A stretch of 61,658 bases of DNA, the filler included. It is 5 parts of 5 records of this genome, joined end to end, with 100 filler letters (N's around TTAATTAATTAA, not from the genome) between each part and the next. Parts side by side here need not be neighbours in the genome. Positions count along the whole stretch, not along the records: positions 28,359 to 48,526 come from SRR2962707_2553; 4 more parts are not named here. The stretch is one strand, 5' to 3'. Within the stretch, counting starts at the first letter, position 1. Each line of letters starts with the position of its first letter. Made by a program: the position numbers and the translations under genes. The notes under the pieces were generated by a model that searched no databases, had not been told where the DNA came from, and was given only the letters and a program-made list of their open reading frames with translations. Below are positions 1 through 61,658 of the stretch, piece by piece.

Positions 1-1097
1 TCATCGATTTCGGCATGGGCAATCCGGACCAGCCGACTCCGCCGCACATCGTGGAAAAACTGGTGGAAACCGTGCAGCGCGGCGATACCCACCGTTATTC
101 CCAGTCCCGTGGTATTCCCCGTTTGCGCAAGGCGATCACCGATTGGTACCAGCGCCGCTACAGCGTGGAGCTGGACCCGGAATCCGAGGCTATCGTCACC
201 ATCGGCTCCAAGGAAGGGCTGTCGCATCTGGCGCTGGCCACCATGGGCCCCGGTGACACCGTGATGGTGCCCAATCCCAGTTATCCGATCCACCCCTATG
301 GCTTTGTCATCGCCAACGCCGATATCCGTCACGTGCCGCTGGTGCCGGGTGTGGACTTCTTCGAGGAACTGGTACGCGCGATCAAGGAAGCCTGGCCGAA
401 GCCGAAGATGCTGGTGCTGAATTTCCCCGGCAACCCCACCGGTCAGTGCGTGGATCTGGACTTCTTCGAGAAGGTGGTGGCGATCGCCCGGGAATACGGT
501 ATTTGGGTGGTGCACGATATCGCCTATGCCGATATCGTTTTCGATGGCTACGAGGCGCCGTCGATCCTGCAGGTGGAAGGCGCCCGCGACGTGGCGGTGG
601 AATTCTTCTCCCTGTCTAAGAGCTACAATATGCCGGGCTGGCGGGTCGGCTTCTGCTGCGGCAACAAGGAGCTGATTCACGCTCTGGCGCGCATCAAGTC
701 CTATCTGGATTACGGCACTTTCACGCCGATTCAGGTGGCCGCTATCGCCGCTCTGGAAGGCGATCAGAGCTGTGTCTCCGAAATTCGCGATCTGTACCTG
801 AAACGCCGTGACGTACTCTGCGACGGCCTCAACGACCTGGGCTGGACGGTGGAAAAGCCCCGCGCCACCATGTTCGTCTGGGCCCGGATTCCGGAACCTT
901 ACCGGGCGCTGGGGTCGCTGGAGTTCTCCAAAAAGCTGCTGTCGGAGGCCGGTGTGGCGGTCTCTCCGGGCGTTGGCTTCGGCGAATACGGCGATGACCA
1001 TGTGCGGTTCGCCCTGATTGAAAATGAGCAACGTACCCGTCAGGCGCTGCGAGGCATCAAGAAGATGTTCCGCGCCGATGGGCTGATCGCGGGCTGA
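1..1097 (+). CDS. alaC: Alanine transaminase AlaC-type class I/II PLP aminotransferase (5' truncated by window edge)
   Basis: Frame is open from the window start (IDFGMGNPD). It contains [19 protein letters not shown] and the PLP-lysine motif [14 protein letters not shown]. Its position before hom-thrC is a familiar arrangement. Confidence 0.85.
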
Positions 1098-1141
1098 CGC
1101 CGTTGGCCCCCATGCATTACATACACCCTGGAGAGGACCAA

Positions 1142-2443
1142 GTGAAGTCGATTAAGGTTGGGATCGCTGGCCTGGGCACGGTGGGCTCAGGCACCGTCAA
1201 TGTACTCAAGCGCAACGCGGGGGAAATTGCCCGGCGCGTGGGTCAGCCCATTGAGATCGCTCACATTGGTGCGCGGCGTGATAATCCCGCCTGCGATATT
1301 ACCGGTATCCGGGTGTCCCGGGATGTGTTCGACGTCGCCAACGACCCGGACGTGGACATCCTGGTGGAACTGATCGGCGGCACCGACGTCGCCCGCGAAC
1401 TGGTGCTCACCGCCATCGGTAACGGCAAACACATCGTCACCGCCAACAAGGCGCTGATCGCCGAGCACGGCAACGAGATCTTCCTCGCCGCCCAGGAACA
1501 CGGCGTGGACGTGGCTTTTGAAGCGGCGGTGGCCGGCGGTATCCCGATCCTGAAGGCGCTGGGCGAAGGTCTGGCCGCCAACCACATCAACTGGGTGGCG
1601 GGCATCATCAATGGCACCGGTAACTACATCCTCACCGAAATGGAGCAGGGCGCGCGCGGCTTCGATGAAGTGCTGGCGGAAGCCCAGGCACTCGGTTACG
1701 CGGAAGCCGACCCCACTTTCGATGTGGAAGGTGTGGACGCCGCCCACAAGCTCACCATTCTGGCCTCCATCGCCTTCGGTATCCCGCTGCAGTTCTCCAA
1801 GGTCTATATGGAGGGCATCAGCCGTATCACCATCGAGGACGTCAACAGCGCCGCCCAGTTCGGTTACCGCATCAAACACCTGGGGATCGCCAAGGACACC
1901 GGCAACGGTATTGAACTGCGCGTGCATCCCACGCTGATCCCGCAGGAAATCATGTTGGCGGCGGTGAACGGCGTGATGAACGCGGTGATGATCGATGGCG
2001 ACGCGGTCGGCCCCACCCTGTATTACGGCGCCGGCGCCGGCGCCGAGCCCACCGCCTCGGCGGTGGTGGCGGATATCATCGAGCTGGGCCGTGAACTGAC
2101 CGTGGATCACCACGAACGGGTGCCTTATCTGGGCTTCCACACCGACCAGATGTCCGACGAGCCGGTGTTGACCATCGAGGATATCTCCTGTGGTTACTAC
2201 CTGCGTTTGCATGTCCAGGACAAGGCGGGCGTGCTGGCGGATGTGACCCGCATTCTCAGCGATAATCGCATCAGCATCGAGGCCATGGTGCAGAAGGAAG
2301 TGGACGAAGGGCTGGTGCCCATCGTCATCCTGACCCACCGGGTGCGCGAGGGTGACATGAACGAAGCGCTCAAGCGAATCGCTGCCCTGGACACCGTGGA
2401 TAACGATATAATGCGTATTCGCGTGGAAACGCTGGACGCTTGA
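1142..2443 (+). CDS. hom: Homoserine dehydrogenase with C-terminal ACT domain
   Basis: GLGTVG Rossmann motif, TANKA, FEAAVAGGIP, GYAEADPTFDVEG, ACT domain DKAGVLA. GTG start at 1142 follows GGAGAGGA. Confidence 0.95.
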   Translation: MKSIKVGIAGLGTVGSGTVNVLKRNAGEIARRVGQPIEIAHIGARRDNPACDITGIRVSRDVFDVANDPDVDILVELIGGTDVARELVLTAIGNGKHIVTANKALIAEHGNEIFLAAQEHGVDVAFEAAVAGGIPILKALGEGLAANHINWVAGIINGTGNYILTEMEQGARGFDEVLAEAQALGYAEADPTFDVEGVDAAHKLTILASIAFGIPLQFSKVYMEGISRITIEDVNSAAQFGYRIKHLGIAKDTGNGIELRVHPTLIPQEIMLAAVNGVMNAVMIDGDAVGPTLYYGAGAGAEPTASAVVADIIELGRELTVDHHERVPYLGFHTDQMSDEPVLTIEDISCGYYLRLHVQDKAGVLADVTRILSDNRISIEAMVQKEVDEGLVPIVILTHRVREGDMNEALKRIAALDTVDNDIMRIRVETLDA

Positions 2444-2511
2444 AAAGACGACACGATTAATACCCGTGGGGCCCGTATCCGGGCCTCCACACCAGAAGCA
2501 GAGACAATGCC

Positions 2512-3606
2512 ATGCCATTCCGTGACCGCTACACAGGCCTGATCAACCGTTACCGCGACCACCTGCCGGTGAACGACGACACGCCGATCATCAGCCTGGG
2601 CGAAGGCAACACCCCGCTGATCCGGCTCAAGAATATTCCGCGCCTGCTCGGCAAGGACGTGGATATCTACGTCAAGTACGAGGGCCTGAACCCCACCGGA
2701 TCCTTCAAGGATCGCGGCATGACCATGGCGGTGACCAAGGCGGTGGAAGAGGGCAGCAATGCCATCATCTGTGCCTCCACCGGCAATACCTCGGCGGCGG
2801 CGGCGGCCTACGCGGCCCGGGCCGGCATCTCTGCGTTCGTGTTGATCCCGGAAGGCAAGATCGCCATGGGCAAGCTGGCCCAGGCGATGATGTACGGTGC
2901 CATGATCATGCAGATCCGCGGCAACTTCGACCAGGGCATGGAACTGGTCAAGCAGGTGGCCGAGAAAGCGCCGGTCACCATCGTCAACTCGGTGAACCCG
3001 TTCCGTCTGCAGGGGCAGAAAACCGCGGCTTTCGAGATCGTCGAGGAACTGGGCCGGGCCCCGGATTACCACTGCCTGCCGGTGGGCAACGCGGGCAATA
3101 TTTCCGCCTACTGGATGGGCTACAGCGAATACCACAAAGCCGGTATCGCCGGCAGCGTGCCGCGCATGGTCGGCTACCAGGCGGCGGGCGCGGCGCCGTT
3201 CCTGCGGGGCGCGGCGGTGGAGAACCCGGAAACCGTGGCCACCGCCATCCGTATCGGTAACCCGCAGTCCTGGGACAAAGCCTGGACCGCGCAGAAGGAT
3301 TCCGAAGGCTGGTTCGATGAACTGACCGATGAGGAAATCCTGGCCGCGCAAAAACTGCTGGCGCAAAAAGAAGGGGTGTTCTGCGAACCGGCTTCCGCCG
3401 CTTCCATTGGTGGCGCCATGCGTGACATCAAGGCTGGCAAGATCGCCGAAGGCAGCACCATTGTCTGCACCCTGACGGGTAACGGACTCAAGGATCCGGA
3501 TACCGCCATCGCGCAATGTCAGCAGGAACTGTCTTCCGGCGCCCGTATGGTGACCATCGATGCCGAGCTGGACGCGGTGAAGAAAGCTATTCTGGACAAT
3601 CTGTAA
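2512..3606 (+). CDS. thrC: Threonine synthase
   Basis: [13 protein letters not shown] lysine, ASTGNTS, PVGNAGN, EPASAAS, TGNGLKD; directly follows hom. Confidence 0.95.
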
Positions 3607-3616
3607 TCCTCAATTG

Positions 3617-3650
3617 AAGCGGCCACGACACCATTCGTGGCCGCTTTTTC
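3617..3650 (+). terminator. Rho-independent terminator after thrC
   Basis: AAGCGGCCACGA-cacca-TTCGTGGCCGCTT hairpin followed by a T tract. Confidence 0.8.
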
Positions 3651-3866
3651 TTGTTCTTACCGGGCGGTTTTCGCGGCCCGGTAAAACACTCCTGACGTGA
3701 CCCCACCTGTTTGGTTGTGATACACCCTTAGGGTGAGCGCGTCCTGTTCGCCGTTTCCATGCCGACACCGAGCGAGGCGACGGGCACGTCATAATCCGAA
3801 AAAGCGGGCAGCAAGGAACGAAACCTTACTTCAATGAAAAGTTCTGACTCGACTGGGGAGAAGCCG

Positions 3867-5003
3867 ATGGCAGACAATAAGCGGGCTCTACCGGCCCTGG
3901 CGCTGGGCGCCGTATCCTCTTTGTTTCTGGTACAAAATGCGCAGGCGGGTGCTGAGCTCAGCGCCGGCGTCTGGTGGGTGTACCAGTACGTGGATAAATC
4001 CGATTTTGGCGGTCCCAATTCCGCCTTCGACGCGGACCTGGACCGGGAAACCGGCGGTAATTTCGCCGACCCGGCGTTCATTCTCTACGCCGATGACGAC
4101 GGTGGTTACGGCCCCTGGCGTTTCAGCGCCGAAGCCCGTATCGGCAGAGGCTCCTTCACCGACGTCAACAACAACAGCAGTGGCGATACTTTCGCCATGC
4201 ACAAAGCCTGGATTGGTTATGAGTTCAACGACCATACCTTGCTCAAAGTCGGTAAGAGCCAGGTGCCGTTCGGCTGGAAAACGGTGAACTTCTGGCCTGG
4301 AGACGGTCTTCAGGGCGGTTACGGCGATCAGATGGATGTTGGTTTCAAACTCAGCGGCGACGCCGGTGACTTCCACTATGACGCCGCCTATTACCACCAG
4401 GACGACTGGGGCGAGGACAGCACCGACACTCTGGATGACAACGGGCACTGGGGTACCAGCGACAGTTACCGCAAGCTGAAAACCGGCGTGCTGAATCTGG
4501 ACTGGCGCTTCCAGGAAGGCCATACCGTGGGTGCCTCGGTGCAATATGGGCGGATGCAGGACCTCACCGCGGACACCGCTTCCGGGCGCAAGGCCGACGG
4601 CGAGCACGTGGCCTATGATCTGCACTACCTGTACCAGCGTGGGCCCTGGAGCTTCAAATACCGCTTTGTCGACGCCCGCCGAGACTTTGGTGGTCTCGAT
4701 GCCTTCCTGGCCTCCGACGCCGCGCCCGCGGATGAGGAAGTGAAAACCCAGCGGCACGTGGCCGAGGTGATGTATCAGAACCGCAACTGGGCATATTACC
4801 TGGACGGCGGCGTGGCCAGCACAGATACACGTAACAATGATGCCGGCGATGTACAGTTTTACGCTCCGGGTATTCGCTACAAGTACGGCCCCGGCTGGCT
4901 CTATCTGGAATACCTGTGGTCCGACGGCGACATCGACGCCAACGGTGATGTCTACGAAGGTAATTTCAACGCCGTTTATGTGGCGTTCGATTTTTACTTC
5001 TAA
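3867..5003 (+). CDS. Outer-membrane beta-barrel porin-like protein
   Basis: Signal peptide ending AQA, alternating aromatic beta-strands, VGKSQVPFG porin motif, C-terminal YVAFDFYF. ATG 3867 follows GGGGAG. Confidence 0.75.
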   Translation: MADNKRALPALALGAVSSLFLVQNAQAGAELSAGVWWVYQYVDKSDFGGPNSAFDADLDRETGGNFADPAFILYADDDGGYGPWRFSAEARIGRGSFTDVNNNSSGDTFAMHKAWIGYEFNDHTLLKVGKSQVPFGWKTVNFWPGDGLQGGYGDQMDVGFKLSGDAGDFHYDAAYYHQDDWGEDSTDTLDDNGHWGTSDSYRKLKTGVLNLDWRFQEGHTVGASVQYGRMQDLTADTASGRKADGEHVAYDLHYLYQRGPWSFKYRFVDARRDFGGLDAFLASDAAPADEEVKTQRHVAEVMYQNRNWAYYLDGGVASTDTRNNDAGDVQFYAPGIRYKYGPGWLYLEYLWSDGDIDANGDVYEGNFNAVYVAFDFYF

Positions 5004-5028
5004 GCAAGCTCCTACAGCGGCTTCGTAG
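5004..5028 (-). repeat. Partial GTAG-type REP copy
   Basis: Reverse complement CTACGAAGCCGCTGTAGGAGCTTGC matches the arms at 7212-7294, 13330-13349 and 44118-44200. Confidence 0.7.
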
Positions 5029-5056
5029 TCCTGTCTGTGGCGGATTCCGATAACAG

Positions 5057-6292
5057 TCAGGCCGTATGCCGGTTGATCGCCATCTGCAACTTCAGCAGGG
5101 CCGGGAAATGCCGGCCCAGCGCGGCCTTGCCGGTGGTCAGCAGGGCGCCGGAAAGATCCCGGTCCCGATCCGCCCAGCAGTAAATGCTGATGAAACCCAA
5201 ATGGCCGAAGGCGTTGCTGGTGCCCGGCCCGTACAGGCTCAGGGCACGGGCGCCGAGCATGAAACCCGGCGAGAACGCCAGCGGTACCATCAAGGTACGA
5301 TCCAGGCGGCCTCCCTTGGTGGCGGCCCGGCCCGTGGCGAAGCGCACGGTTTCCGGACGGAATAACTGCTGGTCCTGATAGCGGCCATCGTCCAGCAGCA
5401 TCTGGAAGAAGCGGCAGGCCTCCTCGGCGGTGGCGTACAGGTTGCCGGCGGGGATGGTGGCGTCGAGAAAACGGGGATCGTTGGAGAGGCCCACCACTTC
5501 CTCCAGCGGTGCGCCCACGGCGTGAGTGAGAAAGGCGTTTACCGGCGGCAATTGCAGTCCGGTGACGGCGTTTTCCGCCGGTGCCACCGCCGGCTCCCGC
5601 AGACCATAGGTGAAATAACGCATCCCCATCGGCCGCCGGATCACCCGGTCCAGCAGGGCATCGATGCTCTCCCCGGTGACACGCCGGATGACCTCGCCAA
5701 GCACGAAGCCGGCGGTGATCGCGTGATAAGCCTGCTGACGCCCGGGGTTTTCCGGCTTGGCACGGCACAGCAAGGTCATGATCCGCTCATAGTCGAACAG
5801 GTCCTCCGCCGCCACCGGCTCGTGGATGCGCGGCACCCCGGCACGATGGGTCAGCACGTGCATCAGGGTGGTCCGGTGCTTGCCCATGGCCCCGTATTCG
5901 GGGATGTAATGGCACACTGGCCGGTCCAGATCCAGTTCCCCCCGTTCCGCCAGATGATGCACCAGCATGGCGGTGACCGCCTTGGAGGCGGAAAACAGGC
6001 AAATCGGAGTGTCGGTGGTGAGCAGGCGCTGTTGGCCGGCATCGGCGTAGCCGAGGGTGCGATCCAGAAAAACCTGTCCACGACGGCGCAGGCAAAGGGC
6101 GATGGCGGGGTTCATGCCGGTGCGGTAGAGCCCGCGGACGTGGCGCCAGATGGTGGCAACCTGTTGCGGACGCAGCCCGGCCTCGGCGGCGGCGCACTCG
6201 TCGCCCTGGTCGGTGACCGGCGTCAGATGACGGGGAACGGTGACGGCGCTGGCATTGAAACCGGCGGGAAGGGAAAGGCTGGTCATGGTCAT
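5057..6292 (-). CDS. Serine hydrolase, beta-lactamase/LipE-like esterase family
   Basis: SxxK motif (FSASK), LTHRAG, YHAITAG tyrosine, FGHLG. Confidence 0.85.
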   Translation of the reverse strand: MTMTSLSLPAGFNASAVTVPRHLTPVTDQGDECAAAEAGLRPQQVATIWRHVRGLYRTGMNPAIALCLRRRGQVFLDRTLGYADAGQQRLLTTDTPICLFSASKAVTAMLVHHLAERGELDLDRPVCHYIPEYGAMGKHRTTLMHVLTHRAGVPRIHEPVAAEDLFDYERIMTLLCRAKPENPGRQQAYHAITAGFVLGEVIRRVTGESIDALLDRVIRRPMGMRYFTYGLREPAVAPAENAVTGLQLPPVNAFLTHAVGAPLEEVVGLSNDPRFLDATIPAGNLYATAEEACRFFQMLLDDGRYQDQQLFRPETVRFATGRAATKGGRLDRTLMVPLAFSPGFMLGARALSLYGPGTSNAFGHLGFISIYCWADRDRDLSGALLTTGKAALGRHFPALLKLQMAINRHTA

Positions 6293-6442
6293 TGATCCAT
6301 CTCGCGGATGGCCCGATCAGGGCTGTTGTTTGTGCCCGGGTATGGTGGACAATGGCGGTACCAGATGGCTTGGCGCCGCTGCCCTGGGCCGATGACCCCA
6401 GGGCCACCAGCGGTGTCGGGCGCAACGGAACAGGTGGACGTT

Positions 6443-6760
6443 ATGACGACGGTAAAGCAATCTGATTTCCAGAGCTTCGCGGAGTTCTACCCCTACTATT
6501 TGCAGGAGCACACCAACCCGACCTGCCGGCGCCTGCATTTCATCGGTACGCTGTGTCTGTTCGCGGTGTTGTTCGGTGTTCTGATTTCCGGTAACTGGTG
6601 GGGGTTGTTGCTGTTGCCGGTGGTCGGTTACGGCTTTGCCTGGGTGGGGCATTTCTTCTTCGAGAAGAATCGGCCCGCCACCTTCAAGCATCCGTGGTAC
6701 AGCCTGGCCGGTGATTTTGTCATGTTCAAGGATATCCTGACCGGGCGTATTCGCTGGTGA
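6443..6760 (+). CDS. DUF962 / Mpo1-like small membrane protein
   Basis: FYPYYLQEHTNPTCRRLHFIG and WVGHFFFEKNRPATF signatures. ATG 6443 is the probable start. Confidence 0.85.
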   Translation: MTTVKQSDFQSFAEFYPYYLQEHTNPTCRRLHFIGTLCLFAVLFGVLISGNWWGLLLLPVVGYGFAWVGHFFFEKNRPATFKHPWYSLAGDFVMFKDILTGRIRW

Positions 6761-7197
6761 GTGAACGGCAACGGGTACGGCTTTTTCAGCCCGGTGCCGC
6801 CGGGCATCGCTCCAAGTCCGGGCGGCCCGATCTGGATAGTCCGGAACAAATTGATCGCATGGTCTCGCTGTTCTATCAGCGGATTCTCGAGGATCCGTTG
6901 TTGGCGCCGGTTTTTCTCGAGGTGGCGCGCATCGATCTCGATGAGCACCTGCCGCTGATCGCTGCTTTCTGGAAGAAACTGTTGCTTGGCGATGACCGTT
7001 ATAATCGGCATATGATGGCCAAACACCGGGCGGTGGACGACAAGATGCCGCTCACCGGCGCCCATCATGAGCGCTGGCTGGGGTTGTTCATGGCCAATCT
7101 GGACCAGCACTTCGAAGGGCCCCATACCGACCGTGCAAGGCAACTGGCCGCGCGCATCATCGACAATCTCTACGAGCAGCTGTCACAGCGCCGTTGA
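6757..7197 (+). CDS. Group III (P-type) truncated hemoglobin
   Basis: FYQRILEDPLLAPVF, EHLPLIAAFW, MAKH, HHERWLGLF pattern. The GTG start overlaps the DUF962 stop (GTGA). Confidence 0.8.
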   Translation: MSERQRVRLFQPGAAGHRSKSGRPDLDSPEQIDRMVSLFYQRILEDPLLAPVFLEVARIDLDEHLPLIAAFWKKLLLGDDRYNRHMMAKHRAVDDKMPLTGAHHERWLGLFMANLDQHFEGPHTDRARQLAARIIDNLYEQLSQRR

Positions 7198-7211
7198 GAG
7201 GCTTACACACA

Positions 7212-7294
7212 CCGCTGTAGGAGCTTGCCCCGCAAGCGAATCTTTTCCCCGAGAGTCTGTTCGCTTGCAGGGCAAGCTACGACAGCGGCTTCGT
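7212..7294. repeat. REP doublet (REPIN-like) between convergent genes
   Basis: CCGCTGTAGGAGCTTGCCCCGCAAGCGAA ... TTCGCTTGCAGGGCAAGCTACGACAGCGG: inverted arms, with a GTAG followed by an internal palindrome. Confidence 0.8.
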
Positions 7295-7322
7295 GGCAAT
7301 CCTTGAATTCAGGTCTCCGCCG

Positions 7323-8522
7323 CTATCCCAGCACGCCCTCGTTCCGCAGCGCCTGGAACTCCGCCTCGGACAACCCCAGATCCTCACGTAATACCGCTTC
7401 TGTGTGAGTGCCGGCCTCACCGCCGGGCCAACGGGTGCCGCCGGGGGTGCCGGCAAGGCGTGGCGTGAGGGCGGGGATACGCAGCGGTTTACCGTTGATT
7501 TCCACCTGTTGGAACAAGCCGCGTGCCTGGAAGTGCGGGTCGGCCATCATGTCGGCGGCGCTGTAAATCGGACCGCAAGGCACCCGGGCTTCCTCCAGCC
7601 GTGCCAGTACCCGGGGACTGTCCTGGCCGGCACACCAATCGCCAATAATGGCGTCCAGCTCCGCTTCGTGCTCCACCCGTCCCGGGTTGTGAGCCAGGCG
7701 CGGATCATCGGCCAGATCTTCACGGCCCATGGCCTGCATCAGCCGTTTGAAGATGGAATCGCCATTGCCGCCGATAATGACGTACTTGCCATCGCCACAG
7801 CGGTAGGTATTGGTGGGGACAATGCCGGTGACGGTGGAGCCGGACGGTTCGCGGACCAGGCCGGCGCCATCGAATTCCGGGATCACCGCTTCCAGCAGAT
7901 TGAACACCGACTCGTACAGGGCCACATCCACCACCTGGCCCTGTTGGCTGCCGTGCCGTTCCAGCAAGGCCAGGGCGATGCCAAGGGCCGCGTGCAGGCC
8001 GGCGATGGTGTCGCCCAGGGACAGATTGGGCCGCACCGGGCGTTCGCCGGGAAAGCCGTTGACGTAGCGCAGCCCGCCGACCCCTTCGCACACTGAAGCG
8101 TAGCCGGGCTTGTCGGCGTAGGGCCCGTCCTGGCCATAGCCGGAAATTCGCGCGTACACCAGGCCGGGATTGCTTTGCTGGAAACGCTCCGGGCCCAGCC
8201 CCCAGGATTCCAGGGTGCCGGGGCGGAAATTCTCGATCAGCACATCGGCGCGGTCGATCAGCTGCCCGGCCAGTTGGCGGCCGCGGTCGGTCTTCAGATC
8301 CAGAGTGACCGAGCGCTTGTTGCGGCCCAGGCTGCGCCACCAGAACGAGGTGCCGGTGTCATCCAGGGATCGCCAGCGACGGATCGGGTCGCCGCCGGGA
8401 GGCTCCACCTTGATCACGTCAGCGCCAAAATAGGCGAGCAGCGTGCCGGCAAAAGGGCCGGCCAGCAATTGGCCCAGTTCCACCACGCGGATACCGGCCA
8501 GGGGCAGGGAACGTTCGCTCAT
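7323..8522 (-). CDS. Class III CoA-transferase (CaiB/BaiF family)
   Basis: PLAGIRVVELG, AGPFAG, GADVIKVEPPGGDPIR, RNKRSVTLDLK, ENFRPG, catalytic Asp in LGDTIAG. Confidence 0.92.
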   Translation of the reverse strand: MSERSLPLAGIRVVELGQLLAGPFAGTLLAYFGADVIKVEPPGGDPIRRWRSLDDTGTSFWWRSLGRNKRSVTLDLKTDRGRQLAGQLIDRADVLIENFRPGTLESWGLGPERFQQSNPGLVYARISGYGQDGPYADKPGYASVCEGVGGLRYVNGFPGERPVRPNLSLGDTIAGLHAALGIALALLERHGSQQGQVVDVALYESVFNLLEAVIPEFDGAGLVREPSGSTVTGIVPTNTYRCGDGKYVIIGGNGDSIFKRLMQAMGREDLADDPRLAHNPGRVEHEAELDAIIGDWCAGQDSPRVLARLEEARVPCGPIYSAADMMADPHFQARGLFQQVEINGKPLRIPALTPRLAGTPGGTRWPGGEAGTHTEAVLREDLGLSEAEFQALRNEGVLG

Positions 8523-8619
8523 CGGGTCTTCCTTCGTTATCTGAGCGCATTGTGCCCGACGGAACGGGCACAGGCGAACCCCGTGCTACAATCGCGCTTC
8601 GCCAACAACAGGAGTCCCC

Positions 8620-9324
8620 ATGACCCCGGAACGCTATCGCCGGTTGCTGGATACATTGGATCGCCGCCAGCCGGATCTCACCGTGATCATGGAAGGGGTG
8701 CACAAACCCCATAATATCGCCGCCGTGGTGCGCACCTGCGACGCCGTCGGCATTCTCGACGTGCACGCCGTGCTGCCGGAAAATCGCGCCAAAGTAGCGG
8801 CGGGCACCGCCATGGGGTCGCAGCGCTGGATCAATCTGCACAAGCATAACGACGGGGTGGCCGCCATCGAACAGGTGCGCGCCCAGGGCATGCAGGTGCT
8901 GGCCGCCCACTTTTCCGATACCGCGCTGCCATACCGCGAAGTGGATTTCACCAAGCCCACGGCGTTATTGCTGGGCACCGAGCGCTTCGGTGTCAGCGAA
9001 GCCGCCGGCGCCGCCGTGGACGGCCATGTGATCGTGCCGATGATGGGCATGGTGGCGTCGTTCAATGTCAGCGTGGCGGCGGCGATTATCCTGTCCGAAG
9101 CCTGCGAACAGCGGCGCGCGGCAGGATTCTACGATCGCCCCCGGCTGGACCCGGAAACCTACCGGCATACGTTGTTCCGCTGGGCGCACCCAAAACTGGC
9201 GGGCTATTGTGATCGCTATGGCCTGCCTTATCCGGAATTGAATGACAGCGGCGAAGTACGTCATGCCACGCGATTCAACGCGGAACTGGCCGCCGCCAAG
9301 GCGCGGCAGGAAGCGGTGTCGTGA
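8620..9324 (+). CDS. trmH: tRNA (guanosine-18 2'-O)-methyltransferase, SpoU family
   Basis: RRQPDLTV, HKPHNIAAVVRTCDAVG, GTERFG, IVPMMGMVASFNVSVA. Confidence 0.92.
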   Translation: MTPERYRRLLDTLDRRQPDLTVIMEGVHKPHNIAAVVRTCDAVGILDVHAVLPENRAKVAAGTAMGSQRWINLHKHNDGVAAIEQVRAQGMQVLAAHFSDTALPYREVDFTKPTALLLGTERFGVSEAAGAAVDGHVIVPMMGMVASFNVSVAAAIILSEACEQRRAAGFYDRPRLDPETYRHTLFRWAHPKLAGYCDRYGLPYPELNDSGEVRHATRFNAELAAAKARQEAVS

Positions 9325-9998
9325 GCGTATCAGCGCCACTGGCGCTGCAGGCCCGCCTCAATGCCCTGCTGCCGGAAATCCAACTGTGTGCCACGCCGCT
9401 GCCGCTGGTACCGGAGCTGTCCTTATGGCTGCTGGACCGGCTGCTGGCGGACCAGCGTCTGGAGCAGGAGGTGGCCAATGCCTTGATGGAAGCGCCGCCA
9501 TACTGGTCATTATGTTGGGCCTCGGGGCAGGTGTTGGCACGTCACCTGCTGACCCACCCGGAGTGGGTGAAGGGCCGCTGTGTGGTGGACGTGGGGCCCG
9601 GCTCCGGTGTGGTGGCGGTGGCCGCCGCCCGGGCCGGTGCCCGTCGGGTCATTGCCTGCGACCTGGACCCGGACGCGCTGGCCGCCAGCGAAGCCAACGC
9701 CGCCCTCAACGGGGTCAGTGTGGAATTGAGCGACGATCTGGAGGCCTGTCTGGCTGTGGCCGATCGCGTTACCGCCGCCGATATTCTCTACGACCGGGAT
9801 AACCTGCCCCTGCTGGACCGCTTTCGCCAGGCCGGCGCGCCGGTGTTGCTGGCGGATTCCCGTATCGCCGGACTGAATCCGCCGGGGTATCGTCTGCTGG
9901 GACATTGGCATGCGACCACCTGGCCGGATCTGGGGGAAGCCAATGAGTTCAACCAGGTACGGCTGTTTTTATCGGACCCCCATTTGTTGGAACCCTGA
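9321..9998 (+). CDS. Class I SAM-dependent methyltransferase (protein/nicotinamide N-methylase-like)
   Basis: PPYWSLCWASG, VVDVGPGSG, AADILYD motifs; overlaps the trmH stop. Confidence 0.8.
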   Translation: MSVSAPLALQARLNALLPEIQLCATPLPLVPELSLWLLDRLLADQRLEQEVANALMEAPPYWSLCWASGQVLARHLLTHPEWVKGRCVVDVGPGSGVVAVAAARAGARRVIACDLDPDALAASEANAALNGVSVELSDDLEACLAVADRVTAADILYDRDNLPLLDRFRQAGAPVLLADSRIAGLNPPGYRLLGHWHATTWPDLGEANEFNQVRLFLSDPHLLEP

Positions 9999-10097
9999 AG
10001 GCCGGGCGAGGGTCGAAGGTTCACGATCCGCTAACCTGGCTGTCGTGTTGATGGCCAGTTCAAGCCCGATTAAGTTAGTGCCCAGGTACAGGAGGAT

Positions 10098-11495
10098 GTG
10101 GCCTTGTACGCACCATTGAGATCCTATTATTCCTTTATTTGCGCGCTTTGCGTTGCTCTGTTGTTGGCCGCCGCCGTACCGGCTCGGGCGGCGTTGCCCG
10201 TGGCGCAGGGGGAATCGTTGCCGACGCTTGCGCCGATGTTGGAAAAAACCGCGCCGGCGGTGGTGAACATCGCCATCGAGATGCGGGTGCGGACCGCCCG
10301 CAATCCGCTGCTGGAGGATCCGTTCTTCCGTCGCTTTTTCAATATTCCCGAACAGCAGCAGCCTTCCACCCGGCGTGCCATCAGCGCCGGCTCCGGCGTT
10401 ATTGTCGACGCCAAGCAAGGCTACGTGCTGACCAACGCCCATGTGGCCAAGAACGCGGATAAAATCGAAGTGACTCTCACCGATGGCCGCGAACTGAGCG
10501 CGGAACTGGTGGGACTGGATGAGGAAGTGGATCTGGCGGTGCTCAAGCTGGACAAGACCGATGATCTGACCCAGATCCGGATCGGCGACTCCACCGGGTT
10601 GCGGGTGGGGGATTATGTTCTGGCCATCGGCAACCCATTTGGTTTGGGCCAGACCGTGACCTCCGGCATCGTCTCCGCGCTGGGCAGGACCGGCCTGGGC
10701 ATTGAAGGCTACGAGAACTTCATTCAAACCGACGCCTCCATCAACCCCGGCAATTCCGGCGGTGCGCTGGTCAACCTGCGTGGCGAACTGGTCGGTATTA
10801 ACACGGCAATCCTGGCGCCTTCCGGAGGGAACGTCGGTATCGGTTTCGCCATTCCCACGGAGATGGCGGTGAATGTGATGGAGCAGTTGATCGAGCATGG
10901 CGAGGTACGACGTGGCGTGCTGGGCGTGACGATCCAGGATCTGACACCGGAGCTGGCGGATGCCTTCCAGGTGAAACAACGGCAGCGTGGCGTGGTGGTC
11001 ACCAATGTGGTGGAAGACAGCGCCGCGGATAAAGCCGGTCTCAAGGCCGGTGACGTGGTGGTGGAAGTGGATGGCCAGGCGGTGACCCGGGCGGCGGATT
11101 TGCGTAACAAGGTCGGGTTGTCGCCGGTGGGCGAAAAAGTGCGGCTCAACATTATTCGCGATGGCCGTAAGCGCGAAGTCGTGGCGGTCATTACCGAGTC
11201 CGATCAACGCCAGTCCGGTGGCGACGCCATCTCCAAGTTCCTGCAAGGCGCCAGTCTGCGCGATCTGCGTAAAGGTGAGCTGCGGCACGCTGACAGTGGC
11301 GTACTGGTGGAAGCGGTGGAACGTAATTCCCCGGCCTGGCGTGCCGGCTTGCGTGGCGGCGATGTGATTATCAATGCCAATCGTCAGAATGTGGCCAACA
11401 TGAAGGAACTGGAGTCGGCGGTGCCCGATGCCGATGCCGCCCTGTTGTTGCGTGTCAATCGTGACGGCGGTGTATTCTTCGTGGTGGTGCGCTGA
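10098..11495 (+). CDS. degQ: HtrA/DegQ periplasmic serine endoprotease with two PDZ domains
   Basis: Signal peptide, TNAHV (His), DLAVL (Asp), INPGNSGG (Ser) and two PDZ repeats. The exact start is uncertain. Confidence 0.88.
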   Translation: MALYAPLRSYYSFICALCVALLLAAAVPARAALPVAQGESLPTLAPMLEKTAPAVVNIAIEMRVRTARNPLLEDPFFRRFFNIPEQQQPSTRRAISAGSGVIVDAKQGYVLTNAHVAKNADKIEVTLTDGRELSAELVGLDEEVDLAVLKLDKTDDLTQIRIGDSTGLRVGDYVLAIGNPFGLGQTVTSGIVSALGRTGLGIEGYENFIQTDASINPGNSGGALVNLRGELVGINTAILAPSGGNVGIGFAIPTEMAVNVMEQLIEHGEVRRGVLGVTIQDLTPELADAFQVKQRQRGVVVTNVVEDSAADKAGLKAGDVVVEVDGQAVTRAADLRNKVGLSPVGEKVRLNIIRDGRKREVVAVITESDQRQSGGDAISKFLQGASLRDLRKGELRHADSGVLVEAVERNSPAWRAGLRGGDVIINANRQNVANMKELESAVPDADAALLLRVNRDGGVFFVVVR

Positions 11496-11524
11496 TCCAG
11501 GTAAATCCTGACACGGGCGTATAA

Positions 11525-11550
11525 GGCTGTCCCACAAGGGTGGGACAGCC
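11525..11550. terminator. Hairpin between convergent degQ and beta-helix gene
   Basis: GGCTGTCCCAC-AAGG-GTGGGACAGCC, a perfect 11-bp stem with no clear T tract. Confidence 0.55.
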
Positions 11551-11564
11551 GGGCCCGGTCTTCG

Positions 11565-13154
11565 CTAACGGGCCGGAAACGCAGTCCAGCGATCCAGCCA
11601 GGTGGCACTGGCGCCGGGCCGCACCGCGCCGAGGTAGTTGGCCGCTTCGTCCCAGAATTCGCCTTGAGGTACTGGTACCGCGCCGCGCGCCGCTGGTGAG
11701 CGCAGAGCCGGCGTGGCATTGGGATGATACGGATTGATCGCATCCTGATTGAAGCGCGGGTCCTCATCGAAACGGACGCTGCTCAATCCCCGGAAAAAGG
11801 CGTCTTCGTCGAAGCCGTTGTCGTCGTCCGCGTCTTCTTGCTCCGCTTCGAAATAACTCAGGCCGCGCGGGCCAATGCCATGCATCAGCACGCCTTGAAA
11901 ATCCAGCGCGCCGGTATCCAGATTCGCCACCGTGGCACCATCGCGCAGATCGATGGCTTCGCCGGAAAAGCCGCTGATTAACAGATTGTGGAAATGGCCT
12001 CCGGTGCCTTCGCGCAGGGTCATGGCACGATGATGGCGGGTGCTGCTGCGCGGTGACACCAGAGTGATGTTGTACATGATCGGTTCGGAGCGGGGGCGTG
12101 CCTGGTGATGAGCGCCGTTGTTGTCCGCTTCGAAGGCGTTGTCGCCGGTATCCTCGTGCTGTTGTATCAGCAGGAACTGCACTCTGCCGCGCCAGCCCAG
12201 ATCCCAATCAAGCCCGTCGTCGCCGGCACCGGTAATAACGATGTGACGTAGATCGACGTTGCCGCCAAACACTTCCACGCCATCGTCCAGGGACCGGTGC
12301 ACCTGCACATGGCGGACGATGGTGCCGCTGCCACAACCGCCCAGGGTGAGTCCGTTCAGTTCATTGTTGGCATAAACCTCGAAGCCGGCGAACTCGATCC
12401 GGGCGTACTCCAGTACGCCGCAACTGCCTTGCGGGTTCTGCCCGCCATAGGCGCCGAGCGGATCGCCGGCATCAATGCCTTCGATTTGAGCGTCGGGTTC
12501 GTTGACCGGAGCGTCCCCCAGCAAGACCAGCCCGCCCCAATCGCCGGCGGTTCTTTTCCCTTCAGGCTGGCTGCTGGTGAAAACGATTGGGGCATCCTCG
12601 CGGCCGGCGGCGTGGAGACGGGCTCCGCGAGTGACGACCAGCGCCGAGTCGGCGCGGCCGAGAATGCGGGCGCCCGGCTCGATGGTCAGGCGCACGCCGG
12701 GCATTACGTACACCACGTCCCCCAGTACCCAATCACGGTCGGCGCTCCAGGTCTGGTCCTGGTCGATCACCCCGGTTACTACCTGGTCGCCTTGCAGGTA
12801 GGGCAGAGCCAGCCACCAGAATAGCAGCAGGCACAGCGACAAGGTGCCAATGACCAGAGGCCATGCCAGCCGCCGGTAAGCGAAGCGGGAAGAACCCGTG
12901 GAGGCCGCTTGGGGACGGGCGCTATTGGCCGCGTCGGCGTGGTCAAGGCGCGCCAGTTCTTCTCCCAGATGACGGATATGGCTGTGCGGGCTGTGACATG
13001 CCCGTTCGATAATTTCCGCCCGGTAGCGGGCGTCGTTCAGCAAGGTGTTGAAATGAATGAAGCCAAGACCTGTATCCCCGGCACGGTCGTAGTTTTGCTT
13101 TAACTGCCAAAGCAATTCCACCAGACGCGCGCGAGCCGGCGTGTCGTCGCCCAT
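11565..13154 (-). CDS. Hypothetical membrane-anchored protein: N-terminal helical domain, one TM helix, acidic right-handed beta-helix domain
   Basis: ATG 13154 follows GGGGG. TM segment LAWPLVIGTLSLCLLLFWWLALP. Motifs LTIEPG, PIVFTS, GDWGGLVLLG, NELNGLTLGG, DDGVEVFGG, GDDGLDWD. Confidence 0.75.
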   Translation of the reverse strand: MGDDTPARARLVELLWQLKQNYDRAGDTGLGFIHFNTLLNDARYRAEIIERACHSPHSHIRHLGEELARLDHADAANSARPQAASTGSSRFAYRRLAWPLVIGTLSLCLLLFWWLALPYLQGDQVVTGVIDQDQTWSADRDWVLGDVVYVMPGVRLTIEPGARILGRADSALVVTRGARLHAAGREDAPIVFTSSQPEGKRTAGDWGGLVLLGDAPVNEPDAQIEGIDAGDPLGAYGGQNPQGSCGVLEYARIEFAGFEVYANNELNGLTLGGCGSGTIVRHVQVHRSLDDGVEVFGGNVDLRHIVITGAGDDGLDWDLGWRGRVQFLLIQQHEDTGDNAFEADNNGAHHQARPRSEPIMYNITLVSPRSSTRHHRAMTLREGTGGHFHNLLISGFSGEAIDLRDGATVANLDTGALDFQGVLMHGIGPRGLSYFEAEQEDADDDNGFDEDAFFRGLSSVRFDEDPRFNQDAINPYHPNATPALRSPAARGAVPVPQGEFWDEAANYLGAVRPGASATWLDRWTAFPAR

Positions 13155-13329
13155 GGTAGCCCCCCAGATGTTTGTGTTTAACAACCCAAAGGTGCCAGTG
13201 TGGAAGTGAAAAATGACAGTCGTGCTAAGGGGGGAGGTCTCCATCGGGGCCACGGGTCTGGACAGACCCGCTTCGAGGGAACCGTCGCGCTTCGGGCTTC
13301 AGCAATGTTGATCGCTGGCACAGAATGGG

Positions 13330-13349
13330 CTACGAAGCCGCTGTGGGAG
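13330..13349 (+). repeat. REP-arm copy at contig end
   Basis: CTACGAAGCCGCTGTGGGAG is 19/20 identical to the reverse complement of 5009-5028. Confidence 0.6.
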
Positions 13350-13358
13350 ATTCTATGG

Positions 13359-13458
13359 NNNNNNNNNNNNNNNNNNNNNNNNNNNNNNNNNNNNNNNNNN
13401 NNTTAATTAATTAANNNNNNNNNNNNNNNNNNNNNNNNNNNNNNNNNNNNNNNNNNNN
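13359..13458. other. Artificial contig linker (N-run + TTAATTAATTAA + N-run)
   Basis: The same 100-nt construct occurs four times; its core has stop codons in all six frames. Confidence 0.98.
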
Positions 13459-13480
13459 AGAGAGAGAGAGAGAGAGAGAG
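13459..13480. repeat. (AG)11 microsatellite at contig start
   Basis: Read directly from the sequence. Confidence 0.95.
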
Positions 13481-13657
13481 GGTGAGTGGCCTCGGCGGCC
13501 ACACGCCACACCGCGTGGTCTGGAGTACTTGGTTGGTATTCAATACTGAGTACTACGTTTAAACTGCATTCATTTTTTGATATTGGCTAGTATAGGACTC
13601 TTTAACAATGCAGTACCAACGGAAGTACCTGGTATCTTTCAGCAGTTGGATCTTTCA

Positions 13658-13707
13658 TCTTTCATCGTTTCTGCACTCAGGGTCTTTCATCGTTTCTGCA
13701 CTCAGGG
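13658..13707. repeat. Exact 25-bp tandem duplication, followed by ACTC/CACT-rich low-complexity DNA to ~13930
   Basis: TCTTTCATCGTTTCTGCACTCAGGG occurs twice in tandem. Confidence 0.9.
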
Positions 13708-14130
13708 CTCACTCCGCCTCTCATTCTTGCTCTCACCCATGACTTCACGAACTCACACACACTCTCTCTCGCGCGCTCTCTCACTCACGAACTCACCCTC
13801 GAACTCACTCGCCCTCACACAAGCAAGAACTCACTCACAGATTCACCGCCTCAAGAACTCACCCAAGCACTCATCATCCAAGCAATTACTCAAGCACGCT
13901 CATAAACCCACGAACTCATGAACTCACTCGTCAACCAAAGCAACACAGCGCTGTCCCCAGCCAGAAGCGGTGGAGATGCTGCAGATTCCGCTGCTTCTGT
14001 TTTTTTTACTTGAGTTGAATTCGTCGATTTTTTCCGAACCGTGTCCTCCAACTGCTCTCCTTTGGCATTTTGTTTTTGATTTGTTCTGCTGGCTAGCTGG
14101 AGTCGAGCTCCTGTGGGTTGACGAAAGACG

Positions 14131-16422
14131 ATGCCGCAGGTGTTATCGAAAGCGCTCATTGTTGCCGCTGCAACAACTGTGTACTGCAAAGGACTGCTTG
14201 TGGCAGCAGATTGCCATCAATGGCCCAATACCTGCCCGGGCACGCTGCCTCGGATGCCCCAGACGTATCAAATGAATAAATCGACCATCATCATGCCATG
14301 CAACAACACAGGGTTCACTGACCCTCAGTCCACCCTCGGATGGTCAATTGTCGACTTTGATTGGTCCAATGCAAAGGCACGTACAACATAATCCAAGCCT
14401 TTGCTCGCCTCAGCTTTGTTGTGCGCCCTGTTTAAAAAGGCGCCACCTGTGTGCCAGCTCGCGTTGAAATTTTGAAATGTGCGTTGTTTTGGCATTCTAT
14501 CTTCTGTTTGAAATTCAAAAGGGGACCGGAACGGCGGATGGCTGGGCCAAACATCGTCCTATGGACGATGAGGAGCTCATGATGAAACAGGTTGACATGA
14601 CGTCCGCGGCTACTCCTGGAACGACCATATGGGTGTACCGAAACAGTGTCTACGGCTATCCTTGGCAAACTGCAGTGAGACAGATTCTTGAAGACCCAGC
14701 ATACTCGGACTGGTGGATGAAATTTAAACCTGAAGGCCCTTGGTATGCTTTGTGCATGTGGGATGGGGTAGGTGGCTTGCGTGTCGATTTGTGGCGTCGG
14801 TTTTGATGACCGTTGCAAGGGGCGTGTGGGATCGTAGGTACTCTTCTAAGTGCGACGACAACTATGACCCACCTCTTTGCAGTGACTTCTACCATAGCCA
14901 AGAGCAGAGTCCAGGTTTGTATGCGAACAAGTTTTACATTTCTTACGAGAGCGTTTTTCAAAAATGCCAAGCTTACGCAGTGCATCATGTTCATCGCTTT
15001 GTATCAATCTATCGGGCGATGGTTGGTCCCAGGTTACCCACATGGAGACGGGGATTGCGCAGCCCCAGGCTGCGACTGTGGCAAAGTGCCGTGTGGGTTC
15101 TACGTGTGGAACCACTCGAGTACGTCTCTGCCTCAGACGCGCACCCATCAACCCCACCAGGCAGACATTCAAAACTCGTCACATTCATTGGGCACTTGTC
15201 TGTTTGGTTTCAGGCACAACGGTGGTAAAAAATCAAACTTTTCAAGACTGGTTTATCAACAGCTACGTCTTGGGTATGGCGGGCGCTTCTGGCAGTGTTT
15301 CTGGATTTTTGTGAGTGCTCTTGGCTTGGTTTTTTTGGCTCGCAAGTTTTTGCATGTATGGCCACTGACTGTTTGCTGTCTTGCACAGTTTGGATGACGT
15401 GTGGAATCCACAGTGTCAAATTCATGATCAAGTTCCACAGACTTGTGAAGACATGGGCCTGACACAGGACGATCTGAACGCATTGACCAAATCGTACGGT
15501 TGTACTTGCTGTCCTGCACTCAAACTTTCTGAAGAATGGGGTGCTAACTTGCGCCAACTGTGTGCAGATACCTTGACAACATGAGCGCACTGCGCGAAGC
15601 CATTCTTGCGGCCGGCAAGTTTGCTTGGCAAATGCTGTGGACAGGTGGACCTGATGACAACATCGGCAGCACGGGTATGCGTGGTCTACTTTGTGCGACG
15701 CGAGCATTTTTGCGTGCTCCCGGGCTTGATTTTGCAGGTACTCAGTACGGATCGGCTTTCTGTGCATCGTTGCAGGTCCACGCCCGCTGGTGCAACAAGC
15801 CACGTGTGCGGAAAACTTGCGCCAGCTGTGCAACGCAACGGGTCCAGCGCAGACACGCGCCATGATGTACGGTTTCAACGCACCAAAGGGACCGCACGAC
15901 ATGCCAGACTTTGAACAAGACCTTGCAAACTTTCTCTTAATCCGTGGGCCATACGGCTGGCTAGGGCATGGCTGGAAGGTATTAGCTACTCACTGGCATT
16001 TGGAACCGATAGACACGTGTCCAATCGCGTAACACTCACTTCGTGCATTGAATATACTGACAGGGTTGCTCTCAAGAATACGTGTTTCGGGAAGAATTGA
16101 ACACCGATTACGGTGAACCCACTGGTGAGCGACTACAGTGCTTCGGTCTTCACCTATCACCGGTGCTTGCGATGCATGTTCGCAATAGCAACCTATTATG
16201 TGCTGCAATCTGGCGCTGAATTATAAAAAGGTGTCTGCGCTGAAACTGCTCCCAACAGCAGTATCTTCGTCCGGGAGTTTTCAAAGTCAACCGTGCAGGT
16301 GCGTGCAGCAGATACGATTGCGCCGGACTTGCCTTGTCCTCACGCTCAAACGTTCGTATTTATTTCTTGGCACTTCGTAGATGGATTGCAGCAAATGGGA
16401 GGCGACAATTACATTAAGGTAA
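14131..16422 (+). CDS. Eukaryotic spliced gene (~11 exons) for a secreted Cys/Trp-rich protein, possibly glycoside-hydrolase-like
   Basis: Manually joined exons (approx. 14131-14376, 14522-14742, 14838-14914, 15033-15119, 15213-15310, 15389-15493, 15569-15674, 15776-15978, 16064-16124, 16231-16298, 16381-16422) give one continuous frame: signal peptide...VDFDWSNAK|GTGTADGWAK...WVYRNSV...CDCGKVPCGFY...GFFLDDVW...FLLIRGPYGWLGHGWK|GC...DYGEPTG|VCAETAP...MDCSKWEATITLR*. Introns are GT/GC-AG and ~75-145 nt. Confidence 0.75.
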
Positions 16423-16539
16423 CTGACCCTGTTGGTCTCAGTGTGCCGCAAAGCACACTCTGAACGCAAACGGTGCTGGCTGTTCATCCTTCAAGAGACA
16501 GCACGATGTATGGAGCCGCAAATGTAGACATCGCTCTAA

Positions 16540-19500
16540 GTTAACGTCGGGCGACTTCCCAAGTCCTGTTCAATGCAAACTACCGCCTCGTAGCTTTTGC
16601 AATGCGCTGTAAATGCACGCCTCGCAAGTACCGCAAGGCCTGTGGGGAAGCAACGCTGGGATCTTCCAGCTTCGTGGAGGATGACATCTTCGACTCAACG
16701 TCGAAGCCTGCGTCAAGGACGTTTTCAAGGGGAATTTCCGAAGTCAAAAGCCATTCCTGCGATTGCATATCCATTGTCAATTGTCAATGCCGATCATGAA
16801 ATGAATTGAAAGCAGTTGAACGTTCACAACACAAGCGCTGCAAAACGAGGAAAGAACCTTTTGTTGCAGAGCAAGCTTTGCAAGCCCTTGCGAAGAAATA
16901 CCGCCACGGGTGTCAATTGAGCTATCTTGGAAGAGAACATCGCAAGTCGTTGCAATGACTGTGTCCAAGGATGGGCGCTGCGTGATGTCCCAATCAAGCA
17001 TTTGCTGCACGAGACACCGAAGGGCCTGGGTGGCGACATCGATCATGAACAGCACGTCAGGTGGGCAAGAACTTGGGACAACAGCTGCCTTGATTATCGG
17101 AAAAATGCTGCATCACAAGAAGTTCCGCAACACCAGCGGAATTTGAAACCATGGCAATGCAATACGTGCCGGAGCGATGGTGCGGGGCAGCATCGGGACA
17201 TTGTCAACGGAGTGAGGGCGGGCGTCAAAGTCTTTCCGCGCAGCGAACCGTTGTGCAGGTTTGTCTCCCCCCTGTTTCCACAGCAACAGAGCTAAGCTAC
17301 GAGCACGCTCACACTCGTAAACGCGCACTCGCGTGAAACATAAAATGCCACGCACCAGCCGCAAAATCATTTGGCCAAGCTTGAAGACGTCCGAGGACAC
17401 GAAGGCGCCATCCGACTGAGCAGTCGTGCTGCTGTGAGATGCCTTTTCATTCACACCAGACACATACCACACGGGCATCAATGCGCGCAAGAGCAAGGTA
17501 GCCCCCCCCCCCAACAGGCATGTCGCGACAGCGCATCGCCGGCATGTCATCAAAAGCAACAAACCATGTTAAATCCTCCAATTTTGAGAAATCCAGATGG
17601 AGTAACGAAGACGTGATTTTCATGCACGTCGTTGTGCTGGACGCCAAAAGTGTCCTGCAAGTACGACAGACCCAGGCAAACTTGCGATAGAATGCTCGCA
17701 ACATCGCGGGAGTTCAAGCGCCGGGGGAGTGATTCTAGTGAGCTCAGCACTGATCCATAAAATTGCACGACAGTGTACCTAGTAAAAAATGGTTCAGGAA
17801 ACTTACAACGACAACATGCTTCTCTTCTGCGAGTGACAAGAAAGTGTATCCTCGAACTCAAGCAGTCATGGTTTGAAACGCACTCCACGTTGTCTGGGAT
17901 GCTTTCGGAGTTTTTCACCCATGGGCGAATCAATGCAGACGATCCACGGAATCGATGCAGTACTCCCAGAACATTTGGATGCATGCCGTGCGTGTACTGA
18001 TACGGCTGTTTCGCATTCGTTTCCACGTTCCACAAATCCACATTCAACCAGCACAATAAAGCCAATGAGCTTCGCCAATGAGAGTGTGGCCTGAGGAAGG
18101 GCAAACACAAGACCGTGTGGACACGCTCCCCCACCCTACCTAACACGTACCTGGTCCGGCAGTATTCCACGGAGCACTACTTGTTGGCCGTGGCGATCTA
18201 TGGCCCGAAAAGCAACCCCATTATTTCCCTTAACAACTCCCGAGTCTGCGTCAAAGTTAATTGGCTGTATCCGCCCAGTTTGCGGTGAGCAGGACGAAGA
18301 GTCGGCATTCGATTTCGTCATGCGTGGGCCAACCAGCTTGTAGAAAGGCGTCCTTTCCATTTTCTTTGGAGACAAAAGTTCGATGCTGGACTGCAGCATC
18401 GTCAACATGATGCATGGCACAATGAATCACAAGTGAAACATCAAGTTTGCGGGAAGAAGCCAGTGCTGAAAGAATTTGCACGCACCGGGGTCCACGTCTT
18501 GCCAACCGGCGCAGTGGCGGTAACTGGATACAGCCTCGCACTTTCCACACCGAGCATGTGCGACAGAAAGTCAACCACCGATGCCGACGAGGAACCGGAG
18601 CCCGAGTAATGACGCCCCACCACTTCGGTTACAGTGTCGAGTGATGCTTGGTGCAACCGTTCGCGTTGAGCAACGCAGAGCTGCAGATCAAAGATTGCTT
18701 TGGACTTCAAACAACGTTCAAAGGAGCAACCACACACACAACAAGAAGCGGTTGCGAAGCAAATTAAATTGCCTGTTGTAGTCAGGACGAACACAGCACC
18801 AATTAATTGCTGCGTAATGTGGTTGCTGGAGCATCGTACCTGATCCGCTCGCAGTTGCTGCAGCTGCTGCACTTCAAGCTGCTGCGCTTCAGCACGTTGT
18901 TGCGCCTCAACAAGCATTGCTCTGAGCCCTTGGACTTCTGCTTTTTCGCGGCTAAGTTTTCCCTTCAGTTGGTTCACAGCCCGTTGCTCGCGGTGCTGCC
19001 AGTAAACAGGACAGCGCAATAAACACACACCGGTCAAAGACAACATGCGACGGACGAGTTGGTAAGTTGCAGGACCGCAATCATGTGACAATGAATACTC
19101 AGAACAACACGAAAAAAACGCAAAAAGAGAGGTAGCGCCAGCATCGGACACAACGCCAGCTTCGCATGTCACAACCCACGCACCAGGGCAACCTCGAGCG
19201 CAGCGCGCGCTGTTCGTGCACTGGCACCTTCGCTTGCTGCGGACAACGTGGGCGACGAACCATCTTTCGAATTGGTCGAGGACTTCCCACTTTGGATGTC
19301 GTCTTCAAGCGCCAGCACTACCCCAAGAATGGCAGCATCAGAGGCCAGCTCCTCGACGCCGCAACCTGAGTGGTGGGCCAAAGACAATGCGGCCGAGCGA
19401 GCGCCAGGCTGCTGCAGTATCCATTCAAAGCATTTCAGCGAGCCCCGAATCGCCGCGTAGTGCGCGCACAGGCAACGGCGTCCTTCCTCAATGGCGCGCA

Positions 19501-19995
19501 GAGACCCGCGGCGCACTTTTCCCCCAGCATTCGCTGCTCCAGCAGCGGAGCTGTGGCTGAATTCCGACCCACCGCCTCTACCGCCACCACTCGCGGCGGC
19601 ACCCGCGGCAATATCCGCATCAACGAGCGTCGTGTCTTGATCGTCGTCTGCTTTCGAGCTGGGCAGAACCCCATCCAAGAACTGCACGCGGAACACCATG
19701 AACCCGTCGGCTGCTGGACCTTCGAGGAGGTACCCCGCGTCGTAGTCGGCGTCGTACGCGAGCATGTAGGGCGTCTGACGCCCAACGTCGAGAGCCGCGG
19801 ATTCCACCGCGAGAGACAGCGCTGTGGGATCGTCTTCATCGATGGCGATCTGCAAGGCTCTCATGGCATGCGCATCGAGCTGCTTGTGAGTGTCCATGAG
19901 CGCAGACTGGCGAGTTCGCTTTCGGTCACTCTCACACAGAGCGTCACGAACGGCCGCGCGCTCGCTCAACAACAACGACGACGACGACGACGACG
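16540..19995 (-). CDS. Eukaryotic spliced gene: ankyrin-like region, coiled coil, degenerate protein kinase domain (boundaries approximate, probably 5' truncated)
   Basis: Fragments in order: CAHYAAIRGSLKCFEWIL (ankyrin-like), Q/E-rich coiled coil, KGNNGVAF...VVLRG, HPNVLGV, LSQVCLGLSYLQ...HNDVHENHVF...LKIGGF, SDVFKLG, QMLDWDITQRPS. These are separated by short GT-AG introns. Confidence 0.65.
19967..19995. repeat. (CAA)3(CGA)n trinucleotide repeat at contig end
   Basis: Read directly from the sequence. Confidence 0.9.
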
Positions 19996-20095
19996 NNNNN
20001 NNNNNNNNNNNNNNNNNNNNNNNNNNNNNNNNNNNNNNNTTAATTAATTAANNNNNNNNNNNNNNNNNNNNNNNNNNNNNNNNNNNNNNNNNNNN
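19996..20095. other. Artificial contig linker
   Basis: N-run + TTAATTAATTAA + N-run. Confidence 0.98.
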
Positions 20096-20602
20096 ATCAA
20101 ACTTGGTCGCCAGCATGGCGTTGATAAAGCCACCCAGAGAGAACAATGCCGATGTGAGAATCACCGTGATAACCACCATCAGCAGGTTATGGATACTTAA
20201 CTGAGTGAATGCCAGCGACAGCAAGGTGACGATCAGGCCGATACTCAGGCCTCGGGCCATACCACCAGCCACATAGCCCGCCAGGATGGTCCAGTTCGGC
20301 ACCGGCGACACCAGCAATTCCTCAATACTGCGCTGGAACTTCATAGAGAAAAACGACGACACCACATTGGAGTAGGAATTGGTGATCACCGCCATCATGA
20401 TCAGGCCCGGCACAATGAACTGCATATAGTCGTAGCCGCCCATTTCACCGATGCGGGAACCAATCAGGTTGCCAAAAATAATAAAATACAGCGTCATCGT
20501 GACGGCCGGCGGCAACAGCGTCTGCGGCCAGATCCGGGTAAAGCGCCGAACCTCGCGGGTAACGATGGTTGTAAAGGCTGTCCACAGTGCTTGTGGTGTC
20601 AT
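20096..20602 (-). CDS. yadH: ABC-2 type permease, YadH-like (3' truncated)
   Basis: REVRRFTRIWPQTLLPP, FIVPGLIMMAVITNSYSNVVSSFF, IEELLVSP. Confidence 0.85.
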
Positions 20603-21549
20603 GCTGTCACCTCGCTGGCTTTCTCTGCCTCCCGGGCATTCTCCTCAACCATGCGAACGAACAGCTCTTCCAGCCGGTTGGCCTTGGTTCGCATGCTCAG
20701 CACACGAATACCCAGATTCTCCAGTTCGATAAACAGAGCGTTCAACCCCTGTCCCTTGGCAACTTCCACCTCAAGCGCACCATCGTCATCCAGGCTGGCT
20801 TTGAATGCAGTCAGCTCAGGGGCTTTTTCTAACGGCTGCTCGGTATCCAGTACAAAGGTTTCTACACTGAGCTGTTGCAGCAGTTCCCGCTTGCTGGTGT
20901 GCCGGATGATTTCCCCATGATCAATAATGGCAATGTTGCGGCACAGGGCTTCCGCCTCCTCCAGATAGTGGGTGGTCAGAATGATGGTAGTCCCCTGACG
21001 ATTCATCTCCTCCAGGAATTGCCACATGGAGCGACGCAATTCGATATCCACACCGGCCGTCGGCTCATCAAGAATCAGCAATCTGGGCTCATGTACCAGT
21101 GCCCGGGCGATCATCAGGCGGCGTTTCATACCACCGGACAACATCCTGGCCGGTGTGTTGCGCTTGTCCCAGAGCCCGAGCTTCTTCAGATACTTCTCCG
21201 CAGACACCCGTGCGGTTTTCAGGGGTATGCCGTAATAACCAGCCTGCGTGGTGACGATATCTTCCACCTTCTCGAACTGGTTAAAATTGAATTCCTGTGG
21301 AACCACACCCAGGGAGAGCTTGGCGCTTGAGAGGTCTGTATCGATATCATGGCCGAACACTCTGACCTTGCCGCCCGACTTGTTTACCAGAGAGGAAACA
21401 ATCCCAAGAGTGGTCGACTTGCCGGCCCCGTTTGGGCCCAGCAAGGCGAAAAAATCGCCTTCCCGAACGTGCAGATCAATGCCTTTGAGGGCCTGAAAAC
21501 CATCGCTGTAGTTCTTGGTCAGCCCTTCAATGTCCAGTGCGTAGGTCAT
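20599..21549 (-). CDS. yadG: ABC transporter ATP-binding protein, YadG-like
   Basis: GPNGAGKST, LSGGMKRR, LILDEPTAGVD, LTTHY, C-terminal NRLEELF. Confidence 0.88.
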   Translation of the reverse strand: MTYALDIEGLTKNYSDGFQALKGIDLHVREGDFFALLGPNGAGKSTTLGIVSSLVNKSGGKVRVFGHDIDTDLSSAKLSLGVVPQEFNFNQFEKVEDIVTTQAGYYGIPLKTARVSAEKYLKKLGLWDKRNTPARMLSGGMKRRLMIARALVHEPRLLILDEPTAGVDIELRRSMWQFLEEMNRQGTTIILTTHYLEEAEALCRNIAIIDHGEIIRHTSKRELLQQLSVETFVLDTEQPLEKAPELTAFKASLDDDGALEVEVAKGQGLNALFIELENLGIRVLSMRTKANRLEELFVRMVEENAREAEKASEVTA

Positions 21550-21797
21550 ACACCCCACCGTTGTTCAGAAACCGGGCTCCAGAGGAGCTAAAAAGATAGA
21601 GAGCTATTTGATTGAGGCAACGCCGGAAAATTCAAGGGACGAAGCCAATTAAAGCCAGGTGCCCCAAACCCTCAAACTGCGACAGGATTCCCGATATAGC
21701 CGAAGTGCCATCCCTATAATGCGGTTACAACAACTTACAAATCGGACACCGGCCACCGGATGCTCCAGGTCAACGCGAAGGGATTGTACGAAACGCC

Positions 21798-22913
21798 ATG
21801 AAACTCGTTCACCTCACCCGCTTTATTCTGCCACTCTCTGCAGCCATCGCCCTGACCGGCTGCTTCGATAGTGGCAGCAGCTCCGGATCCGACGATACCC
21901 GCACCGGGCGAATTCATTTCCAGGGCGTTGGTGGGCTGACCTACCAGACTGCCAGTCAGTCCGGAAAGACCAACACACGTGGCGAGTTCCGCTATTACCC
22001 CGGCGAGACACTCTCGGTCAAAGTAGGCAATCTCCCTATCGCAGAAGGGATTCCGGCAAGGGAATACGTGACCTTCCTGGAATTTCAGGCAGACACCCGC
22101 GCGGCCCTGCAACCCCCGGCCGTTGACGATGAAGGACTGAACAGCCACCAGGTCCGTGAACAGCTATTGTTTGAGAACAACACACTGATGAACCTGTCCC
22201 GCTTCCTTCTGGCCCTGAACTGGACCGAGAACGTAGACGACGACGAGGGCATCGACATCCGCGAGCGAGTCATCAACCAGCTCAACCAGGCGCTTGATGA
22301 TCCTAACCTGCCGAACACCATAGATTTCAATGTCAGCATCGGCGAGTTTACCGCCGAGAATTCGCCGGCCAACCAGATCCTGGCGGAGATCTGCTTCCAC
22401 CCGAAAGACGACCCACTGTGCGGTGAGCCGCCAACCCAGGAGGAAATCGACAACGCCGATGACCGCCCTGTAGATGGTGAGCTGGATCCTGATATCGACT
22501 ACAAGGAAGATCTGGAGGCGCTCCGGGAACGAATTCTCCAGTCTGTGCGCAACATGGATGAATTCGACAACGAACAGGCCCGCAATTACCTTCGCAGAGA
22601 GCTCGCCGCTATAACCCGGAAGTTATCAAGGCAGTACTACCTGTCACCGGAAGACGCCACACACGCCGCCGGCGACACCAGCATCAAGTCCGTGAAAGTC
22701 AAAAAGATCAGGGGGGACGCTCAACTGGCCCAGCTGCAGGCCCAAAGCACACGCCCAACCGACGTTTATGTTAACGCCGAAAGCTGGCAAGAGGCAGAAG
22801 TGGAGTACGTGGTCGACGGCCCCACAGGCGGTGAATCAGAAATTCTGGTGAACTTCCGGCCGGAGGGCACCTATCGCTGGGTGCGCAAGCAGATACGCAT
22901 ACTTATCGATTAA
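21798..22913 (+). CDS. Acidic lipoprotein of unknown function
   Basis: Lipobox LTGC followed by a Ser/Gly linker; GLTYQT...GEFRYYPGET beta-rich N-domain; Asp/Glu rich. Confidence 0.75.
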   Translation: MKLVHLTRFILPLSAAIALTGCFDSGSSSGSDDTRTGRIHFQGVGGLTYQTASQSGKTNTRGEFRYYPGETLSVKVGNLPIAEGIPAREYVTFLEFQADTRAALQPPAVDDEGLNSHQVREQLLFENNTLMNLSRFLLALNWTENVDDDEGIDIRERVINQLNQALDDPNLPNTIDFNVSIGEFTAENSPANQILAEICFHPKDDPLCGEPPTQEEIDNADDRPVDGELDPDIDYKEDLEALRERILQSVRNMDEFDNEQARNYLRRELAAITRKLSRQYYLSPEDATHAAGDTSIKSVKVKKIRGDAQLAQLQAQSTRPTDVYVNAESWQEAEVEYVVDGPTGGESEILVNFRPEGTYRWVRKQIRILID

Positions 22914-24210
22914 TCAGTTTACCCAGGGACCAACGGGACTCGGCACCTGTTACATCGTAGCCAGCCGGGTCCAGGCCCTCGGTGCCGTGAGGCAAACACT
23001 CGCGCACGGTCAGTAACTCCGAGGCGCCTCGGGACTCATTGTGCCGGGCCAGATCAACAATCTTTGCGGATTTCAGCGGCCGATGCTCGGCGTCCTGCAT
23101 GACCATCACGCTGGGCCACAGCCTCCTTCCCGGTGAGTGGGATACCACAATGCCACGCTGGCCATCAGAAAGCTCCACCAGAGTACCGGTCGGATACACG
23201 CCCACGCCCTGGATAAAAGCCTCAACAAGATCTTCCTGAAATTCGATATTGCGCATATCGTACAACAGCGATACCGCTTTTGCCGGTGTCATGGGATCCT
23301 GATCATCCCTGGGCGCAATCAAAGACTCAAAGAATTCTGCAATACCTGCAACTTTTGCCAGCAGCGGGATACGGTCGCCACGAATTCCCTGTGGAAAGCC
23401 GGAACCATTGTGTCGCTCTCGGTGCCCCTGAACCACGCTCATAACGGCTCTGGAGAGACCCGCGCCTTCCAGCATCTGACAACCACGTTCAACATAGGTG
23501 CGATAAGTCGCGTATTCTTCAGTGGATAGACAGTGCTCTCGGGCCAGCATCTCTTTAGGCAATGCGGTCTTACCCACCTGCGACAAAAGACACCCCACTC
23601 CCAGATGGTTCAGGAGCCCTTCGTTCAATCCTAGCTGCCGGCCACACACCAGGGCCCATACTGCGGTATTCAGGGCATGCCGATACACAAAATCATCATA
23701 CTGGCGGGTGCGGCTCAACCACAAAAGCGCGTTCGGCTGGCGAACGACGCTCTCTACCATGCGGCGGGTGACGTCCGCAGCCGGGCGCAGATCCGGCACC
23801 TGATCGTCCTGAACGGTCTCGAACATACGGCTTAATGCCAATTCCGCATCGTTCAGGAGCTTGCGGGATGCTTTGAGTTCTTTACGAAGGGGGACATCAT
23901 TCTTGTAAACAACCGGTTCACGAATACTCAGTGGCGCCAGTTGCATTTCCTCACGACCACCCGCACGGGAGTTAGAACGTCGGGCAAAGGGGCGAACCTT
24001 GTCGGGCCCGAAGGTGATTTCCTCGCGGGTTTCCGCCACATCAACCATCACCCACTTACAGTGGGAGACAACGGCTTTCAGATCGTTTTCGGAACGGAGG
24101 TAAAAGCCCTGGATAGGAAACGGTGTTTGATGCCAGGGGCGATCAAGATCAGACACGAACATGCCGATCTCAAGATCATGTGCCGCAATTTTTTTCTGAC
24201 GAACGCCCAC
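22903..24210 (-). CDS. DUF3391 + HD-GYP domain protein with degenerate active site
   Basis: LEIGMFVSDLDRPWHQTPF (DUF3391); SQVGK in place of HDxGK; HRERHNGSGFP; GVYPTGTLVELSDG C-terminal extension. Confidence 0.85.
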   Translation of the reverse strand: MGVRQKKIAAHDLEIGMFVSDLDRPWHQTPFPIQGFYLRSENDLKAVVSHCKWVMVDVAETREEITFGPDKVRPFARRSNSRAGGREEMQLAPLSIREPVVYKNDVPLRKELKASRKLLNDAELALSRMFETVQDDQVPDLRPAADVTRRMVESVVRQPNALLWLSRTRQYDDFVYRHALNTAVWALVCGRQLGLNEGLLNHLGVGCLLSQVGKTALPKEMLAREHCLSTEEYATYRTYVERGCQMLEGAGLSRAVMSVVQGHRERHNGSGFPQGIRGDRIPLLAKVAGIAEFFESLIAPRDDQDPMTPAKAVSLLYDMRNIEFQEDLVEAFIQGVGVYPTGTLVELSDGQRGIVVSHSPGRRLWPSVMVMQDAEHRPLKSAKIVDLARHNESRGASELLTVRECLPHGTEGLDPAGYDVTGAESRWSLGKLINR

Positions 24211-24387
24211 TAGACACCTCAGGAACAGGGATTCTTTGACAGTTCCCAGTTTGCCACGTTAACGGCAAGACACCATTACTATTTGGTAGCGAACCGTCAC
24301 CAAAGCGCAACAAGTCGTAACTCAGATTTTCACTCGGCAACGAAATGTATCACTGTGACAAAGCTCACAGGAAAAAGCAGACAGACT

Positions 24388-24984
24388 TCAATCTTCCAGG
24401 CACTGAGTCTCGTCAAAATCCGGCAGACGCGCATTCAAAGAGCCCCGGGGCACCTTCCTGGCATAAACCGTATAGGCGACTGCAGACGGACGAATGTAAT
24501 CAACATTCACCTCTTCACCACCCCTCATCAGGGTTGCCCTCGCAGGCTGGCAGGAAACCAGAAGCTCAAAGCGGCTGCCGACATCGGCCACCCGGCCCCC
24601 TCCCTGAGGCGTTTTTACCGTAAGACAGAAAGACTGCCCTGTGGCCGGCGAACCTGTTGCCGCCAAGACATCCAGCGAGGGGTCTCCACAAGCACGAATG
24701 CCATCACCACAATCACCAGCACTGTCATGACTGCTGTCGGCAATACGCCAGACCCGATCACTACACTGGGTTTCCAGTTTCATGGTGGTGGCCTGATTAC
24801 GGCCCGGCCACCACTCTGGATACTCCGCGCTTTGCCAGTTCACCCGCACCTGCCGGGTTTCACCCGCGGAATTCTCCGCGGGGAACATGGCATAGTGAGT
24901 ATAGTAGCTGGCGCATCCTGATAGCATTGCCATCGGCACAACAAACACCGAGACCATCAATCTGAAGTACGCAGGTGAACTCAT
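24388..24984 (-). CDS. Hypothetical Cys-containing lipoprotein
   Basis: Lipobox LSGC; six further cysteines. Confidence 0.7.
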   Translation of the reverse strand: MSSPAYFRLMVSVFVVPMAMLSGCASYYTHYAMFPAENSAGETRQVRVNWQSAEYPEWWPGRNQATTMKLETQCSDRVWRIADSSHDSAGDCGDGIRACGDPSLDVLAATGSPATGQSFCLTVKTPQGGGRVADVGSRFELLVSCQPARATLMRGGEEVNVDYIRPSAVAYTVYARKVPRGSLNARLPDFDETQCLED

Positions 24985-25046
24985 CAGGCAAAACCTTTTC
25001 TTTTAACTGCGCCCATTATCTCCATCATGAGATTCCCTTCCGTCAA

Positions 25047-25325
25047 CTATTCGGCAGTATCGGCAAACTGCAACCCGAACCCGTCAACCGTGCGACGCAC
25101 CACCACCATGTCCAGAATGGGGGCCGGCACAGGAAGCCCCTGCACCTGAACGCTTACGCAATCGCCCAAGGAGGGCTCGAAAACCTGTTCACCCACAACG
25201 ATGAAAACGCCGCCGTCTGAGATGTCACGGGTAGAGAAGACGAATTCTCCCAACTGTTCATGGACCAACTTCACTTTTGCGCTCATTGCCGTGCGGCTAT
25301 GCTCTCTGCGATCACTACCGACCAT
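25047..25325 (-). CDS. Stand-alone PilZ domain protein
   Basis: RxxxR (RREHSR) and DxSxxG (DISDGG) motifs are intact; GFGLQF near the end. Confidence 0.88.
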   Translation of the reverse strand: MVGSDRREHSRTAMSAKVKLVHEQLGEFVFSTRDISDGGVFIVVGEQVFEPSLGDCVSVQVQGLPVPAPILDMVVVRRTVDGFGLQFADTAE

Positions 25326-25408
25326 GCTCGGAAACCCTGCTATTTGCTGCCTTCTTATAGTGTTCTGAAGCATAACACTATTTTCTGAAAAATATCCCCG
25401 AAGGGTTA

Positions 25409-25447
25409 TTGACTCATTCGCGGTTAGCAATGAGAATAGTTGTCGTT
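25409..25447 (+). promoter_or_regulatory. Sigma-70 promoter overlapped by a Fur box
   Basis: TTGACT-N17-GAGAAT, plus AATGAGAATAGTTGTCGTT (25429-25447) resembling the Fur consensus, upstream of an iron-binding protein gene. Confidence 0.7.
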
Positions 25448-25519
25448 TTTAACTGCCTGTCACATTCGATTACAGGCGAATGTTCACCTTTTAGCAACGC
25501 GACAGAAAGGATCACCACT

Positions 25520-26533
25520 ATGCGAATGAAACTTGCCGCAACTGCCGCCATCGCTCTGGCCGCCATGCCGCTGTCTGCCTCTGCCGACGGCGAGGTCAAT
25601 ATCTACTCCTACCGTCAGGCTTACCTGCTGGAACCGCTGCTCAACGCCTTCACCGAAGAAACAGGCATTGAAGCGAACGTTGTCTTTGCCAAGCAGGGTC
25701 TGGCCGAGCGCCTTGAGCGTGAAGGCCGCAACAGCCCGGCAGACGTGGTGATGACGGTCGACATTTCACGCATCAACGAACTGGTTGAGAAAGACCTCGT
25801 TGCCGGCGTTGAGACCGACACGCTGCAGGAGAACATTCCGGAGAACCTGCGCCACCCGGAAGGTAAGTGGTTTGCCCTGACCACTCGTGGTCGCCTGATC
25901 TTCGCATCCAAAGATCGCGTTGAAGAGGGTGAGATCACCACATACGAGCAACTGGCTGATGACAAGTGGGAAGGCCGCATCTGTACCCGCAGCGGCAAGC
26001 ACCCGTACAACATCGCCCTGATCTCCTCCATGATCGCCCACCACGGTGAAGAAAAGACCGAAGAGTGGCTGCAAGGCGTCAAAGAAAACCTGGCACGCAA
26101 ACCCCAGGGTGGCGATCGCGACCAGATCAAAGCCATCGCTGAAGGCGTCTGCGACATTTCCATTGGCAACAGCTACTACTACGGCAACATGCTGATGGAC
26201 GAAAACCAGCGCCCGATCGCCGAACAGGTTAACCTGGTATTCCCGAATGCCGAAGGTCGTGGCACTCACGTAAACATCAGTGGCATTTCCCTCACCAAGA
26301 GCGCGCCGAACAAGGACAATGCCATCAAGCTGATGGAATTCCTGTCCTCACCGGAAGCCCAGCGCATCTACGCGGAAGCCAACACCGAGTACCCGGCGAA
26401 CCCGGAAGTGAAGCCTTCTGGCCTGGTAGCCGAGTGGGGTGAGATCAACCCGGACGATCTGTCACTGCAGGAAATCGCCAACAACCGCGAAGCGGCTGTG
26501 AAGCTGGTTGACCGCGTTGACTATGACGGCTGA
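25520..26533 (+). CDS. Fe(III) ABC transporter substrate-binding protein (FutA/FbpA family)
   Basis: Signal peptide, VNIYSYRQ, EGRNSPAD, RSGKHPYN, GNSYYYG tyrosine iron ligands. ATG 25520 follows AAAGGA. Confidence 0.92.
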   Translation: MRMKLAATAAIALAAMPLSASADGEVNIYSYRQAYLLEPLLNAFTEETGIEANVVFAKQGLAERLEREGRNSPADVVMTVDISRINELVEKDLVAGVETDTLQENIPENLRHPEGKWFALTTRGRLIFASKDRVEEGEITTYEQLADDKWEGRICTRSGKHPYNIALISSMIAHHGEEKTEEWLQGVKENLARKPQGGDRDQIKAIAEGVCDISIGNSYYYGNMLMDENQRPIAEQVNLVFPNAEGRGTHVNISGISLTKSAPNKDNAIKLMEFLSSPEAQRIYAEANTEYPANPEVKPSGLVAEWGEINPDDLSLQEIANNREAAVKLVDRVDYDG

Positions 26534-26559
26534 TCAGCCTCACACCAACCGGTAAACCG

Positions 26560-26590
26560 AAGGGTGTCCTGTCCAGGGCACCCTTTTTTG
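26560..26590 (+). terminator. Terminator/stabilising hairpin between binding-protein and permease genes
   Basis: AAGGGTGTCCT-GTCC-AGGGCACCCTT followed by TTTT. Confidence 0.75.
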
Positions 26591-26683
26591 TTGGCCACAA
26601 ACATGACCGCAGTCATTGCAGGGAAGCAACGCACTATCTAAAATCGCAACACTTCTCATCACCACTACGCTAACAGGATCACC

Positions 26684-28258
26684 ATGACCGAGGTCGTTTC
26701 CAGTGCAAACCCGGGGCTCTCGCAACCGCTACTGGCAAAACGCACCTCAAAACGGTGGCTGATCAGCGCCGTCCTTACCACCGCTATTGTCGCGCTTCCA
26801 GTGCTGTCGGTGATCTTCCTGGCCCTGTTCCCGGACGAGAACATCTGGCCTCATCTGATTGAAACCACCCTGCCCCGCTACCTGACCACCACCATCAAGT
26901 TGATGATCGGTGTGGGCGCGCTAACCCTGTTGATCGGACTGGCCACCGCCTGGGCCGTGACCATGTGCGAGTTCCCGGGCCGGAAATTCTTTGAATGGGC
27001 TCTGCTGCTACCTTTTGCCGTACCGGCCTACGTGATTGCCTATGTCTACACCAGCCTGCTGGATTACGCCGGCCCCGTGCAGCGAGGCCTGCGTGAGTGG
27101 TTTGGCTGGCAGAACGCCAGCGATTACTGGTTTCCGGAAATCCGCAGCCTGGAAGGCGCCATCCTGATGATCGGACTGGTACTCTACCCCTATGTGTACC
27201 TGCTGGGGCGAGCTGCCTTTCTTGAACAATCACCCTCACTGTTTGCCGTCAGCCGCAGCCTGGGTCATTCGGCACTGAGCACTTTCTTTCGGGTAGTTCT
27301 GCCCATTGCCCGGCCAGCCATTGCCGTGGGCCTGTCCCTGGTGCTGATGGAAACCCTGAACGATTTCGGCACCGTCGATTTCTTTGCCGTGCAAACCCTC
27401 ACCCGCGGCCTGTTCGATACCTGGATGAACCTGGGTAACCTGGGCGGCGCCGCCCAGATCGCGACCACCATGCTCATTTTCGTGGTGATCCTGGTAACCC
27501 TGGAACGTTATTCACGGCGCCGCCAGCAACAATACGCGGCCCGCGACAACCGTGACCCGATTCACCGCTTCACCATGTCTTTCCCGCGCCAGATGATCTG
27601 TGTCGTCGTCTGCGCCGTGCCACTGATATTTGGCTTCATAATCCCCGGTGCCACCCTGGGCTATTACGCCTGGGAATACTTTGATGTCAGCTGGAACCCG
27701 GATTTTATTCAGAACACGTTTAACAGCCTGTTCCTGTCCAGCGCGGCAGCGCTCACCACCCTGATCATCGGCGTTACGCTGGCCTATAGCCGCCGTCTGC
27801 ACAACACCCGTGGCATGCAGATCCTGATGCGCCTATCCAGTCTCGGTTACGCCATGCCCGGCGCAGTGCTGGCCGTGGGCGTCATCGTACCGCTGGCCGG
27901 CTTCGACAACTGGCTGGATTCCCTGATGCGGGATTATCTTGGCGTGAGCACCGGCCTGCTGCTGAGTGGAACGGCCTTTGCCCTGATTTTTGCCTACACC
28001 GTGCGTTTTCTGGCGGTGTCTGCCGGCAGTGTGGAGAGCGCCCTCCAGAAAATCACCCCCAGCATGGACATGGCCTCCCGCTCCCTGGGCCACACTCCGG
28101 GCAAAACCCTGATCAACGTACACCTCCCGATGCTGCGTGGAACCCTGGTCACCGCCGCCCTGGTAGTGTTTGTCGACTGCATGAAGGAACTGCCGGCCAC
28201 CCTGATTCTTCGGCCCTTTAATTACGAGACCCTGGCCACCTACGTGTACCAGTTTGCC
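26684..28258 (+). CDS. Fe(III) ABC transporter permease (FutB/FbpB family, 3' truncated)
   Basis: Two permease repeats with SRSLG motifs, METLNDFGTV, MKELPATLILRPFN. Confidence 0.92.
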
Positions 28259-28358
28259 NNNNNNNNNNNNNNNNNNNNNNNNNNNNNNNNNNNNNNNNNN
28301 NNTTAATTAATTAANNNNNNNNNNNNNNNNNNNNNNNNNNNNNNNNNNNNNNNNNNNN
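28259..28358. other. Artificial contig linker
   Basis: N-run + TTAATTAATTAA + N-run. Confidence 0.98.
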
Positions 28359-29973
28359 CAACCATGAATTCAACTATGGTCTGGAATTCCTGGCCGAAAG
28401 CGTCAACGACGCCGGCTTCCCGTACATTAGCGCGAACGTCTTCGTGGAAGACGACGATGACAATCCGGACAACGATCAGCTGTACTTCGAGCCCTACCGA
28501 CTGGTAACCAAGTCGGTCCGGGACCGCGACGGCAACAGTCATGACATCACGGTCGGATTCATCGGCTTCCTGCCGCCGCAAATCATGCAGTGGGACAAGA
28601 AGAACCTGGAAGGCGAGGTGATCACCAAGGACATCAAGGCCATGGCCGAGCGCTATGTGCCGCGGATGAAGGCGGAAGGCGCCGATGTTATTGTCGCCAT
28701 TCCCCATTCCGGTATCAGCACCACGGCTTACTCCGAAGCGGATAAAGCGGAGAACAGCAGTTGGTATCTGGCGGACGTGGAGGGCATCGACGCTATCATG
28801 TTCGGCCACAGCCATTTACTGTTCCCATCCGACAGCTTCGCCGACACCCCCAATGTGGACGTGGAAAAAGGCACCATCAAGGACGTTCCGGCGGTCATGC
28901 CCGGTTACTGGGGCAGCCATCTGGGCGTCATCGATATGACCCTGTCCTACTATACCGGAGCGGATCAGTGGTCCATCACCAACTCCCAAGTGCAGGCCCA
29001 GCCGATCTTCGCGGACGATGCCCCCGCGGTGGAAGCCGACGCGGCTCTGGTGGCCAAGCTGGCCGGGGATCACCAGGCCACCATCGATTACATGAACCAG
29101 CCCATCGGTGAATCCACTGACGACATCTACAGCTTCCTGGCGGTGGTGAAGGACGATCCGTCCATTCAGATCGTGGCGGATGCCCAGAAGGCCTACGTGG
29201 AGAATCTGATCGAAGGCGACGTCAATCTCCAGGATCTGCCGGTGTTGTCCGCCGCCGCGCCATTCAAGGCCTGCAGCCGGGAAGGGATCTGCGCCGATGA
29301 AAGCGCCTTCACCGTGGTGCCCAAAGGCGAACTGAAAGTGAAAAACGCCGCCGACCTGTATCTGTATCCGAATACACTGATGGCGGTGAAAGCCAATGGC
29401 GCCGAGCTGACTCAATGGCTGGAATGCTCCGCTTCCCAGTTTTTCCAGATCGACACCAGCACCAGCGCCCCTCAGGAATTGGTGAATTACAGCGGCTTTC
29501 CCACCTATAACTTCGACGTTATCGATGGCCTCACCTACCAGATCGACGTTACCCAGCCAGCGCGCTATGACGGCGACTGCGTCCAGGTCAGTGACGGCCA
29601 GCGCATCGTCAATCTGGCCTATCAGGGCAACCCGGTGGCGGACGACGATGAATTCCTGATCGCCACCAATAATTACCGCGCTGGCGGCGGCAAGTTCGCG
29701 GGCACCGGTGGCGACCACATCGTCATTGAGTCACCGGATGAGAACCGCGCGGTCCTGGCGGACTACATCCGGGAAAACAGTCCGGTTACGCCCACCGCCG
29801 ACGGCAACTGGTCGTTCGCGCCGATTGACGCGGCCACCGATCTGACCATCGTGTTCCGGGTGCCCAATACCGACCGGGCCCGAAACTTCGTTGCCGAAAA
29901 AGCGCCGGAAGCGGTATTCCTGGAGACCAACGATAACAACGAAGCGGTGTACGAACTGGACCTGCAACCCTGA
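28359..29973 (+). CDS. cpdB: 2',3'-cyclic-nucleotide 2'-phosphodiesterase/3'-nucleotidase (5' truncated)
   Basis: NHEFNYG at the contig start, PPQIMQWD, IPHSG, FGHSH, SAAAPFK, ADLYLYPN, YNFDVIDG, TNNYR. Confidence 0.92.
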
Positions 29974-29983
29974 CCTGGCGAGC

Positions 29984-30628
29984 TCACAAAGGGATCGTCA
30001 CCTCTTCCCGCTCCAACACCCGGTTTACCGCCGGGCGTTGGAGCATGCACCGGGTGTGTTCGATCCACGCCGTATGCTCGCTCATATCCAGCCCCACCAG
30101 ACTGCCCCACCTGAACAGCACCAACAGAAACGGATCCACCACACTGTACTGGTCACCCAGCGCCCAGGGCCCTGGTTGTGCCAAGCGCTCGGTCACATCC
30201 TGATTGGCCTGGGCCACCACCTTCAGACCCTGTTCCCTCAGAGCCGGGACGTCATCCGGATCGGCACTGAACCGATGCGGACGCCATATAAGACCGTAGC
30301 CGGTACCGTGCATCCAGCCAGCCAACCACGCCAGCCATTCCTGAACACGGCCGCGCTGCAGAGCGGTCGGCGGCAACAGGGCCGGCGTGTCATGGCTTTC
30401 CGCCAGAAAGGTCAGGATCGCGGGCAGTTCGGTAAGCACGCCCGCTTCGCCCGGAATAGCCAGAGCCGGTACCCGCCCCTTGGGGTTGATGGCCAGGTAA
30501 CCCGGCTTGGAAGTATCGCCGTCGTGAATCCGCAGGGGCATCAACCTGGTCGGCGCACCCAGTTCCTCCAATACGATATGCACTGCCATGGAGCAGGCAC
30601 CGGACGAATAATACAACTGATAGCTCAT
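29984..30628 (-). CDS. Glutathione S-transferase (beta-class-like)
   Basis: LYYSSGACS, INPKGRVPAL, LTELPAI, GDQYSVVD. Confidence 0.9.
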   Translation of the reverse strand: MSYQLYYSSGACSMAVHIVLEELGAPTRLMPLRIHDGDTSKPGYLAINPKGRVPALAIPGEAGVLTELPAILTFLAESHDTPALLPPTALQRGRVQEWLAWLAGWMHGTGYGLIWRPHRFSADPDDVPALREQGLKVVAQANQDVTERLAQPGPWALGDQYSVVDPFLLVLFRWGSLVGLDMSEHTAWIEHTRCMLQRPAVNRVLEREEVTIPL

Positions 30629-30719
30629 GGCTCGACTCCTTGAACGGGAGTGTCAGCCTAGAAGCCCGTCCTGAACCGGACAAACGATACTTTGTAGGGT
30701 CTGGGCATTAGTGATATTA

Positions 30720-31613
30720 ATGTCGCCCATGGATAGAAACTCGCTTCCGCCCCTGCAAACACTGGTGGCTTTCGAGGCCAGCGTCCGACTGCGCAGCTTC
30801 ACTCTGGCCGCACAGGAACTGTCACTGACCCAGGGCGCGGTCAGCCAGCACATCCGTTCCCTTGAGCAGCGTCTGGGACGGCGGTTGTTCGAACGGCAAC
30901 GTCAGGGCGCTGCCCCCACCAGGGAAGCCCAACATCTGGCCTTGCAGGTGCGCCAGGGCCTGGGTGTGCTGGAGCGGGCCTTCAAGACACCTCGTCGCAG
31001 GCACCGCGCCACCACGTTACGTTTGAGCACCTTACCGAGCATCGCGCAACGCTGGCTGTTACCGCGTCTGGCCGATTTCCATCAACGCTTTCCCGACATC
31101 CGCGTGGAGGTATCCACAGACGTCGATCTGGTCAAGCTGGGCGGTAACGCGAACAGCGACGTGGCACTGCGCTACGGCCCCGGAGGCTGGCCCGGCCTGC
31201 AATCGGAGGCATTGTCTTCGGAGTGGGTATACCCGGTGGCCAGTCCGGATTATCGCGATGGCAAACTGCCCCGCAGGCGGGCGGATCTGGGCCATTGCGT
31301 TTTGCTACGGCACGCGGCACAGCCCTGGGCTCTGTGGCTTCAGGCCGCGGGCCTGGCACTGGCCAACAGCGATCAAGGCCCGCTCTTTCTCAACCTGACC
31401 AGTTTGCTCGCAGCGGCGGAGAACGGCGAAGGTATCGCGCTGGCGCGGCATCATCTGGTGCGGGATGCGCTTGCGGCAGGCCGTCTGGTTCGATTGTGGA
31501 AGACCCAGGTAATCGACGTACATCGCTATTATCTGGTCTGGGCCCACCAGGCCGATAAGGACGACGCCATCGACACATTACGTCAATGGCTGAAAACCGC
31601 CTTTACTCTCTAA
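30720..31613 (+). CDS. LysR-family regulator (GcvA-like), divergent from the GST gene
   Basis: LPPLQTLVAFEA...SFTLAAQELSLTQGAVSQHI helix-turn-helix; DVALRYGPGGWPGL. Confidence 0.9.
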   Translation: MSPMDRNSLPPLQTLVAFEASVRLRSFTLAAQELSLTQGAVSQHIRSLEQRLGRRLFERQRQGAAPTREAQHLALQVRQGLGVLERAFKTPRRRHRATTLRLSTLPSIAQRWLLPRLADFHQRFPDIRVEVSTDVDLVKLGGNANSDVALRYGPGGWPGLQSEALSSEWVYPVASPDYRDGKLPRRRADLGHCVLLRHAAQPWALWLQAAGLALANSDQGPLFLNLTSLLAAAENGEGIALARHHLVRDALAAGRLVRLWKTQVIDVHRYYLVWAHQADKDDAIDTLRQWLKTAFTL

Positions 31614-32944
31614 ATCGATCGCGCCGGTTGGCGCGCTTTCAAACGCGGCCGGTTAAAGGCGATCGCCAGCAGAGCCGCCAACCCCAGCGCCCAGCAATAG
31701 TGAATGGCGCCGATCAATGACAACGGCGACAGTGATGCAATGGAGCAGGCCAGGAGGACTTGAGCGCCGTAAGGAATCAGCCCTTGCACCACGCAGGAAA
31801 AGATATCCATCAGGCTGGCCGAGCGCCTCGGATCGACGCCATATTCCGCGGCGATCTCCTTGGCCATTTCACCACACAGTACAATCGATACCGTGTTGTT
31901 GGCGACAAACAGATTGGCGGTGACCACCAGCAGCGCGATACCTATCTCACCGGCGCGCTGACTGGACAGCTTCAGCCAGCGGGTCAGCGAATGAATACGT
32001 TCGATCAGCCAGCGCGTGCCACCCTGATCATTCATCAGTTGCGATAACCCACCGATCAGCATCGATAACAACATGATCTCGAACATGGATTCGAAGCCCT
32101 GGTAGATCGCCCCATTGACGTCGACCAGACCGTATTCCGGACTCAGTATCACGCCAGTGAGCCCGGCGGTGACGATACCAATCACCAGCACCACCAATAC
32201 GTTCATCCCGGACAGCGCCAGAGCGAACACCAGCAGGTAAGGCATAACCCGCCAGTAGGACACGGATTCGGACGGCACCGTGTGTTCGCCGTCCCCCAGC
32301 AGCGCCAGCAACACCACCGTCGCCAACGCCGCCGGCAGCGCTATCCAGACGTTCACCCGGAATTTGTCCTTGAGCGAGACGCCCTGACTGCGAGTGGCGG
32401 CGATGGTGGTATCCGAGATCATCGACAGGTTATCGCCCAGCATGGCGCCGCCAACCACGGCCCCCAAGGACAAGGGCAACGACAACGAGGTGGCCTGGGC
32501 GAACCCCACCGCGATCGGCGCGGTGGCGGCGATGGTTCCCATGGAAGTGCCCATGGCGGTAGCGATAAAAGCGGAGATCAGGAACAGAGCCGGCAGTACC
32601 CAACTGGCCGGCATGATCTGCAACCCGAATTGAACGGTGGCATCAACGCTGCCGATACTCTTGCTGACGCTGGCGAAGGCGCCGGCCAACAGGAATACCA
32701 GGCACATGAGAACGATGTTGGGATGGCCGACGCCCACCAGCAAGCGTTCGACACTGTGATGGAAGGACTGCCGTGCCAGAAGGAATGACAACACAATGGC
32801 GACAACCGCCACCACCGGCGCCTTGATTTGATAGAACGCGAACTCCGCCCCCGCGGCACTGAAATAAAGCCCGCTACCGAGAAAGACGACAAGAAAGAAA
32901 AGTAGCGGGATCAGCGCCCATGCCCGGGCGGGAGTTTGCGTCAT
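31610..32944 (-). CDS. Na+/H+ antiporter NhaC-family (MetT-like) transporter
   Basis: ATAMGTSMGT, GDNLSMISDTTIAA, QGLIPYGAQ; highly hydrophobic. Confidence 0.85.
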   Translation of the reverse strand: MTQTPARAWALIPLLFFLVVFLGSGLYFSAAGAEFAFYQIKAPVVAVVAIVLSFLLARQSFHHSVERLLVGVGHPNIVLMCLVFLLAGAFASVSKSIGSVDATVQFGLQIMPASWVLPALFLISAFIATAMGTSMGTIAATAPIAVGFAQATSLSLPLSLGAVVGGAMLGDNLSMISDTTIAATRSQGVSLKDKFRVNVWIALPAALATVVLLALLGDGEHTVPSESVSYWRVMPYLLVFALALSGMNVLVVLVIGIVTAGLTGVILSPEYGLVDVNGAIYQGFESMFEIMLLSMLIGGLSQLMNDQGGTRWLIERIHSLTRWLKLSSQRAGEIGIALLVVTANLFVANNTVSIVLCGEMAKEIAAEYGVDPRRSASLMDIFSCVVQGLIPYGAQVLLACSIASLSPLSLIGAIHYCWALGLAALLAIAFNRPRLKARQPARSI

Positions 32945-33017
32945 ACTGGCCGGCCTGTCGGTCCAAGAAGTCTGACCGTCCAGTGTAGGGGGAAATGCGG
33001 GATGCCGAAACCGGCTC

Positions 33018-34199
33018 TTAGCCCAAGAACAGCGACGCCGGTGGTACGCAAAGTCCCCGCCCCAGCAGACCAGCCCGTCCGTCGCCGCCCACCATGGCGA
33101 TGGCCACCCTGGGCAGGTCCGTATCAGCCGTGACCCGATGACATGCGAGCCCGATCGGCAACTGCAAATCCTCGAATAAAGGATGCGCTCCGATCAGCCA
33201 GTCCGGTGACGCCTCCGCCGGATTTGGCCACCATGGCGCCAGTGCCTCGGCCACTCCGGAACAGCACCTCCACGCCTGGGCTCCCAGCCCGAAAGCATCG
33301 ATCACGCCGCTGTCGCCAACCATGGGGCTGACCGGCACGGCGGAGGCTGATATTCGGGGCCCCTCGGGCACCGGCGCGGCGCGGGTATGCCAGCGAGCCG
33401 GGTCTCCGGCCACTCGAAGCCCCACCCGGCGGCCATTGCCCGCCAACGCCAACACCAGGCTGGAGCCGGCTTCCCCGGCGGCGGCGGCCAGCATCAGATG
33501 ACAGGCGCCCATCCATAAAGTAAGAAAAAACAGCGGTGTATTGCCCAAACACTCAACAACCTCAACGGGCAACGTGGATGGCATCGCCGCGCATAAGGCC
33601 GTATTGGCATGGCTGGTTTGGGCATGCAAATCATCACCCGCTTCAAGCCCCAGACGGGCCAACGGCAGTAACGCGACCGGCCGGGTCGCCAGCCCCTTTC
33701 GCAGTGCCGGCGCCAGGATCCGGTCGCGCCAGTACAACCGCTCCAGGATCGCCGGATCCCGGCTGCCGAAGCGGATCTGAGGCCCGCTTCCGCTACTCAG
33801 CAAAGACCAGCAACGGTGCCCGGGATTCGCGGCGTCACTGATTTCCGCCAACGCCGTCGATGGCGAGATCACCGCGGCAAGCGGTGTGACCACCGAGAAC
33901 GACTGAGCCGGCAGCATTCTCACCTGGCCCGTGCTGATCAATCGTTCCGCCTCCTCCTCGTTTCGTGCCCACCCTTCATACAGGCAACACAGAACCGCCG
34001 AAGACAGGATCGGCGGGCTGGGGTCCCGCGGGTCCTCGAATGGCGGGCCGGCGTGCAACAAGGTCCAGTCCGGCAACGGCAACGCTCGCCGCGCTTCCGC
34101 CACACCAGACCATTGTGGCCGGACCTGCCGAACCTTCGTCAGCGCCGCCCGATTGGCGCTCTCCACGGCATCCATCCCGGCCCTTGGGTCGGATGCCAT
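33018..34199 (-). CDS. DUF1116 (YlbE/AllG/YahG-like) protein
   Basis: LLHAGPPF, LYEGWA, GDDLH, PLFFL, GNGRRVGL, GDSGVIDAFGLG, GRG near the C-terminus. Confidence 0.8.
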   Translation of the reverse strand: MASDPRAGMDAVESANRAALTKVRQVRPQWSGVAEARRALPLPDWTLLHAGPPFEDPRDPSPPILSSAVLCCLYEGWARNEEEAERLISTGQVRMLPAQSFSVVTPLAAVISPSTALAEISDAANPGHRCWSLLSSGSGPQIRFGSRDPAILERLYWRDRILAPALRKGLATRPVALLPLARLGLEAGDDLHAQTSHANTALCAAMPSTLPVEVVECLGNTPLFFLTLWMGACHLMLAAAAGEAGSSLVLALAGNGRRVGLRVAGDPARWHTRAAPVPEGPRISASAVPVSPMVGDSGVIDAFGLGAQAWRCCSGVAEALAPWWPNPAEASPDWLIGAHPLFEDLQLPIGLACHRVTADTDLPRVAIAMVGGDGRAGLLGRGLCVPPASLFLG

Positions 34200-35471
34200 T
34201 CAAGCCACCTCCGGTATCGGCAGAATCGACGCCGTGGCGTCAAAACGCCGCCCCTCACGCAGGCAGAACACGGGCTGCAACATACGTTCGGCAATCACCT
34301 CCGTGCCTTCATTATCCCGCATCAACCAACGGCCGCTTTCATCGGACAGCACACTGATATCCGCCACCCGGCCAACGCCAAGAGAGCCAATCTCATCACT
34401 CATACCCACCATGCGCGCCGCGTTCACTGTCACCATCGGAATCACCTGCTCCAGACTCAGGCCCAATGCGATCATGCTGGTCATCGCCGACACCAGGCTG
34501 AAGCGGGAGGTGCCCTTGAACATGTGCTCCTCATCCGGGTGCTCATGCTCCTCGGGAGTACCGGCCGGCGCCGGCACCGAAGTGTTATAGCCATGCATAT
34601 CGGAACCGAGCGTATGCGGCACGATACCCGCGCTCAGCACCTTCTCCGCCATCTTGAAACTGAAGTGGGAACCGTGCCCCACATCCACCTTGAGCCCGCG
34701 CTCGATGGCATCCCGTACCAGCGGGTGCACTTCCCCATTCAGCTCAACGAACCCGCCGGGGTGGCGGCTGAAAGGGTGCGCCAGCACATCACGCGGTTTG
34801 AGCAGATCCACCACCTGAGTAAAGATGGAGTCCGGGTCCACATCCATACCGCCCTCTTCAGGCTCCGGCCAAAGCTGGCCAAAATGAATGTAGACCGGCA
34901 GCCCTGTCTGCTCGCCGATGGCGGCGGCCTTTTGCATCACTTCCGTTCCCCAACGGGCAAAACCGCCCAGCTCAGCGTGAGCCTTGATGCCCTTCACCAC
35001 ATCCGCGTTGGCTTTGGCCGCCTTGACGGTGGCGGCAATGTCGGCGCAATCCGGCCGGTACAGTTGTGGATAAAAATGGCCTTCCAGCCCTCCCACCAAA
35101 TAAGCGGAAATAAAGGACAACACCCGGCTGTGGGAAGGCTCGATCACATGCTTGCGAAAGCCTGGCAGTGTCATGCAGCTGGCGCCCCCCTGATCGACCA
35201 GAGTGGTGACGCCGGAATGCACACCGCAAAGATCCGCATTCAATCCAAATCGCCCGGTAACATATTGATAGACATGGCTGTGGGTATCGATCAACCCGGG
35301 CAGTACCAGCCTGCCGCTACAGTCGACTCTTTCCACGTCCCCGGGTACATCGCCACCCTGCAACCGGCCAACAGCGGCGATACGTCCGTCGCGCACAAGA
35401 ACGTCACAAACCTCATCAATGCCGTTGGCGGGATCGATCACACGACCGCCGTGCAGTAGTAATGCTTGCAT
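34200..35471 (-). CDS. Binuclear metallo-amidohydrolase (dihydroorotase/deacetylase-like)
   Basis: PGLIDTHSH (HxH), DQGG, GIKAH (Lys), YIHFG, AHPF, DVGHGSHFSF, GSDMH (Asp), T.NAA, GSLGVGRVAD. Confidence 0.9.
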   Translation of the reverse strand: MQALLLHGGRVIDPANGIDEVCDVLVRDGRIAAVGRLQGGDVPGDVERVDCSGRLVLPGLIDTHSHVYQYVTGRFGLNADLCGVHSGVTTLVDQGGASCMTLPGFRKHVIEPSHSRVLSFISAYLVGGLEGHFYPQLYRPDCADIAATVKAAKANADVVKGIKAHAELGGFARWGTEVMQKAAAIGEQTGLPVYIHFGQLWPEPEEGGMDVDPDSIFTQVVDLLKPRDVLAHPFSRHPGGFVELNGEVHPLVRDAIERGLKVDVGHGSHFSFKMAEKVLSAGIVPHTLGSDMHGYNTSVPAPAGTPEEHEHPDEEHMFKGTSRFSLVSAMTSMIALGLSLEQVIPMVTVNAARMVGMSDEIGSLGVGRVADISVLSDESGRWLMRDNEGTEVIAERMLQPVFCLREGRRFDATASILPIPEVA

Positions 35472-35510
35472 GAAGACCTTCCAGGTAAATGTTACTGATG
35501 ACGATCAGGT

Positions 35511-35526
35511 AGCAATACACATGCCA
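35511..35526 (-). promoter_or_regulatory. Sigma-54 (-24/-12) promoter for amidohydrolase-DUF1116
   Basis: Minus strand TGGCAT-GTGTA-TTGCT, about 40 nt before the ATG. Confidence 0.8.
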
Positions 35527-35596
35527 ATCCATAGCCATTATTCTTTTTGTGAATCTCTAACTTGCTGTTATTCATGGGTTTACGTTCTTCAATATT

Positions 35597-35834
35597 TATG
35601 TGGTATACCATTTATATGGAAAAATGAAGGGCGCATTCAAGACGGCTTGATCTGCGCCGGCACCAATTCGAACCCTGGACTGTGCACCGACGGTGCGCGC
35701 CGCTTCAAGAAGCAGCGTTGCCATTCTCTTATCATCATATAGTTGGCATACCACATATTGCCGCATTGTGGTGCGCAAGCCCTTTTTCGGAACCGTCGCC
35801 GGTATTCATCGTGTCATCATTCATGTGGTATACC
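35597..35834. promoter_or_regulatory. Three copies of a putative operator ATGTGGTATRCC
   Basis: TATGTGGTATACCA (35597-35610), reverse TATGTGGTATGCCA (35744-35757) and ATGTGGTATACC (35823-35834). Confidence 0.7.
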
Positions 35835-35906
35835 CCTTTTATACATATAGAACATACCAAATAAAATCATAAGGTTACGCTCAAAACATAGGCTTTAAAT
35901 CGACGA

Positions 35907-35922
35907 TGGCACAGGACTTGCT
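35907..35922 (+). promoter_or_regulatory. Sigma-54 (-24/-12) promoter for the ABC transporter operon
   Basis: TGGCAC-AGGAC-TTGCT, a consensus match. Confidence 0.85.
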
Positions 35923-36002
35923 GCCGCCTTATCAGCATTCCAGCCATGGCTGGGGCCGGCATCATCATAGTGATAAATCCAATCGTACTTCAGGAGCGCT
36001 TT

Positions 36003-37151
36003 ATGTTGATCAAACCGCTGTATGCGATGCTGCTCGGGGGAGCATTACTGGCATCTCAGGCGCAGGCCGACGACACCATCAGGATCGGGGTTTCACAGCC
36101 GTTAACCGGATCCGTGGCCGCTTCCGGTACCTACGTCACCAACGGCGCACGTCTGGCCGTGGAGCACATCAACGGTAAAGGTGGTGTACTGGGCAAACCT
36201 CTGGAGCTGATTATCGAGGACAACAAGTCCAACCCGAGGGAGGCGGTCAACACCGCGGAGAAACTGATCCTGCGCGATAAAGTGCCGGTCATGATGGGGG
36301 CCTGGGGTTCCACCTTCACCCTGGCGACAATGCCGAAGCTGGAGGAGTACGGCGTTCCCATGGTGGTGGAGACCGCTTCTTCATCCAAGGTTACCACTTC
36401 CGGTAATCCCTGGGTTTTCCGTATCAGCCCGACTTCGATGATGGAAGCCCAGGCGTTCGCCAAACAGCTCTCCTCGTTCGCTCCTGCTATCAAGAAGGTG
36501 GATTTCCTGTCGGTGAACAACGACTGGGGACTGGGCGCGGCCGGCGCCTTCAAGGAGGTGCTGGAAAGCAAGGGGATTGAAGTAGGCCGTTCCGAAATCA
36601 TCGCTCCGGATGCCACTGATTTGTCCGCGCAATTGGCCGCCCTCAAAAACAGCGGCAGTGACACCATTATCGTTACATCAGGTGTGGAACAGCTAACTCT
36701 GGCGATTCGCCAGGCAGCCGAGCAAGGCATAAAACAACGGCTGGTCACCACTGGTGGGTCGTTTCCCGAACCCCTGGTGAAAAATCCGGGACCCAAGGGA
36801 TACGTCAGCACGCACCTGTTGTTTTTCTCACCCTGGACCGCGGATCAATCCATTCATCCGGATATCGCCAGGACTTACATGGATGCCTGGGAAGCAAAAG
36901 GCTATCCGTTCCCGGGTCTGACCGAAGGCTTTCGCGGCTATGACGCCATTCTTACCATCGCGGAAGCAATTCGCGTGGCCGGAAAAGCCGAACCGGAAGC
37001 GATCCGCGATGCGCTTTGGAAGGTCAAGCTGGCCGGTGTGAATGGCGACATCGCCTTTCACAAGGAAGGCCCCGAAGGCCGGGAAAGCGGCCAGAACACA
37101 CCCAATATCTACATCATCCAGTTGCAAGACGGCGAAGTTTCAGCACTGTAA
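36003..37151 (+). CDS. ABC substrate-binding protein, LivJ/HAAT family
   Basis: Signal peptide ending AQA, IRIGVSQPLTG, GGVLGKPLELIIEDNKSNP. ATG 36003 follows CAGGAG. Confidence 0.9.
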   Translation: MLIKPLYAMLLGGALLASQAQADDTIRIGVSQPLTGSVAASGTYVTNGARLAVEHINGKGGVLGKPLELIIEDNKSNPREAVNTAEKLILRDKVPVMMGAWGSTFTLATMPKLEEYGVPMVVETASSSKVTTSGNPWVFRISPTSMMEAQAFAKQLSSFAPAIKKVDFLSVNNDWGLGAAGAFKEVLESKGIEVGRSEIIAPDATDLSAQLAALKNSGSDTIIVTSGVEQLTLAIRQAAEQGIKQRLVTTGGSFPEPLVKNPGPKGYVSTHLLFFSPWTADQSIHPDIARTYMDAWEAKGYPFPGLTEGFRGYDAILTIAEAIRVAGKAEPEAIRDALWKVKLAGVNGDIAFHKEGPEGRESGQNTPNIYIIQLQDGEVSAL

Positions 37152-37207
37152 CGGCACCCTTATCCCCTTAGCGCAGTGCAAGGCGGATGTGAGTCAGGGA
37201 GATTATT

Positions 37208-38080
37208 TTGGACCAGTTCCTCCAGCACCTCGTCAACGGCACGGTGCTCGGTGCCACCTATGCCCTGCTTGGCATCGGGCTCACGCTTATCTTCGGCATC
37301 ATGAAAGTGGTCAACTTCGCCCATGGCGAGTTATACGCTTTCGGTGCCTATGTGGCCTACGCTCTGGTATCGCTGTTGCAGATGGATTATTTCGTGGCGC
37401 TTATCCTCGCGGCAGGCCTGGGTTTGCTATTGGGCGCGAGCATTGAGTTCCTGCTGTTGCGGCGTTGCCGTCTGGAGAACATCGACGAGGTCATGCTGAT
37501 CATGATTGGGGTCATGATCATTATGCAGAACGCCGAACTGCTGGCCTGGGGCGGGGTCGCCAAAGTAGTCCCCACCCCGTTCCCGCAGGAGTCCATTATT
37601 ATCGGCGGCATCTATCTGTCACCAACACGATTGTTTGTTCTTGGCGCGGCCATTGTGCTGCTGTTGGCCTTCTATCTGGTGATTGAACGTTCCCGGTTGG
37701 GGCTGGCGATGCGCGCCACCTTTCAGGACGAGGACGCGGCCCGTATCGTCGGCGTCAACGTGGGCCGGATTTACACGCTCACCTTCGGTCTGGGATCGTC
37801 ACTGGCGGCCATTACCGGGGCGCTGTTGGCACCGGTTTTCGTAGTCACACCGACAATGGGCGACCTGGCCAGCCTGAAGGCCTTCGCCATCGTTATTCTT
37901 GGCGGTCTCGGCAACATACGCGGAGCGGCGCTCGGCGGCTTCGCGCTGGCGCTGATTGAAGAGTTCGGGGCGGCTTACATTTCCACAGCCTATCGCGACG
38001 CGATCGGTTTCCTGGTGATTCTGGCCGTTATGATCGCCCGCCCACAGGGGTTGTTCGCGGCCAGGGAAAGGGTGGGTTGA
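37208..38080 (+). CDS. HAAT ABC permease (LivH-like)
   Basis: YALLGIGLTLIFGIMKVVNFAHGE, GLAMRA, ILGGLG. Confidence 0.9.
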   Translation: MDQFLQHLVNGTVLGATYALLGIGLTLIFGIMKVVNFAHGELYAFGAYVAYALVSLLQMDYFVALILAAGLGLLLGASIEFLLLRRCRLENIDEVMLIMIGVMIIMQNAELLAWGGVAKVVPTPFPQESIIIGGIYLSPTRLFVLGAAIVLLLAFYLVIERSRLGLAMRATFQDEDAARIVGVNVGRIYTLTFGLGSSLAAITGALLAPVFVVTPTMGDLASLKAFAIVILGGLGNIRGAALGGFALALIEEFGAAYISTAYRDAIGFLVILAVMIARPQGLFAARERVG

Positions 38081-39111
38081 TTATGCGGAGATTGTCTTTT
38101 CTTGTCATCGTGGCCGCACTGGCTTTGCTGCCGGTGCTGTGGCCCGATCCCTATTTGCTGTCGGTGGTAGCGGCCGCGGGAATCATGATCATCGCCGCCA
38201 TCAGTCTTAACCTGCTGCTCGGCTTCACTGGCCAGCTCAGTCTCGGACACGCCGCTTTTTTTGGCATTGGCGCCTATACCAGTGCGCTGCTCTCCCTGGG
38301 CTTCGACGTCGATCTGGGCTTCTCATCGCCTCTGGTAGTAGCACCCAAACCGGTATGGGTGGCTTTCGCCGGTGGCATCGTCATGGCATCACTGTTTGGA
38401 TGGCTGTTGGGCAAGGTTGCTTTTCGCGTACGCGGTGCCTACTTCGTGATCGTCACCATCAGTTTTGCTCAGGTCATGCGCATGGTGGCGCTCAATTGGG
38501 TCGATCTGACCGAAGGCCCCATGGCTCTGGTTTCCATTCCACCCCTGAGCCTCTGGGTTCCCGGCGAAGGCGTTGTCCGCCTGGTCAGCAAAGCCTCGAC
38601 GTACTGGTTGGTACTGGCCGCCGGTGTGCTGGCCTACGTGATCGTGGCCAATCTGGTACGCAGCCGCATCGGCCGTGCCGCCATGGCGTTACGGGGAAAC
38701 GAGGTACTGGCAAAGTCCATCGGTATCCCGGTGACCCGGTGCCTGATCGTCTTTTCGGTCCTCTCCGCCGGTATCGCCGGTGCCGCTGGCGGTCTCTACG
38801 CCCATACCGTGCGGATCATTGACCCGGACGTTTTTCTGTTCATCTACACCATTACCATGGTGATCATGGTGATCGCCGGCGGCAAAGGCACCCTGGCTGG
38901 TCCGGTAGTAGGCGGTCTTATTTTCGGGCTCTTACCGGAAATGCTCAGAGGGGTGGTGGCACCGGAAGTGCAATGGATGATTTACGGCGCTTTGATGATC
39001 CTGATTCTTCTGTTCATGCCCAAAGGCATCGTTCCCGCCTTTGGTGGCTTATTAAAGCGCGGCAGGATTTCCGTGCGCCGCCCCTCCGCTACTCAAGGAG
39101 CCAGCTCATGA
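38077..39111 (+). CDS. HAAT ABC permease (LivM-like)
   Basis: SLNLLLGFTGQLSLGHAAFFGIGAY, RGAYF, GGKGTLAGP. Confidence 0.9.
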   Translation: MIMRRLSFLVIVAALALLPVLWPDPYLLSVVAAAGIMIIAAISLNLLLGFTGQLSLGHAAFFGIGAYTSALLSLGFDVDLGFSSPLVVAPKPVWVAFAGGIVMASLFGWLLGKVAFRVRGAYFVIVTISFAQVMRMVALNWVDLTEGPMALVSIPPLSLWVPGEGVVRLVSKASTYWLVLAAGVLAYVIVANLVRSRIGRAAMALRGNEVLAKSIGIPVTRCLIVFSVLSAGIAGAAGGLYAHTVRIIDPDVFLFIYTITMVIMVIAGGKGTLAGPVVGGLIFGLLPEMLRGVVAPEVQWMIYGALMILILLFMPKGIVPAFGGLLKRGRISVRRPSATQGASS

Positions 39112-39911
39112 CTGTATCCGCCGCGGAGCAGCCGGAAACGTTACTGTCCTTGTCCGGCATCAGCCTGCGCATCGCCGGCCTGCAGATTCTCAGCGACGTG
39201 GACCTCCGGGTTGAACCCGGCCGGATCGTCAGTCTGATCGGCCCCAATGGCGCCGGCAAAACCACGGCGTTCAATATTATCTCCGGCTATATGCGCCCCA
39301 GTGCCGGTTCCGTGCATTTTCTCGGACTGGACATTACCGGCAAACAACCCCATGAGATAGCCGAACTGGGTTTGGTCCGCAGTTTCCAGAGGACCAATAT
39401 CTTTGGTAACTGCACCGTGTTCGAAAACCTGCTTACCGCTTTTCACATGCAAGGTCGTAGCGGACTCTTCGGTGCCATATTCAGGCTGCCCGCCTTCCAG
39501 CGAGAAGAGCAGGCGCTGGAGGCACGTACACGGGAGATGCTTGGTTTTCTGGAACTGGAGCATCGCGCCGATGATCTTGCCGCCAATCTGTCCTATGGCG
39601 AACAGCGTCTGCTCGGCGTCGGTATTGCCCTGGCGGCCCGGCCCAAGCTGTTATTGCTGGATGAACCCGCCGCGGGTTTGAACCCATCGGAAACCGAGGA
39701 CTTCAAGCAGATGGTGCGGCGTGTAGCCGACAGCGGCATCACTATTCTTCTGGTGGAGCATGACATGCACATGGTGATGTCGATCTCTGATTACATCGTG
39801 GTGTTGAACCAGGGGCATCGCATTGCCGACGGCAGCCCCGCCGACATTCAAAGCGACCCGGAGGTAATTCGGGCGTATCTGGGATCAGGATTGCAACGTG
39901 CTAAAGCTTGA
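39108..39911 (+). CDS. HAAT ABC ATPase (LivG-like)
   Basis: GPNGAGKTT, LSYGEQR, LLDEPAAG, VEHDM, AYLG; ATGA overlap at 39108. Confidence 0.9.
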   Translation: MTVSAAEQPETLLSLSGISLRIAGLQILSDVDLRVEPGRIVSLIGPNGAGKTTAFNIISGYMRPSAGSVHFLGLDITGKQPHEIAELGLVRSFQRTNIFGNCTVFENLLTAFHMQGRSGLFGAIFRLPAFQREEQALEARTREMLGFLELEHRADDLAANLSYGEQRLLGVGIALAARPKLLLLDEPAAGLNPSETEDFKQMVRRVADSGITILLVEHDMHMVMSISDYIVVLNQGHRIADGSPADIQSDPEVIRAYLGSGLQRAKA

Positions 39912-40602
39912 TGATATTACCGTTCACTATGGCGCCACCGTGGCGGTGGACAAAGTATCGCTGGAAGTGAATGAAGGTGAGTTCGTCACCCTCATCGGCT
40001 CCAATGGCGCCGGCAAGTCCAGCACGCTCAGGGCCATCAGCGGCCTGGAACCCGTGGTCTCCGGCACTATCACCTTTGAAGGAAAGCCGATTACCAACGC
40101 CAGGCCACAGAGCATTATCGAGCACGGTATTGCCCATTGCCCGGAAGGGCGTCGTGTATTCTCTCAATTGAACGTGCGCGAGAATCTGGAGATGGGGGCT
40201 TACTGCCGCGGCGATCATGCCGGTATCCGTGATGACCTTGAGTCCATGCTGGACCGTTTCCCACGGTTGCGTGAACGTATCGAACAACCCGCGGGCACCC
40301 TTTCCGGCGGTGAGCAGCAAATGCTGGCCATCGCACGGGCGCTGATGTCCCGTCCGCGACTGGTTATGTTCGACGAACCCTCCTTGGGCCTGGCGCCCAA
40401 CTTCGTCGAGCAGGTTTTTGAGTTGACCGCCGAAATCCGCGCTGCCGGCACCACCGTACTAATGGTGGAACAGAACGCCTATGCCGCGCTGGAATTGTGC
40501 GATCGGTCCTATCTCCTGGAGACCGGACGGGTGGTATTGCAGGGCACCGCCAGGGAAATGCGTGACAATCCGGATATCCGCAAAGCTTATCTGGGCGGAT
40601 AA
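39898..40602 (+). CDS. HAAT ABC ATPase (LivF-like)
   Basis: GSNGAGKS, PEGRRVF, LSGGEQQML, DEPSLGLAP, VEQN. Confidence 0.9.
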   Translation: MLKLDDITVHYGATVAVDKVSLEVNEGEFVTLIGSNGAGKSSTLRAISGLEPVVSGTITFEGKPITNARPQSIIEHGIAHCPEGRRVFSQLNVRENLEMGAYCRGDHAGIRDDLESMLDRFPRLRERIEQPAGTLSGGEQQMLAIARALMSRPRLVMFDEPSLGLAPNFVEQVFELTAEIRAAGTTVLMVEQNAYAALELCDRSYLLETGRVVLQGTAREMRDNPDIRKAYLGG

Positions 40603-40670
40603 GGCCCCCATGGTCAGCCCGCGCCACCAGCGGCTAGACTGAACCACGTTATTCACCTGGAGACTACGGT

Positions 40671-41147
40671 ATGCGACAGGTTCTTTTGATTGTCGACGTA
40701 CAACCTTCGTTTTCTCCGCCGGCCTGGCTTCTTCGGGACATTGACCGTTTGCTCGGCCATATGCCGACCGTGGCGACCGTGGAGTGTCATGACGAAGCGA
40801 TCACACCCTTTCAGGCGCAATTGGGTTGGCGGCCGCCGGAACAGGAACGAAGTCTGATCGCGGCCGACCGGCACTTCGTCAAACATGGCTACCGTCCTAC
40901 CAACGAGGTGCTGCACCATCTTATCCAACTAGCCCCGGAAAGGGTTTTGGTGTGCGGCATCCAGACCGAAACCTGCGTACTCGCCGCCGGCTTCGCGCTG
41001 TTTGATCTGGGGCTGCGCCCGACTCTGATTACGGACCTGACCCTGGGCTCATCACTGGATCCCTCCGGCGCGCTCGGTGCTCGGCTTTGGCGACATCACT
41101 TCAGGCACACCACGACGTTGACGGAGCTGCTCGCGACAGGTACCTGA
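40671..41147 (+). CDS. Cysteine hydrolase (isochorismatase/nicotinamidase family)
   Basis: LIVDVQ (Asp), FVKHGY (Lys), CGIQTETCV (Cys) catalytic triad. Confidence 0.85.
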   Translation: MRQVLLIVDVQPSFSPPAWLLRDIDRLLGHMPTVATVECHDEAITPFQAQLGWRPPEQERSLIAADRHFVKHGYRPTNEVLHHLIQLAPERVLVCGIQTETCVLAAGFALFDLGLRPTLITDLTLGSSLDPSGALGARLWRHHFRHTTTLTELLATGT

Positions 41148-41178
41148 AAGACGATCAGACGGAGAATCCAGGGAAGAA

Positions 41179-42159
41179 TCAGATATCCAGCACCAAACTG
41201 GCCGACTGGCTTGAAGAGCAGCAGATGATCATGGTGCCACGGCGATCATGCTCTTCCGCCGAACATACCGTGTCACGATGATCCGGGCGCCCTTCCAATA
41301 CCCTCACCTCGCAGGCCCCGCAAAGCCCCTGTTCACAGGAATACATGACGTCGGCGCCGGCATCTCGCAGGGCGTCCAGGATAGTTTGCCCGGGAGCCAC
41401 CCGCACCTGCGCGCCGGAGCGCGCCAAAGTCACCTCGAACGCATCATTCGAAGCCGCCGCTAGTGGGGCGGCCTGAAAGCGCTCCATATGGATGCGGCGC
41501 CGCGCATTCAGCTCCTCTCCCAGCCGCTCCAGGTGATCGAGCATCCCCTTAGGGCCGCAGCAATAGATCTCGGTTTGCCTGGTCACGCCCCTGACCACAG
41601 CGGCAAATTGCCCGGCGCTATCCTCCGGAGAAGCGGCGTAATGGACCGTAACATCGCTGCGACCGCGCAGCGTTTCCAGAAACAATCCGTGTTTTTTTGA
41701 GCGGCACCAGTAATGCAGCCGTACCGGCCGACCGCTTGCGCGGACATGCTCATACATAGAGTAGATTGGGGTGATACCGATCCCCCCCGCCAACAGCAAT
41801 ACCGGTGAGGTACCCGGCGTTATCTCGAACTGGTTGCGAGGCGGGCTCAGATCAAATACCTGTCCTACCCGGGCACTGTCGTGCAGCCAGCGAGAGCCGC
41901 CCCTGCCGTTCTCTTCCCGCTTTACCGCGATAACATAGCGCCGCGGCGAACACAGCGGTGTTATCAGCGAGTATTGACGTAGCACCCCACCCGGCAAACC
42001 AATGTCCACATGCGCGCCGGCGGAGACCGGCGGCAAAGCCGCTGGTGTAATCGCCTCGAACTCATAGAAGATAATTTCTTCCGCACCATAGCGAATGGTG
42101 TCCAAACGAACCGGCAAGGTCCCGGTATCCTGAAAAACACCGGTATCAGACCGTGCCAT
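41179..42159 (-). CDS. PDR/VanB-family FMN/NAD(P)H/[2Fe-2S] reductase
   Basis: AGAHVD, RQYSL, GRGGS, AGGIGITP, YCCGP, SCEQGLCGAC, ICCS. Confidence 0.92.
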   Translation of the reverse strand: MARSDTGVFQDTGTLPVRLDTIRYGAEEIIFYEFEAITPAALPPVSAGAHVDIGLPGGVLRQYSLITPLCSPRRYVIAVKREENGRGGSRWLHDSARVGQVFDLSPPRNQFEITPGTSPVLLLAGGIGITPIYSMYEHVRASGRPVRLHYWCRSKKHGLFLETLRGRSDVTVHYAASPEDSAGQFAAVVRGVTRQTEIYCCGPKGMLDHLERLGEELNARRRIHMERFQAAPLAAASNDAFEVTLARSGAQVRVAPGQTILDALRDAGADVMYSCEQGLCGACEVRVLEGRPDHRDTVCSAEEHDRRGTMIICCSSSQSASLVLDI

Positions 42160-43186
42160 ACTGAACTCCCATCTTCTGCAGCCAGGAACGGTACTTCATA
42201 CCGAGCAGATCGGTACGGTGGTGAAGCTCTTGACGCAGATCAGTGGGAATCCGTTCTGGGCGTTGCGTATCGACAATGTCACTGTCCTGGGCATAGACCA
42301 GATCCTGACGTTGACGCACTTCATCATCCGTCGGCATGGGGTTGAAGTTCATGGCGCAGCAAATCCGAACGATGCTTTCCGTCTCGCTCACTTGTTGGGC
42401 GGTCAGATAAGTGCAGAAGCGATCATTGGGATTACCTTCATGGGCGCGGTCCGGGTCCGTAATCAGGACACGTTTTTTAAAGTAGGCCACCAACGGCCGC
42501 AAGCATTTGTAGGCATAGAATGCGGTTACCGGCACATTACGCGGATCCCCATAAGGCTGGGTCACTTGCACTTCGGAAGAGGCCAGGCCTCCGTTCTCCT
42601 CCCAGACGTCATAGGCTCCGATCGGATCCGGATCATCCATCAGGCCGTTCACGCCCGCGTGCACGAAAGGGAAATGGGTGGGATCAATGAAATTCTCCAC
42701 CGCCCGATAGCCGGACTTGAAGCGGTAGGGGCCGCACACCACCTTCTTGTAGCTGTCATCGTTCCACTCGGGGAAATCCGGTATATCGTGTTCCGGTTCG
42801 CCCAGGCTGGTCCAGATGAAGCCATAGGCTTCCTTGACGTGATGGCTGATGGCCTTGGCCTTTTTCATCGGTGTCTCCCCCGGGGAAGCAGGGATTAGCC
42901 GGCACTGCGCCGTGCCATCGTAGTTCCAGCCATGGTAAGGACACACGACCCGGTCACTGGCGATAAACCCTTTGGAGAGCCGCGCTCCCCGGTGGATGCA
43001 CAGATCTTCCCACACATGAGCCTGGCCACTTGAATCACGCCAGATCACCAGATCGCGCTCGAACAGGGTGGAGGGTATCAAATTACCTTCCGTTACTTCG
43101 TCGGAAGCAGCCACCACGTGCCAGTCGTTCAACAACGCGGGCTCCAGGGTAAATTCCTGCTGATTCAGCTGTTCTCTGCAGTTCAT
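42146..43186 (-). CDS. Rieske non-heme iron oxygenase, VanA/HpxD/NdmA-like
   Basis: CIHRG...CPYHGW Rieske motif, ENFIDPTHFPFVH mononuclear Fe site, C-terminal QDSDIVDTQRPERIP...YRSWL. Confidence 0.9.
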   Translation of the reverse strand: MNCREQLNQQEFTLEPALLNDWHVVAASDEVTEGNLIPSTLFERDLVIWRDSSGQAHVWEDLCIHRGARLSKGFIASDRVVCPYHGWNYDGTAQCRLIPASPGETPMKKAKAISHHVKEAYGFIWTSLGEPEHDIPDFPEWNDDSYKKVVCGPYRFKSGYRAVENFIDPTHFPFVHAGVNGLMDDPDPIGAYDVWEENGGLASSEVQVTQPYGDPRNVPVTAFYAYKCLRPLVAYFKKRVLITDPDRAHEGNPNDRFCTYLTAQQVSETESIVRICCAMNFNPMPTDDEVRQRQDLVYAQDSDIVDTQRPERIPTDLRQELHHRTDLLGMKYRSWLQKMGVQYGTV

Positions 43187-43230
43187 TGGTATCTTCCTCG
43201 ATTACAGCGGCCGGATTAATACCTTTGAAA

Positions 43231-43246
43231 AGCAAGTTGTATGCCA
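43231..43246 (-). promoter_or_regulatory. Sigma-54 (-24/-12) promoter for the Rieske oxygenase-reductase pair
   Basis: Minus strand TGGCAT-ACAAC-TTGCT, about 45 nt before the ATG. Confidence 0.8.
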
Positions 43247-43399
43247 CCCTTTTTCAAGCCCAGCCTGGCCGTTACAGACCTTTCCCGCATTGACTTAAGT
43301 GGCTGATTTTCGTGGTTATATTAGATGGATTCCGAGTTTATATAGCGGCCATGAAAATGCGGCTTTGAAGGTAAAGCGTGCCACTGGGCAAGGCATCTT

Positions 43400-43412
43400 T
43401 ATGTGGTATGCC
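43400..43412. promoter_or_regulatory. Fourth copy of the putative operator
   Basis: TATGTGGTATGCC, identical to the reverse copy at 35745-35757. Confidence 0.7.
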
Positions 43413-43551
43413 TCTTAGTTGAGCATGAAAGGACGACGATTATCACGCTCTCTCGCCCGTTCTCCCGTCATGTCGCAACCCAGGTTGACAAGCCGAAGGG
43501 CGCTGGTCTTTACTTCTTCTTATTCTCACCAGATATTTCTCCACATTTTTT

Positions 43552-44082
43552 ATGGGCAATTCCTCTAAGACATCCAGGAAAGCGGCCGCCGCTCAACTGG
43601 CCAATGCGGTCGAACGATCCGCCCTGCTTGGCCGTCCGGGTTTTCTTATTCGTCGTTTGCACCAGATCCACTGCGGACTGTTTCTGGATGAAACCCGGGA
43701 GCACAACATCACGCCGGTTCAGTACAGTCTGATGACCACGTTAAGCACCCACGGAGAGATGGACCAGAACAGCCTGGCTCATGAGATCGGCCTGGAACGC
43801 ACCAGCGTGGCCGAGGTGATCCCCCGCTTGGAAGCCCGGGGTTTGCTTAAACGCCGGCAGAGCGACGAGGACCGGCGCTTCAAACTGGTCAAGCTGAGCC
43901 GCAAAGGGGTTTATTTACTGAAAAAGATGGAGCCCGCCGTGCAACGGGCTCACGATCGCACCATCGAAGCCATCCCGAAAGATCAGCGTGATGTCTTCAT
44001 GTTGCAGTTGATCAGACTGGTGGAAGCCAATAACGAAAACGGCAGCGCGCCATTCCGGTTGAGCAAGGGAGGCGACGGATAA
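43552..44082 (+). CDS. MarR-family regulator
   Basis: RPGFLIRRLHQI, ITPVQY, DQNSLAHEIGLERTSV, DEDRR wing motif. Confidence 0.9.
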   Translation: MGNSSKTSRKAAAAQLANAVERSALLGRPGFLIRRLHQIHCGLFLDETREHNITPVQYSLMTTLSTHGEMDQNSLAHEIGLERTSVAEVIPRLEARGLLKRRQSDEDRRFKLVKLSRKGVYLLKKMEPAVQRAHDRTIEAIPKDQRDVFMLQLIRLVEANNENGSAPFRLSKGGDG

Positions 44083-44117
44083 CCGCGCCTTCGATACGCA
44101 GTCACTATCACGATGTG

Positions 44118-44200
44118 CTATGAAGCCACTGCAGGAGCTTGCCTGCAAGCGAATGCCTGAAACGAGGTCCGATTCGCTTGCAGACAAGCTCCTGCAGTGG
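44118..44200. repeat. REP doublet (REPIN-like) downstream of glmS
   Basis: CCACTGCAGGAGCTTGCCTGCAAGCGAAT ... ATTCGCTTGCAGACAAGCTCCTGCAGTGG inverted arms, same family as 7212-7294. Confidence 0.8.
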
Positions 44201-44268
44201 TCTTTTAGCTACCTCCGAATCCCGCTTCCAAAGCCGGCAATGATGGAGCGCGTACGGTGCCGGCGTTA

Positions 44269-46098
44269 TTACTCCACCGTCACCGACTTCGCCAGGTTAC
44301 GGGGCTGGTCCACATCGGTGCCACGCAGTACCGCCACATGATAGCTGAGCAGCTGCAACGGCACGGTATAGACGATGGGAGCGATGATTTCCGGCACCGC
44401 CGGCAGATTGAGCACGTGGATCCCCTCGCCTTCCTTCACATGGGCGTTCTTGTCGGCGAACAGGTACAGCTCACCGCCGCGGGCACGCACTTCCTGCAGG
44501 TTGGATTTCAACTTCTCCAGCAGTTCGTCGTTGGGCGCCACCGCTACCACCGGCATGTCCTTGTCCACCAAGGCCAGGGGGCCATGTTTCAGCTCACCAG
44601 CGGGGTACGCTTCGGCATGGATGTAGGAAATCTCCTTGAGCTTGAGCGCCCCTTCCATGGCCACCGGGAACTGTACACCACGCCCCAGGAACAGGGTGTG
44701 ATGCTTTTCCACGAAGGCCCGGGAGAGCTGCTCGATGGGCTTGTCCAGAGAAGCGGCTTGTTCGATCAGGTTCGGCAATTGGCGCAGCTCGTTGAGAATA
44801 CTTTCGATTTTCTCGTCCTCCATGCCTTTGCGCCGGCCGAGCGCCATTACCAGCATCAACAAAGCGGTCAGCTGGGTCGTGAACGCCTTGGTGGAGGCCA
44901 CGCCAATTTCCGGGCCGGCCTTGGTCAGGAACACCAATTCGGACTCGCGTACCAAAGAAGAGCCGTCCACATTGCAGATCGCCAGCCGGCCCACATAGTT
45001 GCTGGAGTCGGTGTCACGCAAAGCCGCCAGGGTATCGGCGGTTTCCCCACTCTGGGAGATGGTAACGAACAGCGTGCCTTCCGGCACCACGTGCTGGCGA
45101 TAACGAAACTCACTGGCCACTTCCACCTGGCAAGGGATGCCGGCGAGCGCTTCCAGCCAGTAGCGGGCCACCATACCAGCATGGTAGCTGGTGCCGCAGG
45201 CAACGATCTGCACGGTACGCACCTGGTCGAAAATCGCCGTCGCCCGCTCTCCAAAAGCGTCGCTCACGCTTTGTGGTGAGTCGATGCGATCTTCCAGGGT
45301 GCGTTGGATGGCCGCCGGCTGCTCGAAGATTTCCTTCTGCATGTAATGCCGGTATTCGCCTTTTTCCGCATCCTCGTGGGCGCCGTCGAGCTCATGCACC
45401 TCGCGGTTCACTTCGTTGCCATCCGCGTCAAAGATGCGCACGCCTTCGAGTGTCACGTCCACCATGTCCCCTTCACCCAGGAACACGAAGCGATTGGTCA
45501 CCGGCAACAACGCCAGTTGATCGGATGCCACGTAGTTTTCGTCGATACCCAATCCCACCACCAACGGAGAGCCGGAGCGGACCGCCACCAGACGATGAGG
45601 CTCCCGGGCATGGATCACGCCCAGAGCATAGGCGCCCCGCAGCCGCTTGACCACGCTTTGCAAGGCACGGAACAGATCAGCGGTTTCCGCCATGGCGCGA
45701 TGGACCAAATGGACCACCACCTCGGTGTCGGTGTCGGAAGCGAACTGATAGCCTTCGCTTTCCAGTTCCTCGCGCAATTCCTGGAAGTTCTCGATGATGC
45801 CGTTATGCACCAGAGCCAGTTCCTCACCGGACAGGTGCGGGTGGGCGTTTTTCTCGGAAGGGCGGCCATGAGTAGCCCAGCGGGTGTGTGCGATACCGGT
45901 GAAGCCGGAGGCATCGGTTTCACGAACCGCCTGCTCCAATCCGGCCACTTTTCCCTGGCGACGCACGCGCTGCAAACCCTGATCATTGATCAAAGCCACA
46001 CCGGCACTGTCATAACCCCGGTATTCCAAGCGTTTCAGGCCAGTGATCAAAATATTGCTGACGTTGCGCTGAGCCACAGCTCCGACGATTCCGCACAT
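44269..46098 (-). CDS. glmS: Glutamine-fructose-6-phosphate aminotransferase
   Basis: [34 protein letters not shown]-terminal [13 protein letters not shown]. Confidence 0.98.
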
Positions 46099-46117
46099 AA
46101 CGGTCTTACTCCTTGCT

Positions 46118-47485
46118 TCACTGATCCTGTTTTTTTACAGGACGCTGCCAATCCATAATGTTGCGCTGTTTACCACGCGCCACTGCCAGAGCGTTGTCTT
46201 CCACATCCCGGGTAATGGTGCTGCCCGCGCCGATGGTTGCATTTTCGCCAATGGTGACCGGCGCGACCAGTGAAGAATTGGAACCGATGAAAGCGCCGTC
46301 CTTCATGATCGTCTGGTATTTGTTAACGCCGTCATAATTACAGGTGATGGTGCCCGCGCCCACATTCACGCCCTTGCCGATCCGGCTGTCGCCGATGTAG
46401 GTCAGGTGATTTACCTTCGACCCCTCTCCGATGGTTGCTTTCTTGGTCTCCACGAAATTGCCGACCTTCACCTTGGCCGCCAGTTCCGTGCCCGGTCGCA
46501 GGCGGGCAAACGGCCCAACCTGACAATGCTCGCCTACGCGGGCACCATCAATGACAGAGTTGGCTTCAACCACGGTGTGAGCACCGAGATGGGCATCCCG
46601 AATCAGACAATTGGGGCCGATGCGCACGCCGGACTCGATGGTGACCTTGCCTTCCAGGACCACGTTGACATCCATCATCACGTCACCGGCCACCTGGACA
46701 TCGCCACGCACATCAAGACGGGCCGGATCCATCAGCGTGACACCGGCGCGCATCAGCGCTTCGGCCTGGTTCAGTTGATAAACCCGTTCCAGCCGTGCCA
46801 GTTGCACGCGGTCATTGACGCCGTCCACTTCCCACGGAAAAGCGGGCTGGGCGGTTTCCACCGTCATTCCTTTTTCCACCGCCATGGCGATCAGATCGGT
46901 CAGGTAATACTCGCCCTGAGCGTTGTTGTTGGACAGTGCCGGCAGACTTTCCGACAGAAACCCACGGGTACAGGCGAGGATACCGGTGTTGATCTCCGGG
47001 ATGCGTTTTTCGTCTTCGCTGGCGTCTTTCTGCTCAACAATGCGCTGTACCTTACCGTCCTCTCCACGAACGATACGCCCGTAACCGGAAGGGTCGTCCA
47101 TGGTCAGGGTCATCAACGCCAGGGTCCGTTCGTTTACCCGGGCAACGAACTCCCGCAGGGTTTCCGGCCGGATCAGCGGAACATCACCGTAGAGGACCAG
47201 TACCACGTCCTCTTCCAGATAAGGCAGCGCCTGGGCCACCGCGTGGCCGGTGCCGAGCTGTTCAGCTTGTTCCGCCCAGCGCAGGTTGGTCCCCTGCACC
47301 GCTTCGCGCACCTTCTCGCCACCGTGGCCATACACCACCACGGTATTCAACGGGTCGAGCGCCGCCGCCGCGTCGACAACATGCTGCACCATCGGCCGCC
47401 CGGCGATGCCGTGAAGCACTTTGGGGAGGGCGGACTTCATGCGGGTTCCTTTACCCGCGGCAAGGATCACTACCGCTAGGTTCAT
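46118..47485 (-). CDS. glmU: Bifunctional GlcNAc-1-P uridyltransferase/acetyltransferase
   Basis: [24 protein letters not shown], hexapeptide repeats, GNFVETK, CNYDG. Confidence 0.97.
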
Positions 47486-47549
47486 GTCTGTTCCGGGCTC
47501 CATAACGGGGTCGAAAGGGTGTTTATCCTATCCCTCGACCATTGCAAAT

Positions 47550-47581
47550 AAAAAAAGGGCGGCACATGGCCACCCTTTTTT
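47550..47581 (-). terminator. Probable terminator after the atp operon
   Basis: AAAAAAAGGGCGGC-ACATG-GCCACCCTTTTT hairpin with A/T tracts on both sides. Confidence 0.7.
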
Positions 47582-47613
47582 ACATCTCTTTGAAAATGGT
47601 GCCACCGCAAGTG

Positions 47614-48039
47614 TTAGCGCTTCGCCATTTTCTTGATCTGCTCAATGGTCCGCAGGCGGGCGGAGGCCTCCGCCAGAACAGCGGCGGCACGGGTGTAATC
47701 CATTTCCGAGTTCTTCCCTTCCAGCGCTTCCTTGGCACGCTGTCTGGCTTGCTCCGCCTGGGCACCGTCCATATCCTGGGCGCGCTCGGCGGTGTCGGCC
47801 AACACCGTCACCAATTTCGGCTGGACTTCCAGGAAGCCACCGGATACGTAGAACACTTCTTCCTCACCGTTCTGCAGCTTCACTCGCACCGGGCCTGGCT
47901 TGAGGCGGGTCAGCAACGGAGCGTGGCCGGGCAGAACACCCAGATCACCTTCGACACCAGCCGCCACCACCATCTCCACCAGACCGGAGAAGAGTTGCTT
48001 TTCGGCACTCACAATATCGCAATGCACGGTCATCGCCAT
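47614..48039 (-). CDS. atpC: F1 ATP synthase epsilon subunit
   Basis: [31 protein letters not shown]. Confidence 0.97.
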
Positions 48040-48060
48040 TTCGGTTCCTCCCCGTGCAGG

Positions 48061-48526
<466 letters not shown>

Positions 48527-48626
48527 NNNNNNNNNNNNNNNNNNNNNNNNNNNNNNNNNNNNNNNNNNNNTTAATTAATTAANNNNNNNNNNNNNNNNNN
48601 NNNNNNNNNNNNNNNNNNNNNNNNNN
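48527..48626. other. Artificial contig linker
   Basis: N-run + TTAATTAATTAA + N-run. Confidence 0.98.
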
Positions 48627-48889
48627 GTCGCCAACAGGTCGAAACACTCTGCCCTTGGGGTGTATAAAAAAATTTTTCGTTGTCAGGTTTTTGAGGCCAA
48701 ACTGATCAGCCCCACTTGAGTGATCCGACTTGAATGTGAGTGAATGATCGGCCTCAGCGTGTCTTAATAGGCAGCATGTGAAAGACAAGCTGAACAATGC
48801 AGTCGCAATAATGATCGGGCATCAAATGGACATATCAGGATGTTTGCCCGACACGGTTTAGGAGCCTGCCGTGCATCAATGACTTGGCT

Positions 48890-50119
48890 TCAACCATCGA
48901 CGGCTGGGGTCGGTCGGCCGGACATGAGGTTGGCCAGAAGTTTCCCCGTGCCACAAGCCTGGGTCCAGCCGTTGGAACCGTGGCCAAGATTGAGCCACAG
49001 CCCCTCGGGGCCGCGCCGCTCGACGATGGAGGGACCATCCGGAGTCATCGGGCGGAAGCCATGCCAGGTCTCGGCTTCAGAATAGTTGCCCCCTCCGGGA
49101 AAGAGTGCGCTGACGCGGGACCGGAGAGCGTCGAACACGGGTGTGGGCATAGAGGTGTCGAACCCTGCGAGTTCAGCCACGCCGGAAGCGCGGATACGGT
49201 TGCCCAGGCGCGTAATCATGACTTTGGAATGCTCATCCATGACAGACGAACGCGGGGCGCGTGATGGATCCTCGATCTTGCAGGTCAGCGAATAGCCTTT
49301 CATCGGGTAAATCGGAAGTTTGACGCCGAGCGGCCTGAGCAGATCATGCACCCAAGGTCCCGTCGCGACCACCACGGAATCAGCCTCAAAAAGACCTGCG
49401 TCCGTGGAGACCCCCGTCACGTTGGCAGCCGCAGTCCGTATGTTTTCGACCCTGACACCGTAGTGGAATTGCACGCCCTTCTGGGCAGCTAGGCGCGCCA
49501 GTGCGCGGCAAAAGAGGTGGCAGTCGCCGGTCTCATCCGTCGTCAAATGTAGTCCGCCAGAGAACTGCAGATCAGACGATCCGAGTGCGGGTTCGATCCC
49601 GGCGAGATCTTCGGGAGCGATAAGACGGTGGGGAATGTCGAGGCTCTCAAGCACGCTTGCGGAGCGTTTGCCGCCCTCTGCTTCTTCCTGCGTGGAAAAA
49701 AGCTGCAAGATACCATCGGTTCCCTGATCATAGCTGATGCCGGTTTCTTCCCGCAAGTCTTGCAGGCAGGCTTTCGAGAAATGCGCGACGCGTTGCATGC
49801 GGGATTTATTGGTCCGGAAACGCCCAGAGGTACAATTGCGAAGGAACTGGCCCAGCCAGAGCCATTGCTGTGGGTCCCATCGCGGCCGGATCTTCAGTGG
49901 CGCTTGCTCAGCAGTCATCCAACGCAGCGCCTTGAGTGGCATCGAAGGCGTGGCCCAAGGGCCAGCGAAGCCAGGGCAGACACCGCCAGCATTGCCAAAG
50001 CTCGTGCCCATTCCCGGTCCATCGAGCCGCTCTAGAACCGTGACGTCGTGGCCATCTTTCGCAAGATACCAAGCGCTTGTGATACCCACGACGCCTGCGC
50101 CAACGACTACGATCCGCAT
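48890..50119 (-). CDS. D-amino acid dehydrogenase (DadA-like)
   Basis: VVGAGVVG, TSFGNAG, DETGDCH, IYPMKGYS, GFRPMTPDG, GHGSNGWT. Confidence 0.88.
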   Translation of the reverse strand: MRIVVVGAGVVGITSAWYLAKDGHDVTVLERLDGPGMGTSFGNAGGVCPGFAGPWATPSMPLKALRWMTAEQAPLKIRPRWDPQQWLWLGQFLRNCTSGRFRTNKSRMQRVAHFSKACLQDLREETGISYDQGTDGILQLFSTQEEAEGGKRSASVLESLDIPHRLIAPEDLAGIEPALGSSDLQFSGGLHLTTDETGDCHLFCRALARLAAQKGVQFHYGVRVENIRTAAANVTGVSTDAGLFEADSVVVATGPWVHDLLRPLGVKLPIYPMKGYSLTCKIEDPSRAPRSSVMDEHSKVMITRLGNRIRASGVAELAGFDTSMPTPVFDALRSRVSALFPGGGNYSEAETWHGFRPMTPDGPSIVERRGPEGLWLNLGHGSNGWTQACGTGKLLANLMSGRPTPAVDG

Positions 50120-50133
50120 ATCGACCAATCCAC

Positions 50134-50913
50134 TTAATAGGTGCCCGGATAGGATCCGCCGTCGATAAGCAGATTCTGTCCAGTCACAAAGCTTGAATGC
50201 TGACTACACAGGAACGCGAACCAAGCGCCAATTTCCTCTGGTCGACCATAGCGACCCGCCGGATTTGCATCGGCGCGCGCCTGCCAGATCTCATCGAAGC
50301 TGGGTCCGTTCGGGGTCAGCATTCCCTCGATATGTTCACGCTGCGCATCGCTGGCAATAATACCGGGAAGCAGGTTGTTGATGGTCACGCCACTGCGAAT
50401 AGACTGTCGGGCAAGACCGGCGGTAAAACCGACAAGGCCCGCGCGCGCGCCATTCGAAAGCCCCAGTTCCAGTTGCGGGATCTTTACCGAGCGCGAGGCG
50501 ATATTGACGATCCGCCCCCAGCGCCGCTCCATCATGCCGTCGACAACGGCGCGCATCATGAGGATCGGCGGGATCATCATCAAATCTACCGCCGATACCC
50601 ACTCATCACGGTCCCAGTCACGAAAATCACCCGGTGCCTTGCCGCCTGCGTTGTTCAGTAGAATATCGGGGTCTGGACAGGCTGAAAGTATTTTGTCGCG
50701 TCCTGCCTCCGTGGTCACATCAGCAGTGACTGTGTGAACACTAGCCTCCGTCTCTCTGCGGATTGCTTCAGCGGCCTCTTCGAGCGGGCCGGTGCTGCGG
50801 GCACAGATCGTGATTTCGCAGCCCTCACGCGCGAGCGCCTCGGCGCAGGCGCGCCCCATTCCGCGACTTGCCCCGGTCAAGAGGGCGCGTTTGCCAGAAA
50901 TTCCAAGTTCCAT
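50134..50913 (-). CDS. Atypical short-chain dehydrogenase/reductase (BKR-like subgroup)
   Basis: TGASRGMG, NNAGG, GRIVNI; LSNGAR in place of YxxxK; TGQNLLIDGG. Confidence 0.85.
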   Translation of the reverse strand: MELGISGKRALLTGASRGMGRACAEALAREGCEITICARSTGPLEEAAEAIRRETEASVHTVTADVTTEAGRDKILSACPDPDILLNNAGGKAPGDFRDWDRDEWVSAVDLMMIPPILMMRAVVDGMMERRWGRIVNIASRSVKIPQLELGLSNGARAGLVGFTAGLARQSIRSGVTINNLLPGIIASDAQREHIEGMLTPNGPSFDEIWQARADANPAGRYGRPEEIGAWFAFLCSQHSSFVTGQNLLIDGGSYPGTY

Positions 50914-53156
50914 TAGATATCCTCAAATTTATTCATTGGCTGCACCTGAACCAAGGCACTCAAGGCCGCGCAAGCCTGCCCGAGGCGCGACGTTCCCTGA
51001 TCCAGAGTCAGAACATTCGGATTCCCGTTTTGCTCCACCCCTGATGTCTCATCAGGCGCGAACCAGGCGCCGGTCGGCACCACGAGAACGCCCGGGCGAA
51101 CACCATCATCGATCCGCGCAGTGACACGACATCGCCCGCGGTCGTTAAAAATTTCCACCGTATCGCCATCGCCAATGCCAAGACGAGCAGCGTCCGCTCG
51201 AGCGATCTGGCAGGGCGCGGGAGATTGCGTCCCGACTTGCCAGAGTTGGCTGTGAAGCTGCTTTGGCGGCTGATTTGTGACGAGGTGGAATTGCTCAGTC
51301 CCAGCGGTGCCCAACCATTCACGTGGCGCGATCCATGTTGGATGAGCAGGGCAGTCCGCATAGCCAAAACCGGCAATTGTCTGCGATGTCAGTTCGATCT
51401 TTCCAGAAGGCGTCGCCAGCGGGTTGGCCTCAGGATCGGAGCGGAAGTCTTTCAGCAGCACCTCCGGGCTCTCGGGTGTCGGGAGACGAACGTAACCGAA
51501 GTTTCGAAGTCCTTCGAAGTCCGGCAATTCCACGCCCTCGCGCGCAGCCTTTGCCTGACTGCCCGCCCACATGCGCGCAAGCCAGCCGTTATCGTCCAAA
51601 CCTTCATCCAGCGTTTCGCGGCACCCAAGACGATCGGCAAGCGCACGAAAAATATCAAAATCATTGCGGGCTTGCCCAACCGGCGCGATCAGCTGAGGCA
51701 TGAAAAAAACATAGGGATCGCGGGATGTGCCGCCGATATCATTGCGTTCGAAGGTCGTCGTGGCCGGAAGGACGATATCGGCCCGGCGCGCGGTCGGCGT
51801 CCACCAGGGATCCTGAACGATCACAGTTTCGGGGCGCGCCCATGCACGCTCGACACGGGACAAGTCTTGGGCGTGGTGGAACGGATTGCCGCCCGCCCAA
51901 TAGACGAGGCGGACATCCGGATAGGTGATCTTCCGACCGTTGAAATCGATGGCCTTGCCCGGGTGGAGAAATGCGTCGGCGAAACGGGCGACCGGGATCG
52001 CCGTTCCCTTATTCGCAAGCCCGGGCATCGCGGGCACATATCCTTTTCGGGCATCGCCACCCACCGCGTTCATCGAGCCGTAACCGAAGGAAAAGCCGCC
52101 TCCGGGCAAACCGATCTGGCCCAACATGCTCGCCAGCGCGATCAGCGCCCAGAATGGTTGTTCGCCGTGATCCGCGCGCTGCAAGGCCCATGCAGCGGTC
52201 AACATGACCCGACCCGTAGAGATTGCATTCCAAAGCGCCCGCAATTCGGCGACGGGCACATCCGCAAGCTCGGCGGCCCAGGCGAGCGTTTTGGGCTGTC
52301 CGTCAATGGTTCCGCGCAGATAGTCGAGGAAGGCCTCGGCTCCGGTTGTGAAACGGTCGAGAAATGCCGTGTCAGCACGTTTCGTCACCAGCGCTTCATG
52401 TGCCAATGCGAGCATGATTGCGGTGTCAGAACCGGGGCGCGGGCGGATCAGTACTGCGTCTAGGCCGGGCGGCACGTCTTCGGCGTTTGGCGATAGGACA
52501 AAGAATTTCACTCCACGCGCCTGTGCGCGGGCCACTGTGTCTGGCAGACGGAATTCGCCAGCACCGCCAGAGCTTATGCGCCAGTTCTTCGGGTTCAGCC
52601 CACCAAATGCCACGACCACGTCGCCGTGTTCTGCAATGCTTTGCCAAGAGGTCGCGGCGCTTGACACGGCATCGGCATTTCCAAGCACATGCGGCAGAAT
52701 TGCGTGGGCCGCGCCCCAAGAGTAATTCGAGATTTGGTCGGTGAACCCGCCAGCCGCGGCAAGAAAGCGACGGACTTGACTGCGCGCATGATGCAAGCGA
52801 CCAGCAGAGGACCAGCCATAAGACCCACCAAAAATCGCTGTAGGCCCATAGGTGGTCCGCACCCGGCTGAGCTCAGAAGCAACAAGGTCCAAAGCTGTGT
52901 CCCAGTCCACCGGAACCATTTCGCCGTGCCCACGCCCGGTGTTCCCGGTTGCGGTGGAACTGCGTTCCAACCATGCCCGGCGGACATGCGGTCTGTCGAT
53001 CCGCAGCGGCGAGTTTACCCAGGTCGGCAGGGCGCCGATCATATCGGGATCGGCGCCACTGCCTGGAAGCGGGCGCGCCGCTACCAGACGCCCGTCCGAA
53101 ATATCGGCTTCAAAGGCACCCCAGTGGCACAGGCTGATGCCTTTGGTGACGGTCAT
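50913..53156 (-). CDS. Cytoplasmic bis-MGD molybdoenzyme, BisC/DMSO-reductase type S/N-oxide reductase
   Basis: CHWGAF N-terminus with no Fe-S motif and no Tat signal; GSYGWSSAG (Tyr/Trp); NYSWGAA (Ser ligand); WAGGNPFHH, ADIVLPATT, LHSQL. Confidence 0.88.
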   Translation of the reverse strand: MTVTKGISLCHWGAFEADISDGRLVAARPLPGSGADPDMIGALPTWVNSPLRIDRPHVRRAWLERSSTATGNTGRGHGEMVPVDWDTALDLVASELSRVRTTYGPTAIFGGSYGWSSAGRLHHARSQVRRFLAAAGGFTDQISNYSWGAAHAILPHVLGNADAVSSAATSWQSIAEHGDVVVAFGGLNPKNWRISSGGAGEFRLPDTVARAQARGVKFFVLSPNAEDVPPGLDAVLIRPRPGSDTAIMLALAHEALVTKRADTAFLDRFTTGAEAFLDYLRGTIDGQPKTLAWAAELADVPVAELRALWNAISTGRVMLTAAWALQRADHGEQPFWALIALASMLGQIGLPGGGFSFGYGSMNAVGGDARKGYVPAMPGLANKGTAIPVARFADAFLHPGKAIDFNGRKITYPDVRLVYWAGGNPFHHAQDLSRVERAWARPETVIVQDPWWTPTARRADIVLPATTTFERNDIGGTSRDPYVFFMPQLIAPVGQARNDFDIFRALADRLGCRETLDEGLDDNGWLARMWAGSQAKAAREGVELPDFEGLRNFGYVRLPTPESPEVLLKDFRSDPEANPLATPSGKIELTSQTIAGFGYADCPAHPTWIAPREWLGTAGTEQFHLVTNQPPKQLHSQLWQVGTQSPAPCQIARADAARLGIGDGDTVEIFNDRGRCRVTARIDDGVRPGVLVVPTGAWFAPDETSGVEQNGNPNVLTLDQGTSRLGQACAALSALVQVQPMNKFEDI

Positions 53157-53164
53157 GGCGTGAC

Positions 53165-54103
53165 CTATTCAGCGGCGAGGTCGGGTTTCAGGGAGAAGCC
53201 GTATTTCTCGGCGAGGCCGAGGTCCCGGACCGTATCAAGACCCTTTTGCAGGACGTCTGGGTTCGCCGGTTTTAGTGGCTTGCGCAGCGGTCCGGCAGGA
53301 AGCCCAAGGACACGCATCAACGTCTTGATCGAGACCGGATTGATGGTTGAATAGGCAAAATGCAACATCGCGAGGTTGTCCAGCCACGCCGCGCGACAGG
53401 CGAAGGCATCTTCACCGGTTTCCCAGGGCTTGGAGATCACCGCCATTTCGCGCGGAATGATGTTACCTGTCATATTCGCCGTGCCGTGACCGCCGAGCGC
53501 CATGGTCGGGATCACGAGACCCAGATTGGGCGAGCAGCAGCACATGATCGACATGTCGGGTTGCGCTGCGCAGACTTGTGCGACTTGTCCAACACGGGTG
53601 GTCGATTCCTTAAGTACCACCATGTTGTCGTGTGTCGCGAGCTTCAGCAGGTTATCCCAGTGCAGGTCTGTCTTAACCCGCGGCGGGTTGTTGTAGAACC
53701 CCATGGCGAGATCCGTGCTGTCGAGCACCTCCATCGCGTAGTCAGTGATCGAGTCATTATCGGCACAGATATAGGCCGGTGCGGCGAGGATCGCGCCATC
53801 GGCGCCTTCGGCCTTCGCATAGCGAGCATAGTCGATGGTCGTAGCAGTATTGTTGCCGGTAATGCCATAATACATCTGCATATTGCCGGGCTTCATCTTG
53901 GCAGTCTCCGAGATGATTAGCTTTCGCTCTTCGGGCGATAGCATCGACACTTCACCGGTCGAGCCCATGATGAGAACGGCCTCGGTGCCATTTTCGGCGT
54001 GCCAGTTCAACAGTGTGCGGAAGCCTTCAAAGTCGATCGAACCATCATTGTTCATCGGCGTTACAAGGGCAACAAAGGACCCTTTGGGTTTAATATGGGG
54101 CAT
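53165..54103 (-). CDS. DHDPS/N-acetylneuraminate-lyase family aldolase
   Basis: ALVTPM, GSTGE, FYNNP (Tyr), LKES (Schiff-base Lys). Confidence 0.88.
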   Translation of the reverse strand: MPHIKPKGSFVALVTPMNNDGSIDFEGFRTLLNWHAENGTEAVLIMGSTGEVSMLSPEERKLIISETAKMKPGNMQMYYGITGNNTATTIDYARYAKAEGADGAILAAPAYICADNDSITDYAMEVLDSTDLAMGFYNNPPRVKTDLHWDNLLKLATHDNMVVLKESTTRVGQVAQVCAAQPDMSIMCCCSPNLGLVIPTMALGGHGTANMTGNIIPREMAVISKPWETGEDAFACRAAWLDNLAMLHFAYSTINPVSIKTLMRVLGLPAGPLRKPLKPANPDVLQKGLDTVRDLGLAEKYGFSLKPDLAAE

Positions 54104-54118
54104 CGGGTTTTCTCCAAG

Positions 54119-55408
54119 TCAAAAGAGTTCGGGAACCATCAGCTTCGGCAGTCCCAGAATGATATCTGGGATCCAAAGCGACAGGATCGCGACGGTGAGG
54201 GTAAGTAAACAGATAGGCGCGGCGGCGAGCATGGCCTTCCCAAGCGGAGCATCGGCAATTTGCGAAGCAATCAGCAAACAGATGCCATAGGGCGGCGTAA
54301 CAAGGCCAACTGACAGGACAACCGTCGACAGAACCCCCATATGAACGGGGTGCATTCCAGCGGTGTCGCCAAGCGCCTGAATAATCGGCAAAAAGATCAG
54401 CGTGGCTGAAATCGGGTTCAGTACCATGCCGACAAGTAGAAGGAATCCGATCAGCATAAGCATTATCACGTAGGCGTTTGACGTTGTGCCGAGGATGAAA
54501 TCCACGACGATCTTTGACGCGCCGAGATAAGCGATCAGCCAGCCGAAGATACCGGCACCAGCGACCGTAAACATCGGGATGGCGAAATCGATACAGCTAT
54601 CGCTGAGGATCTTGGGCAAGGCCGAAAGCGGGATGTCGCGATAGACAACCAGCGACAAAAACAGCGCCCAGAGAACAGCCGCAATGGCGCCCTCGGTCGG
54701 CGTGAAAAAGCCACCGACGATGCCACCCAGAACGATAACCGGGATCATAAGCGTGGGCAGTCCGCGCCACACAACGGATACGGCTTTTTTGACGCCTGGG
54801 AAGGGATTCGACGGGTAGCCATACCGGACAGCCAGGACATAGGTATACCCCATCATGAAGACCCCAGCCAACAGGCCCGGCACGATGCCCCCGACGAAGA
54901 GCGCGCCGATGGAGACGTTCCCGAAGGCGCCGTAGATGATGAGGATGATCGAGGGCGGAATGATTACGCCGAGTGTCGAGGAGGCGGCGGTTAGCGCGGC
55001 AGCAAAAGCAGGTGGGTAACCGGCCTTTTTCATCGCAGGAATAAGGATCGATCCGACCGAGGCAGTGTCTGCAGCTGCCGACCCCGAAAGCGAGGCGAAG
55101 ACCATAGAGACAAAGACATTCACATGCCCCAGCCCGCCACGGATATGGCCCACGGTTGTATCGGCAACGTTGAGAAGGCGTTCTGTGATCGAGCCGGCGT
55201 TAAGGATCCGGCCCAGCAGCATGAAGAACGGCACTGCGAGCAGGGTAAAACTGTCAATTCCTGCATACATCTGGTTGACGATCGAAATCAGCGGCAGGTC
55301 TTCAAGAAGGATCACCACTGCAGAGGAGAGGATCAGCGAGAAACCGATGTTCACCCGAAGCCCGACAAAAACAAAGAAAGAAAGGATCAGCGTTACGAGA
55401 GGGTTCAT
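54119..55408 (-). CDS. TRAP transporter large permease (DctM)
   Basis: LLAVPFFML, SGSAAAD, IIPPS, TPTEG, TPPYG. Confidence 0.92.
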   Translation of the reverse strand: MNPLVTLILSFFVFVGLRVNIGFSLILSSAVVILLEDLPLISIVNQMYAGIDSFTLLAVPFFMLLGRILNAGSITERLLNVADTTVGHIRGGLGHVNVFVSMVFASLSGSAAADTASVGSILIPAMKKAGYPPAFAAALTAASSTLGVIIPPSIILIIYGAFGNVSIGALFVGGIVPGLLAGVFMMGYTYVLAVRYGYPSNPFPGVKKAVSVVWRGLPTLMIPVIVLGGIVGGFFTPTEGAIAAVLWALFLSLVVYRDIPLSALPKILSDSCIDFAIPMFTVAGAGIFGWLIAYLGASKIVVDFILGTTSNAYVIMLMLIGFLLLVGMVLNPISATLIFLPIIQALGDTAGMHPVHMGVLSTVVLSVGLVTPPYGICLLIASQIADAPLGKAMLAAAPICLLTLTVAILSLWIPDIILGLPKLMVPELF

Positions 55409-55884
55409 TGCGCCATCCCCTTGCGGCTTACACGCAGAAGCGTCACCGCTTCGACTAAGTAGAACAACATCAGAGCGCCCGAGACAGGCAGCGGAAGGAA
55501 CATCCAAAACCTAGAGATTCCAAGAGATTGCACAGTTGCCGTCTTGCGCACCATTGCCAGCTCCCAGCCGTATCTCAGCAATAGCCAGGCGACACAAAAC
55601 CCGGCGAGCAGCGCGACGCCATCGGCCAGCAAGTTTATCGATCGATTGCCCTCAGGCAGCATGTCGACGCGGTAATGTGCACCGGTTCTGAGACCCACGG
55701 CGGCCCCAACAAAGATGAGCCAGGCAAAGAGAAGCTGGGCGACGTCGGATGTCCATATGATTGGGATCATCAAGACGTTACGTGCCAGAACTTGAAGGGC
55801 AACGGTGGTGATGAGCGCGCCGAAGGCGATCCACATCAGCGTTGTTACGATCCGCGTGACTTGATCGCAAAGGTGGGTCAACAT
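55405..55884 (-). CDS. TRAP transporter small permease (DctQ)
   Basis: Four TM segments; QVLARN, WTSDVA, HYRVD. Confidence 0.88.
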   Translation of the reverse strand: MLTHLCDQVTRIVTTLMWIAFGALITTVALQVLARNVLMIPIIWTSDVAQLLFAWLIFVGAAVGLRTGAHYRVDMLPEGNRSINLLADGVALLAGFCVAWLLLRYGWELAMVRKTATVQSLGISRFWMFLPLPVSGALMLFYLVEAVTLLRVSRKGMAQ

Positions 55885-55952
55885 GGCTGTTTCCAAGCAA
55901 TGAAGGAAAGGGGGGCCCGACCCAAGGAGAGTCAGGACGGGCAGGTAGCAGG

Positions 55953-56948
55953 TTACTCGGTGAGGAGCTTGTATTCCTCGACCAAGTCGAGCTCTTCTGC
56001 GAGTTGCACCTGCATTGGAGAGACGACATCAACAAACGGGGTCTTGTCGGGCACCGTGACCGTGACGCCATGCTCAGTCTTGAGCACCTCCACAAGGGCT
56101 TGATCATACCCTTTCGCCTTTTCGACGCCATGTGCGTTCGCAGCCTGTGCGGACGACAGAACCACAGCTTGTAGATCCTCGGGCAGTTTGTCCCATGTCC
56201 GCTGCGAGATCGAGGTGTGATTGATTTGGATCGTGTGCGCAGTCAGGGCGAGGTTCGGTGCGACTTCGTAGAGTTTGGAACCGGTATACCCCGGAAGCGA
56301 GCTTTCCATTGCCTCTGCCACACCCGTTTGCATTGCGGCGTAAAGCTCGCCCCAGGCAACCGTCACTGGCAACATGCCGAAAGCCGACCAGGTCTTGCTG
56401 TCCATGGGCGAGGGCGGTGTGCGCATTTTGAGCCCTTCGACGTCGCCGGGTGCTTCGACCGTGACCGAAACGGTGGACATGTTGCGGGTTCCTGACGCAC
56501 CGAGCGCCAGCAGTTTCATGCCAACGGCACGCTCTTCATAGACCTGCTGGAAATGTGCCTCGACGGTCGAATTTGGGCCAACTTTCTCCAATGCCTGGTC
56601 CATGTCTTGGAACAGATAAGGCATGGTGAAGATCCCGAATTCGGGGATCATTTGAGCAGCGTTGGAGGTCGTGGAAATCATGACGTCGATTGTGCCGAAA
56701 CCGATCTCACCGATGACAGCGGAGTCCTTACCCAACTGACCGGAATCAAAGATTTCCACCCCGATAGCGCCATTGCTGTCGGCTTCCACCTGTTCTTTGA
56801 AAACTGCGGCCATATCATTGTAGGGGTGAGGCGATTTCACCAAAGTATGGAGCCGAAGCGTGTAATCTGCCGCCATTGCGGCGCTAGAAGTGAGAAGAAC
56901 GACCGTGGCAGCGGTCAAACCGAGTGAGGCACGTCTGGATATAATCAT
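55953..56948 (-). CDS. TRAP transporter substrate-binding protein (DctP)
   Basis: Signal peptide (SRRASL...AMA), SGQLG, MPYLF, GLKMRT, GELYAAMQTG. Confidence 0.9.
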   Translation of the reverse strand: MIISRRASLGLTAATVVLLTSSAAMAADYTLRLHTLVKSPHPYNDMAAVFKEQVEADSNGAIGVEIFDSGQLGKDSAVIGEIGFGTIDVMISTTSNAAQMIPEFGIFTMPYLFQDMDQALEKVGPNSTVEAHFQQVYEERAVGMKLLALGASGTRNMSTVSVTVEAPGDVEGLKMRTPPSPMDSKTWSAFGMLPVTVAWGELYAAMQTGVAEAMESSLPGYTGSKLYEVAPNLALTAHTIQINHTSISQRTWDKLPEDLQAVVLSSAQAANAHGVEKAKGYDQALVEVLKTEHGVTVTVPDKTPFVDVVSPMQVQLAEELDLVEEYKLLTE

Positions 56949-57046
56949 GGCGATCCCTGTTCTGTTGGTTTGCGTTTCTGCCTTCAGTGTTCTCCAGCAA
57001 CGTGATAATTTCAAATACCGTTTTTTGATTGCGCTATGTTAAAATG

Positions 57047-57952
57047 TTATGAGGTGCGCTCAACGATTGCACTGTGCTCAGCCAACACTGTGATCAGTTC
57101 GTCGTAGAACGCACTGCCTGCGCGAGAGAGTGGGATGTCGCGGGATTTCATTATCTGAAATTCGAAAGGGATACGGGGCATGAATGGGACAGTGGTCAGG
57201 CTCGGACCAAAGATACGCGGCGTGATCGCGTCGACTATAGCAATCCCCACGCCAAGCGAGGCAAGCCCGCATGCCGAATAAGAGGGCTGCGTTTCGGCGA
57301 CAACGTTTGGAGTTAAACCGGCCTCCGCGAAGCACTTTACCATGTAACTATATGTTAATGTGTGATAGTTTAGAGCCACAAGCGCTTGGCCGGCAAGGTC
57401 AATTGGCGAAATCTGGTCATGACTCGCTAAGGGGTGGTCGGGTGGCATGACGCAGACGCAGCCGCTATTGAAGGTCGCCAAAACATCCACGTCTGATCGA
57501 TTGGCGGACATCTGGGCAACGCCGAGGTCAATCTGTCGTGAGGCCAGAAGATCAAGGATGCGCGGCGATGTATGCACATCATGGATGATGCCAGCGCCCG
57601 CATGATGCGTCGAAAACCGGGAAACAGCCTGAGGAATGATTTCAAAGCTGACCATCGGCATTGACGCGACGCGGAAGGATGCCCGCTGCAAGGTGCGGAT
57701 TTGGTCGGCCACCTGTGAGAGCCGGTCGAGCCCATAAAACATGCGCTCGACTTCCGGAAAGAATTCATATGCCTCCGCAGTAGGCTGAACGCGCCCCCCT
57801 TTGCGTAATAATAGGGCGAAACCCAAAGAGGCCTCCAAATCAGCTATGAGTCGACTCACAGCCGGTTGCGAGACATTCAACGCTTGCGCCGCTGCTGTGA
57901 CCGAGCCGTGACGCATTACCATGCGAAACGCGTTGATCTGCTTCTGGTTCAC
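57047..57952 (-). CDS. LysR-family regulator upstream of the TRAP operon
   Basis: QINAFRMVMRHGSVTAAAQALNVSQPAVSRLIADLE helix-turn-helix. Confidence 0.92.
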   Translation of the reverse strand: MNQKQINAFRMVMRHGSVTAAAQALNVSQPAVSRLIADLEASLGFALLLRKGGRVQPTAEAYEFFPEVERMFYGLDRLSQVADQIRTLQRASFRVASMPMVSFEIIPQAVSRFSTHHAGAGIIHDVHTSPRILDLLASRQIDLGVAQMSANRSDVDVLATFNSGCVCVMPPDHPLASHDQISPIDLAGQALVALNYHTLTYSYMVKCFAEAGLTPNVVAETQPSYSACGLASLGVGIAIVDAITPRIFGPSLTTVPFMPRIPFEFQIMKSRDIPLSRAGSAFYDELITVLAEHSAIVERTS

Positions 57953-58712
57953 CTGAGCCTCGCTTTCCTGAGATTAACCTTACTTGTGAACCAAGTATCG
58001 TCAAGTTGTCGACCGTGGCCTGGATGCATTGGCGGAACAAACTCCCCGCCCAGAATCAGTCTGGAACGTCATCCATGACGCCAGACGCTACGACCAATAC
58101 GATCCCAAGATAACGCCCCCCCCGCACAGAGGCCACACGTCGGCTGCTCTCCTTTTGAATCCTCAGCGCTGCGTTCCAAGCCGTTGGCGAGAACCGCGCA
58201 GTTCTTCTATCCATAGTGTAGCCTTGAAATTAGTTCTGTGGCGCACGAAGGTTGCGCCCGTGTCTCCGAAGCACAACGGTGACGATGGGCAGAGTGCAGA
58301 CCGGCTTCCCATTGATCACCCATAAGCGTTGAAAGTCGACATGATTGATCAATTGGCGCCGCTATGGTCGCGCAAACCTGCCGATAGACAAGTAATTGGT
58401 GTGAGACAGCTAATACCGGCCCTTAATTTCAGCGTCAAACGCTGCGTTGCTGCTTCACCAGATCGGTCGTATGCTGCAGTTGCTCGATCTTAGTCGTGTC
58501 CAAGGTCTGCGCGGGACGAACCCAACTTTCGCCGCGCTCGTGCCAATGACCGCTTTTAGGCGTTTTCTGGCGGTCACGAAAAAATACTTAAAGCGGGATG
58601 CGCCCGTGACGAGCATCATGAAATTCTTGCGAATCCCTTTCAATTTGGGCAGACAGAAATGAAATAGCGAACACGCCTGACTAACGGCTCAAAGTATTCA
58701 AAGGGATTTTTG

Positions 58713-59231
58713 ATGATTACAGCTAAACCTAATGCTGGTGCGAAAATGGAAGAAATGAGTTTTTCGGTTATTGGGCGCTCCGAGAAACTCTCGGTTGGTC
58801 AGCCAAAGGATCGTTGGACGATGCTGTTTGTATATCGCGGCAAGCACTGCCCGCGGTGCAAGCGTTTCCTAAACAAGCTGAACAATGCATTGCCTGCATG
58901 GACAGCGGTGTTGGATGTGGTCGTTGTTTCGGCAGATACCAAAGAAAAAGCAGCGATAGATAAGGAAGAATTCGGCTGGGATTTTGATCTTTGTTACGGG
59001 ATGACAGAAACGCAGATGCGATCCCTCGGCCTCTATGTCTCATCCCCTCTTTCAGAGGCGGAAACGACGGGATTGTTCGCGGAGCCGGGTGCATTTGGCA
59101 TTCGTCCCAACGGGACCTTGATGCTGGTTGATATCTCAAACGGACCGGCTGCCCGGCCGGATCTCGAAGAACTCTTGGATGGTATGAAGTTCAATATCGA
59201 CAATGACCGTCCCGAACGAGGGACGGCCTGA
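58713..59231 (+). CDS. AhpC/TSA-family redoxin (peroxiredoxin-like)
   Basis: YRGKHCPRC CxxC motif, VSAD, FAEPG, RPDL. Confidence 0.82.
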   Translation: MITAKPNAGAKMEEMSFSVIGRSEKLSVGQPKDRWTMLFVYRGKHCPRCKRFLNKLNNALPAWTAVLDVVVVSADTKEKAAIDKEEFGWDFDLCYGMTETQMRSLGLYVSSPLSEAETTGLFAEPGAFGIRPNGTLMLVDISNGPAARPDLEELLDGMKFNIDNDRPERGTA

Positions 59232-59784
59232 GTTTGGGTTGCTGCAGAAAGGTTTCAACGGCAGCTTTGTGCAGAGTTTCTGTCATTTGTCCATACTGCA
59301 GCATCGATCACTTAGGGCTCGTTCCTGCCGTTAGCGGCTTCGCGGCATCTTGAAGGATCGACCGAGATATCACCGTCACCAACGGCTTAACAGCAGGCCT
59401 TTACGATATTGTCGCACGCTGCGCCGCAGCTTTCGCATAGCTGCCGTTGATGCTTGTTGCAGCATTACCTCGAGTTTGCGGACAAGGTGCCGTTGGCCTC
59501 GACATGACGAGATGGCGCACGCGGCCCTCGGCGGACCTTGACCCATCACTCATCCTCTTCCGGCGCGGCCCGTCGAAGCAAACAATATTGCAGGATATAT
59601 TACCCCTGTCAGCCTACTGGACGCTCCTGCGCAAGAGATGCCGTTTACAGTGAACGATATCGACGAACATCGGCCCTTGCCATGGCATACAGCTTGAACA
59701 GCCGAAAAAAGAAGATAGCAAAAATAACGAAATCACTTTAACTTATTAATTATACTAACAGTTTAATAACTCGAAAAGAAATTT

Positions 59785-61254
59785 ATGTCAGTTACACGAC
59801 GCACTTTGCTTTTGGGAACCGGGGTAGCCGTGGGTGCGCTTGGAACCCGGCATTTTGGCACTGATCTCCCCGTTGCAGACGGCACAGATATTATCAGGCC
59901 GGAAGGTGGAGTCGCGACGCTGAATGATGCGTCTCGCCTGTCCGAAACGCCGATCCACAAGCACATCGTTATGGGTGAAGATCCTGGCGACGCGCTTCTT
60001 GCGCGAATTCGTGCTGAACTGAGCGAAGCGGCCACTGAAAGGCGACCGGTCAACATCAGTGCGGCGCGGCATTCTATGGGGGGTCAGAGTATCCCCCACG
60101 GCGGACATGCGGTCACCTTTGATAGCACTTGGGTTGAACCCGGTAACGAGAGTTATCGAAGCCATGCGGGTGCCCGTTGGCGCGATGTTATTGCAGCCCT
60201 TGATCCGGTCGGGTTATCTCCGGCAGTCATGCAGACCAACAGCGACTTCGGCGTCGCCGCAACATTCAGCGTCAATGCGCATGGATGGCCCACCGCATTC
60301 GGCCCGATGGGGTCGACCGTGCTAAATATCAGGATCGTGCTAGCAGATGGCAGCCTTGTCACCGCGTCGCGCACAGAGAATCCAGAGATTTTTGCGGCAG
60401 CGATGGGGGGCTATGGCCTGATCGGAGTGATTTTTGATCTTGAGATCGAGGCGGTGCCCGCAGCCCTGATCGAACCCCGTTTTGATGAGATGTCTGCTGA
60501 AGACTTTGTATCCGCATACCAATCGACGGTTGGCGAGGCATCGATGGCCTACGGCAGGCTGAATGTAGATCGCGCGGAGTTCTTCACCAAAGCGCTTATG
60601 GTCAGCTACAGGACTGTTGAGGGTGACATACCAGCCGCGTCGGTTTCTGGAGCCCGCGCCGCGCTGACACGAAATATTTTCAGGGCACAGGTTGGGAATG
60701 AGTGGGTCAAACGCCGCCGTTGGGACTTGGAAACGCGGATTGGACCTATGCTCGCCGGGCCTGTCTCCCGTTCTGGAATAATGAATGAGTCGGTCGAAAC
60801 CCTGCTCGGTCAAAGCGAGCCTGAGCGGACGGACATCCTGCACGAGTATTTTGTGTCCCCCGACAGGTTCAACGATTTTCTGATAGTCTGTCGCAAAATC
60901 ATTCCAAATAGTTATCAGGAACTCCTGAACATCACGATGCGTTGGGTGGAGCAGGACGCCACGTCCGTTTTGTCATATGCGCCGAATGGCCCCCGCATCG
61001 CCTGCGTTATGTCATTTAGCCAAGAGATGACGGTACGGGCCGAGACTGACATGACACTAATGACGAGGGCGCTCATCGAGGCGGTCAATGCGCTCGGTGG
61101 CAGCTATTACCTGCCATATCGACCTCATGCCTCTGTCGCTCAGTTCGCGGAAGTTTACTCCCGTACCGCGGAATTTGTTTCGCTGAAGAGAGAACTCGAT
61201 CCAGGTTTGCTCTTCAGAAACGCACTTTGGGACCGGTACATGGCGGAGATTTAG
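59785..61254 (+). CDS. Tat-exported FAD-binding oxidoreductase (VAO/ALO-type fold)
   Basis: TRRTLL Tat motif, ARHSMGGQS (possible covalent FAD His), SVNAHG, GGYGLIG, ILHEYF, GSYYLPY, KRELDP. Confidence 0.85.
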   Translation: MSVTRRTLLLGTGVAVGALGTRHFGTDLPVADGTDIIRPEGGVATLNDASRLSETPIHKHIVMGEDPGDALLARIRAELSEAATERRPVNISAARHSMGGQSIPHGGHAVTFDSTWVEPGNESYRSHAGARWRDVIAALDPVGLSPAVMQTNSDFGVAATFSVNAHGWPTAFGPMGSTVLNIRIVLADGSLVTASRTENPEIFAAAMGGYGLIGVIFDLEIEAVPAALIEPRFDEMSAEDFVSAYQSTVGEASMAYGRLNVDRAEFFTKALMVSYRTVEGDIPAASVSGARAALTRNIFRAQVGNEWVKRRRWDLETRIGPMLAGPVSRSGIMNESVETLLGQSEPERTDILHEYFVSPDRFNDFLIVCRKIIPNSYQELLNITMRWVEQDATSVLSYAPNGPRIACVMSFSQEMTVRAETDMTLMTRALIEAVNALGGSYYLPYRPHASVAQFAEVYSRTAEFVSLKRELDPGLLFRNALWDRYMAEI

Positions 61255-61658
61255 AACGAGGGAGCAAAGACAGCGCCTGATCGTCTAATAAATGCAGGAG
61301 GATCGTATAGCTAACGCCGCAATTTCAGTTTTGTGCACAATGCCGCTGGCACTCATTGCCGCGAATGACGGCTTCCCGCCCTTCAGTGTGTTTCGTTGCG
61401 CTTGCGGCAGTTGGACACGAAGGGAGCAATGTTAGCCAAGTCTCGCATGGCGACGGTTCAAAATCCGAGATTGTAGCTATGCTGTGCAACTTACGATTGC
61501 TTGCGGCAGTGGCCCAGTTTTTTATCTGTGCAAATGGGAACCTGTTGCAAGGTGTGGCGCTCGCACCCGAAAGTGCACAGCCTGCAAGGCCACGTCTGTG
61601 ACCGGAAAGAGGCGGTGTAAGCTTCACGGTGGCATGAGCACAGGCCCGAGAACACTCG

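Follow-up and report, generated by a model that had tools for sequence, protein, structure and literature searches.

The locus between a LysR gene and glmS raises the question of whether its genes form one pathway and, if so, what that pathway would degrade. The preliminary description had read three transcription units, with a MarR gene alongside, as a candidate sigma-54-driven route for the catabolism of a purine-, pterin- or methylxanthine-like N-heterocycle. In the window, by which we mean the whole 61.6-kb stretch of DNA that was analysed, Pfam and NCBIfam upheld the layout and its coordinates: unit 1 encodes a Rieske oxygenase and a PDR reductase, unit 2 a Liv-type ABC importer and an isochorismatase-like hydrolase, and unit 3 a cog3964 amidohydrolase and a DUF1116 protein, with an NhaC gene as a possible further member. 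The Rieske and PDR genes overlap by 14 nt, and the start of the DUF1116 gene abuts the stop codon of the amidohydrolase gene. The importer's binding protein (SBP) probably begins at M20 of its open reading frame, a start that yields a signal peptide; the LivG start is preceded by AAGGAG. The Rieske protein, the amidohydrolase and the cysteine hydrolase have all kept their catalytic residues. The adjacency to glmS proved incidental, the sequence 3' of glmS being wholly different in two congeners.

Table. Genes, promoters and boxes of the cluster and its borders (positions along the window).
Feature	Position	Strand	Support or remark
LysR/GcvA-like gene	30711-31613	+	Pfam, NCBIfam
NhaC-family transporter, 3' of DUF1116	31610-32944	-	Pfam, NCBIfam
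DUF1116/AllG protein	33018-34199	-	Pfam AllG, 190 bits
Amidohydrolase, cog3964-type, binuclear-metal	34200-35471	-	NF006689, 410.6 bits (cut-off 371)
Sigma-54 promoter TGGCATGTGTATTGC, amidohydrolase-DUF1116 unit	35512-35526	-	
ATGTGGTATRCC boxes (three)	35598-35609; 35745-35756; 35823-35834	+; -; +	between two divergent sigma-54 promoters
Sigma-54 promoter TGGCACAGGACTTGC, importer unit	35907-35921	+	
Liv-type (HAAT) ABC importer, SBP to LivF	36003-40602 (ORF from 35946)	+	Pfam, NCBIfam
SBP	36003-37151 (ORF from 35946)	+	
LivH	37208-38080	+	
LivM	38077-39111	+	
LivG	39108-39911	+	
LivF	39898-40602	+	
Isochorismatase-like cysteine hydrolase, 158 aa	40671-41147	+	Pfam Isochorismatase, 37.8 bits (cut-off 27)
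PDR/VanB-type reductase	41179-42159	-	Pfam Fer2, NAD_binding_1
Rieske oxygenase, VanA_C	42146-43186	-	Pfam Rieske and VanA_C
Sigma-54 -24/-12 promoter TGGCATACAACTTGC, Rieske-PDR unit	43232-43246	-	
ATGTGGTATGCC box	43401-43412	+	about 155 bp 5' of Rieske promoter, about 140 bp 5' of MarR start
MarR regulator	43552-44082	+	Pfam MarR
glmS	44269-46098	-	

Are the units controlled together? An exact search of the window with TGGCAYNNNNNTTGC gave three matches, each 5' of one unit and directed into it, so that the three sigma-54 promoters of the form TGGCAY-N5-TTGC in the window each head one cluster unit. The expected count was 0.41, and three matches were reached in 0 of 100 shuffles. We found four exact copies of ATGTGGTATRCC (starts 35598, 35745, 35823 and 43401), confined to two divergent intergenic regions; outside these regions a copy with one mismatch lies at 54842. 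Here the expected count was 0.34, and five were reached in 0 of 100 shuffles. The Rieske-PDR promoter overlaps a further one-mismatch copy, GTGGCATACCAC, and has equally placed orthologous counterparts in the related loci L001-L005. With a relaxed -24 element, TGG(C/T)AY-N5-TTGC is present at every module operon of L001-L009, against a background of 33 matches in 952,456 bp of the remaining loci. The claim that the units form one sigma-54 regulon is thus borne out by promoters and boxes that are cluster-confined, statistically exceptional and both kept in L001-L009. Whether NhaC belongs to the regulon is uncertain; the 73-bp gap 5' of its gene has no sigma-54 match.

Since each unit has a sigma-54 promoter and the 61.6-kb window holds no gene for a sigma-54 activator, an unlinked AAA+ activator is required. 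The nearest genome (G001) encodes a true NtrC (750 bits; cut-off 620), which is the leading candidate; comparison by eye with the consensus revealed no canonical NtrC site. The palindromic GTGGYATRCCAC boxes are conserved, lying 5' of the promoters here and overlapping them in relatives, and on the simplest reading they would be MarR operators gating induction. They could instead be sites of the sigma-54 activator, because their distances (-70 to -170) are UAS-like. MarR, a probable repressor of the regulon, is the sole regulator conserved with the cluster: 12 of 22 ortholog-clade genome loci and 40 of the 80 best metagenomic loci have it together with the amidohydrolase.

We found that the Rieske, amidohydrolase and DUF1116 genes, with MarR, recur together elsewhere, as the preliminary description had predicted. 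Among the best 80 of 566 Rieske relatives, nine gammaproteobacterial genomes hold Rieske, PDR, amidohydrolase, MarR and DUF1116 genes together and keep the sigma-54 promoters and boxes; partial sets occur in Acetobacter, Acidocella and Nocardia. In 22 of these 80 loci the Rieske protein is at least 63% identical; 18 of the 22 carry PDR, 13 the amidohydrolase, 12 MarR and nine DUF1116. Amidohydrolase, MarR and DUF1116 are each found in none of the 58 loci at 60% identity or less. It is hardly credible, then, that unrelated genes merely assembled in a variable region 3' of glmS, with motifs that are only general sigma-54 promoters. The different content of that region in the two congeners and the lineage-specific Liv system, cysteine hydrolase and NhaC would suit such an origin, but conservation already speaks against it, as core genes, promoters and boxes are kept jointly in nine genomes, at differing chromosomal sites, and in metagenomes. 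On sequence evidence, the gene set between the LysR gene and glmS is confirmed as a real, jointly controlled cluster.

What reaction does the Rieske/PDR pair catalyse? The Rieske protein is a non-haem-iron oxygenase with an alpha subunit only and a VanA_C-type catalytic domain; all of 10 sequences compared share residues C63, H65, C82, H85, H171 and H176. In the reductase, an NAD-binding domain is followed by a C-terminal plant-type 2Fe-2S domain, and its gene adjoins the Rieske gene in 18 of the 22 ortholog-clade loci. The nearest solved relatives of the oxygenase are SxtT (2e-51) and GxtA (4e-50), ahead of NdmA (2.4e-28), NdmB (2.7e-20) and DdmC (4e-16), which sets it far from O-demethylases. 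The SxtT/GxtA and NdmA/NdmB enzymes are likewise alpha-only and act on N-heterocycles; SxtT and GxtA, which align closely in the Rieske domain and weakly in the C-terminal catalytic half, are biosynthetic and the Ndm enzymes are demethylases, unlike the catabolic cluster here with its different proposed reaction. The likeness to Ndm enzymes that had been noted holds for the C-terminal motif, common to NdmA and SxtT/GxtA, but not for closest kinship.

A metagenome survey of the 80 best amidohydrolase loci bears directly on this point. The large subunit of a xanthine-dehydrogenase-family molybdenum hydroxylase is present in 46 of them and a Rieske gene in five (four with PDR); none has both, the molybdenum enzyme standing where the Rieske pair would otherwise be. 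In long annotated loci, the amidohydrolase occurs with MoCoBD and FAD_binding_5 subunits in seven of eight, and the same annotation matched a Fer2_2 subunit in six and CoxG in five. Molybdenum enzymes of this family catalyse hydroxylation of ring carbons, not demethylation. That the two enzyme types never occur together argues that the Rieske pair most likely hydroxylates a ring and does not demethylate. It is consequently very unlikely that the pair works as an Ndm-like N-demethylase on some N-methylated heterocycle or amino-acid derivative, with the hydrolases then processing the demethylated product, even though NdmA and NdmB rank with the nearest solved relatives and the C-terminal motif is common: SxtT and GxtA, which are C-hydroxylases, are much closer, and no formaldehyde-handling genes lie near the cluster. 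We consider a VanAB-type aromatic-acid pathway, with O-demethylation or aromatic hydroxylation under PcaV-like MarR control, still less probable. It would account for the VanA_C match (54 bits) and for the solved relatives nearest to MarR, PcaV (1.5e-15) and CouR, which sense aromatic acids and so count against our preferred reading. However, the DdmC match is weak, the conserved partners are all C-N hydrolases or ureide enzymes, a ring-cleavage dioxygenase is absent, and sigma-54 control suits a nitrogen-source pathway.

The amidohydrolase, the core of the module, is the proposed ring-opening enzyme. Its PDB matches are 2ogj (1.2e-38), 8wzy, 8je0 and 2ics, and all of 21 sequences compared have H64, H66, K163, H196, H232 and D291. 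It may instead be a deacylase, because we know of no native substrate for the solved cog3964 enzymes and one of them hydrolyses acetyl-mandelate esters; in Alpha- and Actinobacteria, esterase-like BD-FAE genes adjoin the amidohydrolase. The AllG-type assignment of DUF1116 stands, in that the protein falls within the Pfam AllG family; its only PDB match is 3clq, a fold without functional clue. AllFGH is the E. coli oxamate carbamoyltransferase, according to PMC11326118. Here, unlike in that system, no AllF or AllH partner is found in the cluster, no AllF-type Ligase_CoA gene adjoins DUF1116, the nearest genome lacks AllH, and the score is 190 bits where AllG genes that neighbour AllF-type or peptidase M20 genes reach 294-329 bits. 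By these measures DUF1116 is a separate, divergent AllG-like subfamily paired with the amidohydrolase.

In relatives, DUF1116 is fused to HpxZ/AtzH-like domains (166 bits on NF033625, cut-off 135; AtzH 6bjt, 1.8e-33), and clusters add an amidase (NF006169), in Acetobacter amidases of the AtzE family, and also a GGT-like, HpxW-like hydrolase whose best PDB match is 5hft (4.8e-104), which we take to be HpxW. These associations point to a putative intermediate that is an acyl-urea resembling oxalurate or ureidomalonate. As the window's own cluster is without an AtzH/HpxZ-like protein, amidase or HpxW-like protein, the link rests on the relatives and on a GGT-like/amidase/HpxZ triad unlinked to the cluster in G001. 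Cyanuric acid degradation by AtzD-AtzEG-AtzH offers a parallel, with AtzH-like and AtzE-family or amidase-signature enzymes acting on carboxylated ureas (here in relatives), but the ring opener in our cluster is a metal amidohydrolase, not AtzD/TrzD, with an oxygenase step before it, and AtzE- and AtzH-like genes are lacking. The oxidative pyrimidine pathway comprises uracil dehydrogenase, barbiturase and ureidomalonase. Its logic is similar, a Mo-type ring hydroxylase preceding amidohydrolase opening and an amidase-signature enzyme on the acyl-urea; the known barbiturase, though, is an AtzD/TrzD-family enzyme and not a cog3964 one.

That all these genes belong together, as had been suggested, is borne out for the Rieske/amidohydrolase/DUF1116 core; the Liv importer, cysteine hydrolase and NhaC lie outside this conserved core, as additions peculiar to certain lineages. 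Within the best 80 of 566 genome loci, the cysteine hydrolase and NhaC genes occur in L001 only. SBP and LivH homologues (52-80% identity) adjoin the amidohydrolase in 11 further loci among the best 80 metagenomic ones (L123, L162, L164, L165, L167, L175, L185, L186, L188, L190 and, SBP only, L176), and in L190 and L123 the Mo enzyme has the window's Liv system, at 73-80% identity, as its neighbour. The cysteine hydrolase, short, divergent and last in its unit, retains D9, K71 and C102 in translation and is proposed to be an amide hydrolase of (acyl-)ureas. The E. coli Rut operon is likewise a sigma-54/NtrC-type nitrogen-scavenging system that includes an isochorismatase-like ureide hydrolase, RutB. 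Homologues of RutA, RutC, RutD, RutE, RutF and RutG are missing here, and the cysteine hydrolase reaches no NCBIfam model.

Our best guess for the substrate is a pyrimidine or a hydantoin/imidazolidine-type ureide. Nothing favours the purines, pterins or methylxanthines put forward earlier; Rfam gave no hit, hence no xanthine riboswitch, in the window or in 11 loci. A Klebsiella Hpx-type purine branch, with the Rieske/PDR pair as an HpxDE-like hypoxanthine/xanthine hydroxylase and the other genes handling downstream ureides, is unlikely. Hpx (HpxDE, with HpxW, HpxX, HpxY and HpxZ for oxalurate/oxamate) also replaces a Mo hydroxylase with a two-component Rieske/PDR enzyme, and HpxZ- and 5hft-like proteins occur in orthologous clusters (L006, L007). 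In addition, a 59%-identical sister Rieske-PDR pair in L024 adjoins a PuuD-type urate oxidase. Moreover, according to PMC7373994, xanthine riboswitches are accompanied by hcaE/PDR-type genes similar to hpxDE. However, urate oxidase, HIU hydrolase, allantoinase and allantoicase are all absent from the cluster and its orthologues, the best 80 of 566 relatives include no Klebsiella record, relatives of the transporter bind amino acids, and this cluster has a cog3964 amidohydrolase and DUF1116 at its core under sigma-54 and MarR control.

The cluster's function is most likely the import, hydroxylation and hydrolytic opening of a nitrogen-rich ring compound with release of ammonia. In its favour, sister Rieske clades occur in other N-heterocycle clusters: beside urate oxidase in L024, in a nic-like set in L036, and with IHL and AtzH-like genes on a Pantoea plasmid. 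The importer would take in a small, polar, probably carboxylate-bearing N-heterocycle; with NAD(P)H and O2, the Rieske/PDR pair would hydroxylate a ring carbon adjacent to nitrogen, yielding a lactam or cyclic ureide; the binuclear-metal amidohydrolase would open this ring to the acyl-urea; and DUF1116 and the cysteine hydrolase would free the nitrogen, possibly helped by the unlinked triad. In agreement with the preliminary description, we found no characterised pathway with such a gene set in the literature and no published description of the cluster. The widespread module to which it belongs is itself uncharacterised; judged from gene neighbourhoods, it consists of MarR, the cog3964 amidohydrolase, a ring hydroxylase, an ABC importer and DUF1116, to which an AtzH/HpxZ-like protein, an amidase and an HpxW-like hydrolase may be added. 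Its hydroxylase is usually a three-subunit xanthine-dehydrogenase-family Mo enzyme with CoxG, and here Rieske and PDR proteins. With moderate confidence, we favour the view that the region would be one nitrogen-catabolic regulon working by this import, hydroxylation and ring-opening mechanism, a Rieske variant of the widespread module.

Gene calls from an ORF listing and family scans (Pfam, NCBIfam) of the window placed the gene set named in the preliminary description where that description had put it (table). Within the importer, the binding protein probably starts at 36003, the start from which a signal peptide results, and the start of LivG was corrected to 39108. RNA-library contigs from one study (four runs, in which DNA carry-over is possible) leave none of the 30 bins of 30500-47600 uncovered; such contigs give neither levels, starts nor strands. 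From the LysR side, a contig crosses the NhaC gene and stops within the DUF1116 gene, towards its 3' end (33352-33557), in 4/4 runs; coming from a single study, this does not bear on the transcription unit of NhaC. Scans for sigma-70 promoters and terminators gave no signal above shuffled controls. Elsewhere in the window, a separate minus-strand cluster (48890-57952) encodes enzymes (FAD (DAO) oxidoreductase, SDR, molybdopterin oxidoreductase of 747 aa, DHDPS-family member) together with a TRAP transporter and a LysR regulator.

Features of the cluster and its flanks, with positions in the window and the family evidence
Feature	Position	Strand	Evidence
LysR/GcvA-like regulator	30711-31613	+	family scan
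NhaC-family transporter	31610-32944	-	family scan
DUF1116/AllG-like protein	33018-34199	-	PF06545, 190.2 bits (cut-off 27)
Amidohydrolase	34200-35471	-	NF006689, 410.6 bits (cut-off 371)
Liv-type ABC importer, five genes	35946-40602	+	family scan
Isochorismatase-like (cysteine) hydrolase, 158 aa	40671-41147	+	PF00857, 37.8 bits (cut-off 27)
PDR-type reductase	41179-42159	-	Pfam NAD_binding_1 and Fer2
Rieske/VanA_C oxygenase	42146-43186	-	Pfam Rieske, 81 bits
MarR regulator	43552-44082	+	family scan
glmS and glmU	beside the cluster		family scan

The sigma-54 promoter pattern TGGCAYNNNNNTTGC occurs exactly three times in the 61,658 bp (expected 0.41; 0/100 shuffles gave three), and every unit is preceded by one copy directed into it (3/3). 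The predicted promoters have GG at -24 and GC at -12 with the correct spacing and orientation. Moreover, TGG(C/T)AY-N5-TTGC is present in every module operon of the gammaproteobacterial relatives L001-L009; its background in the remaining loci is 33 matches in 952,456 bp. Thus, the proposal that shared sigma-54 promoters head all three units is borne out by the window and by its relatives.

The units had also been said to share an operator motif. We found that the conserved box (GTGGYATRCCAC, ATGTGGTATRCC) supports this claim: ATGTGGTATRCC has four exact copies, all within the two divergent intergenic regions of the cluster, and five matches when one mismatch is allowed (expected 0.34; 0/100 shuffles gave five). 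In L001-L009, the box core, GGYATRCC, lies 70-170 bp upstream of each promoter, the best palindrome being ATGTGGCATACCACAT in L004; in L003, L004, L007, L008 and L009 the box also makes up promoter positions -24 to -14. Because MarR is the sole regulator conserved alongside the cluster, we read the boxes as candidate MarR operators. The boxes could instead be sites for the sigma-54 activator. The window encodes no sigma-54 activator gene; the nearest genome (G001), whose Rieske protein is 100% identical to that of the window, has seven, including one true NtrC (750 bits, cut-off 620). The closest solved relatives of the putative operator-binding MarR protein are PcaV and CouR, and by sequence it resembles sensors of aromatic acids; no HucR-type chain was found among its 20 solved-structure matches at 1e-6 or better. 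A perfect inverted repeat, GCACC-GAC-GGTGC, lies at 35680-35702, midway between the two divergent sigma-54 promoters. Since the spacing of GCACC-N3-GGTGC (~35683) is unlike that of the NtrC consensus, we do not claim an NtrC site there. Rfam gave zero matches at the gathering score in the window and 11 loci, and thus none to an upstream xanthine (NMT1 motif) riboswitch.

The oxygenase itself retains the Rieske cluster ligands C63, H65, C82 and H85, as well as H171 and H176 and, as candidates for the carboxylate of the mononuclear iron 2-His-1-carboxylate site, D295, D301 and D306, all invariant in 10 sequences. A PDR reductase with NAD-binding and plant-type 2Fe-2S domains adjoins the Rieske gene here and, overall, in 18/22 loci of the ortholog clade. 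The cluster ligands and the adjacent reductase place the enzyme in the predicted class of two-component (PDR-dependent) Rieske non-haem-iron oxygenases. Among solved structures, SxtT (2e-51, 178.5 bits) and GxtA (4e-50) are closest, and DdmC is matched at only 4e-16. A close kinship with NdmA/B did not hold: at 102.6 bits for NdmA (2.4e-28) and 76.1 bits for NdmB, against 178.5 for SxtT, the protein is a distant relative of the demethylases and not a member of their group. The family is very conserved, the top 120 database matches all being at least 68% identical and drawn from several phyla. No Klebsiella record appeared among the best 80 of 566 oxygenase relatives, which bears only indirectly on orthology to Klebsiella HpxD, and a plasmid collection yielded oxygenases of sister clades only, at no more than 54% identity. 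Sister clades (54-59% identity) occupy other N-heterocycle contexts. One such oxygenase lies beside a PuuD-type urate oxidase (L024:8881-12261), another in a nicotinate-like set with a FAD monooxygenase, an Amdase/maleate-isomerase-like protein and an alpha/beta hydrolase (L036:9905-15921), and a third, on a Pantoea plasmid, with a cysteine hydrolase, an AtzH-like protein and a FAD monooxygenase.

We compared the best 80 genome loci retrieved with the oxygenase. Where Rieske identity was at least 63% (n=22), PDR was present in 18, the amidohydrolase in 13, MarR in 12 and DUF1116 in nine; at 60% or less (n=58), the amidohydrolase, MarR and DUF1116 were all absent. These data confirm that Rieske, amidohydrolase and DUF1116 genes co-occur in other gammaproteobacterial genomes, with the full set in Alcanivorax, Phytopseudomonas (two genomes), Motiliproteus, Amphritea, Pseudomonas sp., Marinobacterium and Marinobacter. 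The kind of transporter differs between taxa: most have a polar-amino-acid ABC system, as in L008, while Alcanivorax and a Comamonas MAG have a Liv-type system, Nocardia has an MFS protein and Acidocella an NCS1 protein. Of these best 80 loci, only L001 has the cysteine hydrolase and NhaC. Within the family of G001, 4/70 genomes carry an orthologue, and all four belong to one genus. In two congeners without the cluster, the DNA downstream of glmS is unrelated; the glmS position is therefore incidental. Together with that differing DNA, the lower G+C (0.51-0.57) of 11565-24210 and its many long ORFs that match no Pfam family at 1e-8 suggest that this stretch is a large variable or acquired region.

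The amidohydrolase leads to a wider module. Among the 80 best metagenomic amidohydrolase loci (64-100% identity; many contigs short), the neighbours included MarR in 40, a Liv-type binding protein akin to that of the window in 19, DUF1116 in 18 and a Rieske gene in five. A xanthine-dehydrogenase-family large subunit (61-100% identical between loci) directly follows the amidohydrolase in 46 of them, and 0/46 has a Rieske gene. Seven of the eight long loci combine the amidohydrolase with MoCoBD and FAD_binding_5 subunits (Pfam), mostly with Fer2_2 and CoxG too, followed by DUF1116 (with an AtzH-like protein and an amidase) or by a Liv importer; MarR is divergent. In L190 and L123, window-type Liv genes (73-80% identity) stand beside the molybdenum enzyme. 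In an unrelated gammaproteobacterium, G434:C2:500640-506285 (L107/L112) carries the amidohydrolase (56%), MarR, DUF1116 and an NMT1-type binding protein in that order; at a threshold of 1e-60 this locus shows no Rieske gene, and the boxes and the sigma-54 pattern are absent from it.

Since 46/80 loci have the molybdenum enzyme and none of these has a Rieske gene, the Rieske/PDR pair holds the place usual for a molybdenum hydroxylase. The same kind of swap, between HpxDE and xanthine dehydrogenase, is reported in PMC7373994. That the pair stands in the molybdenum hydroxylase's place favours hydroxylation of a ring carbon adjacent to nitrogen as its likely reaction and speaks against demethylation at N or O. 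Of the two reactions first proposed, ring hydroxylation is thus retained and N-demethylation is not, and we conclude that the core of the module is the amidohydrolase-MarR pair, not the oxygenase. The preliminary description largely stands in outline; the reaction, the core of the module and the weight of the glmS position are the points on which it needs refining.

The amidohydrolase is dihydroorotase-like. Its residues H64, H66, K163, H196, H232 and D291, invariant in 21 sequences, we take by analogy to be the binuclear-metal ligands; with these kept and the score above the curated cut-off, the protein is a predicted member of cog3964 (NF006689, amidohydrolase/deacetylase family metallohydrolases). 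For the cysteine hydrolase, the translation gives D9, K71 and C102 as the Asp-Lys-Cys triad (positions assigned by eye), and the PF00857 match covers the C-terminal half only; both place it among the isochorismatase-like cysteine hydrolases. The catalytic residues of the Rieske protein, the amidohydrolase and the cysteine hydrolase all look intact.

Further clues come from DUF1116 and its partners. The DUF1116 proteins of L002, L005, L006 and L007 carry a fused HpxZ/AtzH-like domain (NF033625, 166 bits, cut-off 135; AtzH 6bjt, 1.8e-33), and an amidase is encoded alongside (NF006169, 471 bits, cut-off 391); Acetobacter loci have an AtzE-family amidase in its stead (588 bits, cut-off 461). In L006 and L007 there is, in addition, a GGT-like protein that among solved structures best matches 5hft, the Klebsiella oxamate amidohydrolase HpxW (4.8e-104, versus 9e-32 for E. 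coli GGT). G001 has an unlinked triad of GGT-like protein, amidase and HpxZ-like protein with a GntR gene; identities of the triad to L007 are 55%, 45% and 45%. Other DUF1116 proteins are fused to CoxG (P0259), MarR (P0302), NmrA-like (P0371) or AllF-type CoA-ligase (P0357/P0381/P0389) domains; the first of these has a parallel in the molybdenum-hydroxylase clusters, where CoxG and DUF1116 are adjacent. DUF1116 is rare, occurring in 7/401 sampled Gammaproteobacteria, and the three sampled genomes with a Rieske relative are all among these seven. Its neighbours in sampled genomes include AllF/AllK, M20 peptidases, another Rieske protein, a TauD enzyme and a molybdopterin enzyme. Taken together, the HpxZ/AtzH-like fusions, the amidases, the HpxW-like protein, the G001 triad and these DUF1116 links lead us to infer, from sequence, an acyl-urea as the intermediate, of a type with oxalurate or ureidomalonate.

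Two nitrogen-catabolic gene sets of G001 deserve mention. Its second nitrogen-catabolic island (L098, G001:C3:56000-73000) encodes a 2OG/DIOX_N oxygenase, the GGT-like protein, amidase NF006169, HpxZ (204 bits) and GntR, and further on an NMT1-type binding protein, a creatininase-family protein, a FAD_binding_4 protein and ABC genes; ~6 kb beyond is a Rieske paralogue with 39% identity. L099 (G001:C4:178000-195000) holds an AtzD/TrzD ring-opening amidohydrolase, a Bmp-type ABC system, a CN-hydrolase, an AtzH-like protein and two isochorismatase-like proteins, one over the BiuH cut-off (424 versus 370 bits), a gene set typical of cyanuric acid or biuret use.

In E. coli, AllFGH is the oxamate carbamoyltransferase (PMC11326118), and the AllG (DUF1116) domain is common to both systems. 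No Ligase_CoA (AllF-type) gene adjoins the DUF1116 gene of the window, and AllH (PF11392), which the search did recover from E. coli as a control, has no match in the 100% complete genome of G001. Because G001 is without AllH, we rule out a role as an AllFGH subunit. The predicted DUF1116 structure (pLDDT 96.1) matched only 3clq (TM 0.91, Z 54.4; Foldseek and a wide VIA-align search), with nothing else above Z 2.2, so the fold offers no functional lead. As to the substrate, transporters of both types are similar to binders of amino acids. A pyrimidine route (uracil to barbiturate to ureidomalonate) would fit the proposed chemistry, as would a hydantoin-type ureide route to parabanate and oxalurate; an older report is said to have found oxamate transcarbamylase induced by parabanic acid. 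That the cluster encodes an oxidative pathway, hitherto undescribed, for a pyrimidine or a small cyclic ureide is a tentative proposal, and one we consider rather unlikely. In line with the earlier statement that no characterised pathway has this gene set, we found no description of the cluster in the literature outside subscription journals.

If the proposal is true, the ring hydroxylase would be interchangeable, either molybdenum-dependent or Rieske/O2-dependent. The cluster offers a clear instance in which a Rieske oxygenase stands in for a molybdenum hydroxylase, a substitution of consequence when molybdenum or its cofactor is in short supply. The overlap of sigma-54 promoters by a candidate MarR-type operator would be an unusual pairing. 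We know of no native substrate for the cog3964 amidohydrolases, for which structures are solved, and the only role understood for DUF1116, to our knowledge, is that of a subunit in the oxamate carbamoyltransferase of E. coli. Under the proposal, the orphan amidohydrolase would be the ring-opening enzyme, and the stand-alone DUF1116 subfamily a new enzyme processing an acyl-urea (oxalurate or ureidomalonate) without AllF and AllH; native functions would thus be assigned to two long-orphan families. The cluster and the much commoner molybdenum-hydroxylase version bring cog3964 and DUF1116 together in one conserved, separately regulated predicted pathway, ranging over marine, soil and plant-associated bacteria. 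Oil-degrading marine bacteria are typically nitrogen-limited, and the identity of the substrate would add an organic-nitrogen scavenging route in these organisms.
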